Positions 1 through 64,000 of a DNA stretch of 64,000 nucleotides are shown piece after piece (position 1 is the first letter of the stretch; each line of letters starts with the position of its first letter). Source of the DNA: Epithemia pelagica (lineage: Eukaryota > Protista > Bacillariophyta); the NCBI GenBank assembly GCA_946965045.2, contig OX337238.1:62001-126000 (forward strand). Direction: 5' to 3'. The notes under the pieces are model-generated. The model did not search any database and was not told the origin of the DNA. It saw only the letters and a list, made by a program, of their open reading frames with translations. A program made the translations under genes and the position numbers.

Positions 1-475
1 ATGACTGTGCGAGACAGGAAGAACTGAGAACTTATTGTTTGTGGCGATATGTCTGCAAGAACACGAAGGAGAGAGACGCAAAACATCGAGGGACCAGAAA
101 AAGAGAAAGGGGTAGGTGGTTTCAAGTTCCTTTTTAGGTAGTTGATCTCGATCAACGTGCGTTCTTGTATTTGGTTCTTTTACTCGCGTGCTTGCATTTG
201 GTTCTTTCTGTTTCGCGTCCTTGAAACACTCAGTGTGGACGAAAGTCTAGATCCGTTTCGAGTCATCCACCGACGCACTACAAAGAGATGAATCATGTAT
301 GTATAGGTAGTCACTGAACTGTTCCAGTGGGTACCATCGTTCTCACCATGCGCAATTCTTTCTGTTTGGGGTAGACTTGTTAGGTCTACCTAGTAGGAGT
401 AAATGGGTAGACTATGATTTGCGCTTTGCTCTCTGTTGATAATCAATCGTTTCATTCTAAACCAAATCAATCTCT

Positions 476-3400
476 CTATCGACCATCATCATCATCATCA
501 TGAAACTGCCCAAACCACGTCAAATCTTGTGCCGTTCCTGCTCTTGGTGTTTGGACGACGATACGTCCAAATCCACGGGGTTGTTCGTCCTTTTGAATCA
601 TGGCAAAGTGTGGAAAGAACTGAGCAAATAGTTGCTCCACCACTTTGGACGACGACAGCGCGGTACTACTACTGCTGCTGCTGCTGCTGGACTCTTGTTG
701 GACATGTTCCAGATGAACATGAAGATTGATATCCATATGACTGCGTCCATCCCACGTAACAATTACGTGACCACCCGCAAAGTCTGCAGTCACGAGACAC
801 CCATTCCCAATTTCTGCTGTATCTGTGGTTGTTTCCCTGGTGTCGTTGTGTTTGGTGCTTTCCAACACTTGATCCATGAACTGCTCGATATCCGAACATG
901 ACACGCCGGGTGTTTGTGGACCCTTGCTCTCGTCGTCTTCTTGTAGAGATGATGATGATGATGATGATGATCCCTTGCGACCCACAATGTCACGTCGCGG
1001 AACCACCAAAATAGAGCTATCAAAGCAACGAACCTTGTACAGTCCATCCGACCGACTGGCGTCTTGAATGTAGCCTTGCACCCATGTGACTTCTCCAGTC
1101 TCCTCCGGTTCATTGTCGTTGTCGTCGTCATGGTCCGAATCTCGAACAATCACCTGCTCTCCATACGTGAGCGGTGCAGCAGAAGATGTCGTCGTGTCGT
1201 CCGCGAGTAACAGTTGTGAGCGAGACACGGTATGCCTGGAGACTCCACGATTGCGTTTGCGCATCACATGATATTTGTCAGTCGTCTCGTCCGATGGTTG
1301 TTCCAGCACAGTACCCAGAAACCATGTCCCATCCCAGGGATGGACATGGTCATTCACAAAAACTTGGGTTCCTACGGCAATCGTTCCTCCAGACGTTTGT
1401 TGCCATTCGTATTGCCATATTGTTTGCTGTGCGACACCCTTTTGGCTGAGCCATTGAGCACGACCGGCATCCACGTTGTAGTCCAGATCGGTAACCGTTT
1501 TCCGTTGATCAAAATTCGGTACATGCTGTTGAAGACCCACCTTGCTGAGTGCAAGATGAGGGACTAAACCCGGGTTGGCTTCTTGAATGGATGAAAACAC
1601 TTGATTCAAATGCTTGTAAAAGTGCTCGTCTCCCACGGATAGTAGGCCCACCTTCATCTCCGAAGCACCATGATGACTCGTGGTGTCATGAGTTTGTCGT
1701 ACCACCACGTGAGCATCCACAACGGGGTTGAAGGATACCAAGTCGGATCGGATTCGGTCCAGTAAGGCACGGCGCCATGACGACGACGTTGCCGGGGACC
1801 TTGGCATGGGCACAACCACCATCCAGTTCGGATTGGTAATCGACATGCCTCGCCATTGCACACTGTGAAGCATGATGCGATACAACACTTGTCCCATAGC
1901 ACGGGGCACAGCCGGATCAATGACAATGGCATGCAATCCCTGGGACTGCCAGAAGACTTGTTCTTGGAGCGTTGTGCGTAACTTCCGCTCACAAACAAGT
2001 CGATGATAGAAACTCTTTTCCCGCATAGCTTCATCATCATCATCGTTGTTCTCGTTCTCGAATGCTGACAACTCGGGACATGTCCACAACGGGATAAACG
2101 TCATCTTTTGGTCTGCATCGTTGATCCGAGTAGCTAGTAAGTTTTCGTACGTCGTACAATTCGTGGTGGGACAGACCACTAGCACTGCGCGATCTCGTTC
2201 GACAACAGGAGTCATGGAGAGTATATGGCTCAGAACCAGATGCTGATCAGTATTTGAGAGTTCCATGTCGGAATTGACTGGAGATGGATCGGTTCCAGAC
2301 GGGATTGTTGTATTTCGTGTTACAGGCACGGCGATGCCTTGTCGTAGTCTCATCCCCCCTGTCGTAATTTGATAAGCACTTATTATTGCAGTCGAAGGCG
2401 TTGGCTGAAACACAGTTGTGAGAGCCCTAATGACAGAGTCTCGTTGGTCCATTCGATTCCACAGCTGCACGTCTAGGGCACAGTACTTGTATTCTGGATA
2501 TAGCCGTGCGACTGCATATCCTTCTTGAAACACCACGATGAGAGAAGAAGAAGACGAAGACTCTTTGTTGGGTTCGTCGTGCTTTCTTTTATCGCTTGAA
2601 GAGAGAATCTCTGCAAATCTGAGTGGTTCTTCTCGTAACGCTTGTCGAATTTGGGCCTCGATGCGCCTGGAATCGTGAAGCGGAGCCTCGGACTCTTCCA
2701 CCTCCAAAATGATCAACAGACCAAGAAGGGGAGAAGGAGTTCGATCCGTCAAGTTTGTGTCGTTGTTGCTCTTGGTATTGTTGAATGACGGTTGAATCAA
2801 GTCGTTTGTTCGATAGCCGGACCAGAGTAAGGAGGAGTGATCGGCCCATGGCTGATAGATGAAGGTGTCTATTCCGTGATCGTAGCGTTGTCCATTGGTC
2901 TGTGCCGATAAAAAGTCAATTCCATTGCTGCCCAGAGTAAAGGATTGATGACAATAATAGGGCAATCCACTCAAATCCACATCCACAGTGTATTTGGCAA
3001 AGTCCACAACATTTCGATGGACAAAGTCCTCTTGGCGAAGCAAGATACCCTGAGGGTGAACCAGCTTCATGAGGTAGTCAATCAGAGTATATCGTTCGTC
3101 GTCCTCATCTCCAGAACTCGAAAGGGGAGTGACGGTCAGAGTTTCAAACACGTAGCTCAGCAAATCAATGACAATCAAATCAAAGGTACCAAAATATTCG
3201 TCTGGTGGAAGAAGCGCCAAACTTTTGGAGGCATTCCCAAACCACCATTGAACTTTGGGATACTCTTCAAAGTGGGGCGAGATTCCATAATGCTGAAAGG
3301 AGGTTCGCAGCACGGCCTGGTCCAGTTCCATGCCTTTTCGATTGCACACAAAAAGCAAGAGTCATTCAAGGGGGGTGAGAAGACAAGAGGTGTGAGAGGA

Positions 3401-5741
3401 GAGCATCGTGTACTACCTCCATCCAAAGCCAAGGCAATTCTCACGTACCAATCACCAGTTCCAAGGATGGATACTTGAGAATCTCATGCAAAATGACCAA
3501 GTCACCTCCACCGACAAACAAGACGCGTTTCAATCCTTGCGGCAAAAAACTGGCGGGATAATGAATCATGGTTTCATGGACATGGGCCCGTGTGGCGGTA
3601 CAGGAATGAAACAAATCGTCCAGATACAAGCAGGTATCACGAGCGACGAATGATGGGGATGATGAGTTTGTTGTCGTCGTGCGGAGAGGATTGTAGTGTT
3701 CGGGAGGGTGCACAAAATGCCGCCATTCCAATTGCTGGTAGGGAGACGAGACGCGGTCCACTTGCAATTGCGAATGGTGGTATTCCCCGTCCGTGCCAAC
3801 TCGAACGTATGGATGGTTGGGAGAGGGTGGTAAGTCGCATTCTTGCGATTCCTTGTGGGCATCATAGTTCAAGCCATCGTCCAAACGTTCCTCCAGTGGA
3901 TCGTACCATTCCTCGAGAGACGGCAAGTGTATCAAGGATTCGTCATCGGCATTCTTCTCTTGGGTTTGACGACGGACGAGACGAACGTGGGTAAAGTTCA
4001 TGCGTGCCGTTGTGAATGCGTCGTCCGTCGTACATGTTTCCAAGTCTCTGGTGTGGTGGTTGTCTGGATGGTCCGCGACGAATTGGTGATAAAAGTGCAA
4101 CCACTGGTCCACAGGTTGGGTTTCGTCACGGTCCGTGGTAACCTCCACGACTCGCTTATTGCGGGCCACTGCATTGTGGTTTCCCAACGAGCGTACTGAC
4201 ACCAATGCCGCATGAAGGGCATGCAGGAAGGAATGATAATAGTATTGAAATTGGTAGTGTTCCAGTGGATTGGCAAACACGAGTGATGAGGAGCTGGAAG
4301 GATTCTCGCCTGTCACATCATCCACTGGCGGTGGTGTGGTTGCTGTGCCGGATGGTTGTACCCCCATCGGTACAACGTGGCGTCGAATCTCGGGATCGGT
4401 TCGCAATCGTTGATACTGAGACTGCAACCAATTCCATTGGGCCAAGGTGGGTGGATAGGATCGCCATTGCACAGCCGTGATTCGTTTTGGCATGGTCGTC
4501 GTCGTCGTTTCATTCCACGACATGGCGTCCTGGTTGTTTTTGTTGTTGTTGTCGTTGTCGTTGTCCGTGTTGGAAATGGTATAATGGACATCCCAGACCA
4601 ACCGATCATCCATTTCACGCCGCCGCGTGGGATGAGGTTGGTGCCAATATCCGGTCGAAACCATCCATTGTCGTCGGGTTCGTTGCACCCGAGGCGTTGT
4701 GGTTGTTGTGGAGGTGCTACTGTCAGGATGTGGATCCTCCGTCTCGTGTGATTCCTTATCCTCCTTTTGTTCTTGATGTGGAGTGACGAATGGCCCGTCA
4801 CCAGCATTACAAATGAGTTTCTCCCCTTTGGCAATGTCTCGTGTCGCAACCAACTGATACAAGATGGGATGCTCGGAACTTTGAGTTTCCGGATTGGGCT
4901 TATTTTTCTGGGGATCCTCATCCTCATCATCCTCATCATCATGGTACTGCCAGGTCACAAGGCGTGCGTTGGTCCGGTGGTCCTCCATGAAACTTGATGT
5001 ATCCGTTTCCTCCAACTCGGCATCTCTGTTTCTTGTGTGGTCGTGTTCTTTATCCTCATCAAGACCCTCGTCATCATCAAGACCCTCCTCCTCCTCCTCA
5101 TCGTCCTCCTCGTCATCGTCGTCATCCAGCACTATGCCAAAATGGCGAGGATTCAACCCATCCTGCGAAAGAAGGACATGGTCGAGAATCCAAGCGTGTG
5201 CGGTCCGAGACCAGCGGTTTGCGGCGACGGGTCGTGGAGGCGGCAATTCGTGGTGGGTAAAAAACGAGGCTGGAAACAGGGGTGCCACAGCACCAGCAGA
5301 ACTCAAAGAAGAAGAAGAACACATCCAGTCCTGGTCGGACGACGGCACTGCGAGTACCACCAAGGATTCATTCACGGCAATATCCTCGAGTGCCACCACG
5401 ACCACAACAGGACCCGATTCCTCGTTCTTGTCCTTGTTGTTGTTGTGCGACGGCAGGAGACCGAGTTTGGTGGTGGTAGGACACGAATGTTGATTCTGCA
5501 ACCACGAACCGAGCCAGTCATTCTGCGGGTGGTTGTTCTGCTGGTCGTTGTCGTTCGTGTGCTTGGTTGGTTGGCCGGTGGTACTGGCTGCGGCATGGAC
5601 CTCCCAACGAATAACACCAACAAGGAGGAGAAGGACGAGTCCCCACAAATGACTGGACCAATTCCAGATTCTCAACGGTCCAAAGAAATGTCGTCGTCGC
5701 TGGGGCGAGGTTTGTCGTTGTTGGGAGGCGAATCGGGACAT
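476..5741 (-). CDS. Secreted multi-domain aminopropyltransferase (spermidine synthase-like) fusion with SET-like, two AdoMetDC-like and tandem Tudor-like modules; putative long-chain polyamine synthase-type protein. Exons 5741-3449 and 3333-476
   Basis: ORFs 3441..5939 and 476..3358 join through a 115-nt GT-AG intron (3448..3334, donor GTACGT) to give LKYPSLELVIG|MELDQ. Motifs: HETMIHYPA, RVLFVGGGD and FDLIVIDL (aminopropyltransferase); VATRDIAKGEKL (SET C-part); VVFQEGYAVARLYPEYKYCALDV and ADFAGGHVIVTWDGRSHMDINL (AdoMetDC-like); VGTQVFV..WFLGTV and YGEQVIV..WVQGYI..LYKVRCFD (Tudor-like). ATG at 5741 is followed by a hydrophobic signal (LWGLVLLLLVGVIRWEVHAA). Confidence 0.85.
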
Positions 5742-6711
5742 GGAAAAACAAAAAGCAAACGTCGTCTTTCGCGTTGTCCCAACGTTACCACTTGGTTTCG
5801 GAACAAGTCTTTTGCGTCTAGTAGATATGAAGCAGTTGTGGAGCTGGCACTGGGAGGACTCTTGTGTGGAATGGTGTTTCTCGCGGCGCTCCCCTGGTGG
5901 GTCTCGTTCTTTGGTGGTTTCCTTTACCGAGCACCACAAACTCTCGCCACGCGCGATGGATCCGTTGCATGTACATTCTGGAGCAGATTCTTTTGGTCTT
6001 GGTCAGAGAGCGCACCTCTCTCGTTTTCCAATCATGAGCAATCACGACCGAGTTACCTCTTTTATCTCTCAATAGCGCTATCTCTAGTACTCTAGGAGTC
6101 TTTGGCGCAGTACTCTATTCTATTGTGTTCGAGCCTTGGAACAGAAGACGAGATATCAATCCCGAAGCAATCCAAGGACAAAAAGGGCACGGAGATGGAT
6201 TTTGTCTGTGGGGACCAGAGATTCTTTTTTCTACGAACTAACCAACTAGCTCTGGATGGCACCACCATCGATTCCGCCTGTTTCGGCAAACCAGAGATTA
6301 CCAACGATCCATTGCTCCAGTTTGCGTGCCGCGCAACTCCCAACGACTACGAGGAGGAGGAGGAAAAGGAGTGCCCTTCTCCAAACGATTGCTGCCACAA
6401 CGTGAGTGTCACGGATTGCGTCGTCTCCTCCAACGAGTTTTGCGCGCGTGGATGGTGGGCGTATAGAGGTTCCACCACAACCGTGTCCATCCTACCACCT
6501 GTATGGCAACCCAAAACACAGCGCATTGAGAATTGCGCCCTCCAGTGAGGGTTGCGCGGTTGTTGGCGTGTAGAGGGTTCATCCAACTGTGTGCAAGACC
6601 ATGGCACAGCCCACAAACCATCCGAGGACTGGAAACAAGACTCCTTCCGTCTCTAGAGTGTGCGAGCCACCCGAATTTAATAGAGGGGTAGTATAGTCAT
6701 TGTCCATATGG

Positions 6712-7818
6712 TCAGTTCCCCTCCTCCTCCTCTTCTTCTTCTTCTTCGGGTGGCCAATCTTTGATTTTCAGTGATGGTTCTGCTGGTGGTTGGTCGACCA
6801 CGGGACGTTCAATGAAAAACTTGATGGTAGCTTCATCGCAATCGTCCACGATTCCACAGGCCACGGCACAATCGTGTTCTTGGACACCGCCCTCCTTGTC
6901 GTAGACAAAACAGGCCCGGTCTTGACTGGCATGGGGAATAAAAATGTCCATATTCCCACAGGCGGGCAAGGAGGTTTTGGGCGACTCGGCATTGGCACAT
7001 CGGACATGGCCCCGTCGTCCCACTTGGACTTGGAGTCGACCCTTGGCCGACAAGACGGTGGACGCACCCAAACAGGCTTGTGGTCCGACACACAAGACTT
7101 GCGCCTGGACATGATCTTCAATGTGAATTGTGGCATTGGCACAAGCCTGCAGGTAATCGCCGCCGCCACACGAAATCGTTTCATCGGGGTCAGGGACAGG
7201 ATTGTACCCGTCATCGTCTCCTCGTGGCACGCCAAAAAAGTCAAAAAAATCATCGCCCTCCTTTTGTGGCTTGTCGTTCGTGTCGTCCTTTTGTTCGGGC
7301 GGTGGTGGGGGTGGCGGTGGTGGTGGCTTGCCCATGGTAATGTGAAGCGTGGCATGTTGACAGGCATAGGTTTCCCAACAGGCCACACCGCCACCGCCTC
7401 GTACCGTGGCATCTTGACACGAGGCCTTGCCGGTACAATAGACGGCACTGCAATTGGAAATGGTATAGCCACGACAAGAGTTGGTATCCATGCATTCCAA
7501 AATGTCTTGTTCAAAATCATAGCCCAAGCCGGGAGGCACTTGATACCGGATCAACGGTACGTGTTGTTTGAGAGCCGTTTCCACTCGACAGACGGCCTCG
7601 ACCACCACCACCATTCTGCTGGGAAGAAGGAGAAGAAGAAGCGTTGCAATGGTTCGAACGATCCACCAGCATCCGGGGGACTTGGCACTGGAACAAACTC
7701 GATTGGGTCCATCACGGTGGATTCTCTTGGCTCGACGACTTCGACGACATGGTCGGTGTTCCTGTTGTTGCACTTGACGGGTGGAACCGTCCACCAATAG
7801 GTTCCACATCATTGTCAT
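6712..7818 (-). CDS. Secreted cysteine-rich 19-aa-repeat family member 1 (divergent; poly-Pro/acidic insertion, acidic tail)
   Basis: Hydrophobic signal (IVRTIATLLLLLLPSRMVVVVEA), then CRVE..VPL..VPPGLGYD..DILECMDTNSCRGYTISNCSAVYCTGKASC..RAC..CAVAC..CDEATIKF, colinear with six paralogs at 41-53 kb. Confidence 0.8.
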   Translation of the reverse strand: MTMMWNLLVDGSTRQVQQQEHRPCRRSRRAKRIHRDGPNRVCSSAKSPGCWWIVRTIATLLLLLLPSRMVVVVEAVCRVETALKQHVPLIRYQVPPGLGYDFEQDILECMDTNSCRGYTISNCSAVYCTGKASCQDATVRGGGGVACWETYACQHATLHITMGKPPPPPPPPPPEQKDDTNDKPQKEGDDFFDFFGVPRGDDDGYNPVPDPDETISCGGGDYLQACANATIHIEDHVQAQVLCVGPQACLGASTVLSAKGRLQVQVGRRGHVRCANAESPKTSLPACGNMDIFIPHASQDRACFVYDKEGGVQEHDCAVACGIVDDCDEATIKFFIERPVVDQPPAEPSLKIKDWPPEEEEEEEEEGN

Positions 7819-8148
7819 TCACACTCTCTCTGGGTTTAGTTTGTTGTTGTTCTGGCTTGCCACGGAACAAAAAATGATGCATCGACCGAGTCCATGACGT
7901 GGCTGTGGATACTTTTGGAACAGGTACCTGACACCCCCGAAAAAGGGGGTATTATCGAACTTTCTTTGTGACCCTCCACCAAAGATCTGATCGCGCTGGC
8001 CGATAGCTGCCATGACATGTTACTTAATGTTTCGGGACCAAAACCATTCGGCTTGCGCTCGCGTGCATCGGCGAAGCGCCGCTGCTCACATTTTGTCGGT
8101 CTTGATGGATTGATCGATCAAAAAGATGTCCATCGCCATATAGAGAGC

Positions 8149-8212
8149 CAGAGTGACACCAATCGGGCTGCGTTTGGACTCAGAGTGACACCAATCGGGC
8201 TGCGTTTGGACT
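8149..8212. repeat. 32-bp tandem duplication, 2 copies
   Basis: cagagtgacaccaatcgggctgcgtttggact at 8149-8180 and 8181-8212. Confidence 0.9.
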
Positions 8213-9353
8213 ACAAATACCTCTTGCAACAGGAGGAGGCGAAGAATGGTGTTGTGCCACCCTGCAACATGTTGGGTGCTCGATCCGAATCTCATCCACC
8301 AGTATAGTAGTATAGTAGTTGCCTTTGGATGTGAGGCACGAAACCATGGACGGCACAAAGGCCCGAACTGGAATGGAATCGAACTGCGGCTAATGCTCGA
8401 CACTATACAGGTCCAACACTCTCTTGTGTGTACACGAACGAACGACAAGAGAGATTCGACATGCTCTTGCCATGTGGAGGGATAAAAAGGCAAACCCAGA
8501 ATCTGCAGCCCGAGTCCTTCCTGGCGGAGCAAACTGCAAACTGTTGGTTGCTTGGCCGCAAAACGCTCATCGTTGCCACAGAAATGAAGACTACGCTTCA
8601 TGTTCTCCGAAACTAAACCAAAACACTCGAGATGCTTATTGGCTCCTGCAAGGTGGATGGGAAACTGGCAAATCCATCATATGCAGCAGGAGTCGTTGTT
8701 GGTGTTGCAACAGGCAAAATGGTTGTTGCTTCGCCGCGGAGTGCGTGAAATGTTGAAACGAACGAAAACCAAGTTTGCATATGTGTTTGTCACCAGCAGT
8801 CCAGTGTCGTTCCTACAGAAACCATGATGGGAATGGAACAACGTTGCTTGTCGACGGCAAACTGCCAAACATGTTGCATATACTGAGGCTCTTGAGCGGA
8901 TGCCGGTTCGAAGAGGCGGAAGAAGGAGGCGACGACGACATGCCAAAATGACTCTTGGTCGTAGACAACGGAAACCCTGTAAAAGATTGGGTGTGCTTTG
9001 CGAAACTCTCAGAGCAGCGGCGTGAACCATTGCATGTGGAGGTGGGCGGCAAAAAAGGCCAGACATGGCAACACGAACTATACATGAATCAACAACAGAT
9101 CTCCGTGGCAAAGCAAACGTAATGTGGCGTTAGCACAGAAAAGTAAATAGGAATACTTCGTGCGAGTGTGTCTCAGAATGAGACCATTCGACCAGGACCG
9201 TTTCAAACCCGAATCTTGGCTTGTGCCTCTCTGTGTCGTTTGGTTTCATGCTCCACCTTGAGCTGTTCCACCACATGCCAGGTGGGCTGGCCAATCCTTG
9301 GATCACGCACTGTCTGTTTTGTGTGCAATCAAAGGCATCTTATTCTCGTCTTG

Positions 9354-9660
9354 AGGACATGATCTCAACCAAACAACCGTAGAGGTGCAAAGTCCCTCAT
9401 CCAGAGCGATATGTTGTGGATTGAAAGGACATGATCTCAACCAAACAACCGTAGAGGTGCAAAGTCCCTCATCCAGAGCGATATGTTGTGGATTGAGAGG
9501 ACAGTATCTCAACCAACAACCGTAGAGGTGCAAAGTCCCTCATCCAGAGCGATATGCTATGGATTGAGAGGACACTATCTCAACCAAACAACCGTAGAGG
9601 TGCAAAGTCCCTCATCCAGAGCAATCTGTTGTAGATTTTACAGGACATGATCTCAACAAA
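9354..9660. repeat. Minisatellite, about 72-bp unit, about 4.2 copies
   Basis: Units starting aggaca... at 9354, 9426, 9498, 9569 and 9642 (partial); core ccgtagaggtgcaaagtccctcatccagagc. Confidence 0.9.
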
Positions 9661-10152
9661 CCAGCGTCCATCTTCTTCTTGCATACAATCTCCCAAGTAC
9701 CATCGTCAGTGCACACAGTAATCTGTTGCACCAGGTTCTTTTGTGCAAGATATGAAAACTGACAGTGTCTCGTGGAAAAGCCTGCAGGAACCATGTCGCA
9801 GTCAATGAGCTCGCCATGTCACGCCGACGAGGTAGCAGTAGACTTATTATCGTGCAGCGTACAAGAAGAGTCTTACAGCGTGGACATGCCAGCAAGAGTA
9901 CTTGCAATGTGTAGTCCGTAAATCCTTCCGATCGTGACAAGGTATTGTCCTATGCTCGGTCATGGGGTGCACACCGCATGTAGCACGTATCTGAATAGTG
10001 ATGACGAGAAATAGGCCATGGCGTAGATACGGTTCCTGCTAGGAATACGATCTTTCCTAAGAATCATGGTTGGTGAAAGAAACATTTGAGCACATGGTTT
10101 GTATTGGAAGAGTCTGCTTGTGTCATAACGTGCTTTTCTATTTCCACAGGAG

Positions 10153-10728
10153 TTACATTCCCGGTGGTCCCGAAATTCCCAATCGCTTCATTTCGTCGCC
10201 GACAAAGACCATCATATCCTTTTGTGCCTGTGTTCGCTTATCTCGTGCCGCGTCGGAAGCGGCCTTGAGTTGGGTGCACAATTCTTGACTCACGACATCC
10301 TTACCCAAATCCTTGCCAGCTTGTGTAATGACAATTTCCAACGACTTGGGAGGATTGTTGGCATCGCGAATGATTTGAATCTTGCCGGCGTCGCCACGTT
10401 CCAAGCGCGCTTCGGTCAATTCCGACATGAGACGGTTGCGAGCCTTGATGCCCACTTGATATTCTTGCAGGGGCATTCCCATGGCCTTGGCTTCGGCTTC
10501 CATTTTGGCCAATTTCTCGGGATCCTGTTCTTGATCTTCATCGTCCAATCCAGTGGCACCGGCACCACCAAACATGTGTCGAATTGTAGCGGTGCTGCGA
10601 GTGTGTGTGGTAGTACTGGGCGCAACCACACCAAATGCCAGGGCCACAGTGGAGGGACTGGACGACAACATCACAGCCCATACGCTCAAGCAAACAAGAA
10701 CGATCGTTTTCTTTTCCAAGCCAAACAT
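10153..10728 (-). CDS. Plastid-targeted protein, probably YbaB/EbfC (STIC2-like) family
   Basis: ATG at 10728. Signal peptide ending VALA-F (ASAFAP-like AFGVVAP), then a Ser/Thr/Arg-rich transit peptide. C-terminal IQIIRDANNPPKSLEIVITQAGKDLGKDVVSQEL..LKAASDAA resembles the YbaB/EbfC pattern. Family call is from recalled motif similarity only. Confidence 0.65.
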   Translation of the reverse strand: MFGLEKKTIVLVCLSVWAVMLSSSPSTVALAFGVVAPSTTTHTRSTATIRHMFGGAGATGLDDEDQEQDPEKLAKMEAEAKAMGMPLQEYQVGIKARNRLMSELTEARLERGDAGKIQIIRDANNPPKSLEIVITQAGKDLGKDVVSQELCTQLKAASDAARDKRTQAQKDMMVFVGDEMKRLGISGPPGM

Positions 10729-11030
10729 GGTAGTGAAACAGATGTATGATATGATCAACAGATGATATGTTTCGATCAAAAGGATTGACACGATTTTGTC
10801 GCTGCCAACAAAACCAAACGAGTGGGGTGCGTGGTTGAACAGATCCAACAAAGATCCACATCGCCTCATTCAGTCGCTGTTGAAATACGTGACACACGGA
10901 CGCATGACAGACTAATATTTTGCGTGCAGAGTGAAAAGAGTTCCATCCATTTTGGGAAGTTAAACTATGATGGCTCTAGATAGACTGGTTCTTTCTCGGC
11001 AGGACCGTCATTGTTCCAAAGAAGAGAGGT

Positions 11031-14000
11031 TTACATGTTGCCACTACGACGAGGTCGTCCGGAACCACCACTGTAGCCTCCTCCTCCTGAAGAACGATCT
11101 CCTCGATCTCGATATCCACCCCGGTCTCCACCTCGGCCACCCCCGCTTCCACGGTAATTGCCTCCACTGCTGCGAGAATGTCCTCCGTCTCTCCGATAGT
11201 TGCCGCCACCCCGTCCACTACGATTTCCACCACGGTCCCGACTATTGTGCCATCCACCACCTCCACTTCCACGATTGTCATCCTTGTTCCAGTGCAGCTG
11301 TTGGTGATGATGACGACGCTTGTGATGATGGGTCTGGTTGTCACCATTGGCATTTTCATCCATATTGTTACTGTCGTTGAAAGCACCGCCGCTGCCTCCC
11401 ATTTGGGCATCAAGCAAGCGTTCATTGGCTTCCACCAAGCTTGCCGCCTTTTCGGCGTACTGCAGGGCCAAGACTTGGAGCGGTGTGGGTTCCGCCACAA
11501 CCTTTCGCAACAGCACAATGGTTTGGGTTGGTTGATCCCAACTCGCGTACAATTCGCGTTGAATCATCATCTTGGATACCACCGAGTGAACAGCGTTTTG
11601 CGTCATTTCAAACATGCCGCACAATTGCGGTAAGGACAAGGAATCGTACGCCTGAGCCGAAAAGGCCAACAAGTAAGTACGGAGCCCTTCCACCTTGATC
11701 TTTTCCGTCAACATGGTGGCAATATCGTCCGCCGCTCCAGGACCGGGTACCAACTTCCATACGGGCAAGGTCGTCACCAAATCGGCACACGTCTTCCAGT
11801 CTCCCTTCATGAGGGCCTTGGCGGCCCGCATGACAAAATCGCGCGTCTGTTCGGGAGGTCCCGTAAACACTTGGTGATTGTACTGATCGTGGAATTTGCG
11901 AAAGGTACGAGAAATGACGCGAGGGCCTCGACGATTGCCATCGTCCATGGCAGCCGCTGCACTGGCCGCCATATTGGGAACTTCCAACAACATGGCCGAA
12001 ATCAAATGACAGGCTTCGAGCAAATCCAAGTTAATGTGTTGGTGATACGGAACTTGTCGACGCTTTTCGGCCTTTTCTTGTTCGGCACTCTTTTCATTAT
12101 TGAACCGGCTGGAATTAAAGCCTTGGGCCAACAATTCACGAATTCGTCCCGAACACAACTCGGACAAGCATTGATGGGCTTCCGTGATGCGACCCAGTCG
12201 AAAGGCACACAACCCCAAATTCACCATCATGCGATTGTACAGAACCATGATCGTAATGTCATTGCAGGAATAGATCGTGTCTTGCAAATGACTCATGAGC
12301 AACAAATCGCGTGCATCCACGAACCGATTATGAATGGCCCAGTGACAAATTTGACAAATCATGGCTCGTGTTTTCGAAGCTTCCGTTCCATGCTTGTAGA
12401 CAAAGGTACACAAGTCCGACAAGACCGGCGCAAACTCGGTAATCACTGTGGATTCGTCCAAGGTTGGTGGTCCACCTACACATCCGGGGTGCACCTTGGT
12501 AAAATCGTACTCTGGTTCTCCACCCTCTTTGGAGTCTTGCTCCGTCGTTCCACTCACGCGCACACTGGCCGGATGCAACTGATCCACCTGTCCAAACTCT
12601 TGTGTAAAGAGAGCTGCCTTGTCTACTTGGGCAGCGATCGAATCATGTCGATAGTACAAATGTTCCATGCGCAATTGAGCCAGGGAAGCCGCGGTCGCAA
12701 AATCTCCGATTCGTTCGTAATAAGATTGAAATTTGGCCAAGACTTGAACAAGTAGGGACTCATCTCGCAATCGACTGACATAGTCAGGAGAATGATGCGA
12801 GACTTTTTGTAAGGACTTGACATATTCTTCTTCCAAGCGCGTCAAATGCAACGACAAGGATCCCACCACGGGGATTTGCTTCTTTTCGGCATCCGTCAAA
12901 GTCGCTTCGTGTTCCAGTCGCAAGCGTTCGGCGCGCTCGTCGGGTGTTTCCGACTGACCCGTGTGAGGATTGACCAACGGGTCGTCCGCAGCCACGGCTG
13001 CCATGGCGCCACTACCCTCTCCCGACGCAGCGGCGGCCATTTTGGATTCGCCCGTCGCCGCAGCCATGGTGGCATTGGCGGTCGTAGCTGCCGCGCCCAT
13101 TCCCGCCATTCCCGGATCCGCAGTGGTAGCCGCCGTCATGTCGGTTGGAACCACACAATAGTCATCGTCGACTAACCATTTTGCCATGCGTTGCAAATAC
13201 AAAGCACAGGTTTTCCACACAGATGTTTCCATGTAATCGTCCAAAGTACGTTGCAAGCCAAACTGAGCCGAGATAACATGCATGAGAATGGGAACTTCAA
13301 TACGGGGCCCAAAAGACACTGACAACCGATAGAGGGCTTCCAATTCATACAAAACTTGACGGGGATCCTGGTGTTTGTTCTTACTGCTTCGTCCTCGTTG
13401 CATAATGGCCAATTCTCGGACCTTGCGATTCAACAGGGAGGGCGTCAATCCTTCTTGGGGGACAATGGATTTGGTGGCCGATTGCGCTTGATGCGCCTTG
13501 AGGGCCGCTTGTTTTTCGCGCTGTTCCTTGCGGTCCTTGGCTCTGATATCCTTATCCTTGACAATCTTTTGGACCACAGCCGTTGTCTTCTTCAACCAAC
13601 GAGCACGTCCCTTCAATTGAGAAAGACCTGCGTCATCTTCCGAGTCACTGTCGCTGTCACTGCTTCCAGATCCCCATTCATCGGAATCGTCATCGTCCTA
13701 AAAAGACATGGCGTTTGAGGAAAATAAGAGACTGGCGGTGAGAAACACACTAAACAGAACCGAGAAACCACTAAACAGTAATAATTGGCACACAAATCGT
13801 CACTCATGGTTGGAACAGTGGTCTCATTGGAACGTGCATTTGTTTTGGCAGCAAACGCAAGTCCATCGGAAACGAGGAAATCCAAATTGGATTTGTAGTA
13901 CAAATCCTTGTGACGGCCAATGCGCAGACAAACTACACGTACCGAGTCGTCATCATCACTATCTCCTCCAGACTTGGCCTTGGTTGCCTTTTTGCCCTTG

Positions 14001-14701
14001 CTCTTCTTCTTGTCGTCGTCACTGTCGCTATCGCTGTCATCACTGTCACTGTCATCGCTGCTACTATCGTCGCTACTGCTGCTGCTATCGCTATCATCGT
14101 CACTGCTGTCACTGTCGTCGCTGTCTTTCTTTTTTCCACCCGATGCACCAGGACCGGCGCCATCATCTTCCATTTCGTCGTCTTCGTCCGGATTTTGCCG
14201 ATAGGCATTCATGACAACTTGATAGGCCTTGTTGTGTTTCTGCAGGGTCAACTTCATCTTGTTCAAGGCCCGTCCTTGTCGAGCACTGAGCGTTTTGAAT
14301 TGAGCCTTATCTTTGAGTCGTTCGGTATTGTAATCTTGCAATTGCACAAGAATCTTGACGAGCGGGCGCGGAATACCGGCCTTGAGGTATTGTTTGGCCT
14401 TGACCATGGCCTTGGCGAGTTTGTCAAATTCGGTTTGAATGCCATAATAATCTCGCTCTCGCATAAACTGCCGGAGCTGTCGAATGTGCAGTTGAAAGGT
14501 TTCCAGGGCGCGTTCTTTGCCCGATTTGACAACGCGTTGTTCGTCATCGCCACTCGATTCGGAATCGCTCATGGCCACCCATCGATTGCCACCACCACCC
14601 GTCGGACCCGGACCCGAATCCATCGAACTCGAATCGTCATCACTCGAGGCATCGTCCGAATCTGAATCGGAAGAATTGGCACCTGCCCAAAACCGAGACA
14701 T
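11031..14701 (-). CDS. EIF3C: Eukaryotic translation initiation factor 3 subunit C. Exons 14701-13943 and 13697-11031
   Basis: MSRFWAG start, acidic SD-rich N-terminus, RVVKSGKER, LKGRARWLK, ARDLLLMSHLQD, YNRMMVNLGLCAFRLG, PYHQHINLDLLE, FTGPPEQTRD, PCI region (VHSVVSKMMIQRELYASWDQ) and RGG-rich tail. Phase-0 intron 13942..13698 (GTACGT...TAG) restores one frame. Confidence 0.95.
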
Positions 14702-15292
14702 GTTGGTGTTGTTTCCTTCTTGCTTGTTGGAGAAGAGGTTCTTGTTGTTGTGGTTCCAGGAGAGGAATGAGGAATGCGTGTGTGCGTATGTGCTTGGTGG
14801 ATCCGATCCGCGGAGGAACGTGATTGTCGTTTTGTGAGCTAGTCGTCTCCACTGAATTGGACCACTGACAATGGAAGAGTGTTATCCACACAAAAGGGAA
14901 ACAATTGAAACGTTTACCGAGGACGAACGATCAATCAGCGGCAACCACCAACTAGACCATGGATGTGTGTGCAAGTTTCTCGTGTATGTGGCGGCGTGGA
15001 CGCTGTGCGGCGGAGGTCGAAACGTGCGCCGTGTGAATATCGGACGATGACAGACGGTTTCTGGAATTGCTATCCTATTAGATCAGTCCCGAGAGAAATC
15101 ACGAGACAACATATCCATGGGTTTCCTCTGAGTGTAACTCCTAAAATGGTGATGAACCAAAAAAGATCAGAACCCTGACTCGAATAATATGAGACGAAAC
15201 CCCAAATCTATTATAACTATATCGTGCTTTATTGTGAACTAGCCATCCACATTCCGTTTCAGTCTCCTCAACCACACAAGGATGAATGACTC

Positions 15293-16850
15293 TTACTCCT
15301 CAATGGATTCGGTTCTGGTAATGGGAACCATGAGACCGCCATCCTGTTGTCTTCGAGTCTTGTCCGGATTCATCTTTTTCTCGTCGGCGCATCGCACCGT
15401 TAGCTGACAGAGATGAGCGTCATCGGTATTGCGAAACAAATATTCCCGTAGTACGGGTGGAGAAGGGGGAGCCGATGTACCGCCCTGCCGTCCTTTCGGA
15501 ACGAGCAGAAATGGCTGTTGGTGCATGGTTGAAAGGCGACCATGAGAATTGGTCCCAGCTTTTGTGGCCAATGCTTCCAACACGTGTTGACGCAAGGATG
15601 CGTCCTTGTCATCAATCTCGAGATTCGAAACAATCTCTGTAACCTTGGTACTGTTTGCTCGTCGTCCATTCGTGCGTTGTTGTTGTAAGTATTCTCGGAG
15701 CAAACGCCCCACCAACTCATAGTGGCTGGGAAAATTATGGAGAAGTGACAATGCGTTCGCCAGCAGTGGTGAAGAAGAAAAGGACTAATGCTCGGAAACA
15801 CAGAAGGACTGCTGATGAGCGACGAACTCGGACATTCACTAGGTGAATTAGATGGAGACTTGGACGGATGGATACCATAGTCCACAGTAGGTACCAATGA
15901 TAGATTGGAACTCGGAGGGCTACTTGGGCTCGAGGTCGGACTTGAACTTGGCGATTCACTGGGAGATTCGGAAGGAGCCGCACTGCTGCCAGACACCGAG
16001 GGCGGACTAGATGGCGAATTGCTGGGAGAACTTGACGGTGATGCGCTGGGACTCGAACTGCGACTTGCGCTAGGTGGTGAAGGAGCTGAGCTTGGAGCAC
16101 TGCTACTTCTAGGAGATTCTGAAAGGGAAACTTAACGTGAAGACGAAGACGATGGACGTACGCTTGGACTGCTGCTAGGACTGTTGCTTGGTTCCGAACT
16201 TGAAGTAATCGATGGAGCTGAAGAGGGCTCAGAACTCGGACTGAAACGGGGGGAAGAACTAGGGCTGGTGCTGAGTTCCAAACTTGGTCATGCACTTGCA
16301 CTTGCACTTGGGACGAACTCGGTGACACACTGGGACTTGCACTATGGGACGAACTCGGTGGTGAACTGAGCGAGGAACTTTTGGTTCCGAACTCGGGATG
16401 AACTGGGAGATGTATTTGCTGACATACCCAGAAGAGCACTGGGAGGTGAACTCGGATTGGCACATTGCAAGTCCATGCTGTCTTATGGTGAGCGAAAAAC
16501 TTGTAGAGTTCTGCTGCTTTCGGGTGGTATCATGGCACTATACCGACACAAAGTCGTCGTCCATGGATTGGTAAGTGTGTGCGCTACGGCAGGAACCGAC
16601 AGTGGTGCATTCCAAAAACGGAAGAGCTTCGTCCAGCTTCTTTTGGTTTTGGTTCATGGCCTCGTGTTTGATGAGTCCGACAAAAGGTGAATCCGTCCGA
16701 TGATAAGAACAGGAGCAGAAGCACGACAAGGCGAAACCTTGTTGGACCTGATGTTGTCCGCTTCTGATGGTTCTTCCTCGAAATTTGAGAATAGGTCGAC
16801 TTTTGGATGGAAGCAAGGAGGACTGTGTCTCCTGTCCAATTCCGACATGA
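15293..16850 (-). pseudogene. Disrupted Pro/Ser-rich (PSxxPS repeat) mucin-like membrane or secreted protein
   Basis: Long PSSSPSxSP repeat tract is split across all three frames, with in-frame TGA (about 16290) and TAA (about 16134). A hydrophobic segment RLVVLLLLFL lies in a different frame from its upstream Met. Confidence 0.55.
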
Positions 16851-18085
16851 TGACCAAGAACAGTTTGTCCGTTTCGGAGGAGTCACCACGCTTCAAATCA
16901 AATTCGAAGAAGGAAACACAGAGGGACCGCAGTGACTTGTGGTACAGGCCCTCATTGGTAAAGGATGCCGTGTCGAAAATGGCCCGTCGATCAAAGAATC
17001 GTCGTGGAGAGTTGTAGAGGTGGAGTGTTCTTCTTTGGGACTCTTGTTGTCAAGGTTGTTTCTCGTCGTCGTCGTGTCATGGGTTCTTCTTCTCCTCCTT
17101 GGTTTGGCTCCACCTCGACGGAAAAAAGCATGCCTCTGGTTGCTGCTGTTGTTGTTGCTGCTTCCCCCGCTCATGACGCAATTGGCATCCATCAGGGGAT
17201 ATCGAACGGGTCTGCTATGGACGGTCGTTTGGTGGAATTTGGTTCTGGTCGCGGCTCCCTCCAAGTCTGGTTCTTCGCCTGCAACCAACCTTGGTTGGTG
17301 GCTGGTCCACTGTGCAGGCTACCACTCATACTCCGAAAGGACGTATTGTAGTGCTCCCTACAATGGATTTGCCCAATCCTCCTGCCTTGCCAGCAATCAC
17401 AGCTGTAGTAGTGTCTTCATCCTCCTCCTCTTCTTTGTTAGGATTGTTCCTGTTGCCGTCCTTGTCGTTTTCGGCACTACGAGCGCAACCGTCGTGGTCA
17501 CTGTCTTTGTCGTTCGTCCCTTCTGTAGTTGTGCACACCACCGCTTTCGGGACGAATATCGCTGCTCTTGGAGGACGAATGACGACGGGCCCACGACACG
17601 ATCTTCTTCTTCTTCTTCCTGGTCCTTCTGGATGGCCGTGTTCAAGGTGGATTTGCTTTCCGAGTGGCGTTCTCTCCACCTCCTTCTCTCTCTCTCTTGG
17701 TTGTGTTCCACGGACGGTTGTGCGTGGTCCTCGGTCCTGGTCTTGGTGGATTGTTGGTTGCTTTCGTCAAGCGCCGACTCGCCGCACCTCCATTGCCGTG
17801 CCGACGGCCGACACACGCAAACCGGCATCGTCTACTTTACTTTCTGGCTGGTCTCGTAGGCAAAGCAAAAGTGTCCGCTCGCACGCTCCAAACTCCAAAC
17901 TCCAAACACAAAACCAAAAACCCTCTGCTGAAAATCAAATTGCTGTCAAACCAAAACCAAAAACCAAAAAACAAAAAGAAAGTCTATCTGTTATCGTTAT
18001 CATGCGTATTGTTATCTTTACGTGTTGTAATGACCTTGTGAATTCTCCACCATTCGTGTGTGAATGTAGTCGCATGAAGCGCAAG

Positions 18086-18335
18086 CGGTGTCTGTACTGG
18101 GTGGAGTGACGTGGCCGATGCTGGCCAGACTCCGCGACCGACAACAGAGGTGCGACTGCTCCGCCTCCTCGACGCGAGGCGAGCATCCGATTTGATTCCC
18201 ACAATCGGAAGTTTTAGGATGACCCTGATGCAGAGTCGTTGGAGCGTGAGAAGAGCTCACTCTTCTTGGGTTCAGCATCTTTGCAACGACTACGAGACGA
18301 GTTCGAGATCGCAACGATTCTAGTTAGCTAATCTT
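18086..18335 (+). repeat. Ngaro repeat A1 (250 bp)
   Basis: Matches 25538-25787 except for two G/A differences (ccctgatgcagag vs ccctaatgcaaag). Confidence 0.95.
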
Positions 18336-18355
18336 CTGAGTTTACCTTGTTCATC

Positions 18356-18874
18356 ATGACTTTCTCTGGTTCCAATCCGTTCCTCGACGATATCTTTCCG
18401 AAGAAACCGTCGTCGGCCAAGGGATCTGATCCCCCTGCTCCTTTCTCGTCTGCTCCCGTGGCAGCCGTCGTCTCCCAACCTGACGATCCGAAAGGAGATC
18501 AGAAACCTTCCGCCTCCAACAAGAAGTCCTCTCTCAAGGCTCATGCTCCTAAAGAAGATGATGACATTTACTCTGTCGAGTCCGATTCCGAAGCCCAAGA
18601 GAAACTTTTCGCTGAAGCCAAGACCATCTCTGCTTCTAGCGACAAGACCAAGAACCCCAAGGCTCCGCCTCCTCTTGCTTTGAAACGCTTCGATTCTCTC
18701 ATTGCTTCCAAAGAAGATCCGACTGGCAACGATGATGAACTTCTCCTCACGGAAGGAGAGATTGGTACTGACCCTGACGCCGAAAACCCACCCTTTCTTC
18801 TTCGTGCAGGCGCCTATCGTCATGAGTTCTATTTCACTCATGATTTCCACAAGCTCTTTGTCTCGCGGTGGTAA
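18356..18874 (+). CDS. Ngaro ORF1a (N-terminal part of gag-like protein)
   Basis: First ATG after repeat A1; low-complexity charged protein; overlaps the downstream ORF in the +1 frame. Confidence 0.55.
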   Translation: MTFSGSNPFLDDIFPKKPSSAKGSDPPAPFSSAPVAAVVSQPDDPKGDQKPSASNKKSSLKAHAPKEDDDIYSVESDSEAQEKLFAEAKTISASSDKTKNPKAPPPLALKRFDSLIASKEDPTGNDDELLLTEGEIGTDPDAENPPFLLRAGAYRHEFYFTHDFHKLFVSRW

Positions 18875-21023
18875 CCCCTTTCTCTTTCACAACCTTTGTT
18901 GCCCTGAGAATTGTGGTTCCTTTATTGATCCCCAGATCCCGTTTTATGGTCTCAATTGCATCCCGTTCGAGTCCATCCCGTTCCAACTTGACAACGATGA
19001 TGTTCCCCTCCTCTTAAGCGATCACGTGTTCTCTCAAGTCCCCACTTTTGCGGAGATCCTCGATCATTGCGTCGTTGAAATTGATGACTTCTCCCCGTCG
19101 TCATCTTTCCCTCACCTGACCTTCGATTCATCCAAGTTCAAAAGCTTCTCTGGTGTTGCTTCCAGCTCCTCTTCCTCCTCGAAGACCGATCGTGACTTTG
19201 TCTGCTCGAGCTTATGCCTCATCCCACCTTGTTTCTCTGGATTGATGCTCCACAACACCGATGCCTCGACCCACAATGTCAACGTCTCGTTTGAGGACTT
19301 AGCCAGTGGATTGTACAAGGTTGCCCTCCACCATTGGTGGACGTCCTCCATGGACAGTACCGTAGAGGTCAAGAAGAAAGGTATGCCTCTTGACTACCCT
19401 CTCCTCATGATTCAAGAGCCGATCATTCGCTTCCTTTGGATTGTTCTTCACCGTCGAGACAGCCCCAAGTTGCAGATTGTTTTCCCATCGATTCCCAAGG
19501 ACCCTTCGAAAGCGAATTCCACGATTTCGATTCATCGCTCCCGAGTCTTTCCCAACCTTGCTCCTCAAGCCCGCACGACACCGTCATCTTCCAAGCGCCC
19601 ATCTTTGCGTCGCTCCTCGTCAAATGTCCGCTTTCAATCGACATCTCCGGTTGATTGTTTGATGCCGCCTCAAGATACCTCCCCATCGACAGATCAGCTC
19701 TCTTCCCAAGGCAATGGCGTCCGAATGCTTGACGACGATGGCAATGTCCATTTTGTCTCTCCCGAGATGTTCTTACTCTCGAAATGCATTAAGGAGATGA
19801 CATCCAAGAAAAGCGGCAACGAAGATGACATCACTGCCCCTGAATCAAAAAGCATGTTTCGCGACATGCCACTGAACGCCCAGAAGACTTTGCGCCTTGG
19901 ATCGATTACTTCATCTGCCATCTCTTTACCAGATGAATTGTCCCAGATCATCAAAATCGTCTGGAAATCGAAAAACTCCGCAACATTCTTTGAGTCTTTT
20001 CTCGCCGAAGTCTTCGACCCCTCAGACAATGCATGCACCATCCTTTTCGGACAATGCACCGTCATTCAACGCTTGGGTTTACGTTGGAAGTCCGAAGCTT
20101 GTCCAGGGGGTTTCAGTCCCTTCTCGTTTGATCCCTACGCCATTCCAGGCTTGGATTTGAACAACACCCTAGACAAGAATATCCGACAACAGATTCATGA
20201 CGCTTCCTTGTTTCACTTAAACGATATGAAACAATCCAAGGACATGCAGCAATTGTACTCTGACCACAACCTATTTTTCCCGAGAACAGCGGATGAGTTC
20301 GAAAAGCAGTTGCGTTCTTTCTGGGCATGCGCAAAAGGCCTTTGTGGCTCGTCTTCGATGATTGCGAACCAAGTTCTCAAGGTCTTGAACTTTTACCACA
20401 AGTTTCGGACAAAGATTATGGCCAAGCAACAGAGCTCGGGTAGCGACTTTTATTTTGGGCAATTTCTTTTTGCCATCGACGAAGCTGTTCAAGAGTTCGT
20501 TACGACCCTATCGAGTGCTTCATCACTAGCAGACATTGGCTTCAACGATTTCGAAGAACGCGTGAATTGGATCTTATTCAATGTCAAGACCGGTTCGACT
20601 CTCGTTTCCCTCCCTCCGGCACTACAAGCCAAATTCCAAGCCAACCAACTCAAGCACTCCCAAAAGAAACGTTCGACAGGTTCTGATGACGGTCCTTCCA
20701 ATCCCAAGCGTCAACAGAATTCATCTTCGTCGAACTCTGACCCACCCAAGACCCCCATCACTTTTGACTCCCCATCCAATTGGCAACTTCCATCCGAATC
20801 CAATTACATGAGTGTGTTCCCACCAAGCGTTCTTTCCAACATCCCCTTCGTGACGAAAGATGGGGGGAAGAAGCAACATTTTTGCAACATCTTGTTCACC
20901 AAAGGAATCTGCAAGAAAGGCAAGAAATGTAAATTTCTTCATGATGATCCCAGCAAACACAACAAGAAAGAGGCCATGGACGAGTTCTACCGATCCGCAT
21001 ATGCCAATGCGAATCGCAATTGA
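18702..21023 (+). CDS. Ngaro ORF1b gag-like protein with C-terminal CCCH zinc finger
   Basis: 773-codon open frame; CNILFTKGICKKGKKCKFLH is C-x8-C-x5-C-x3-H. Confidence 0.75.
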   Translation: MLPKKIRLATMMNFSSRKERLVLTLTPKTHPFFFVQAPIVMSSISLMISTSSLSRGGNPFLFHNLCCPENCGSFIDPQIPFYGLNCIPFESIPFQLDNDDVPLLLSDHVFSQVPTFAEILDHCVVEIDDFSPSSSFPHLTFDSSKFKSFSGVASSSSSSSKTDRDFVCSSLCLIPPCFSGLMLHNTDASTHNVNVSFEDLASGLYKVALHHWWTSSMDSTVEVKKKGMPLDYPLLMIQEPIIRFLWIVLHRRDSPKLQIVFPSIPKDPSKANSTISIHRSRVFPNLAPQARTTPSSSKRPSLRRSSSNVRFQSTSPVDCLMPPQDTSPSTDQLSSQGNGVRMLDDDGNVHFVSPEMFLLSKCIKEMTSKKSGNEDDITAPESKSMFRDMPLNAQKTLRLGSITSSAISLPDELSQIIKIVWKSKNSATFFESFLAEVFDPSDNACTILFGQCTVIQRLGLRWKSEACPGGFSPFSFDPYAIPGLDLNNTLDKNIRQQIHDASLFHLNDMKQSKDMQQLYSDHNLFFPRTADEFEKQLRSFWACAKGLCGSSSMIANQVLKVLNFYHKFRTKIMAKQQSSGSDFYFGQFLFAIDEAVQEFVTTLSSASSLADIGFNDFEERVNWILFNVKTGSTLVSLPPALQAKFQANQLKHSQKKRSTGSDDGPSNPKRQQNSSSSNSDPPKTPITFDSPSNWQLPSESNYMSVFPPSVLSNIPFVTKDGGKKQHFCNILFTKGICKKGKKCKFLHDDPSKHNKKEAMDEFYRSAYANANRN

Positions 21024-21035
21024 CGCCAGGACGGG

Positions 21036-24000
21036 TTGATTGTTTCTTCATCATCGAATTCATCTTCCTTTTTGCGAGACGACTCTCGACCCACCGATAA
21101 TAGTAAAAATATAGTCGCGGAATCTTCTTCTTACTCCAAGCCTCTTTCACCTTCATCACCTTCCGCATCCAACATTGTTGCATCCTTCCTCCCTCCATTG
21201 GCGACACCGTCGTCTGACCAAAAACCCAAGATTCCAAGCACTGCGAACCCTTTCCTGGTTCATCATGTCACACAAGATTACTCAAGATACCCCGAGACTC
21301 GTCAACGAGAACTCTCCGATCTGATCTCGTCCGTTCAGAATCAATGTGTCATCACGTCTGATTCTGCTCCCAAGATCCGTTCGTCCGTTGACGCATCCCC
21401 CACCAACTCCACGATTGCCACCAATCGTTCCCAACCAACCTCGAAGGATCTCGCAAGAGACTCCTTTTCCGTTGGCACCCCAACAAGACCCCCAAGTCCC
21501 CCAACTTCCCTTTCCGAAAATCTGCCCTCACAAATTGCGGAATCTCTCCCAGGGAGCTCCTCTGCAATCATCGGGTCTGATTTTTCCGGCAAGCCATTAC
21601 AACGAAATGTGAAAAGACTTGAACAAGCTCGAAAAGCGGATTTAAATTTACTAGGTGAGTCTAACATTGCTGATGACACAGAGTTTCGTTCCCCAAGTTC
21701 CGCTCTATGCTACCTTCCCAATAAGATTTCCAAGATTTTTCCCTCAAGACTGGCCCCTCCTCCACTCCAACCGATTAGCCAACCAATTCGTCTTTCCGTC
21801 ATGCTTTTCATCGCCGATCACAAGCCATCAACCCCCAAGCCATCACCCTTTCGTCACTCTATCGACGATTCTGTTGTTTTGTCCAATGCAACCTTCAACT
21901 CACAGCTGATTGAACGGTTTGATTTTGACATGCAACGAGTGATCGACAGTCACCCCGACTCCGTCATCACACCCGGCTCGGAATTTCGCACAGCCCAAAT
22001 TCTCGAACCACTCCTAGCCGGCCACCCATACTGGTCACGGTTTCACCACAATATCACGCATGGTGTCTCCTATCCTCTCACAGCTGAGGAAGACGAGCCA
22101 GCCAGACGCGCTGAAAACGAGGCAATCCTCGAATACGGCAATCACGCCTCTGGTAAAAAGAATCCAGAAGCTCTCTCGAAAGTCCTCCGCAAAGACGCTT
22201 CGAAAGGTTTCTCCCTTCCAATCACCTTCAACTGTGCCAAACGTATCAAGCACAGCCAAATCAGTCCCATGGGCGTCGCTCACCAACTCGGCATTGATGC
22301 CAACGGCGACCTTGTTCCGAAAGACCGCTTGACACACGACCAGTCCTTTTCCCTCGGATTTTGCCCCTCGACCAACGACTTGATCGACCAAAGCAAATTG
22401 ATTGACCTTGTGATGGGCCACTGTTTAGACCGTGTTCTCCACCAGATTGTTGCATTGCGTTGGAAATTTCCCACCGATCGCATCCTCATCAGCAAGTTTG
22501 ATTGGTCATCTGCCTATCGTCGCGTCCATGGCGATGGCGATGTCGCAGCAAGGAATATTACCATTGACCCCTCCAATTCCTTTGCTCACCTCAATCTACG
22601 GTTGACCTTTGGAGCATCCGCCAACCCGGCCGAATTTTCCATCGTCTCCGAAATTGGAACTGACTTCTGCAACGACCTGGCCGATTTCGATGAATGGCAG
22701 CCAGACCTTTGTCAATCGCCACTCCAAGAAGGAATTGGAGGACCCAAGTATTTACCAGAGGAAGTTCCAATCGTCGCAGCATGTGAATTGGCAGTCTCTG
22801 TCCCACCACGTCCCCATGGTTTTCACGACTCATATCTGGATGATATGATCCAAGTCTTCCTTGCAACCAACCCTCACCTAGGCCGATGCCCGAGCATCGT
22901 TCCTCTCGTCGTCCATCTCATGACAAGACCAGTTGCCAAGGATGAGCCAATTACACGAAAAGACATGCTGGAAGCCGATAAACTTGAAGCCGAAGGTGCA
23001 CCCGCTGAAGAACAACGAGTTCTCGGGTGGATTGTTGACACAAGACGACTTCTCCTTCGTCTCCCAAAAGATAAACTGATTGGTTGGACCCGAGAAGTCC
23101 AACATCTTCTCAAGACCCGTCGAACCACCTTCCACAACCTCCGTAGCTTGATTGGAAAATTACTACATGCCACCAAAGGCATACCCCACGCATCCTTTTG
23201 GTTGTCTCGCCTTCGCGAGTACCAAACCTTCATTGAACGGGCGTTCCGACAAAAACAGAAAGCAAAACCACCCGAGACGAACAAGAATCCGAAACGTCCT
23301 CGACCCAACCGAGACGTCCCTCCAGCATTCTATCGGTACTCCATTCCAGACTCCATCGCCAAGGATCTTGAAATGTGGCCGTCTCTCCTCCAACATGCCC
23401 ACAACGGCATCTTGCTCAATCGACTGGTTTGTCGCGTTCCCACCCATCTCTTCCATGCCGACTCCTGCCCCGAAGGGATGGGCGGTTACTCGGTGCGATC
23501 CGGCAGAGCATGGCGATTCCGAATCGACCAAGCAAGACTCCAAGCTCTTGCCCAACTCGACCCATCATCCACCAACACACGCACCAACAATCTCTTTGAA
23601 TACATCGCAATTGTTGTGTCAATGTGGGTTGATTGTTGGTTCGATGGCATCGAAGAAAACTCGGCCGTACTGAGTCTCTCCGACAACTCGTCCGCCGTCG
23701 GCTGGATGTACAAATCATCCTTCGGATCTGACAAGCCGTTGCATGTCCAAGTCTCCAAGAAGCTAACAGAACTTATTCTTCACCACAAGTTCTCCCTTCA
23801 AGCCGAGCATATTCCAGGGAGCAAGAACGATGTGTCAGATATCTTGTCACGACACTGGCATCTTAACGATAACGAACTTACCCTTTTTCTTCATGAAAAT
23901 TTTATGTCGCAGATTCCCGAGAATTTTCACATCAATCCCTTACCCAACGAAATACTATGTTGGATCTCCTCGATCGTGCCAGCGTGTCCCGAATCTTCTT

Positions 24001-24563
24001 CGGCAAGACCGAGGGAGCACACCAAAAGCGCGACCAATGTTGGCAACGATGGACAGAACATCTCGACAGGATTGGATTCGGTCACGACCCACTCCTCGAG
24101 TCCGTCCGAGCAACCAACCACAGAGCCAGCATCGCATGTTCCTTCTTACAAGCCCTCCGTGATGCCGAATACACCAAGAATCGCGACCGCTCGCAACCTC
24201 TTCGAGCAAGCACTCTTAGCCAAGCCATTGGAGACTTGGCATCGTGCTTCCGGCATCATGACCGGCCGAGCCCCTGCCACTGTCAAGACAGCCATCACGT
24301 CCACCCCCTCGTCGCTTCCCTCAAACGCGCGTGGTCAAATCTGGATCCCCCCGAGAAACGAGAAAAAGCCGTTACTGCCAAACATCTCCGCTTTCTCTGG
24401 CTCCACAGTTGTCGCAACACCCGACTCACCAACCCACCACGAGTCTACGACTTCTCCACATTCAAGGCCGTCGTCGCCGACCTTGCCAGCTGTGGGTTCT
24501 TCTTTGGATGTCAAAGCTGTGAACTCACGACCGTACCCCACCGAGGCAAGACCAAGCTCCTAA
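21036..24563 (+). CDS. Ngaro reverse transcriptase / RNase H
   Basis: RLTHDQSF, SKFDWSSAYRRV, LTFGASANP, YLDDMI, VLGWIVDT; RNase H HADSC, LFEYIAI, LSDNSSAV, AEHIPGSKNDVSDILSR. Confidence 0.92.
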   Translation: MIVSSSSNSSSFLRDDSRPTDNSKNIVAESSSYSKPLSPSSPSASNIVASFLPPLATPSSDQKPKIPSTANPFLVHHVTQDYSRYPETRQRELSDLISSVQNQCVITSDSAPKIRSSVDASPTNSTIATNRSQPTSKDLARDSFSVGTPTRPPSPPTSLSENLPSQIAESLPGSSSAIIGSDFSGKPLQRNVKRLEQARKADLNLLGESNIADDTEFRSPSSALCYLPNKISKIFPSRLAPPPLQPISQPIRLSVMLFIADHKPSTPKPSPFRHSIDDSVVLSNATFNSQLIERFDFDMQRVIDSHPDSVITPGSEFRTAQILEPLLAGHPYWSRFHHNITHGVSYPLTAEEDEPARRAENEAILEYGNHASGKKNPEALSKVLRKDASKGFSLPITFNCAKRIKHSQISPMGVAHQLGIDANGDLVPKDRLTHDQSFSLGFCPSTNDLIDQSKLIDLVMGHCLDRVLHQIVALRWKFPTDRILISKFDWSSAYRRVHGDGDVAARNITIDPSNSFAHLNLRLTFGASANPAEFSIVSEIGTDFCNDLADFDEWQPDLCQSPLQEGIGGPKYLPEEVPIVAACELAVSVPPRPHGFHDSYLDDMIQVFLATNPHLGRCPSIVPLVVHLMTRPVAKDEPITRKDMLEADKLEAEGAPAEEQRVLGWIVDTRRLLLRLPKDKLIGWTREVQHLLKTRRTTFHNLRSLIGKLLHATKGIPHASFWLSRLREYQTFIERAFRQKQKAKPPETNKNPKRPRPNRDVPPAFYRYSIPDSIAKDLEMWPSLLQHAHNGILLNRLVCRVPTHLFHADSCPEGMGGYSVRSGRAWRFRIDQARLQALAQLDPSSTNTRTNNLFEYIAIVVSMWVDCWFDGIEENSAVLSLSDNSSAVGWMYKSSFGSDKPLHVQVSKKLTELILHHKFSLQAEHIPGSKNDVSDILSRHWHLNDNELTLFLHENFMSQIPENFHINPLPNEILCWISSIVPACPESSSARPREHTKSATNVGNDGQNISTGLDSVTTHSSSPSEQPTTEPASHVPSYKPSVMPNTPRIATARNLFEQALLAKPLETWHRASGIMTGRAPATVKTAITSTPSSLPSNARGQIWIPPRNEKKPLLPNISAFSGSTVVATPDSPTHHESTTSPHSRPSSPTLPAVGSSLDVKAVNSRPYPTEARPSS

Positions 24564-25321
24564 CCATCGGCGACGTCGTCTTTTACAAGGCAAAGAAACA
24601 TGAAACAATCGCCGCAAATCATCCAGACTTCCACCACCTTGCGAAATACGTATCAATAACCTTTCGCGAACAAAAGAACAACCACAAAGCTGAAACTCGC
24701 ACCCAGAGCAGAACGAATGACCCAATCCTCGACCCCGTCCTCCTCTGGGGCCGCGTCATTCGTCGGATCCTCCACTACCGTCCGAAAGCTCCCCCATCCA
24801 CGACAGTAAATTGCTGGTTTGACCCATCCAACCCATCCCTTCCCCCATGCTTTGTCCGACAAGAAGACACTCGCAACCTGCTACGCGAAACCTGTGTATG
24901 GGGCGGCGGATTCAACGCCTTTGGCTACCACCCAATGGATATCGGCACGCACTCTCTCAGATCAGGAGCCGCCATGGCCCTGTTCCTGGCTGATTGTTCC
25001 GTCGTCAAGATCATGATTCTTGGTCGATGGAGTTCGACCGCCTTCATGAAATATATCCGACCACAGGTTCTTGAATGGACCACGGGCATGGCCCAATTAA
25101 TGCTCAACACCACCGACTTTCGGCATGTTGACAACTCAACAACAGCTTCCCGCATCGCCTCCTTGGAACAACTGCGGAACCGACTCGACAACCTCGTTGA
25201 TCCGGCCCTTCAAACGAACAGCGAGACTGCTCTCGAATCACCGGATGAAAACCTCTTTAACACCTTCAATGGCCAAGATCCCCAACATCACTTCCCCACC
25301 ACTCTCCATCTCGACTTCTAG
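23957..25321 (+). CDS. Ngaro tyrosine recombinase (first catalytic Arg appears replaced by Gln)
   Basis: FFFGCQSCEL (family pattern FFxxRSxEY), FREQKN, GTHSLRSGAAMAL, IMILGRWSS, FMKYIR. Confidence 0.9.
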   Translation: MLDLLDRASVSRIFFGKTEGAHQKRDQCWQRWTEHLDRIGFGHDPLLESVRATNHRASIACSFLQALRDAEYTKNRDRSQPLRASTLSQAIGDLASCFRHHDRPSPCHCQDSHHVHPLVASLKRAWSNLDPPEKREKAVTAKHLRFLWLHSCRNTRLTNPPRVYDFSTFKAVVADLASCGFFFGCQSCELTTVPHRGKTKLLTIGDVVFYKAKKHETIAANHPDFHHLAKYVSITFREQKNNHKAETRTQSRTNDPILDPVLLWGRVIRRILHYRPKAPPSTTVNCWFDPSNPSLPPCFVRQEDTRNLLRETCVWGGGFNAFGYHPMDIGTHSLRSGAAMALFLADCSVVKIMILGRWSSTAFMKYIRPQVLEWTTGMAQLMLNTTDFRHVDNSTTASRIASLEQLRNRLDNLVDPALQTNSETALESPDENLFNTFNGQDPQHHFPTTLHLDF

Positions 25322-25365
25322 CCCAGCTGGACATCGTTGGATTGTAATATCGGGTTTGATGGTAG

Positions 25366-25539
25366 TGGAGCCATTTTTTGGTTTCAGAGGCCTTCGGCAA
25401 AACTATGTGTCTATCGTTTAGATTTAGAATCTTGTTTACAAATCTCAACGGACCAAGTTTTCGGTGACAGAACCGACTGCGATCTCTCAGACAGACCGAA
25501 ACGGCACGTGCCAAGGATGTTTGTCGTAGTGTCTCTTCG
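25366..25539 (+). repeat. Ngaro repeat B1 (174 bp)
   Basis: Matches 25809-25982 with one A/G difference (ctctcagaca vs ctctcggaca). Confidence 0.95.
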
Positions 25540-25787
25540 GTGTCTGTACTGGGTGGAGTGACGTGGCCGATGCTGGCCAGACTCCGCGACCGACAACAGA
25601 GGTGCGACTGCTCCGCCTCCTCGACGCGAGGCGAGCATCCGATTTGATTCCCACAATCGGAAGTTTTAGGATGACCCTAATGCAAAGTCGTTGGAGCGTG
25701 AGAAGAGCTCACTCTTCTTGGGTTCAGCATCTTTGCAACGACTACGAGACGAGTTCGAGATCGCAACGATTCTAGTTAGCTAATCTT
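25538..25787 (+). repeat. Ngaro repeat A2 (250 bp)
   Basis: Direct copy of A1, abutting B1. Confidence 0.95.
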
Positions 25788-25808
25788 AAAATTTCCCCTT
25801 CCCCGCCC

Positions 25809-25982
25809 TGGAGCCATTTTTTGGTTTCAGAGGCCTTCGGCAAAACTATGTGTCTATCGTTTAGATTTAGAATCTTGTTTACAAATCTCAACGGACCAAG
25901 TTTTCGGTGACAGAACCGACTGCGATCTCTCGGACAGACCGAAACGGCACGTGCCAAGGATGTTTGTCGTAGTGTCTCTTCG
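25809..25982 (+). repeat. Ngaro repeat B2 (174 bp), right terminus
   Basis: Direct copy of B1, separated from A2 by a 21-bp spacer. Confidence 0.95.
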
Positions 25983-26371
25983 CGGTCGCGGCTTCGAGTT
26001 TGTGAACACAAAAACAAACGTCGCAAGACCAATGTGCTTGTAGCTTTGTGCCTGTTCCGACGCCGAGGCAATCCCCGGTGTCGGTGTCGTTCGATCTACA
26101 ATCAGGATAGCTAGGAACATCATTGGAGTAGACACATGTCTTTTGGAACTAGAAGTACCGCAATGTCTCCGTGGTCGATGATGCAACTTGTTCGGTAGGG
26201 GTGTTGCAATCGCAGTGGTTGTCGCGGGAAACCTCCACCGACACATATCGGAATGTATCCTGCTTCCATCCGTGTACTCCATTGTTTGGGGATCAGCCGC
26301 TCTTGTTCGTAAACACGCTCTTTGAAAAACACGACAACCTGGGACTTGGTATTCAATGACAGTCGTTCCTC

Positions 26372-26372
<1 letters not shown>

Positions 26373-26414
<42 letters not shown>
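26373..26414. repeat. (CAA)14 microsatellite
   Basis: Directly visible. Confidence 0.9.
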
Positions 26415-26526
26415 GAGACCGTGCTTTTTGTTTGGATTTTGGATCGGTCGTCCTTTGTGTCTGCGTCATCTAGAACGCATTACAGTCGCGCATTATCAGG
26501 ATGAGGCGCCAGGGGATTACTAATAC

Positions 26527-26589
26527 CTAGGAGTACTCCTAGTAGAGGAGTAAGTAAGTAGGTGTTGATGTTTTCTAGGAGTACTCCTA
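26527..26589. promoter_or_regulatory. Pair of perfect palindromes (C)TAGGAGTACTCCTA(G); function unknown
   Basis: 16-bp palindrome at 26527-26542 and 14-bp palindrome at 26576-26589. The sequence is certain; a regulatory role is inferred only. Confidence 0.3.
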
Positions 26590-26903
26590 AGTCCCACCTA
26601 ATCGATCCTCAAGAAGATTGAAATCTTTCTCCAATCAACTAGAAACAGAAGCTATGGCTTCATCGTACGAGTGTTCCGGCCAGCAAAAGTAAAATTAAAA
26701 TTAAAGATATCATAGATTTTCTAATGTCACACACGAAACACAAGATTGATCGAAACAGGGGTCATGGGCCTTGCAATACTTCAGTGATCCATGATTTCAG
26801 TTCAGTGAAAGTGTCTTTCTGTTGTGTTTGCCCCAAAAACAACACTCAAACTCTGCAACATCTCACAGGAACATACCCTTGGCCAGTTCATTTCCTTTAA
26901 GGT

Positions 26904-28193
26904 TTACGGATAATTAAAGGTACACCAAAAATCAAATCCATACGGCGATCCGTCTCCTTCCCATTGACAATGATCTGTCCAATGCCATCCATCACCTCCT
27001 GAACAAGACTTGGCAAGTGGAGTAAGGCAACAATCATCTTGATCACATTCGTTCTCATCCCATGCATCCGCGTACGTGTCATGACTGCATTTCGTTGTTT
27101 CCTTGTGCGCGTCCTCCTCGCAGATGGTTGATTTACACACCGCCAAAGCACGGGCCGTTGGCGACCGCCTTGGACGAGAATCTTTGTGTGACGGCGGAGC
27201 ATCATAAAATCCTTGCTTTACCACGGCATGAAACTCATGAATCGGATGAGAAGGGTGTCCTTTTTGAAGTCTTCGACCAGGCGACACAGACCAAGAGCGT
27301 CGGCCATTGCTGTCCGTCACCTCCTTGCATTCGTATTGAAAGTCGGTACACATTGGATCCGACCCATCATCGCGTCCAAAACAAACAGTGTCGTAAAAGG
27401 AACCGTAGCTGCTACCGCTCGCAGAAACACCCACTGTGACCACCGAAAAATTTTGCCCTTCTCCATTTTCTACCACAATCGTGGTCTTGGTGCCTTCCAT
27501 GGTACGATTCATGAGACGGGCGGCATCGTGCATGTTAATGCATACCTGTGAATCTCCATTGGGCAATGTCACTCGAACCGCTCGAATCGAAGAGCCCGAG
27601 GAGCGGATCACAACCGGTGTATTCTTGCCCTTGACCACCATAACACCCGTACTTTCATTTACAGTAGTGTCCTTGGCCAAGCGCGCGGCGGCAAAGGCGG
27701 TTCCTAAATTGGAGAGGGCCAAGATAATGACTGCTCCAAATAAGGCCAGTACCCAAAACCGGAGCCTGCTGTTGACATCACGCAAGGACATGGTCTGTTC
27801 CACAATGCTCGCAACTTGTTCATTCGTCAATTGGCCTTGTCCGTGCGTATCCATGTCACGCATGGTTTGCTCCGCCGGTGTCAAAAAGCCCTTCTTGCCC
27901 ACGTCGTAATGCTTCGATGTAACTGACAATTGCTTGGGCGGCAGGGAACGCGATGCAAATGCGAGGGAACGCGATGCAGACATGGTGGTGGAAGGCGGAT
28001 TCGTACTGTATCTGAGAGCGCCATTGGGAGAAGAAACTGAACTGCTTGGAGCCTGCTCTTTGGACAAGGAGGAAGAGGAAGAAGAGATCTTGGTCGGTGA
28101 GGATGGATCTTCTCGAGGGGCAAGCTCCGTGTCTTCAACACTGGAATCTTCGGGGATGGATTCAATGTGACTTGGGGCTCGTTGAGGATCCAT
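26904..28193 (-). CDS. Uncharacterised single-pass membrane protein with EF-hand-like motif and Cys-rich C-terminal domain
   Basis: 429-aa ORF from ATG at 28193. Ser-rich N-terminus, MDTHGQGQLTNEQV (EF-hand-like), TM FWVLALFGAVIILALSNLGTAFAAA, C-terminal Cys/Trp/Asp-rich domain. Confidence 0.75.
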   Translation of the reverse strand: MDPQRAPSHIESIPEDSSVEDTELAPREDPSSPTKISSSSSSLSKEQAPSSSVSSPNGALRYSTNPPSTTMSASRSLAFASRSLPPKQLSVTSKHYDVGKKGFLTPAEQTMRDMDTHGQGQLTNEQVASIVEQTMSLRDVNSRLRFWVLALFGAVIILALSNLGTAFAAARLAKDTTVNESTGVMVVKGKNTPVVIRSSGSSIRAVRVTLPNGDSQVCINMHDAARLMNRTMEGTKTTIVVENGEGQNFSVVTVGVSASGSSYGSFYDTVCFGRDDGSDPMCTDFQYECKEVTDSNGRRSWSVSPGRRLQKGHPSHPIHEFHAVVKQGFYDAPPSHKDSRPRRSPTARALAVCKSTICEEDAHKETTKCSHDTYADAWDENECDQDDCCLTPLAKSCSGGDGWHWTDHCQWEGDGSPYGFDFWCTFNYP

Positions 28194-28313
28194 ATTATAA
28201 TAATACAATTTGATGAGCGTTGTAGATCGCGTTGACGTCTCGTGTTACGTATTCGTTGGAGTCGATGAGTGTTCTTTCACAAGCAAAGCAAGAAAGGCCC
28301 TTGACCTTCAGGC

Positions 28314-29089
28314 CCTGTGTCCAGGGAATGTGTTTTCGAGGTCTGAAATCGAGTTTCGAGTTTTGAGGTGGGGCTCTGTCCCTACCTTGAAACAACGATC
28401 TGGATGTACGTGTCCAGGTAAAAACTGTATTTTCGAGTTTCGAGTTTCGAGTTTTATTTTTCAATACTCGTGCACTCCCATGCTTCCCCCCTACCGGCGC
28501 ATGAACGAGCACAACGGCAATTGACAATGACGACAAACAAATGTCGCTTGAGTACTCCTAATTCCTAATATCACATTGCATAACGGGAGAAGGTAGAATA
28601 TTTGTAGAGCCCGTCCATGGAGCAGGATGCGGGCTTTGTTCCGTAACCATGTCATCTATGGAGAGATGAGAACTATTTGCTTTTGACCATTGACAGTGGT
28701 TGTGACCATTACTTCCATGGCAGCGACAGGTTAATAATACTTGCTTATTTTCTAGAGAAGCTCCTACTTATATCACATCAATCATTGTGCTACTATTGTC
28801 TATGATGGACAAGAGAGATTGCCTCGTTGTTGTTGTCGGAGAGATCGAAATGAGAGACAGAGAGCCCGGCGGCTGAAAGGTGGGTTTTGTAGGAGCGCGT
28901 GGGGCTCTTTGCAAACCTCGAAACTCGAAACTCGATTTCAGAATCTTGGCAAGGTCGTTGGGGGATTGCCAAGATTTGGGGGATTCGAGGTTGTGTTTTC
29001 GAGTTTTCAAGGGGACCATAACCTATTGGCTCAACCTCAAAACTCGAAACTCGATTTCAGAACTCAAAAACACATTCCCTGGACACAGG
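28314..29089. mobile_element. MITE/foldback-like element bounded by 56-bp inverted repeats
   Basis: 28314-28369 is the reverse complement of 29034-29089 (about 2 mismatches); internal copies of the aactcgaaactcg motif near 28430, 28916 and 28995. No clear TSD, no coding capacity. Confidence 0.6.
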
Positions 29090-29558
29090 TCCTCTCCTCT
29101 AGGTTACGGCTACGCGAATGTCGTGCTTTGGGGATGTGGAGGCATGCGTCTTTGCTCTTTGTACCCGTCGCCCGTGCCGCATTCTTGATCGTCGCCGCAA
29201 CGTGCATTTCCCTGGAACATTGCGAAATTGCCTTTTGCGCCTGATGGTCCGCAACGTCGACAAGATGACACTCGTAGCAGTGGCTCGTAACAGGTAGAAC
29301 TGTAGCTTAAACTGTTGACCTCTATAGATACAATCAATTAGCATCCAAATAGACAACTAGAACATTCATTAGCAACCGAATAAGATTGAGTCGCAGAACT
29401 AGTAGCTACAGAGTTTAAAAATTTGTCCAAGACCCAAGACATAGAGTTGGTGTGAGCGACTCGGGGATCAGCACAGAATCATTGCTAAGAAGGCTCAAGC
29501 TAAAAATTCAAACCGGGATATTGGAAGGCTGTCCCTTGACCTCAACAAAGGCTCTGTA

Positions 29559-30728
29559 TCGGTGACGACCTCTAAACCGTACGTACGTCGTCCGCACAGA
29601 ACTCTGTCCTTCTCCCCCATAAAATCTCCCAAAAGCAAATCGTCATGTAGAATGGCCGGCGTGCAAGTGACAGTTGAAGGTTGGCGTGCGTCCTCTGATC
29701 AACACGATTCAAATTCCAGACGCTCGCGAGCGACAGCTCATAAAAATCGTGAGAGCAAAATCTGGAGGGCCCTATGCCCTATCACGGTACCGGTAAGACC
29801 AACGGCCATGGCACATGAACCGCGGACGAATCATTGTAGACTGTAGACAGAGCGCGTCTTTCCTTCAGTTGTTGTTTGTGCCTTCTGTTTCTTCTTAGGA
29901 ATCATAGATTGATAGTGTTTTTGCCCATTTTCTCATTGTAGGGCTTGTCACATCCATGGTTCGAGTTGTCTACGAGGTAGGGGACGATATGGTTTCTTCT
30001 TACTCTTAGGAGTAGCAATCCAAGTTGTAGATGGCAAACTACATGCAAGTGATTGTCACCACTTTCTTTCTACCCTATTGCTCGCTGAGACAAATTCTTA
30101 GTGTTTGCTGTATCTTCTTCAAGGTGAAGACGAGGAGAAGGAGAAGAAAAAAGACACAAGAGAACCCCTGGTAGAGCAGGACACACCACCATTGACCTTG
30201 ATATTTACCCCTATGATAATATAAAGAACAGGAATTCTACCTAGACTAGCATCAGAGTAAAAGGGCTACAAATGAATCAATCATTATGACTACAGGCGAA
30301 ATTGGACTGGTGAAAAGTGAGACGTTGCAACGAGTCAAGAAAATCGGACTCATGGGGTGTATGCAAACAAAAACAACAGGGAGGGACTATTGAGATGTTT
30401 ATCCTTAGCCCACTCGCAGCTCTGTCTTTCTTGACGTACCTGGGTTGCATGGAAGCTGAAAAATCATGCCATTGCCAGAATTGCCATGGACATGGCCGCT
30501 GTAATGGAGGTTTGTTTTTTTATAGAGTGGATGCGGAATTCGTGCACCAACCACCAACGGCAACCGTCATGCACGCTGGGCCGCTCAAACTGATTTGAAA
30601 TGTGACAAGGAAATACCGGCGTCTCTTTTCTGATTTTTTATGGAAAAAAGGAGTTGAATCGAGAAAAAAATCTCCATTCGGGGGACAGTTTGCGGACGAC
30701 GTACATACGACTTAGAGGTGGTCACCGA
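29559..30728. repeat. 38-bp imperfect inverted repeat pair bounding about 1.17 kb (possible old non-autonomous element)
   Basis: 29559-29596 vs reverse complement of 30691-30728, 34/38 identical by eye. Confidence 0.55.
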
Positions 30729-30980
30729 ACCGAAACATGACACGTCATCATTTTGCGGGTGTCTCAGGTTTTGTTTCAACAAAAAGCAAAAAGCGATTTC
30801 GATTTTTGTTGGCAACAAAAACCGGATCTCGCCGTCATCGCGGACTTCCCACCATTTCAGGTAATAGATTGGATAAACAGCAAAGAGTGTGGATGTTAGT
30901 TTAGGTTCTATTCTATCCTAGGACTGGGAGTGTTCTACTTCCCGCTCGCTAATGCGCAGGCTGGCGTGTCTTCGGACGGA

Positions 30981-33720
30981 CTAATCTGCTTCCACTCGCA
31001 CTCGGTCGCCGATACTTTCTACATCGGGGATCAGGGCATCAACGATAGGGAGCTCCTCTAGTTTTCCGTCGCCCATGATAACCACTGGTGGTGTATCTTT
31101 GGGTGAGCTGAACGAGAATCTAGCTTGGAGTCCCAGTCGTCTTTTTTTTTTGGTATGACATGGGCGGGATCGTATCAATGATACTATCGCTCCTCATGTC
31201 CGTGCCCTGATCGCTTTTTTCATTTGTAGGAGAGTCGGCGGTTGGTGAGAGTGAGGAGGAAGTCGTCCACGTGAATACTGATGACCTTGAGTCCGTTGAT
31301 CTAGTCGATATCGGGCGACAGAAGATGACTCTTTCGTCGTCGTCCGACTCATCAGTGCTGGGTTTGTCGTTTGTCTTGAACCGGTGGAATCTCGGTTTAT
31401 GGCGGCAGGCGCCATAAACCTCATTGCACTTGTTGATGGCTTGTTTCGGTTGTTCTCTAGTGAATTTCAAAATGGCTAGTCTTTCTTTCGCACATAGTTT
31501 GCAATTGCGTGTTCCGAATGTTTTCACTGTAGATAGGGGTTTCCCCTGCCAGAGGATTTCCACCTTGAGCTTGACGTGCTTCTTGATTTCCTTTCTCTCG
31601 ATCCCACGGGGTACCAGGCTTGCGAAACGGCTTGCAAAAGAGTCTGATTGTTTGTTGTGAACGACCAGGCTCTTGACGTCTTGAACGTGTTGTTGCATTC
31701 TTTTCTTGACGTGTTGTTGCGTGTTGCCGATATACTGCTTGCCGGACTGTAGGCAAGTGGCCTTGTAGACCACAATTGACCGTCTGCATCGTCCGCCGTA
31801 GGGGCACAGTTCTTTCTTCCTGCAGTTGCAATCCAAATCTTCGAAGTCTAGAGAGTTGAGACCGTCTGCCAGTTTCGCGTTTAGGTCTCCTTGGAAGTGT
31901 TCTCTGATGTTGTTAAACCGGTGGTATGACATCGAGACACGGAGCCAAGATAGCGATGGAAATTTGGCCTTTCTTTCCTTGATTATCTTATGGACCGGTT
32001 TGCGCCAAAAGTCGGTGAACCCGATTTTGAAGTAGATAGCGCGCTTTCGGTCTCTCTCTCTTCTCTTTTTCAGGGCTTGTGAGGCTGTGTCTGCCGCGTC
32101 TTTAGCCATTTGGTTTTTGGATGCGCCCAAGGTTGGAACATTCTCTTCTTTGATCAGTTTTGCGTTGGACAAGGCTTCAAAGTGGGTTGGGTAAAGATCT
32201 GAGAGTTTGCTGTCGGTGTTGTTTTCGTCAATGGACGTCAGCTTTGTCAGTCTTTTGATGACACCACTCGGAATGGCCTTGAAGCAGCCCGGTGTGTGGG
32301 CGCTGCCTTTGTTAAGGTACTTGAGTTGTTGGTTCTCTTTGAGATGCACCCTAAATGACAGCTCCGAGTTAGGGTTCCATAGCATTTCCATGTCGAGGAA
32401 GGGGAAGGCTTCAGTTTTAAGGATGGAGGTTGTTGGAGATTGGATTGAGGCTGGGTCGTGGTGGTTTGTGGGATCCCAGATGACCGCTGTGAATTTTAAG
32501 AACTCATTCCCAGCTATATCATTGACGTCTGACTGGAATGCGTGTAACCATTCTTGGATTTCCTTGGTGGATCGTTGCCCCTTGAACACTGCTAGACCGT
32601 CGTCTCTGTACATGCCAAAGTAGTGCATTGGATTGTACAGAGAGTCGTATGTGGCTTCGAGAAGATACGACATTACAAGGTCTGCGAGCCAAGCTGACTC
32701 ATACCCGCCAATTGTTAAACCACGTTCTTCTGGTTTAAGATCCCCATCGTAGAGGTAGTACTGATCTTGGAACATGATCAGGGTATTCGTCATACCGAAG
32801 TAGATGAGACCTAAACAAAGATTGATTGTTCTGTGGGTTTCGGGAGGTAGTGCATTGGCGTAGTAGAGTACCGCGTCGTAGATCAATTGGAATTTGATCG
32901 ACGGGTACATCGCCTCTGCGTCTACCGAGACAATTGTCGAGTTTTCGAAGTTGATAGGTAGGTTCTCAAGCTTGGTTTTGAGATCGGACGCTTGGACGAT
33001 GTTCCTTTGTCTGTAGTCCACGTCGTGTTCTTTGAACAAGTTCTTGATCCCAAGGTAGCCAATTTTAGGGAATCCTGCTGTAAAATTGGTGGCAGGGACT
33101 ACTAGGCGGGTTGGGAGTCTTCCGTCTGGTCCTGGTTTTTTGTGGTCCTTAACCAGGATTTTGGGGTTGGGGATTGCTTTGGATTGGACTTTCTCCTTGA
33201 GATACTCTCGTTCGTTGGTTGAGATGTATGGGTCTAGTTCTTGGATGAAGGAGAAGCAGTTGTCCACTATTTCAGTGAGTCGGTTCCTTTCGATTGCGAC
33301 TGCATTTTTGGCGAGGTGCTTGTTGATTTCTTTTGCATACTCTCTCGTTGACATCATTGCAAAAGAGTTTGTCTTGTCTGTGGGGATGATGACAAGATTG
33401 TGCTCTTTCAGCATTTTGAGAAGGTCCTTGAATTCCAACGAAAGTTTGCTTTCGTTTCGGCTTTTCTTGTTCGCAAGGGACTCGGCTAGGACTGCTTCTT
33501 CTACTTGCTTTAAGAAGCATTCGAGTTCGTTGGAGCCGACTGGAGCACTCTTCTTCTTGTTTTCTGGTTTCGCTCCGCTGTTGAGACCGGATTTGACGAG
33601 GTTTTTCTTGTCCTCTTCCAGTTCTTCTTCGTAGTTCTTGCCAGAATACGGGTCGGGCCATTGCCCTGTAATACGTGTACTATGGGATTTTATGTACGCT
33701 ACGTAGCTTTTGTACTGAAC
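30981..33720 (-). mobile_element. Penelope-like element (RT plus GIY-YIG endonuclease), apparently 5'-truncated
   Basis: Frame open from 33720 to 31120. IIPTDKTN, LVKDHK-like ILVKDHKK, RLVVPATNFT, SVDAEAMYPSI, GLTIGGYESAWLAD, YRDDGL, FPFLDM, then VVYKATCLQSGKQYIGNT..KRMQQH (GIY-YIG). No second pseudo-LTR seen upstream; boundaries approximate. Confidence 0.9.
31319..31360 (-). ncRNA. Candidate hammerhead ribozyme core in the Penelope 3' region
   Basis: Sense strand reads CUGAUGA-GUC-GGACGAC-GAC-GAAA with a 3-bp stem II. Stems I and III do not close canonically by eye. Confidence 0.4.
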
Positions 33721-33999
33721 CTACTTAGCCGAACATGGATCGGCTTACCCAGCCCTTACCGCTCCTTTGCTTCTTTGCCTTCGATTGCAGAGCAACTTGT
33801 TGAACCTGAACCTGAAGAAGCTCCCGCGATTGTTGAAGAAGAAGACGAAGAAGAACCCCCGATTTGGCCCCTCGAACCTGAAGATCCGCCCCCGATTGTC
33901 GAAGAACTCCCCCAAGAACCGTTGCTGGGATCGTTTTGGGTCGGTGGTGTGCGTCGGTCGAGACGGTTGGAAGGTCGTGTGGTCAACTACAGAGATTAG
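33682..33999 (+). CDS. Small Glu/Pro-rich ORF of unknown origin at the Penelope 5' junction
   Basis: 105-aa ORF with EPEPEEAP/EEEDEEEPP tract, ending GSFWVGGVRRSRRLEGRVVNYRD. Confidence 0.3.
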   Translation: MGFYVRYVAFVLNLLSRTWIGLPSPYRSFASLPSIAEQLVEPEPEEAPAIVEEEDEEEPPIWPLEPEDPPPIVEELPQEPLLGSFWVGGVRRSRRLEGRVVNYRD

Positions 34000-34381
34000 G
34001 GCTACCTCTTGATTAGCCTACTCACCATGGGCATTCGTGTCCAGATGGTGGGGACGAGTTACGAGTTTAGAGGCTCCTCTGATTAGCCTCAGGATTACAT
34101 GCAATACGGTGTTAGGGTGTGCCATTGTTGCCTGACAAGCGTCCATTGACGTCCTGTCGCCTCGTCCACCGTTCAAATTGTACGTACCTCCTAGAGATTG
34201 GGCTACCTCTTGATTAGCCTAGAGATTGGGCTACCTCTTGATTAGCCTAGAGATTCGGGCTACCTCTTGATTAGCCTACTTTTACGAGTTTGGGGGCTCC
34301 TCTGATTAGCCTCTGGGGTGTGCCATATAGTTGCCTGACAGGCATCCATTGATGTCCTGTCGCCTCACCCGTTCATTGTAC
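33991..34381. repeat. Nested repeat: about 200-bp duplicated unit containing 28-29-bp subrepeats
   Basis: agagattgggctacctcttgattagcct at 33991, 34193, 34221 and 34249. Downstream blocks ggctcctctgattagcctc and gttgcctgaca..tccattga..tcctgtcgcctc..ttgtac occur twice. Confidence 0.85.
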
Positions 34382-34761
34382 AGCCGCGTTGACGTCGCGA
34401 GCGGGCTTTCCACCAAGAGCTGTACACAGTAGACTACCCACTCCTAGCTTCAATCAAGGACAACAATGACCACGACGGCAAGGCGGCCAATGAGGACGAT
34501 GACGATGAGTCTAGTGGGTCGTCGCTCCTGGTCGTTGTTGCATCATGACAATCGTCGTTGTCTCCAAAGCCAACCGTCGGTCCTGTGGATGAGTGCACAC
34601 CACAACAAGAAGCCACTGATGACCATGAAACGTTGCATGTGAACGTGGAAGGCCAAAGGTTGGACATGACAACACGACATGAACCATAGAACTTTTATTC
34701 TCCGTCGAAATTCTGAGGCGAGTACGTAGTAAACAGCAGGAATCTTTCGTGTGAATGTGTC

Positions 34762-35990
34762 TCCGAATGAGACCATTCGACCAGGGGGACGGTCGTTCCA
34801 AACCCGATTCATGGCGACATGACTTGTGCCAATCATGGTTCATGCTCCACGTTGAGCTACTACACCACATGTCTGATGGGGACTGGCCAAACCTCGGATC
34901 ACCCACTGTCTGTTTTTTGTAGGTCTCGCAATCAAACCATGTAACCTTCCAAAGATGGCCAGTCTCCCTTGCCAGTGCTCCCCGTCGGTGTCTCGTTCCT
35001 CTGGAGCATGTTGAGTGGCTGTAGAGGTGCAAAGTCCCTCATGAGCAATCTCTGTCGTTCGGTTTCATGCTCCACCTTAACCACTCCACTCCATGTCTGG
35101 TGAGAACTGGCGAAACAACCTTGGATCACCTACTATCTGTTGTGTGTTCAATGTATGTTCGATCAAAGGCATCTGATTCTCCTATTAAACCATGCAATCT
35201 GCAAAAGATGATCATTCACCCTTGCCAGTGTTCCCGGTCGGTGTCTCGTTCCTCGGGAGCATGTTGAGTGGTTGAAACAGCCGTAGAGGTGCAAAGACCC
35301 TCATCCAGAGCGATACGTGTGGATTTTACTACGCGTGATCTCAACAAATCAGCGTTCATGTTTTTCTCGCATCACCCCCATGGATTTTGTGATCGACGAA
35401 AGAGTTATTAGCTGCTGCACCAGGTCCTTTTCACAAGATCGTGGAAAATCTTGCTGGAACCATTTTGCAGTCACGAGGTCGCCATGCATCGCATGAACAT
35501 GGGTATAATGTGTATCCGCCATGCATCGCATGAACATGGGTAAAATGTGTATCCATGGGTAAAATGTGTGTCATTTTTTCTCGAGTAGCTGCAATATGTA
35601 GTCCGCGAATGATGGTCCGCAGAACGCGCATGTCGTACGATAAACCTGAGACCGTCGCCCACACAGACCATCATCTCCTTTTGTTCAGTTCCAACGACTT
35701 AAGAGGATTGTTGGCATCGCGAATGATTGGAATCTTGCTCGCATCTCCATGTTCCAATCGCGCCTCGGTCAATTCCGTCATGAGCGAGGGTTGCGAGCCT
35801 TCATGCCGACTTGATATGCTTGGCTTCGGCTTCCAGGCCCACACGCTCAAGCTAACAAGCACGATTGTTGTCTTTTCCAAGCCAAACATGGTATTGAAAC
35901 GGATGTATGATTCGATCAAGGGGCTGCTTTAGATCCAGAGAGATTGACGCTTGTTCACAGCCGAAAACGAAAGGGGTGCGTGTTGCGTGT
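34762..35990 (-). pseudogene. Degenerate duplicate of the 9.17-10.83 kb region, including an internally deleted copy of the plastid YbaB-like gene
   Basis: ORF 35671..35919 reads MFGLEKTTIVLVSLSVW...LMTELTEARLEHGDASKIPIIRDANNPLKSLE, matching the 10153-10728 gene minus its middle and end. Upstream blocks match 9168-9345 and 9640-9830. Confidence 0.85.
35481..35554. repeat. 37-bp tandem duplication plus a partial third copy
   Basis: gccatgcatcgcatgaacatgggta(t/a)aatgtgtatcc at 35481 and 35518. Confidence 0.85.
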
Positions 35991-36696
35991 GCGACATGGA
36001 CGCAAGCAAAATGGCTGGGTAGTATGACGTCATGTACGTGACAACCTTTTCCCTGCTACCTACCCCATCAATCGACGTTTGGCTACCTGTACTCTCACTC
36101 ATTCGCCTCCAGTCGATTCCAAGTGCCAACACGCTATCTTATCAAAATATAAAGCAAATCGGATATCCAAGAAGGAGAACATTCTCTCTCACTCTTTTCG
36201 GAAACTGTTGATAATGGTATATAGTCTTTACAGTCGGTAGATTGTCGGTAGTTTGTGTGCCAATCCTCTATTATCGCAAATCGAGGGACTGATACACCAA
36301 CATTGCGAGAGACCGCATCCATCACGGCCTTGTGGTGGAACTGCAATGGAGAACCAAAGAGAGTACCGCCACGAAATCTACTCTTCAAATTCGCTGCAAG
36401 CCGCAGGCAACGTCGCGCGACAAATCTAGTGTTGCCATGTTTCTCCATTCCACCAACCAAACAGCTCACGGTCCGTGGAGAGAATATAGTCCCCTACTAG
36501 CTAGCATACTCCTCTAGAGATTACCAGAAGAAGAAGGACACATCCAGGGAAAGCAACTTTTTATTCCTAGTATGGTGAAAGCTTTGTATACCCCTAGTCT
36601 GGATCTGTCGCATTGTTGTTGGACATGGTCGAGGATCAATCATGGACAGACAACAAAAAACGAGACTTGTGGTTGTTGCGCCACATGGATTCACGA

Positions 36697-38632
36697 TTAC
36701 AGGGCATCACCTCCTCCTCCAAGGGCGCTCGTACGACGAGTGAGGGGGTTCATGGTACTACTCGTGGATGCAGCGGCCGGTTTGCGGTCGTATTCCAATT
36801 GCGAAATAGCGGAACGTTCCGATTCGTCCGTCATTTGACTCTGCTTCTTTTGCAACGTGACGGATGATTGAATATTGTCCAACAAGTCTTGTTCCGCATC
36901 GACCGTCTCCTTTTTATTGCTGGTAGCATGGTGTTGAAGGGAACTTTTGCGTCGTGTCAAGTGGCGCAATCGAGCCGCTTCCGTGGCCACACTGTAGGCA
37001 TTTTGTTTCTTGTTCTTGTTGTGGTGGCTGGTAGTTGTGAGTTTGGTAGTGAGAGTCGGTTCCGTCGTTTGGATCGTCGTGGCCGTGTTGGATAGTACCG
37101 CCACTGGTTCGTCGATTGTGGCGGCATCATCCGCCAGGTGCTCTTGTGGTTCGTGTTGTGCTTGTTGTTGTTTGCGAAGACTGTAGGTGCGTGTCAAGAC
37201 GGCATTGACATCGCTGGGCGATTGTGTATTGGCCCGGACCAACAAGGTTTGAATGGCGGCCCGATCCGTGGCAATATCTTGTTGAATGCGCAATTGATTG
37301 GCCGGTTCTTGAATGGGCAACAGTGCGGGAGTCGTACTATCCAACGATGAGGACAAACTCGTGTTTGTGGTGCTGTCGGTCCCACGGGCTGTACCTTGTC
37401 GTTGGGACAAGAGCAACGGCGGAGTGGCAGATTGTGTCACGGACGATTGACGACGTACCAAAAAGGAGGCATTGTCCACGACAGTTGGGGCCGTTTCACT
37501 TGTGCTGGTTGCCGAATCCTCATCTTCTTCCTCACTGCTATTCGAGGCATTGGATTGTAAGGTGGCAGCACTGGCTGCCATTTGTCGTTGTTGTTGTTCC
37601 GTCACGGTTCCAAACAGCATGGCCATGAGATCGGACCAGGCATAGTGTTTGAGCAAAAAGAGGGGCATGTTTTTGCGCGATTCTTCCTCCAATTCTTCTT
37701 CGTGTTCGGATTCGGCCGTAAAGGCATAGTGATTAATGTGATGTTCCGTCGACCAGGCCAACCACCGGGCATGGAGTTTGAAAATCACAAGGGCCACTTG
37801 TGACACGAGGGGCAAATTGCCATGAAAGTATTCGCCGTAATGATAGACTTCGATAGTCGTCGTGTCGTCGTCGTGGGTGACGGTGCGAAAGCCAAAATTG
37901 CACACCATATCCCAGGCCGTCCATCCCCACAAGGTATTGCGGAAACGTTCGCGTTTGTTGAACCATTCAATTTCACCCGTTTCCTCATTGGTGTCGTCCG
38001 AAAAGACCATGCTGACAATCATGGTGCCGGGAAAGCCCGTGGTGTGGACATGACCCTTTTCGTCAAATTTGCCATGGCGCATCATGAGTGTGCCCACAAA
38101 GGGGAAAATGCAAAAGAGTTCCATAAATTCTTCGCCACTAAGAGTTTCGTCGAGTCAAGGCAACAAGCAAGCAAACAAGCACGCGTCGTTTGAGTTTCGC
38201 ACCAAACAAAGCAGTCATGCAATCGAAATGAAGGATCCCTCTTTTTGGTTCTTACCCATAAAAGGTGGCCAAATCTTCCGGACTTTTGTGGGTCTGAAAG
38301 CGATATTCGTAAAAGTCATTTTGCGACCCAGTGGCACTGTGCAAGCCCGCCGCCACCATGGAGGCTCCGACCGTTCCCACGACAAACTTCCAGGGAACTC
38401 CGGGTTGTCCCGAGGATGATGGTGTCGCCGAGAGCAGGTTGGTGACCGTTGTGGTGGTGGCACTGGCCTGGCGGCAATTCGATTTGGATGCTGCCGCCAC
38501 AAGATTGCTGTTCTCCAGACGATTAATGCTGGAGCGAGCCCAGGAGGAAGCAAGGGCGGATGAGATGCGATTTGTTTGGTGTCGTGCAGAACGACCCTGT
38601 CGAAACAGCAAGTGTTTGGTGGTTGCAATCAT
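36697..38632 (-). CDS. Uncharacterised protein, possible mitochondrial presequence, conserved-looking globular core and long low-complexity tail. Exons 38632-38256 and 38137-36697
   Basis: 118-nt GT-AG intron (38255..38138, donor GTAAG) gives KSPEDLATFYG|GEEFMELFCIFPF. The N-terminus is Arg/Ser/Ala-rich with almost no acidic residues. Start codon choice is inferred. Confidence 0.75.
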
Positions 38633-39431
38633 TGGTAGGATGATGGTTGTCGTTGTTGTCGTGTGTTGGATGTAATTGAAAAATGTGAGATCGGCATTTT
38701 GAAGAACGACGACGATGACTCTTTGGTGCACGACTGGTCTCGTCGCGAGCATGTGGTACTCGGATTGAGTGGTTGCCATTGTGGGAAGTACAATCCTTTC
38801 TACACTATCAAAAATGTCAATGACGTCATCTTTCCTCGAGATTTCCATCGAACTGAGCTGGCAGTCGTTCCGCGCTCGCAGAAACGGGGTTGGCACGTGC
38901 GGTTCCAAAAGGGCGACCAACTGCGACCAAACGCCGGCCAGCAGGGTGAACCGACGGCGCTGAAATTGCATCCACCCCCCAAATGAGCGACCATGGCCGG
39001 ACGACAGCTGCTATGCCATGACAGCACTGTTCGTTTCGCAGATGGCGTTCCCTCCATTCCATAAGCCGTAACGCGAAGAGTCATCCCACCAGCCATGACG
39101 GCACCAGAGGGAGAGAACACGAGGACCACATGGATAGAAAGACACGCGCCCAGATCACATCTTGCGTGTTGTGGTTTGTAGTGCGGTTCGGATCCAAGCA
39201 TGATGCATGATAATGTATCGCAATCGAGATTCGAAACGAGAATGTTCAGGATTCATCATCTACCAACTCTATTGTAGTTTGTCATCTGTTGCCACTTTCG
39301 AAGCATCGACATCGACTATCGACTGCTCTCTATTGTAGAACTGGTTTGGTTGCTGCTGCTGCTTCCTCCTCTATTCTATCGCCTCACTTCCTTGTTGCTT
39401 CGACCCGTTCTCTTTGTACACACGAAACAAG

Positions 39432-40513
39432 ATGAACCGTCACAGCCGCAGCAAACATGCTCATGTCCTGTTCCTCCTTCTTCTCGTGTGGGGCGGCATG
39501 TTGTGGAGTGGCAATGGAGCCTCTTTATCGTCGTCTGCGAACCGTACCAACCAATCCTTGGTGGTCGATTCTCACACTGCGAATCAAACGCTCGCCAAAC
39601 GACAACGTCGACGACGACAACAACGACAACGACACGTGACTTCCACCACCCACTCGTTGCGAATTCCCGATTCCAATACCAAACCGATCAAACCCGTGAC
39701 TGCCACCGAGCAGGAGGAACAGTATCATTCCCGCGTCCATCCCTGTGCCTGTCAACCGTCCTTTTATCGCTTTGCCCTCAACTTTTCCCGGACGGCCTGT
39801 CAGGATACCAACATTCCCGAAACGGCCAATCCCAGTCGCGGCATTTCCAGTGTCGAATGTCTCATTACCCCAGCCGATGACAATTTGCTTCATGACGACT
39901 TGGCTCCGTGGAAGACGATTCATCAAATTGAAATTCATGAATATGGCGACAAACCAGTCGAACATCCCTACCACGATCAAGATGGCGGTGTCCGCATTGT
40001 GGACGACAATCCCGTCAAGTCGCTCGTCTACTTTTTTGAGGCGGTACCCTCCCCGCCCTTGCAAGATGGCGCTTCCTTTTATTTTGATTCCATTTTGGTC
40101 GAATTGGAACGGAATGAAACCTGTTCTGCGCGACATTGTTACATGCCTCGACATTTGCATGTGCACTTGTATGGGGTCACGGACAATCCCTATGCGCCCC
40201 AACGAGAAATGGAAATTACCTGGCATTTTACCAAGGATTGCAATTATGTACCCACCATGCAAAAGGGACATTACATTGGACCACTCATTTTGGTACGTCG
40301 AAATCGAGTAGTAGGATTGTTGTTGTTGTTGTTGTCGTCGTGTGAGGCATGTCGATTGTACGCTCACACTGGAGTTATATTGCGTTGTGGCCCGTTTTGG
40401 TTTGGGTTTCGTTTGGTACTCAGACACGAGTCGGTGAACCCGCGGTGGCCTTTTGCAACATTGTCGGACAACACCAACCCGCCTTTACCGAAGCCGACCA
40501 GCACCTTCCATGA
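39432..40513 (+). CDS. Secreted uncharacterised protein (CACQP...C family). Exons 39432-40292 and 40424-40513
   Basis: Signal peptide VLFLLLLVWGGMLWSGNG, then PCACQPSFYRFALNFSRTAC. Donor GTACGT at 40293 and acceptor CAG at 40423 give GPLIL|TRVGEPAVAFC. The unspliced read-through becomes nonsensical after 40292. Confidence 0.7.
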
Positions 40514-41183
40514 CTTGCATGTCGCAGAGCTAGAGAGAGAGAGAGAGGCAGAACGAGAGAAGGACGAATCCAAAGAACTATTTAAGTGGAAGGGTGTGGG
40601 AGAGAGTTTCCCCGACCATTTAGGAGAGACGGCAGCAGACGAGGGGAGGAAGGTCCTCGTTGTTGGATCCTTCTTGGACAGGAACGGAAGCAAGAATCCG
40701 AGATTCGGGTCGTTGTGGACGCATCGGACGGACATGGTCCAAGTACTTCTTCACAAAGAGCTCATTGCATATTATTATTTGATCTATAACACTCCGATCC
40801 ATTTGATTTGTATATCCAATACTACATGCGTTCCCTAGATATGTATCTTTTCTACTACTACTGCTACTACTACTCTGACATGGCTTAGATATATATCTAT
40901 ATATATAAGGGGCAGCCATGGTTGGGGGTTGTTTCATTTCTTAGTTTCACCACAGGACGTCCTTTCTTCTTGTCTACAAGAGACAATTCCCAATGCTAGG
41001 GTCATTCTCCAATCCTTCTCCTGTACTCATGGAGAACCGCTTCTTGGAGTGGAGTTCACGCACACGTGCGTTTCCGTGTGGTGCGCCAAACCCAGTGGTG
41101 GTTGGTCTTTTTTGTGCTCGCTTTCTTTCTCTCTTTGTTGTTGTTGTTGTTGGACAAACACACAAATATCCACCACGGTTGAA

Positions 41184-41993
41184 TTAATGTTCCACTTCCT
41201 GTCCCTCGTGAAAAAACCGCAAGGATTCCTGGTCACAGGCTTGGGGAGAAATACACACGACGGCACACGTATTGCCCTTGAGAAATTTATCGGCGACACA
41301 GGCTCGTTCTTTGCTGGGTACATGAATGAGCATGGACTGACAGGCGGGTCCATCGGTCGATCGACTTTGAATGCATCGAATATAGCCCGTCTCGCCGACA
41401 TGAACGACCAATTCGTGCCGCGGCAGGGCCAAACCGTCCGACTCGGGTTCGACAGGAATCGAACAGGATTGCGATCCAAAACAACTCAGCAGGGTATCGG
41501 TATAAATCGTGGCTTCCACACACGAGTGTTGGGCCAAGAGCGCCGCGCCTTGTCCACAATACACATCGTGCGAGGGTTCGGCAAAATGGGCTCGAATACA
41601 CGATCGGGTCCCTTGGCATTTGACCACTTCATTGTCGGCAAAGGCCGTATCGATACAGGATTCTTCCTCCTTGCAATACACCTCCTTGCAATGGGCAATC
41701 GTCCAGGCCTCACAGGACAAAAAGTCGTTGCAATGAAAGGCATCGCGAATGCGATCGTACGAGACGGAACCATCTTTGGGTAATTTTTCCAAATCGACCG
41801 GGGCGCCCATGCCATCCAATACTTGACACGAGACATTTCGAGTGGTGTTCTCGAGTTCCTTTTCTTCTTCGGGAGGAGACGACTGTTTCTTCTTCTTTTG
41901 AGCCTCGACCGTATCCAACCACGCCATGGAACAACCGAGTACCAGTAGCAGGAGGCACCAGGGCCACGATCGTTGGTGTCGGATTCGAATCAT
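41184..41993 (-). CDS. Secreted cysteine-rich 19-aa-repeat family member 2
   Basis: ATG at 41993, signal WPWCLLLLVLGCSMAWLDTVEA, family Cys scaffold, SHDVYCG, CAVVC..ACD..F. Confidence 0.85.
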   Translation of the reverse strand: MIRIRHQRSWPWCLLLLVLGCSMAWLDTVEAQKKKKQSSPPEEEKELENTTRNVSCQVLDGMGAPVDLEKLPKDGSVSYDRIRDAFHCNDFLSCEAWTIAHCKEVYCKEEESCIDTAFADNEVVKCQGTRSCIRAHFAEPSHDVYCGQGAALLAQHSCVEATIYTDTLLSCFGSQSCSIPVEPESDGLALPRHELVVHVGETGYIRCIQSRSTDGPACQSMLIHVPSKERACVADKFLKGNTCAVVCISPQACDQESLRFFHEGQEVEH

Positions 41994-42957
41994 TCTTTGG
42001 ATACAGGCAATATAGAGGTGGTGGCGATTGAAATATTGAATAGCTTCCACTTCCAGATTAGACAGCAAGTGGAACAAGTAAGTGTGTAGAGAAGAAGACG
42101 AAAGGCTTGAATAAGATTTTGTCGTTCTTCGTCGCCGACACGAGAGGAACTCTCGTTTCGATTGGTGCTCGTTCCATATCCATGGTGGATGACGACACAT
42201 GACGAAACAGATGTCGACGAGCGAAGAGCGACGAATCTCCATCCGGCGCAACCTGAGCGACTCAAACACGACTGTATTTTCTTTTAGATACTCCTAGCTA
42301 TCGCCTCTCTCGTTCGCCTCTAGCTAGTGGAGCCATAGAGTTGAGTCCAAGTATGGCCAGGAAGCAACCTGCCGACCACGGAACCACTTCCACACCACTC
42401 GGTTGCGGTCGTCCTATCTTTTTTTGGATGATGATTTTCTAAGTTTTGTTGTTAACTTCTAAAAAAGACGAATCTGATCCCTCGTCGTCGTGTGGATGGT
42501 AGTTGACCGTATCATGGTGTGTGCTGTTTCATTGGTTTCCCCCTTTTCTGTTATACTGTGTGTGATTTTTTGGAACGAAAATTTGCAGATCATAATATAC
42601 AAACGTGTGTGAACTGTACAAACAAGTGAATGGTTGGTCGATCGACACAACACACACACACACATGGGACAACCAAGAGCTGGTTTGCCGTATGCATGGT
42701 GTTTTTTTTTTTGAATACTAATTTCCCCCATGGACGTCCAGGACTGTCCTCCTCCTCCTTCTCATGATGACTCTTTGGTGATGACCACTCGAGCGACACA
42801 CACACGTGAGAGTGTCCACCCGCGAGCAGCATCGCAACCAACGGTGCCCCACACAGTGAGGAGGGACATGTCGTTGTGGTTTCTGGTCGCCCAGCAGTAG
42901 TAGATCCAACGAATCTAGCTCCTCTTGTCTTGTCTTGTTATTATTGTTGTTTGTTTG

Positions 42958-43725
42958 TTATTCCAACACAAAGGTAATGCCTTCCATATCGCAGGATCCA
43001 TCGTAGACACAGAGGACACTGCAGGGCGCTTCATTGTTGGATCGGCCTCGCATGGCGCGAATATCGGCCGCCCGCAAAAAGCAGGACCGGGCTCGCGAAT
43101 TGACATGGACAAACAATTTCGAACAGGCCTGGTCGTTAAAGGATCGGGTACATCGGACTTCGCCCTTGCCGCCGGCAAAGACCGTCATGCTGGATCGTTG
43201 CCATCCCGGTCCGGGCGGCGGCGTACAGGAATCCGTCCCATCGCACGAGACGAGTGTATCCGTTTCAATCGTGGAATCAATACAGGAATGATCGCCCACA
43301 CCACCGCCGCAATAGACATCGTGCGATTTGTAAAAATGCGTTCGTTGACAGGCCATGCTGCCGGTACAATAGACGGCTTCATTGTTGGTAAATTGAGCAA
43401 ATTTGCACGCGACATCGGCCTCGCAATGGACTTTGCGACAATTGCGAATGGTCCAATTTTCACAGGCCGATTTGATTTTGCACCGCAATTCGTCACTCGT
43501 GACATTGTACGACACTCCTCGAGGCATGCGAGACAAGGGTACCGCCTTGCCGGCACTGTCCTTCAACACACACGTCGCTTGCACCGTGGCTGGAGACCAA
43601 ACCGTCCATAATAGTAGCAACCATAGCCATGCCAAACGCAGGCATGACTTGGGAGGGGCCGACCATGACGTTGTTGAGTGCGTGTGGGAGGAGGAAGAGA
43701 ATCTGTGGGGTGAACACCGCTTCAT
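42958..43725 (-). CDS. Secreted cysteine-rich 19-aa-repeat family member 3
   Basis: Signal LAWLWLLLLWTVWSPATVQA; 18 Cys counted in the mature part. Confidence 0.88.
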   Translation of the reverse strand: MKRCSPHRFSSSSHTHSTTSWSAPPKSCLRLAWLWLLLLWTVWSPATVQATCVLKDSAGKAVPLSRMPRGVSYNVTSDELRCKIKSACENWTIRNCRKVHCEADVACKFAQFTNNEAVYCTGSMACQRTHFYKSHDVYCGGGVGDHSCIDSTIETDTLVSCDGTDSCTPPPGPGWQRSSMTVFAGGKGEVRCTRSFNDQACSKLFVHVNSRARSCFLRAADIRAMRGRSNNEAPCSVLCVYDGSCDMEGITFVLE

Positions 43726-44203
43726 GGTCTTGTTGGCGAGTCAATGAATTGACAGTAGGGATTTGCCTGGAATGAATCTAAGCTGTACTAGGTAGCGTTC
43801 GCTCTTTTGCTCTTGTGTAGGCTTGTCCAGGGAGTGATTCCACGTGCCAGTGCTCGTTTTCTGGAACGCTTCCGTCGTGGCCAGTAGGAACCTGTGCTTG
43901 TCCAACGGAGGAGGTGCAAGAATCCAACGGTATCGTCCTCGAGACGCTCCTCCTGTGGTTAGTTGTGTGGGCTCTCTCTAGGCTTTTGGAATCGAGTTGT
44001 TGTTGGTCGTTGCTGATTTATCAGCGGGAGAGAAGGTTGCAATACAATGTCCCAAATGGCAATGGAAAGATGTTCGACGAACACGCACCAACTGCAGCGA
44101 ATCTAATGTTGATGGATATGGAAGGAGGAGCAGCAACCGCGAAGATGATGATAGGCCAAAAGAAAAAGGAAAAAGGAAAAAGACATGATAGCTTTTTCCG
44201 TTC

Positions 44204-44293
44204 GACATGATACTACAAACTCTATAGTACATGGACCTTGTAAAATTAGACATCGTACTACAAACTCTATAGTACATGGACCTTGTAAAATGA
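44204..44293. repeat. 45-bp tandem duplication
   Basis: gacat..tactacaaactctatagtacatggaccttgtaaaat at 44204 and 44249. Confidence 0.85.
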
Positions 44294-44865
44294 CAAGAGC
44301 CTTCCGATTCTCTGGAATCTCTGTTCGATGGCATGTTGATTGGCTGATTCTGTGTCGCACCCTGGGATGATCCAGATGCCGTGGCGGTCATCCGGGAGTC
44401 AAAGTGCCGAGTGATTGGATCGTTCGTTCATGACGCACCAAAAACTACCCCCAAACGGACCGTTTCGTTGGATAGCTACTAGTAGAAAGGAAGGAGAGAT
44501 CGAGGAAATCCAAAAAGATGGGGAAACAAAGGGTAAAATAGACCACCGCAATGGATGGATCGATAGAAAGAGCAACAAAAAGTTATAAGAGTAGCAATTT
44601 GAGTTTTGGAGGGTCGGATTCGCAAGGCATTCGTTGGGAATGATAGTCATGGAGTACCACACATAGGGGTGTCGTACTTTCATTTTGTCGTCAAATGAAG
44701 AAACCATAGTCCCAGGTGGTACACCGGTTCCGGTGTGTCGTTGTGTTGTTTGTGGTGATGGAGGGTAGAGTGATCCATTCACTGTACCACTCCGTTGGTA
44801 GTCTTGTTGTTGTTGTTGGTGGTGGTGGTGCGCTGTTGCTGTTTGTAGTATTTGCATGGATTCTC

Positions 44866-45639
44866 TCATGTTTCAAATCGATCGTCGGGGGCAAATTTGA
44901 TGGAATCGCGATTGCAGGCCGTTTCATTGTTGGTACAAACAACGGCACAGGGTCCCTTGGGGCCGTACAGGTCCATGGAAAAACAGGCTCGTTCGGGTCG
45001 ATCGACAAAGACGACAATGGTTTCACAGGCCGGCAATTCATCGACCGTGGGGACACATCGGACATGACCCTGCGTTCCGGCATAGACATTGAGACCGCCG
45101 TATTTGGCACCAGGTGCCGCACAACTGTGCGAGCCATGACAGAGCACGACGGTATCGGTTTCAATCGTGGCATCGACACAACTCAAGGTGGAATGTTGTC
45201 CCCCACAATTGACATCGTGCGAATTCTTGAAATAGGCTTCTTGACAACTCCGCGAATGCCAACAATTGACAATTTCGTTTTGGTCCAATTCGGCACCCCG
45301 ACAGGATTCGACGCCGCGACACAGCACTTGATGACATTGGGCAATCGTAAAGCCTTGACAGGACCGGCCCTTGTCGCAACGAATTTCATCCTTGAAATTG
45401 TCATTGTTGACATAATAGACACCGTCGGGTAACTTGTCCAAGTCCAGTTGTTGGCCATTGTCATTCCATACTTGACACTTGGCGTGGACCTTGGTGAGAG
45501 TTGGGCCAAGGCAAACGACAACAAGGACAACTTGGAGGAGGATGATTTGCCAATAGCCTCTTGGTTGTTGTCGGTGCCGATAGGATCCAACAGAACGGCT
45601 CCCATTGTTCCTGCTTCTACTCGATTGCATTCGTAACAT
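44866..45639 (-). CDS. Secreted cysteine-rich 19-aa-repeat family member 4
   Basis: ATG at 45639, signal IILLQVVLVVVCLGPTLTKVHA, KCQVWNDNGQQLDLDKLPDGVYY...SHDVNCGG...PCAVVC...ACNRDSIKF. Confidence 0.85.
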   Translation of the reverse strand: MLRMQSSRSRNNGSRSVGSYRHRQQPRGYWQIILLQVVLVVVCLGPTLTKVHAKCQVWNDNGQQLDLDKLPDGVYYVNNDNFKDEIRCDKGRSCQGFTIAQCHQVLCRGVESCRGAELDQNEIVNCWHSRSCQEAYFKNSHDVNCGGQHSTLSCVDATIETDTVVLCHGSHSCAAPGAKYGGLNVYAGTQGHVRCVPTVDELPACETIVVFVDRPERACFSMDLYGPKGPCAVVCTNNETACNRDSIKFAPDDRFET

Positions 45640-46865
45640 GATGCTTCTTGAGGAGGAGAAGAATTCGGAATGCCCTGTAGAATTTCCTTCCAAACGGAAT
45701 CCAAGACACGTGATCGAAGTATGCGTTCTTTGAATTTGCCGACACTCACGCCAAGATTCCAAAAATGGATTGTGAGTATCTCTGGGATGCACAGCACGCC
45801 ACAGCGTCAGCCACACAGAACCTCGATCTGGTCGAGTCTTGAGGCTGTTCCGACAGCAGAACAAAACCAATCCGAACACGTGACACGTCATCAATTTACA
45901 TCATCTTGACGTCATATTTCACTTCACAGTTTTTGTCGGCCCTCCATTCCGACAAATCCAGAGCTCAGGATTTGTAGCCCGACAAATCCTGAAATAACAT
46001 TAGAGATAGTGTTATATTTATTCTAGTGTACATGTGGCATACAGAAACTTCCGCCAGGCGTTCTGGACTTCAGCGGCGCGCGTTCGACTCCAACGGTCCC
46101 CCAATCCCTAATGAAGAAGTCCGACTTTCGAATACTTTGGTATTCAATTCCACAGAGTACGTTTGGGGAGCGTTGGGGACCGAAGCGCGGTCTCTCGTTT
46201 TGGTTTTGGTTGTGCTCGAGGATCGAGGATGCGAAAACAGGCCAAATTTGCCAATACGTGCTAGACAAGAGGTAGTTGTAGGAACTGACCAAGAGAGCAA
46301 ACTGCTTGAGAGGAAATTATATCCATATCAGGAGTCTATCTGTTGCTGATTTGATGTCGATGACAAGATGAACCTGAAAGGAACTTTTCTGGAGATTTTC
46401 CATTCCGCCATCCGCTTCATGGGGATAATTCACCATAGGTAATCAATATTCTTTAGAGGTCCTGGCGGAAAGAAAGGTGAGGTTTCCCTCACTCTTCTCC
46501 TTATAATGATGACATACATCATTCCGCATGAGCTTTCTCTCATGTCTTTCATCTTCAATGGTCACGGACAGCTAAACTAGGTAGAGGAGTAGCCACAGAA
46601 TTTATGAAGGTCGAGGGTCGAGGGTCGAGGTGTCTAAAACGCGTCCAATCAGCGACCAAAATGTCACTGACCATGGTTAAGCCAAACTTGTTTTGGGAAC
46701 GAGAACCCCGCAGACTATGGACAACCACAAGAAAAGACACAACAAACTGTTGAAGTCCAAAAGTTGTTCCCAACTCTTCGTTCTATGTATACTCCGCAAT
46801 CATGACAACAGAAACAGACGGGTCACAAAATCGAGAACACTCATTTGAAGGGATATCAACAAATA

Positions 46866-48615
46866 ATGGTTCCACACGGCAATGAAGCGGATCCATTATC
46901 CATCTCAAATGGAACTGACTATGGTTCCAGTTTAAGTTCTGGAATGGATGATGATAGCATGACAGATCTCCTCGTTTCAAAGTCATCTGACGACTGTATT
47001 CAGAAGAGTAGGTTGATCATGTTGCCGTCCTGCGTTTATCCTACAAGATACTTGTCCCTCACCTATTCTTGCTTTCTCGAAATTAGAAGAGCCTGCAATT
47101 GGTATGTTGGGAAGCATCGCAATCGCTGTCAATTCGCTGGCTGGTCCGGCAATTCTGCAACTCCCATATCAATATCAACAGTCTGGGCTAATACCTACTA
47201 CGGTATGTGTCGTTTTCGTTGGGATTCTGTCTAGCTATTGCAGCTTGCACATGGCAAATGTGGTGTCGCAAGTTCCTGGGAACCATGACTTTCGTCAAAC
47301 AGTGGAATTCTCAGATCCATTCCGCCTGTTTTGGAACAAATCGGCCTACAACATAACGCAAGTTCTCTTTTTCCTTTGTGCCACCTGCACGAATGTTGCG
47401 GCTATTGTTGATACATCGGAAATGGTTGATTCATTCCTTGGATTTCATTTTCGATCCGTTGGTTTCAATTTTGATGATTTTGCTTTCCAGACATGGTCAC
47501 ATCCTCCATGTTCAAGAAGGGAAGTCAAACAAGGAGTGTGCGAACCATTTGGCGATGGAATGATTTATGGAGACCATATGCTAACATTGGGCTACGTCAT
47601 AACAGCGGTTGTCTTCCTTCCTGTCTGCCTCATGGATCTCAAAGAAAGTGCAATATGGCAAATATAATGATTCACAGTTCTACTGAGTATCTCTGTATAC
47701 TTTTGCCTGGTGTTCTCCGCGGGGGATCTTTCATTGGATCGAGTTTCCTGGTGGGGGCACCAATGGGGAGAAATGTTTGGGGTAATTCTTTTCAATTTCG
47801 GTCTGGTACTTGCCGTCCCGGCTTGGCTTCATGACAAAAAACACAGTGTCTCGGTCAACAAAGTTGTGTATAGAAGTACAACCATCTCGGCGAGTCTATA
47901 CGTAGCTGTGGGTGCTTTGGGTGCCCTCGCAATTCCGAATGTTAATGTGAATATGTTGAATCCAATGATTTCAGGAGCCTTCGGTCCTGGGATTCAATAT
48001 GCAGCCAGTCTCTTTGCGTTCTTCATCATCGGACTGGATATACCGCTTTTCTGCGTCCTTACACGGTACAATCTTACTCACTCTGGTCTCTGCAGTGAGT
48101 GGACTGCAAACCTGATTGTGGTGTGGATCCCATGGTTCACATCTTGGCTACTTTATCAGGGTGATTCCATCGGCGAACTTCTTGATTGGAGTGGCGTTTT
48201 GCTCACATCGGCTATTGCATTCATTCTCCCTCTCTACCTTGCGCTTCGAATTCTTGTCACAACCGACCAGGAAGGTTCAGTCCACATCTATGGGATGCCG
48301 GTGAGCAGAGATCGTCAGATATGGTACCTATATGGAACACTATTCATCGCGTCATGTGCGGTTCTTGCTGCAATTGGAGGACAATTGTCCACGGTACGAG
48401 ACACGCCAGTGTATGAAGATCCGATGGAGTATGAAAATTCCACTCTCTTTTCTAAAGTTCTGGAGCACAACACGCAACACGAGCATCATCATCACCATCA
48501 TCACCACCGCCACAACAAATCGATCCTTCCTGTATTAGACGTTTCAGTGGATGACCAGAATTCCTCTCATTCCCTCTGTCCTATTCTCAACGACACCCAA
48601 ACTTTAGGACTGTAA
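46866..48615 (+). pseudogene. Amino acid/auxin permease (Aa_trans-like) transporter interrupted by adjacent in-frame TAA TGA. Exons 46866-47007 and 47087-48615
   Basis: 79-nt intron 47008..47086 gives QK|KEPAIGMLGSIAIAVNSLAGPAILQLP. Multiple TM segments; FNFGLVLAVPAWLHDKK; LIGLDIPLF. Stops at 47665-47670 with the same frame continuing (FTVLLSISVYF). His-rich C-terminus. Confidence 0.75.
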
Positions 48616-48876
48616 CATTTCAATTCCTGCTATAGATAGTCATTAACGTTATAGAAGAAGCCCAGCAACGATACTTCGATCAATTGTTTGCCTTGCTTGG
48701 GATCTCATGCTTCGTTGATGGTTGAAACGTTGGTATCAATAGTGGCAGGGATCGATGGGTGATGCCTTTCCCTTCAAAGAGAAGCAGAGTATCAATAACT
48801 CAGTTCTTACTAATACATGTTGTCCATATTAAACTTTGTCACAACGGCAACACAGTAGATAGTTGTGTGGGATTTG

Positions 48877-49236
48877 CTACACCAGAATCGGAGTCATGGT
48901 AATGTTGTCAACAAACAAATCCCAATCGGAGTCAAAGCCTCGGAAGCCGAACAAGAAATTGCTCCCAAGTGCCATGTCGTCGGAGATAGCAACAACACTC
49001 TCAAACTTGTTGAACTCCTCAGATTGATTTTGTCGTGCTGTCGGAACGGCCTGAGTGTGTAGGTTGTAGCATTTGTGATCACCTCGGCGACAGAGAAAAC
49101 CAGAAGGAGGAGGATCCATGTTATAGTTTGTGTGGAGCCATAACGATCCAATTGGATCTTCGACTTGCGTGCCACAGATTAGCTTCGAACGGCGACATTC
49201 CACGTCCAATCGAAACCCGACACAGTCACAAGTCAC
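48877..49236 (-). pseudogene. C-terminal gene fragment, possibly a carbohydrate-binding (CBM4/9-like) beta-sandwich
   Basis: EFNKFESVVAISDDMALGSNFLFGFRGFDSDWDLFVDNITMTP resembles the end of CBM4/9-type domains; no intact upstream gene. Confidence 0.25.
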
Positions 49237-49767
49237 AACCGACGCCCTACAGCCCTTCCATCCGGGACTGATGAGTCACGAATCATCGGCTGAGTCACGG
49301 GAGAGTCGACAGTCGACCATTCTAACTTCAAGAACTTTGGTGCATCATAGCCCACGTTCCTCCGACGACCATGATGTCAATCGTGGGGGGAACGGTAGTT
49401 CTTTGGTTGTGAAGAATCTATTCGTTGGAGAATACTATTGTTACGAGGAGAGGCGATGAAAACCTGCGCCGTCCATAGTTACGAGGAACGTCAAGAGGAC
49501 TTTTGTCCTTGTTTGGTGGTTGTGTTGTTTTGTCGTTTGGGGAGTGCAATAGCAATAATCTAACGTGTCGTCTTGAATGATAAGAATCGGTTGTAAGAAA
49601 GATTTGGGTAGAGCGTAGTATGTAGAGAGTGCATTGATTTGAGGGAGCAGAGTGCTCTCTTCTTCTGGATGTTTGCTGTTTGTAGGGTCTTGATTATTTT
49701 GTCCATTGGTTCTGTTGTGGTTTGAATTCTATGTACTGTTGTTGCCTTGTGTGCAATGTTGTTGTTG

Positions 49768-50526
49768 TTATTTGTTGCTGACCAAAAAGATGATGGTACT
49801 CAAATCGCAGGATTCGGGTGCGAGACAGACGAGGGCACAGGGACTATTCTGGAGGGTGGTATGGGTTTGACAGGCCCGTTTCTTGTCGGGGACACGAATG
49901 TACATGGATTGACAAGCGACGCCATCGCCGGTATCGTGGGCACACAAGACAGAGCCGGATTTGCCCACGGAAATCATGGGACTCCCATCGCCAATGTCGC
50001 GATTGCGTTCGGCCTCCAAGACTTGTTCCGGCGTTAATTCTTGCGACAATTCCAACGGCGGGGGTCCGCCCGGTAAGGTACAGGAATGGGACCCATGACA
50101 ATGCAAGAGAGTGTCGGTTTCCACGACCGTGTCGACACAGGCATGGGGTGGATCGCCGCACACGACATCGTGCGATTCGTAAAAGGAGGCGCGATGACAC
50201 GCATTCGTGGCTTGACACTTGACTTGTTCGTTGAAGCGAAAGACCGTGTTGAGACAGGCATGGTTGGTCGAACACACAACCTTGTTGCAATTGTGAATCG
50301 TCCAACCTTCGCAAGACGACCACAGATTGCACGTCAATTCATCCTTTTGGACATTGTACCAGACCCCACGGGGCAATTTCTTGAGCGATACCACCTTTTG
50401 GTTGCGATCCCACACTTCGCACTCGGCCGATACCAAGGGAGATGGAACCAACACCAAAAGGGTAGTGGTGGCCGTAAAGAGGACAAATCGAAGACGTTGC
50501 CAGAGGGGAAGGGATGTTCGAGGCAT
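49768..50526 (-). CDS. Secreted cysteine-rich 19-aa-repeat family member 5
   Basis: Signal FVLFTATTTLLVLVPSPLVSA; 18 Cys counted in the mature part. Confidence 0.88.
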   Translation of the reverse strand: MPRTSLPLWQRLRFVLFTATTTLLVLVPSPLVSAECEVWDRNQKVVSLKKLPRGVWYNVQKDELTCNLWSSCEGWTIHNCNKVVCSTNHACLNTVFRFNEQVKCQATNACHRASFYESHDVVCGDPPHACVDTVVETDTLLHCHGSHSCTLPGGPPPLELSQELTPEQVLEAERNRDIGDGSPMISVGKSGSVLCAHDTGDGVACQSMYIRVPDKKRACQTHTTLQNSPCALVCLAPESCDLSTIIFLVSNK

Positions 50527-51327
50527 GAGGATTGGTGATTGTTGGATTGATTAATTGATTGAGACTACAGTCTTTGTTGGGTGAGTTTGTGTTGTCAAAG
50601 AATCGGTCCGTCCGTCTTTGTTCGAGTTCTCCTTTCGCTTTGTGATGTCGACAAAGCGAAGAGTCGTCTAGAATAATACAAAGGGCTCAATGAACAATGG
50701 AGCTGACGGTTCTGGGAATGATGACACACAAGAGGAGAAGCACGGAGAGTAACTGCAATAGGGGCAGCCCTTATCAGACGCGAAGCAGATGGAACTGGAA
50801 CGCGAGAAAAGTTGTGTCAGGTCGAAGAAAAATGAGAGAGAGAGCTGTCCATGATGAAAGTGCGTGGTCGTCCGTCGGTCGTCTCATCAACCGACGCGCG
50901 TGTGTGAAGTTGGATCCAAGAAGACCATGTGGTCCGACGAATCTTGGGTTGTGCGACCAAAGCCAGGCCGGTGCTCTGTCGCAGGGGGAGCCACACGATC
51001 TTGGACTCTTCAAGCATTGTCATAAAGTCTCCAAGTCTCTCGACAGGTTCATCTAGAATCCAGCAAGTGGAAGCATAAATTTAAGAAAAAGCAGAGAGAG
51101 GGGATAACGAGTTGTATTCTAGATTCACTCTAGTTACGTATCGTAGGGAATCCTCCTCCTAGTAGTAGTAAAACTTGTGCTTGTTCGTGTGTGTGCGTGT
51201 GTGTGTCTATCATTGGTGTGTGTCGTTGTTGTTCTTGGTTTGGTTTTGTGTCTGTTTGTGTAATGACGACGCTCCATCCTTGGTCGTAAAAGTCCATCTT
51301 GTACTAGTATTCGTAGTAGTATTCTTC

Positions 51328-52197
51328 TCATGTCAAGACGAATCGAATCGTCTTCTTGTCACAAGATCCCGGAGAAATACAGGCCACGGCACAGGGCGTG
51401 TCATCCAACCAGCCCGTTTCGGCCAAACAGGCTCGTTTGCGATTGGGAACATGGACGGCCATGTTGCGACAGGCGGCCGACACGTTATTGTTGGTATGGG
51501 TATAATTAAAGTGAATCGCCGAATGGTCCATGGTTGGAGTGGGATGCGTACATCGAATGTACCCCGTCAAGCCGACATGGGCCACCAGAGAGGGTCGAAT
51601 GACGCGGCGTTTCTTGTTGCTGCTGGACGACAGGGCATCGCTGCGTTTTTGATGCTCCGCGGCAGCGGCCAACTCGGGAGGCCAGGCACAGGCATGGGCG
51701 CCTTGACAACTAATCATGGTATTGCTGTGAATGGTGGCATGCAAACAGGATTGGGGTGGACCAGTGCCGCCGCCATTGTTACCGCCCGAAGTCGATCCAC
51801 AAAAGACATCGTGCGAGGCGACAAATTTGGCATCGAGACAGGCCTGGGAGGCACCGCATTTGACGACTTGATTGTCGTGCAGGGTGGCATTGCGACAGGA
51901 TTGCGACAAACTGCAATCGACCAAGCGACAGGTGGCAATCGTCCAGGCAAAACAAGATTTGAATTGACCACAGGTCAATTCGTCGCGTTGGGCATTGTAC
52001 AGGACACCGGATGGCAAGGGTTTGGCCAAATCCAATTGTTGACCGGCACCATTGCGGACTTGACAGGCCGCCTCAACCCAAAGGGGGACGCTGAAAGTCC
52101 TACCAAGAAGGAGTAGTATCACCACCACAACAGCAGAGAAGAGAGGAGAACCAACCACAGAGAAGGAGGAATGCCATGATGGTCCAAGTCTCTGCAT
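51328..52197 (-). CDS. Secreted cysteine-rich 19-aa-repeat family member 6
   Basis: ATG at 52197, signal AVVVVILLLLGRTFSVPLWVEA, family scaffold with Gly-rich and basic loop insertions. Confidence 0.85.
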   Translation of the reverse strand: MQRLGPSWHSSFSVVGSPLFSAVVVVILLLLGRTFSVPLWVEAACQVRNGAGQQLDLAKPLPSGVLYNAQRDELTCGQFKSCFAWTIATCRLVDCSLSQSCRNATLHDNQVVKCGASQACLDAKFVASHDVFCGSTSGGNNGGGTGPPQSCLHATIHSNTMISCQGAHACAWPPELAAAAEHQKRSDALSSSSNKKRRVIRPSLVAHVGLTGYIRCTHPTPTMDHSAIHFNYTHTNNNVSAACRNMAVHVPNRKRACLAETGWLDDTPCAVACISPGSCDKKTIRFVLT

Positions 52198-52709
52198 GGC
52201 CACCAGTTGGTTCGTTGTTCGTGGATTCCTCGTTTCTCCTCGTCGTCGTTTGGATGCATCTTGCCACAACCACCGAAAAAGGACGAAAAGCTGATATCTC
52301 CAACAAAAGATCCTTCGGTGCCAGCAGTCACCGACACCACCGCATTTGCAGATCTTTCTGTGAGGGAACCGACCGAAAAAAATCTTCCAATGGGGGACAT
52401 CCACATCTCGTTGGGCCGGATGGCCGACTGCAGAGTTTGCAGTCTGCTTTCGGGATTCTCAACGTTCTCTTCTTTACGAGCGACCAAAAAAGGTTAGATG
52501 GACAGACCTTTTCGAATCCGGTGACGGACAGACCATGTAGTACTTCGAGGATCTTCCAAAGATATGGTTTTCTGTTTTCTGTTCCATTCCAGGTCAACGT
52601 CATGTCCGACTAGGTTGTCCTCGTCATACGAGCACTACCTAGAAAGACCATTGATACGGCAACACAAGGAGACGAAGAAGAAACACAAATAAGAAGAAGA
52701 AGAAGAAGA

Positions 52710-53471
52710 ATGCTGCATCGACTGGCAGTGTGGTTACTCTTCTTCTTTTGTTCGGCACACTGCCTGACGTTGTCGTGGGCGAAATGTGACCTGTTGGATA
52801 CGAATCGCAATCCGGTATCCTTACAAAATTTGCCAGACGGCGTTCGCTACGACGATGCCTCGGACACCTTGTATTGTATGGAACCCTTGGCCTGTGAGGC
52901 TTGGACGATTCACGACTGTCGCATGGTGTCGTGTCAAAATTACGAAGCCTGTTTGGATGGCATTTTTCAATCCAACGAGGTGGTCCATTGTCGCGCCACT
53001 CGCGCCTGCCATCGCGCCGTCTTTTACCGATCGCACGATGTCGTCTGTGGAACCGGTGGAGAAGTCCCTTCGGTATCTTCGACGCGCAGCGATCGTCAAA
53101 AGGCGGTCGCCCGCTATGCCTGTGTCGATTCGACCGTGGAATCCGATAGCATTGTGCATTGTCGAGGAGCCTTATCCTGTACCTTGCCCGGTGGGAAACC
53201 ACGCGATGACCATACCGGGACGGAGCAAGTCCATTTGGGATGGGAACTCATTGTCTATTTGGTCAGTGATGCGGCTCATGTCTATTGCGATTTGGAATCG
53301 CGCAGTACGGCAAGCATTGGACCGGCCTGTCAAGCCATGCGGATTCATGTCAAGGATGAATCGCGAGCCTGTTTTGCCGAAGCGTCGTGGGTGGCCGAGA
53401 ATCCCTGTGCCGTCATTTGTGCCACGTTCGAAGCGTGTGATTCGGAAAATATTAAATTTGTGGTCGATTGA
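52710..53471 (+). CDS. Secreted cysteine-rich 19-aa-repeat family member 7 (inverted, head-to-head with member 6)
   Basis: Signal LAVWLLFFFCSAHCLTLSWA; 18 Cys counted in the mature part. Confidence 0.88.
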   Translation: MLHRLAVWLLFFFCSAHCLTLSWAKCDLLDTNRNPVSLQNLPDGVRYDDASDTLYCMEPLACEAWTIHDCRMVSCQNYEACLDGIFQSNEVVHCRATRACHRAVFYRSHDVVCGTGGEVPSVSSTRSDRQKAVARYACVDSTVESDSIVHCRGALSCTLPGGKPRDDHTGTEQVHLGWELIVYLVSDAAHVYCDLESRSTASIGPACQAMRIHVKDESRACFAEASWVAENPCAVICATFEACDSENIKFVVD

Positions 53472-55144
53472 AACGATTTACCACCACCAACAACAACAAC
53501 AACACAAAACAGAGAGAGAGAGAGAGAGACTGGCTCTCTCGACAACAAAACACAACAACAACCAGGACTCCTTTATCACGAAACAGCATAGGGAACGCCA
53601 CCCTGACAACTCCTGATAACCAACCACATCAACACAACCAGTCAATGCATTTTTTGTGTGATAACCAACGACGCAACAACCAAAGATTTTCTATTCGTTT
53701 TGTTTGCGTCTCTACATCTTTAGTTGTACATGTCGATTGCCCATTGGGTGTTCTTGGAGAAATACCAACCACTGACCGTATGACGTCCACTCCATTCCGA
53801 CAAGGTGGTGGTCCGTTTCTTCTCCATTTTCTCTCCTTTGTGGGCCCATGACAGTGGACGGGTGTCACGAAGGAATGCAATGGGAACAAACCAAAGGGTA
53901 CAACCGTGGGACCCTGTGCTGGAGTAGTCCTGCGTCATTCCTTTGGACCGAGAATCCTGGTGTGGATGGAGCCAGAAGAATCCAAGTGTGTATAGTATAG
54001 TAGTTGTAGTAGTATTTGGGAAACAAACTAGAGAAACTATGCCTCTCTACTAGGAGTCCTACCATCCAAACGACTGCTACGTTGTAACGAGACAACACAC
54101 TCGTACTGCTGGACATGTGTACGGTTGCTGCGGAATGTTGCGGTTGGAGATATATCATATTCTCTACTATTTCAATGTATAGACGATCGATCCACTTGGT
54201 TGGGACTTGCGCGCGATAGTCACAAGTCTATACACGGACACATGGCACTGGATACACTACAGAGATGTGGGGCACTTGCAACAACGCGGACACGGCGAGA
54301 TTGGGGGACTGTGTTCACACAACCCACTTTCGTCGTGCTAGTTTGGAGAGGGTGAATGGAACATCATAGTAGAAAATGTGGCAAGGGTCTGGATCCAAGG
54401 AATGGTTCGGTCGGCGTGTGGCGCGCCATTTGCGCAACGGTCGGATGGATTCCCTCGCTACGTACGTTCAACGGAACGGAAACCAATGGGGCGAGCTTGC
54501 ATCCAAGACCAAGAATCATGGTCAGCAGCGAGCAGGTCTGCTCCATCGCTCATTCAACGTTGGACATGCTCCTTGTGTGTGTATGTGTGAGTGTCATCTA
54601 TCGATGTCTATCTGTGTGTATGTGCATGGTGTCTTTGCTTTGGATCACCCGACTGCGCCGACCGGTCACCACACACGAATCAACCGCAAAGCCGCGTCTT
54701 CCTTTTTGGTTTGTTGTGTCATCGATGATGGAGGAGGAGCCTCATTCATTCCTTGGTGGTTCCATTCGAAAGAGGTTCATCATCTATTATTCGTAGATAG
54801 CCATCCACATGCTTTCTCTGGTTTGAGTATCTTTCCTCTCTACTACAGACAGTTGGAGAGTTCAATCCTCGAAATCTTCCCAAGCGCTTCTGTCGACGCC
54901 AGCAAGTCGTCCCAAAGTCACGGTTCCCAAACACAAGCGACAAGTGAGACCATCCTTCCCTGCTGGAACGAGACGAAAGAGGTGCAGTTCAGGGGGCGAA
55001 CAAACGAGTTGATTGGCAGAAGTGTTGGAGGGTCCCAAACAACACACACACACAAGGCAACCAAACGACAAAGTGCACAGCAGCAGGAACTACCTCGTTT
55101 GAAATCGACCGTGAGATACCCCCACAAAGTTCCAAATACCCACC

Positions 55145-58100
55145 ATGTTGCGCTCTTGGCGAAGCCATCGTCGCAATCGCAATGCGAGCAGTGCGTCCTC
55201 GGTCACATCCCTACCGACGAGCACCTCCTCCACGAGAAGCAGTAGCCGCACTTCTTCCAAACGAACCAAGAGGAGAAACAGCAGTAACACCAAATCGTCG
55301 TCGACACCCTCCTCTCCCTCGTCTTCGGCTGCAGCAGGAGCCTTTCCACAACCTGTTGCGGGAGCCTTTCCAACGACCTATCCGCGCGACGACTACAATG
55401 AAGAGGATGATAGTGTCAGTTTGAGCAGTCGACTCAGTTGCCGATCCACCAAGAGTCATGCACGAAAACAGCGCCTCTGGACTCCCACACGACGGTCCCA
55501 CAAACACAACAAAAAGCAACAGCAACAACCACAAGAGCAACAGGATTTGACCAATTCGCCCACTCACAGTCATGGCGATGATCCTGAGAATCCTCCGGCA
55601 TCGCCGTCCGTGTCGTCCGTCGCCACGGCACACACGCAACCATCCCTGCGACAACCACGAACCAGTACCAGCAGCGTTCTCAAGCAACCAACAGTGTCGT
55701 CATCTTCTCCCGATTCCGTGGCCACCAACAAATCGAAACGCAGTGTGCGGTTTGCCACACACACCACGTCTTCGTCGGAGGATGCCGGATCGGTAGCCTC
55801 GGCACCGGCTCAATTGTGGTCCACCACCAAGAATAAGCAGTCACGTCGATCCACCCAATCGTCTTCCAAAAAATCCAGTCCCTGGCGATTGGGAGGAGGC
55901 CGCAAAGGAGGACGATCGTCCTATCAAGAAGTACCGGCAGAAGCGTCTTCGTCTTCCTCAAAGTCTACGACGTCTCCATCGACTACTACTAGTAGTAGTA
56001 GTAGTACTCCCAAAGATTCGGCCTTGACCCAATACTTGAGGCAAAATGCGGCCTCCTTGCAACAAGCCCAAGAGGAAAAGAACTTGGTCACGACGGGCTC
56101 TCGCAAACCTCCATTGAAACCCATGGTCGTGGAAGACGATGCCCTCAGTGTGACTTCGGTCAAGAGTGGCAGCTCCAAGGGCAGCACTTCCAGCAACAAG
56201 AATTCGCTCACGGTTCCACCCATTCGCATTCAAAGTGTCATGACCAGCTCGTCCTTGGACTTGCCCGATCATCAACCACAATCGGAAGAAGACAGCAGCA
56301 GCAAGGATTTTTCTGATAGCGATACGGCTTCCGCGTCACTAGAGCCAGAAGGTAACCAACCAACCAAGAAGCAACATGCCTCGTTGGATTGGACGTTGGA
56401 CCTACCACAGGACCACGACGACAAGTCGAACAACAACAACAAGAAGAAGGACAATCACATGAAACCCTTATTGGTGGTACCAGCGACCAAACCAACGGCC
56501 TTGATTCCTCCGTACGACCAACCCAAGCACGAAAACGACAACGAAAAGGACGACCACAAGACACCCTATTTGGTACAACCATCCCCGGACCAACACCAAG
56601 ACACGACAGACAACCAAAACAAAGACGCGAAAGGAGGTGAAGAAGATGCCTTGGAATCCTCACTCATTCCTCCACCCGTCTTGTCCAAACTCACCAACCA
56701 TGCGACCAGCACCACTCCACCATCCTCCTCCACAACCATAACAACCAGTGAGTCCATTCGGACCTGGTCGACACAATTGGCGTCGATTCCTCACTCCACC
56801 AAAAAAGAGGAGGACGACGAAGAGGATGATGATCACGCGTCGGCCGTTTCCTTTGCGTCGGCTGCTTCGGCCCTCAACAAGTATGGCTTGGTTCGTATTT
56901 TGGACGATTCCGAATCCGAAGATGAGGTCATGTACATTCACAAACGATCCTATTCCAGTAGTTCCGACAATGATGATGACGACGACGATGATGATGAGAC
57001 TACCACGGATGGAGAAGAATCCCTCTTGCTCTTGTTATCACCCGACAAGGACCGTCCCTCGGACCAGGAAATAGGCGAGTTTTCGACGGAAGAGAAAAAG
57101 GAGGAAGAGCGAATGGTACCCTCACCGGGTTTCCGAGGTTCGCCCCACCGAAGACGCATGCCCAATCGAACCATTCAAGGATCCTCCTCTTCCTCCAAGA
57201 CGACAGGATCGTCCCCGCCCCGGCTCATGAAACGACTCTTGGGTGGTGGAAAATCCAAAAAGAAGCAACAACCACAAGCCAACAAGCGGGCCCTGCTGGG
57301 ATACCAGCCTTTGCAATCGCCTCCAACGTCCGATGACGAACAAGACGAAGTGGCCGCCAAGACTCCCATGTTGTTGTTGGCAACGGCTAGTAACAACAAT
57401 AACAACGGTCCTTTGTCCATGGGTGGTGCAACGAGTAGTGGCAGCAGTCCGACCCAATTCCTGAGCAGTCCTCGCAAAATGAGTCGCAAACACCCAGCAA
57501 ATACGACCACCACAACAACAACGACGGGCATCAGCACGGTACAAGCACTCTTGATGAAAGAGGGCGGACCGGAATGGACGCAAGTTCCCACCTTTGCGCC
57601 AGCCGCAGCGTCCGCCTCGTTGGCTGGCAGTGGATCTCCCCCAAGCTTACAGCAGCAGAAACAGCAATGGGATCCCTTTGCGGTCGCACCTCCTCTGAAA
57701 CAAACACCTCCCTCGGATCAATTTTGGTTTCCGGCCACAACGGCATCGTCCACGTCTTCTCCCACGTCGGTTTCGTCTCAATCCAGTCCCCCCAGCAACA
57801 ACAACAACAACAACAACCACAAGGCAGTGCAAGGTGTAATGTCAGCTTCGTTCTCCTCGTCTCCTTCGTCCATGTCCTCGGCCACTCCCACACGCATCAC
57901 CAAGGAAAGGACCGCACTGGAGGACTCTGCTGCTGCTGTTACTACTACCACGGTCCGAAAAAACACGAGCAGTCCCTTGTCACCTCTTCCCGGTACGAAC
58001 GAAAATGAGTCCTTTGAAACCTTTGTTACGGCCATGGGCCATGCCGACGATGATGACGAAGAAGAAATCATGATGGAATCCACAGTTCAAACGGACAAGT

Positions 58101-60073
58101 CACTTAGCGAATCGCCACGAACCACCAACGCCACCATTCTGAATCACCGGTCTCTGACTGTCTTGTCCTCCGCGGATAACGAGGCTTCGAGTCCAGACAC
58201 TACAAGCAGTGACGACTCTTCTGCCAACCATCCATGGGCCGAGACCATGGTCACCTCGTGCTTTGTCGGAATGGGAGCGACACCGCTCTTGCTCGTGTTG
58301 GGGTACCGCAATGTCCTCAATGATTTGGTCCTCCTGCAAGGTGCAAGTTATTGGAGATACTCCCTCTTGGTCTTGTGCAGTGCCTTTACGTCCCTTTCCT
58401 GTACGGCCTTGATTTGGAGTTCCATGTCCATGGGACGGAACTTGTTGTCGCGTGATGATACCAATAATGACGGGACCGACTCGACGAGAAACCCATTGAC
58501 ACAGTCGCCCCAACGTCCTACGACTCGTCCCAAGACCACCACAACCACTACCTCCACCGTGACTGGTTTGGAACCCACCGCCTTGTGGAGACAACAAGAT
58601 CGGTTGCAACAAAGGTTGGACCGCCACAAGGCACAAGAGGCAACTTACAAGTCTCGGTTGTTGGCCTTGCAAGCCAAGGAACGGTTGTTGCAACGACGTA
58701 CCAAGTTAATGCAATCCATTAAAGATGTCGAATTGGAAATTCAACGACGACAACACGAACAAGTCATTTGGTCGACCGTACAACTCATTGTTCACGAACA
58801 CAAGCGCTCCCTGAAACAGCAAGAAACGAGCCGTGCAAACAGTGGAATGCCGAAAACGACCAAATCTCGCAGTGGTTGGCGTGCCACCTTGCAGCAGTTG
58901 TCGGATCAAGGCAGTGTCAATAGCAAAGATGACGATGGGAATGCCAGTGTCCAATCGGCCCATTCCGGACGATCGGCACAATCAGCTCTCTCGACACGAT
59001 CCATGCCGGCCTTGTTTTCGCGATCGGGAGGGAGTCATCATCGAGGTACTGGTCGTCGAAGGATGGCCGCGCCAATGACACAAGAAGAAGAACCAGTCCC
59101 ACCACGACGCCGCCGTACTCAACGACGCAATTCTGTAGTCATTTTGGATCACCAAACAGAGAGCAGTACACCTGCTAGTACGGCCTTGGCCAAGACTTCC
59201 TCGGCACTGGCTGCTCTGGAATCTCAAAGCGCGGCAGGAGGAGAGCAACCAAAAGAACCCGTGTCAACAAGCAATAGGAGTCAACAACCACAAGAAGAAG
59301 AACAACAACCAGTCGTCCCATCACCACCACCACCACGTCGTGCGCAACGGCGCAATTCCGTAGTCATTTTGGATCACCAAACCGAGGGCAGTGCACCTGA
59401 TAGTACGCCCTTGGCCAAGGCAGCCGCAGGACTAGCGGCTCTTCCAAGCGCAGCAGGACGAGAGCAACGAGAAGAACCTGTGCCTACAGCTGTGAATCCG
59501 ACGCATCGACCGATTGCGGCTCATGTTCCCTTGAACGAAATGGCCATTCAATGGCTCTTTCAACGATGGATGAAAATCCCCGGTGTTACAGTGCTCCAAC
59601 AAAACTCGGATGCCGATCCGCTATCCAATTCTCCTCCTTCCTCTTCTTCTTTGTTTGTTACTTCCAGCAGGACGACCCCAAAGGCCGCCTGGACGGTCAC
59701 CGATTTGTTGCGTCTCACCAAGGATCCGGATCAACTCCAATATCGACGACCTGCATTGACAGCGACACCCCAAGGCTCTCCTACCGGAGACGTGTTGTTA
59801 TCACCCTCCACAACCGTTCAACAAGCCACGCAACAAAAACAAGAACGTCAAGAAGATGCAGATAACGAAGAAGACGAAGAAGAAGACGGCGAGGATGTGG
59901 ACAGTGACGAAAGCGTGTCTTCCTCCCATTCTCCCGACAGTTTCGACAAGGAAGGCGAGGACGATTCCGAAGACGATGACGAGTCACCGATTCTCGAAGT
60001 ACCAGCCTCCTTGAAAACAGGCCGAACGACCACGGCCCGACGACCGGCTTCGTTAGGTATGGGTGAGTTTTAA
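55145..60073 (+). CDS. Large (1642 aa) low-complexity Ser/Thr-rich protein with 2-3 hydrophobic segments and a coiled coil; function unknown
   Basis: Single uninterrupted 4.9-kb ORF. Hydrophobic block (SCFVGMGATPLLLVLG...YSLLVLCSAFTSLSCTALIW), coiled coil (LWRQQDRLQQRL...ELEIQRR), duplicated PPRR..QRRNSVVILDHQTE motif. Confidence 0.75.
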   Translation: MLRSWRSHRRNRNASSASSVTSLPTSTSSTRSSSRTSSKRTKRRNSSNTKSSSTPSSPSSSAAAGAFPQPVAGAFPTTYPRDDYNEEDDSVSLSSRLSCRSTKSHARKQRLWTPTRRSHKHNKKQQQQPQEQQDLTNSPTHSHGDDPENPPASPSVSSVATAHTQPSLRQPRTSTSSVLKQPTVSSSSPDSVATNKSKRSVRFATHTTSSSEDAGSVASAPAQLWSTTKNKQSRRSTQSSSKKSSPWRLGGGRKGGRSSYQEVPAEASSSSSKSTTSPSTTTSSSSSTPKDSALTQYLRQNAASLQQAQEEKNLVTTGSRKPPLKPMVVEDDALSVTSVKSGSSKGSTSSNKNSLTVPPIRIQSVMTSSSLDLPDHQPQSEEDSSSKDFSDSDTASASLEPEGNQPTKKQHASLDWTLDLPQDHDDKSNNNNKKKDNHMKPLLVVPATKPTALIPPYDQPKHENDNEKDDHKTPYLVQPSPDQHQDTTDNQNKDAKGGEEDALESSLIPPPVLSKLTNHATSTTPPSSSTTITTSESIRTWSTQLASIPHSTKKEEDDEEDDDHASAVSFASAASALNKYGLVRILDDSESEDEVMYIHKRSYSSSSDNDDDDDDDDETTTDGEESLLLLLSPDKDRPSDQEIGEFSTEEKKEEERMVPSPGFRGSPHRRRMPNRTIQGSSSSSKTTGSSPPRLMKRLLGGGKSKKKQQPQANKRALLGYQPLQSPPTSDDEQDEVAAKTPMLLLATASNNNNNGPLSMGGATSSGSSPTQFLSSPRKMSRKHPANTTTTTTTTGISTVQALLMKEGGPEWTQVPTFAPAAASASLAGSGSPPSLQQQKQQWDPFAVAPPLKQTPPSDQFWFPATTASSTSSPTSVSSQSSPPSNNNNNNNHKAVQGVMSASFSSSPSSMSSATPTRITKERTALEDSAAAVTTTTVRKNTSSPLSPLPGTNENESFETFVTAMGHADDDDEEEIMMESTVQTDKSLSESPRTTNATILNHRSLTVLSSADNEASSPDTTSSDDSSANHPWAETMVTSCFVGMGATPLLLVLGYRNVLNDLVLLQGASYWRYSLLVLCSAFTSLSCTALIWSSMSMGRNLLSRDDTNNDGTDSTRNPLTQSPQRPTTRPKTTTTTTSTVTGLEPTALWRQQDRLQQRLDRHKAQEATYKSRLLALQAKERLLQRRTKLMQSIKDVELEIQRRQHEQVIWSTVQLIVHEHKRSLKQQETSRANSGMPKTTKSRSGWRATLQQLSDQGSVNSKDDDGNASVQSAHSGRSAQSALSTRSMPALFSRSGGSHHRGTGRRRMAAPMTQEEEPVPPRRRRTQRRNSVVILDHQTESSTPASTALAKTSSALAALESQSAAGGEQPKEPVSTSNRSQQPQEEEQQPVVPSPPPPRRAQRRNSVVILDHQTEGSAPDSTPLAKAAAGLAALPSAAGREQREEPVPTAVNPTHRPIAAHVPLNEMAIQWLFQRWMKIPGVTVLQQNSDADPLSNSPPSSSSLFVTSSRTTPKAAWTVTDLLRLTKDPDQLQYRRPALTATPQGSPTGDVLLSPSTTVQQATQQKQERQEDADNEEDEEEDGEDVDSDESVSSSHSPDSFDKEGEDDSEDDDESPILEVPASLKTGRTTTARRPASLGMGEF

Positions 60074-61403
60074 AAACGTACGCGGCCCTTTTTCTACACG
60101 ACCAAACACTGGATGGATATACAGAAAACCTGTAAAAAACGCAGACCACGAATGGCCAACACATGGAAAATACGTGGAGTGTTGGAACGATACCGGGGAT
60201 ACTACTACCTAGAATAGAGAATGGATAGTTTTCTTGTGGAAAAAGATGAGACGAGGAATGAACGAATGGAAGATACCATGAACGAAAGAGAATGGGATTC
60301 GCTCTCTACCACAAGAGTAAACTAGAAAGTCTTGGCTTTGGGGATGGACACAAAGCATATAGTGCTGTTTCGTCTGGAGAGATCGAACCACAGCAAACTA
60401 CGACCAGGAACGAGAGAGGCACTCCTACGGAGACTCTTAGCTAGGACTCCTCCTTTTTGGTTACCCCTTTGGTTACATGATGGAACAGCATACAAAGTGG
60501 GGCGACATGGTACAGCCAAAAAGAAGCCTTCTGCTTCCCTCGTTCCTCCTGTTTCTTTTGCGACATTTCCTATCGTCGTCGTCCACTGAAAGAGAAGAAG
60601 CAACAAGCAACAGGCAACGACACCGAACAGTACCCCAAAGTTCCGATTTCGAGACTTGGGGAACGACCGCCATTGTTCCGAATTCTCAACGACTCGCTCC
60701 ACAAACGCGACCCATCATGGGGGAAGATGGTTTGGAATCTTCTCTGCCGGCGCGCATGCGTTGGACGAATCCCACAAGTCCTTGCTGCACTGCGAAGAGT
60801 ATGGGGATGGCCGGCGTTCCGGTGGCTAAGTCTCCGAATTTCCAACGGCCCTTCCTCGTACGTACGTCGACGCTGCCGCCTTCCGTACCAATTCGAATTT
60901 CCGAATGTACTCTTGGAGCCATACCAATTCGTTTGGCTATGCTGTAGAGAGTACAGCGAAAAGTCTCTTTGGGGATGCAGTTCGGAACTGTCACGGTGTC
61001 ACCTCCACACTCCACACACAAGATTTTGTGGATCTGCGCGCATCAACCACATCCATTCATCATCCCATCATCGCAGCCATCCATCTCCCTTTTGCCACTA
61101 TACTACCCTCTTGTTTCGTGGCTCTCGTTGCACTCTCTGAGTAGGATCTTTTTTTGGGCTGTGCGGCTTTTGGCTCTTGTTGACACGCCTCTTCTCTCAA
61201 GCTTTTTTGTTTCACCGAGCAACAACAGCAACAGCAACAACAACTCTCTCTTGTTGTGGTGTGCCTCTTTGAAAAAGACTTGATTCTGTTTGTTTGTTTT
61301 GCGCGCATCTATTGTTGGGAGTGTGCGTTGAAATTCCCTCCCTTGCAGCTCTCCTCTAGGAATCGTTCCATTCACACAACAACCTTGCAAAGTCACCATC
61401 ACC

Positions 61404-62495
61404 ATGTCTGCTCCTACCGAAGCCAAACAACGTCGTCCCATTAGTACTGTCGGAGACGATGAATCTACGACTACTGCTCCCATTATTCCGTCTTCGTACA
61501 AGGCTACCAAGGCTCCGAAAGATACCTTGTTTACCTTGTACAAGGTGTCCCAATACAAGGCGAGTTTGCCCATGAATTTGTTGATTGTCCAATCCGTCAT
61601 GGCCGGTATTTACGTTGCCATGGCCGGACACTTGTACTTGGCGGTCGGCGCCGGTGTCTTGGGCGCAGCCGTCTTTCCCACTGGTTTGATCGCCGTGGTC
61701 TTGACTTCGGCCGAACTCTTTACCGGGGATACCCTCGTCTTTATGGCGGCCATTTTGGGCGGTCACGTGTCGTTGGAAAAATTGGTGCGCAATTGGTGCG
61801 TGTCGTGGGTCTTTAATTTTTTTGGATGCATTGTGTGGGCCAGTATTATCACGTACGCCAGCGATGCCTTGGAAGATGCCGGACAAGTCGACTTGGCCAT
61901 CCAAATTGCCGAAAAAAAGGCCTTGCAACCGTGGATGCATATTTTCTTGAAAGCGATTGGGGCCAATTTCATGGTGTGTTTGGCCGTGTGGCAATCCACC
62001 TGTGCCGAAGATGTGGCCGGCAAAGTCTTGGCCATTTGGTTTCCCATTTCTGGCTTTATTTTGATTGGCTTGGAGCACGTGATTGCCAATCAATTCTTGA
62101 TTCCCACCGGTATGATGTATGCCGGTGCGGCCGGCAAGATTTCCGTCGGTCAATTGTTGTGTGCCCTTTCCGCCGCCACCTTGGGCAATATGGTGGGCGG
62201 TGGCCTACTCGTCGGGGCCGTGTACTGGTATATCAATGACTCCATGGCCACATCCGCCAGTTCCAGTGACCCGCCTCAACCCTTGGGCGTGCGATTGCGT
62301 CAAGCCATGATTGCCTTTTCCAAAAGCAGTTCCAATCGTGGTGGTGGTGAATCCTCTTCGGCGGCTGCGGCTGCCCGCAAGGGCGAAAAGGTGACGTTGG
62401 AAGATGTCAATGAAGAAACGGAACCCTTGGCTCCGGCTTCGGGAGAAGGAGGGTCCAGCAAACCCGCGGCCGCGACGGTGGATCGTATTGTCTAA
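61404..62495 (+). CDS. Formate/nitrite transporter (FNT family, NAR1/NirC/FocA-like)
   Basis: SVMAGIYVAMAG, FPTGLIAVVLTSAELFTGD, LVRNWCVSWVFNFFG, KAIGANFMVCLAVW, AGKVLAIWFPISGFILIGLEHVIAN, TLGNMVGG. No obvious bipartite plastid presequence. Confidence 0.93.
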   Translation: MSAPTEAKQRRPISTVGDDESTTTAPIIPSSYKATKAPKDTLFTLYKVSQYKASLPMNLLIVQSVMAGIYVAMAGHLYLAVGAGVLGAAVFPTGLIAVVLTSAELFTGDTLVFMAAILGGHVSLEKLVRNWCVSWVFNFFGCIVWASIITYASDALEDAGQVDLAIQIAEKKALQPWMHIFLKAIGANFMVCLAVWQSTCAEDVAGKVLAIWFPISGFILIGLEHVIANQFLIPTGMMYAGAAGKISVGQLLCALSAATLGNMVGGGLLVGAVYWYINDSMATSASSSDPPQPLGVRLRQAMIAFSKSSSNRGGGESSSAAAAARKGEKVTLEDVNEETEPLAPASGEGGSSKPAAATVDRIV

Positions 62496-64000
62496 ACGAC
62501 AAATCGTCGACCGACAAACACGCACACACACGTTCAAAAACACACGCACACACCCACACAACCTGTACCCAGTATGGGTATGGACAGTGTTGGCATACAG
62601 TTAGTATTATTATTATTATGATTCTATCCGTTGGGGAAACTGAGGACCACAAGAGACCAGAAAAAAATCACAAAAAATAAACGACAAACACATTTGCATG
62701 TATACGCACACACCACCAAGAAGAAGAAGAAGATACGATCCATGGAACAGCCCACAGGACAAACACACACTGACACGAACCAAAACGAATCGACGGTGTT
62801 CCAATAAAACCTTTCCAAAAACATGAAGATGAAGAATGCAAAACCAAAACGTAGTAGTATGATGAATCACAGTATTTGTGGAATCGCACGAAATGCTTGT
62901 TCTCTACTAGGTCTAGACAAATGGAAGTAGGTGTCATCGTTGGGGAACTGCCAACGGTCAAGATGATTCGCCCTCCTCCTCCCATGGTCCAAACCAAGGA
63001 AGGCTAGCAACAATAGAGGTTTTCCAGTCTGTCCTTCCATCTCACTGCGTCTGCCCGTGCTTCTTACAGTTCACAATTCGATGCCGTCGGTCCATCGTAC
63101 GTCATTCGGAGTTCGGACAGACAGTGGCCCAACAAGCAACGGCATAAATGAATTATGGACGGTCCCATTCCACATTTCCCATGTGTTTTCGGATTGGGCG
63201 CTGTTGGAACCAAGTCGTTTGTCGATTACTCGTGGACCAAGAACCGACCAGTCGACGTCTTCCGTCATTCTCGTCCTCACTCGAAAGCGACGACGAAGGT
63301 CCGCATGCCCGAGACACATTGACCAAATCTTGGTCTCCCTCAAGGTCTCGTGGAAGGTTTCTCTCCATCCGCATTGCCTCTTATGCAGCAACATGCGATT
63401 CCCCATGGTGCTGGTGCAACAGAAGGGGGATCGTTGGTGGCCATGTCGTATTTGCATCAATCCAATAATCCAAGGTTTGAAATTGCCGAACGTCAGTACG
63501 ACAATCCACATGTTTAAAACTTTGGTACCAAAAACAACCACATCAACAACAAGCCCTACAGAAGCAAGCACATGGAAAGATAGTCATTTTGTGAGAGGCC
63601 AAGTACGAGGTCACGACCCGATAAACAATTTTAGTTATTACGTACGGATAAACGAACCTCAAATTGTTTGCTAGCTTCAGGAGACACAGCTCGTGCCATT
63701 GCATGGTTCACGAATGACTGCCTTCCATGGAAGAAATACGAGGCTACTACGTGCCATCAGACCTGTAGAGGACCGAGACAAGACCTTCCATTTCACTGTA
63801 ATGCCGGCATTTCCATTTTCACTTGTGATTAACAGAAGGAAAATGCAACGCGTAGGTTTCTGTGGGAAAGGCGTGATTCACTAGCTTCGGAGAGATTCCC
63901 TCTTGGCCTTTTGCTTTCATTTCAATACAATAAGTTTGCAATTCATGCGGGTCGGTATGCCCGTGTCTCTTTCGCGAAAACAGAAAAATGGTGCTCTGTC

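Follow-up and report, generated by a model that had tools for sequence, protein, structure and literature searches.

The window analysed here, a 64-kb stretch of the genome of the diatom Epithemia pelagica, contains seven paralogous, intronless and uninterrupted open reading frames (w1–w7), located at the positions given in a preliminary description of this DNA. That description took each of them to encode a signal peptide followed by a single domain, and this holds for the intact reading frames found here, the encoded domain having 18 invariant cysteines and 19-residue rungs. The array begins with w1 (41184..41993, minus strand), which encodes 269 residues counted from the methionine at 41993, the reading frame remaining open to 42269, and carries a Lys/Glu-rich N-terminal extension of 24 residues after its V-E-A site. 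The product of w2 (42958..43725, minus strand; 255 residues), from which the original example of the 19-residue period was taken, has a 99% identical near-twin, P0001, encoded on ENA contig ERZ21939226:ctg1203l. Next are w3 (44866..45639, minus strand; 257 residues counted from the methionine at 45639) and w4 (49768..50526, minus strand; 252 residues), the protein chosen for AlphaFold2 modelling. They are followed by w5 (51328..52197, minus strand; 289 residues), whose loops following C123 and C149 are long and whose mature pI of 8.7 places it among the few basic proteins of the family, and by w6 (52710..53471; 253 residues), which alone in the array is encoded on the plus strand. The distant member w7 (6712..7818, minus strand; 368 residues as the longest open reading frame) is linked to the other six by tblastn and by the 18 invariant cysteines, and displays a Pro-rich and acidic insertion ahead of the SHDV-equivalent rung as well as an acidic C-terminal tail. 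Pairwise tblastn E values range from 1e-28 to 1e-45 among w1–w6 and from 1e-8 to 1e-14 between w7 and those six. The count of seven holds for the window, but the family as a whole is larger than first described, with 14 intact copies in the E. pelagica genome, all on the chromosome of the window. Twelve of these form a subtelomeric array, with a telomere repeat at the contig start, and five of the 14 sit just upstream of the window. That every reading frame is intact supports the earlier suggestion that the paralogues have long been maintained.

Alignment of the 14 E. pelagica copies revealed 18 invariant cysteines, with exactly 18 in each mature domain, spaced as C-x29-36-C-x5-C-x7-C-x4-C-x5-C-x12-C-x5-C-x12(+)-C-x6-24-C-x12-C-x5-C ... 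C-x13-C ... C-x3-C-x5-C. The 19-residue period was likewise confirmed, with the rung consensus C-x4-[SA]-C-x2-[AW]-T-[IFL]-x5-V-x, and the scaffold of colinear cysteines and repeats initially proposed is thus common to all copies; across species, exactly 18 cysteines are found in the mature part of 65 of the 73 family members. As judged from the cysteine spacing, each protein probably contains nine disulfides, most of them C-x5-C staples. In every protein a hydrophobic N-terminal stretch (8–13 of 14 residues) leads to a V-x-A motif placed one residue ahead of the first invariant cysteine, and this leader appears as a lone N-terminal helix in the AlphaFold2 models of w4 and of Ec_g12982 from E. 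clementina. The signal peptide-like N-termini preceding the domain indicate that the proteins are probably secreted, as had been supposed. The mature window proteins span 203–292 residues, and those of the family are mostly acidic (median pI 5.6), ending 2–8 residues past the last strand of the helix. Length variation had been thought to be limited to two loops; instead, length differs between copies at no fewer than four or five sites, namely C123–C130, C149–C195, C195–C205 and C219–C230, together with C110–C123 in w7 and one upstream copy.

The AlphaFold2 models of w4 (pLDDT 87, with a core of at least 95) and of Ec_g12982 (pLDDT 90.8, built on a 73-sequence alignment) confidently predict a right-handed, three-sided β-helix. 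The β-solenoid fold originally put forward is therefore supported, and a non-repetitive fold, which would have spoken against it, was not what structure prediction returned. Indeed, β-solenoids occupy all 50 top rows of structural matches, every top match being a parallel β-helix; TibA scores best, with Z 11.0 (r.m.s.d. of 2.7 over 124 residues), ahead of bactofilin, with Z 9.0–9.8 (r.m.s.d. of 2.2 over 103 residues at Z 9.8). The autotransporter adhesins TibA, Ag43 and AIDA-I and bactofilin share with the Epithemia family a three-sided right-handed helix of approximately 18–19 residues per turn, but they are bacterial, lack disulfide staples and have only 9–11% sequence identity to the Epithemia proteins; bactofilin, moreover, is cytoplasmic and polymerizes. 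An assignment to the TibA/Ag43-type autotransporters was rejected, as the Epithemia proteins have no C-terminal outer-membrane β-barrel and no Pfam autotransporter match. The likeness to adhesins and bactofilin is one of architecture alone. A confidently modelled, disulfide-stapled eukaryotic β-helix with no relative of solved structure is of interest apart from any role in symbiosis.

The beetle antifreeze protein TmAFP also combines C-x5-C spacing with a short-period β-helix, and this resemblance is what favours an ice-binding, antifreeze or silica-biomineral scaffold, one of the possibilities initially listed. Such a function is very improbable: the rung consensus has no T-x-T ladder, the period is 19 residues rather than 12, E. 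pelagica inhabits the tropical and subtropical open ocean and was obtained from subtropical open water, and the only ice-related structural match stands at rank 50 (Z 6.8). Nor, except for loop insertions in a few copies, do the proteins show the low-complexity composition, either rich in Lys, Ser and Pro or strongly acidic, that marks silica-associated proteins, and the proposed biomineral role is without support.

No named family had been recognized in the window proteins, and a Pfam search of the seven indeed returned nothing above threshold; nor was any catalytic or lectin family detected by Pfam in the window proteins or in the 73 family members. Among the seven, only w7 matched DUF7640 (PF24646), at 16.2 bits (E 0.013), below the gathering score of 28.1 bits, and weak matches to this domain were found in seven of the 73 family members (best E 1.3e-5). 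DUF7640, on which no published literature was found, and unnamed multi-repeat cysteine-rich proteins of Foraminifera and other protists have the rung motif C-x5-C-x12-13 in common with the family, the profile of which matches such foraminiferal and protist proteins over the rung region with E values from 1e-29 to 1e-9. An intermediate family (P0089, P0094, P0123 and P0145) shares the leader, the N-terminal cap and the first three rungs (hhalign probability 98.9%). DUF7640 proteins tend to be long and to contain multiple repeat blocks. The C-terminal half bearing the C-x13-C and C-x3-C-x5-C motifs belongs to the Epithemia family alone, and DUF7640 is a weak and remote relative of that family. 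When 1.84 billion representatives were searched exhaustively with an HMM, 57 full-length matches emerged, and all those that could be traced come from a pelagica-like assembly or from E. clementina or E. adnata. The family thus appears to be restricted to Epithemia among the full-length relatives traced.

Purifying selection acts strongly on every orthologue. The dN/dS of the six genes relative to a closely related genome is 0.06–0.11 (pooled 0.08); against the sister contig, values of 0.06, 0.06, 0.09, 0.07 and 0.08 were obtained for w1, w2, w3, w5 and w6, respectively, and two neighbouring genes gave 0.19 and 0.36, above the pooled value of the family. The diversifying evolution envisaged in the preliminary description is at odds with these figures. 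The loops evolve only about six times faster than the core and still well below the synonymous rate, which does not amount to diversification.

The relatives from E. clementina, a sister species of E. pelagica, connect the family with the diazoplast, the nitrogen-fixing cyanobacterial endosymbiont of these diatoms. Of 1727 E. clementina host proteins, six were reported as enriched in the diazoplast, and three 'host import candidates' (Ec_g12982, Ec_g13000 and Ec_g24166/Ec_g03819) were assigned to orthogroup OG0000250, common only to the genomes of E. clementina and E. pelagica (Frail et al., 2025; PMC12377750). The host proteins reaching the diazoplast were described as 'enigmatic', without domain or targeting signal, and E. 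pelagica could not be kept in culture in that study (PMC12377750). By BLASTP, w4 aligns over the whole domain, with all cysteines matched, with Ec_g12982 (31% identity, E 2e-30) and Ec_g13000 (30% identity, E 2e-27), and a profile built from the 14 E. pelagica copies alone retrieves both with E values of about 1e-49 to 1e-54. Since Ec_g12982 and Ec_g13000 are among the six enriched host proteins, the present family is OG0000250. Gene identities were assigned by exact molecular weight (all five printed digits) and colinear locus order, and 13 E. clementina family proteins, including these two, were mapped to rows of Table S4. Frail et al. (2025) treated OG0000250 through three members only and reported neither a domain nor a fold for it, nor any signal peptide or pattern of cysteines; the present analysis adds the signal peptide, the 18 cysteines, the 19-residue rungs, the β-helix and the subtelomeric arrays. 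A phylogenetic tree resolves three clades, one of which contains all E. pelagica copies with a subset of those from E. clementina; w7 clusters with upstream E. pelagica copies and E. clementina ACA910_011232. The verified import candidates Ec_g12982 and Ec_g13000 lie in the other two clades, while the diazoplast-detected Ec_g13004, 13018 and 13024 fall inside the pelagica clade.

All 13 E. clementina family proteins have an iBAQ signal in isolated diazoplasts, as do 26 of the 145 rows sampled for other host proteins (Fisher p 2e-9), and for 11 of the 13 this signal equals or exceeds that of whole cells, compared with seven of 145 (p 8e-11), the background rows being drawn from two of the 40 parts of Table S4. 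Because the host membrane is lost when diazoplasts are isolated, as noted in a review, proteins detected in this fraction must at least have crossed it. These localization data come from one density-gradient proteomics data set, in E. clementina, and non-specific enrichment in the diazoplast fraction cannot be excluded (Frail et al., 2025; PMC12377750). This caution is one reason to consider that the proteins are ordinary extracellular components, such as a raphid diatom has on its cell surface or in its mucilage or adhesive trail, and are mere contaminants of the fraction, having bound after lysis or travelled on dense wall fragments or secretory vesicles. Surface or secreted families typically combine a signal peptide and numerous disulfides with the lack of a membrane anchor and with expansion in a subtelomeric array. 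Bacterial adhesins and polysaccharide-active β-helices are the closest structural matches, and several members are also present in the whole-cell lysate, some in abundance and two of the 13 at higher levels there. On the other hand, host proteins are generally missing from the diazoplast fraction, with only six of 1727 significantly enriched; no more than 18% of the remaining rows examined had any diazoplast signal, and therefore secretory and wall proteins are not generally carried over. The limitation of the family to an endosymbiont-bearing genus also argues against this explanation, which we regard as rather unlikely.

The restriction to Epithemia and the co-purification in E. clementina point to a symbiosis-related role over the functions first listed for these proteins. 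We favour, at a probability of roughly 0.55, the interpretation that they are soluble, secreted β-helix proteins sent to the compartment around the nitrogen-fixing endosymbiont. The leader would take the protein to the endoplasmic reticulum, where the helix would be locked by nine disulfides, in the main C-x5-C staples that span a β-arc in each rung, and vesicles would carry it into the host-derived compartment enclosing the cyanobacterium. There, the rigid, mostly acidic helix might attach to the endosymbiont surface via its flat faces and variable loops, tightly enough to stay bound when purification strips away the host membrane, and the family could serve as a coat, tether, spacer or surface-recognition set rather than as membrane-attacking peptides. 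Against this, cell breakage exposes cyanobacterial surfaces to which a secreted protein that is sticky and rich in disulfides could adhere only then. Such binding would also be expected of lectin-like or antimicrobial effectors secreted against environmental bacteria, a defensive function consistent with the frequency of immune effectors among expanded cysteine-rich secreted families, with the common occurrence of the β-helix among carbohydrate- or surface-binding proteins and with the many bacteria in cultures of these diatoms. However, the acidic character of the mature proteins differs from that of cationic antimicrobial peptides, the purifying selection on each orthologue shows no sign of an arms race and the Pfam searches disclosed neither enzyme nor lectin, making defence improbable.

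The proposed delivery to the endosymbiont compartment recalls the legume NCR peptides, the aphid BCR peptides and the short chromatophore-targeted proteins of Paulinella, which, like the Epithemia family, are host-encoded, lineage-specific and expanded and combine conserved cysteines with a signal peptide. Those peptides are tied to a bacterial endosymbiont in a host-derived compartment; for the Epithemia family, the corresponding link is co-purification in a sister species. NCR/BCR-type peptides comprise 35–110 residues with 4–8 cysteines and are often cationic and antimicrobial; membership of this type was rejected for the window proteins, given their mature length, 18 cysteines, low median pI and β-helix, and an action on membranes is unlikely. 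It is conceivable, albeit tentatively, that the family represents a novel class of proteins made by the host and directed to its endosymbiont, which arose in the Epithemia lineage and is known from this diazoplast-bearing genus only: large, disulfide-locked β-helices that travel by the secretory pathway and coat or tether the cyanobacterium in its vacuole.

Epithemia diatoms are a leading model for a nitrogen-fixing bacterium becoming an organelle, and it came as a published surprise that hardly any host protein gets to the diazoplast (PMC12377750). Three of the six 'enigmatic' host candidates can now be placed in a single family, characterized by a signal peptide, a rigid predicted β-helix and probably nine disulfides, and Table S4 of Frail et al. 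shows at least 13 members of this tandem family in the diazoplast fraction, not just three. The family is present, intact and strongly constrained in the marine E. pelagica. Its features suggest a testable route of secretory delivery into a host-derived compartment, rather than translocation across bacterial membranes, and provide candidate markers for the compartment around the diazoplast. If the family does coat or tether the cyanobacterium in this way, host control of the young 'nitrogen organelle' would act externally, through a structural surface layer, and not through protein import or antimicrobial peptides.

The secreted proteins encoded in the window are not an orphan family: they represent, in E. 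pelagica, an orthogroup that has been published without being described, OG0000250. Epithemia harbours nitrogen-fixing cyanobacterial endosymbionts, known as diazoplasts (PMC12377750), and when those of E. clementina were purified by Frail et al. only six host-encoded proteins were found to be significantly enriched (PMC12377750). Three of these six (Ec_g12982, Ec_g13000 and Ec_g24166/Ec_g03819) fall in OG0000250, for whose candidates no domain, BLAST match or targeting extension was reported (PMC12377750).

Listing of open reading frames and tblastn searches with each member located exactly seven related loci in the window, all seven with an uninterrupted ORF: six at 41.2-53.5 kb (w1-w6), five of them on the minus strand and one on the plus strand, and a seventh at 6.7-7.8 kb (w7). 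Pairwise tblastn E values range from 1e-28 to 1e-45 among the six, and comparisons with w7 give 1e-8 to 1e-14. When the complete assembly (60.5 Mb in 23 sequences) was searched in six frames, 14 copies were found, all intact and all on the same chromosome sequence (C11): five at 48-58 kb, immediately ahead of the window, w7 at 69 kb, w1-w6 at 103-115 kb and two at 2.32 and 2.35 Mb. The seven related secreted paralogs of the preliminary description were therefore recovered, with intact ORFs, leader and 18 cysteines, although seven is the number in the window and 14 that in the genome. Since this sequence (3,409,954 bp) opens with approximately 550 bp of CCCTAA telomere repeat (C11:1-555; contig handle L038), the 12-gene array at 48-116 kb is subtelomeric.

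In an alignment of the seven window proteins with the other genome copies 18 cysteines are invariant, and each mature domain contains exactly 18, with nearly fixed spacing. After three perfect 19-residue units come additional, looser ones, the rung consensus being C-x4-[SA]-C-x2-[AW]-T-[IFL]-x5-V-x; the alignment thus bears out the 18 colinear cysteines and the 19-residue period first read from the sequence. Length variation, which had been considered to be confined to two loops, occurs at a minimum of four or five positions. Each protein starts with a hydrophobic stretch ending in V-x-A, one residue ahead of the first invariant cysteine, as expected for a signal-peptidase site, and no aligned genome copy has a hydrophobic C-terminal tail. 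Most of the mature proteins are acidic (median pI 5.6).

AlphaFold2 models of w4 (14-sequence alignment; mean pLDDT 87, core at least 95) and of Ec_g12982 from E. clementina (73-sequence alignment; pLDDT 90.8, 95-98 across the mature domain) display short strands every 19 residues and a leader in the form of a lone N-terminal helix, while the long variable loops are excursions off the helix, where model confidence is low. In an exhaustive structural alignment, the 50 top matches were parallel beta-helices only, headed by the TibA adhesin (Z 11.0, rmsd 2.7 over 124 residues) and bactofilin (Z 9.0-9.8, rmsd 2.2 over 103 residues) and including, at lower rank, EtpA, Ag43, HxuA, pectate and alginate lyases, pentapeptide-repeat proteins and CAP/RP2 domains. 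Sequence identity to these structures is 4-15%, and the scores show, for the predicted models, a common architecture and not kinship, namely a right-handed helix that is three-sided and has about 18-19 residues in each turn. Foldseek found no match in the PDB at E <= 0.001, its weak rows being beta-solenoids throughout; the Atlas structure search returned only generic bacterial beta-helix models (TM 0.4-0.5), and scores in the ESM Atlas feature search did not exceed 0.80, too low to be informative. Cysteine spacing suggests that one beta-arc in every rung is stapled by C-x5-C pairs, for nine disulfides overall. The modelling and structural alignment support the beta-helix of the disulfide-stapled beta-solenoid proposed earlier; its putative staples are read from spacing.

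The HMM and family-library search suggested in the preliminary description, which had recognized no named family, left the proteins without a Pfam match above threshold, both for the seven window proteins and for 73 family members, and with full-length relatives traced to Epithemia only. The only recurrent weak Pfam match, to DUF7640, concerned seven of the 73 members (best E 1.3e-5) and, in the window, w7 alone (16.2 bits, the cut-off being 28.1); the literature search yielded nothing on DUF7640 and no description of Epithemia proteins as cysteine-rich. A sequence search of the PDB gave no match, and a word-indexed protein search returned only two near-identical proteins or, when P0094 was the query, only P0094 itself. 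Because the claim depended on the absence of relatives, an exhaustive profile search was run, and its 533 matches at E <= 0.001 indicate that the blanks of the word search are due to the method. These matches form two tiers, between which the score drops stepwise and the architecture changes. The first comprises 57 full-length matches of 170-380 residues with E < 1e-30, and those traced to source are all from Epithemia: E. clementina (NCBI ACA910 loci), E. adnata (Logan contigs of SRR25945676; species via PMC11131595) and ENA assemblies approximately 90-96% identical in DNA to the window. The second consists mostly of long proteins that match the rung region only, in several blocks; one of its proteins is from the foraminiferan Nonionella stella. 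A small intermediate protist family (proteins P0089, P0094, P0123 and P0145, aligned as A3), found in IMG sample 3300017329 and SRA run SRR24908316, has the leader, N-terminal cap and first three rungs in common with the Epithemia proteins (hhalign probability 98.9%, E 1e-17), but its C-terminal half, albeit cysteine-rich, is unlike theirs. The C-terminal end of P0094 is hydrophobic and looks like a membrane anchor. The 18-cysteine architecture was thus encountered, among the traced full-length members, in Epithemia only; the rung motif is part of a wider, undescribed protist superfamily.

The Ec_g gene names of Frail et al. differ from the NCBI locus tags, and proteins were paired by printed molecular weight (bioRxiv 10.1101/2024.08.27.609708, Table S4), every pairing being exact to all five printed digits. 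Ec_g13000 corresponds to P0031 (ACA910_011203; 29.941 kDa), Ec_g13004 to P0014 (ACA910_011207; 24.972 kDa), Ec_g12999 to the ORF adjoining P0031 (24.416 kDa), Ec_g12982 to a 245-residue protein with 18 cysteines at L040:5121-5855 (27.003 kDa; L040 is E. clementina contig JBGMNV010000076.1) and Ec_g13007 to contig position L035:17660-18457 (29.24 kDa). The remaining pairs are Ec_g13011 with P0020 (27.952 kDa), Ec_g13018 with P0036 (31.708 kDa), Ec_g13024 with P0038 (22.141 kDa), Ec_g13031 with P0042 (26.832 kDa), Ec_g13034 with P0055 (25.206 kDa), Ec_g00109 with P0047 (24.535 kDa), Ec_g21549/00115 with P0158 (31.084 kDa) and Ec_g21553/00118 with P0045 (28.364 kDa). The two numberings are colinear, with a constant offset of 1797 for Ec_g13000 and Ec_g13004 that drifts only where identical gene pairs were merged, and positions on JBGMNV010000076.1 increase in Ec_g order. 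The exact weights and colinear loci directly identify two of the three published OG0000250 candidates, Ec_g12982 and Ec_g13000, as family members; none of the sequences compared matched Ec_g24166/Ec_g03819 (23.256 kDa), whose membership is taken from the orthogroup statement of the paper (PMC12377750).

In the raw data of Table S4, all 13 verified members gave an iBAQ signal in isolated diazoplasts, and in 11 of them the summed diazoplast signal equalled or exceeded that of whole cells. Among the 145 other host rows, taken as background from two of the 40 parts of the table, the corresponding numbers are 26 and seven (Fisher p = 2e-9 for any diazoplast signal and 8e-11 for diazoplast at least equal to whole-cell signal). 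Further protein groups from the same two E. clementina gene neighbourhoods also have diazoplast signal, by one count six rows of 21-32 kDa and by another seven groups of 21-28 kDa (Ec_g12971, 13006/13005, 13012, 13019, 13025, 13033/13032 and 00119/21554); Ec_g13033/13032 is strongly enriched, and the groups are probably additional family members. Under the main alternative explanation, the family would consist of ordinary extracellular proteins adhering to diazoplasts once the cells are lysed; host proteins are generally absent from the diazoplast fraction, which argues against blanket contamination, although a specific post-lysis adhesion would be compatible with that absence. According to a review, diazoplasts lose the host-derived membrane when they are isolated, and therefore any protein that stays on them must, at the least, have passed through it.

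The six-gene array is also spanned by an ENA contig of a close relative, on which neighbouring genes have pS 0.14-0.16. The six orthologue pairs display dN/dS values of 0.06-0.11, without any sign of positive selection; pooling them gives a ratio of 0.08 (differences: 116.5 synonymous, 32.5 non-synonymous), which is below those of two flanking genes of unknown function (0.19 and 0.36). Amino-acid changes affect 0.6% of core, 3.7% of loop and 4.3% of leader positions, rates that, together with the low dN/dS, point to loops that are relaxed and not positively selected, contrary to the diversifying evolution initially proposed. The paralogs, about 35% identical, are too diverged for a meaningful site test. 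In a maximum-likelihood tree of 73 members three well supported clades are resolved, one of which contains every E. pelagica copy as well as Ec_g13004, Ec_g13018 and Ec_g13024. The subclade made up of w1-w6 is exclusive to E. pelagica, indicating that they arose by local tandem expansion. Ec_g12982 and Ec_g13000 belong to the two other clades, both without an E. pelagica member. Several subfamilies are accordingly older than the split between E. pelagica and E. clementina, which has been placed near the origin of the symbiosis (PMC12377750).

Between the third and fourth members of the array lies an amino-acid transporter gene (47104-48615, plus strand; PF01490 by the gene call of the sister contig), which differs from that on the sister contig (L015) at five of 1464 nt (pS 0-0.016), in surroundings where flanking genes have pS 0.06-0.26 and intergenic DNA is 90-96% identical. 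This near-identity could result from extreme constraint, recent conversion or introgression. The gene is spread over two ORFs, probably split by an intron. The E. clementina array does not contain this transporter, the 676-residue gene there being unrelated. About 2.6 kb from a family member and three genes from Ec_g12982, the nuclear E. clementina contig JBGMNV010000076.1 carries a gene (L040:13286-15165) whose product has a bacterial solute-binding domain (PF00496, SBP_bac_5); this gene may belong to those that Epithemia is reported to have acquired horizontally. In the window, a formate/nitrite transporter (PF01226, E 7e-64; 61404-62495, plus strand) lies 8 kb downstream of the array, and the presence of a nitrogen-related transporter near a symbiosis-linked array may well be a coincidence. 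A 1642-residue ORF (55145-60073, plus strand) is very rich in Ser, Thr and Pro, with acidic runs and two near-repeated blocks ('RRAQRRNSVVILDHQTE'). Eukaryotic initiation factor eIF3 subunit c (11031-14701, minus strand) occupies two adjacent ORFs, 13613-14701 and 11031-13616, consistent with a short intron or a frame change; the intronless state is not universal here.

The family combines a secreted-type leader and strong constraint on each copy with what is predicted to be a rigid cysteine-rich beta-helix, and in E. clementina it is expressed at the protein level and co-purifies as a whole with diazoplasts. The proteins would enter the ER and fold oxidatively, vesicles would carry them into the host-derived compartment around the diazoplast, and there they may attach to the surface of the endosymbiont, serving as a coat, a tether or a set of recognition proteins. 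Of the earlier proposals, the structural one is supported and the functional ones are mostly unsupported, ice-binding and biomineral roles included. Like the NCR and BCR peptides and the short imported peptides of Paulinella, the Epithemia proteins are host-encoded, expanded, cysteine-rich, endowed with a signal peptide and associated with an endosymbiont, but they are five times larger, acidic and fold, by prediction, as beta-helices; by this comparison, for so different a molecule an antimicrobial-peptide mechanism is unlikely. Half of the host proteins known to accompany the diazoplast belong to OG0000250, and to this orthogroup are now added its anatomy, a predicted fold, its subtelomeric arrays and, from published data, its family-wide enrichment.
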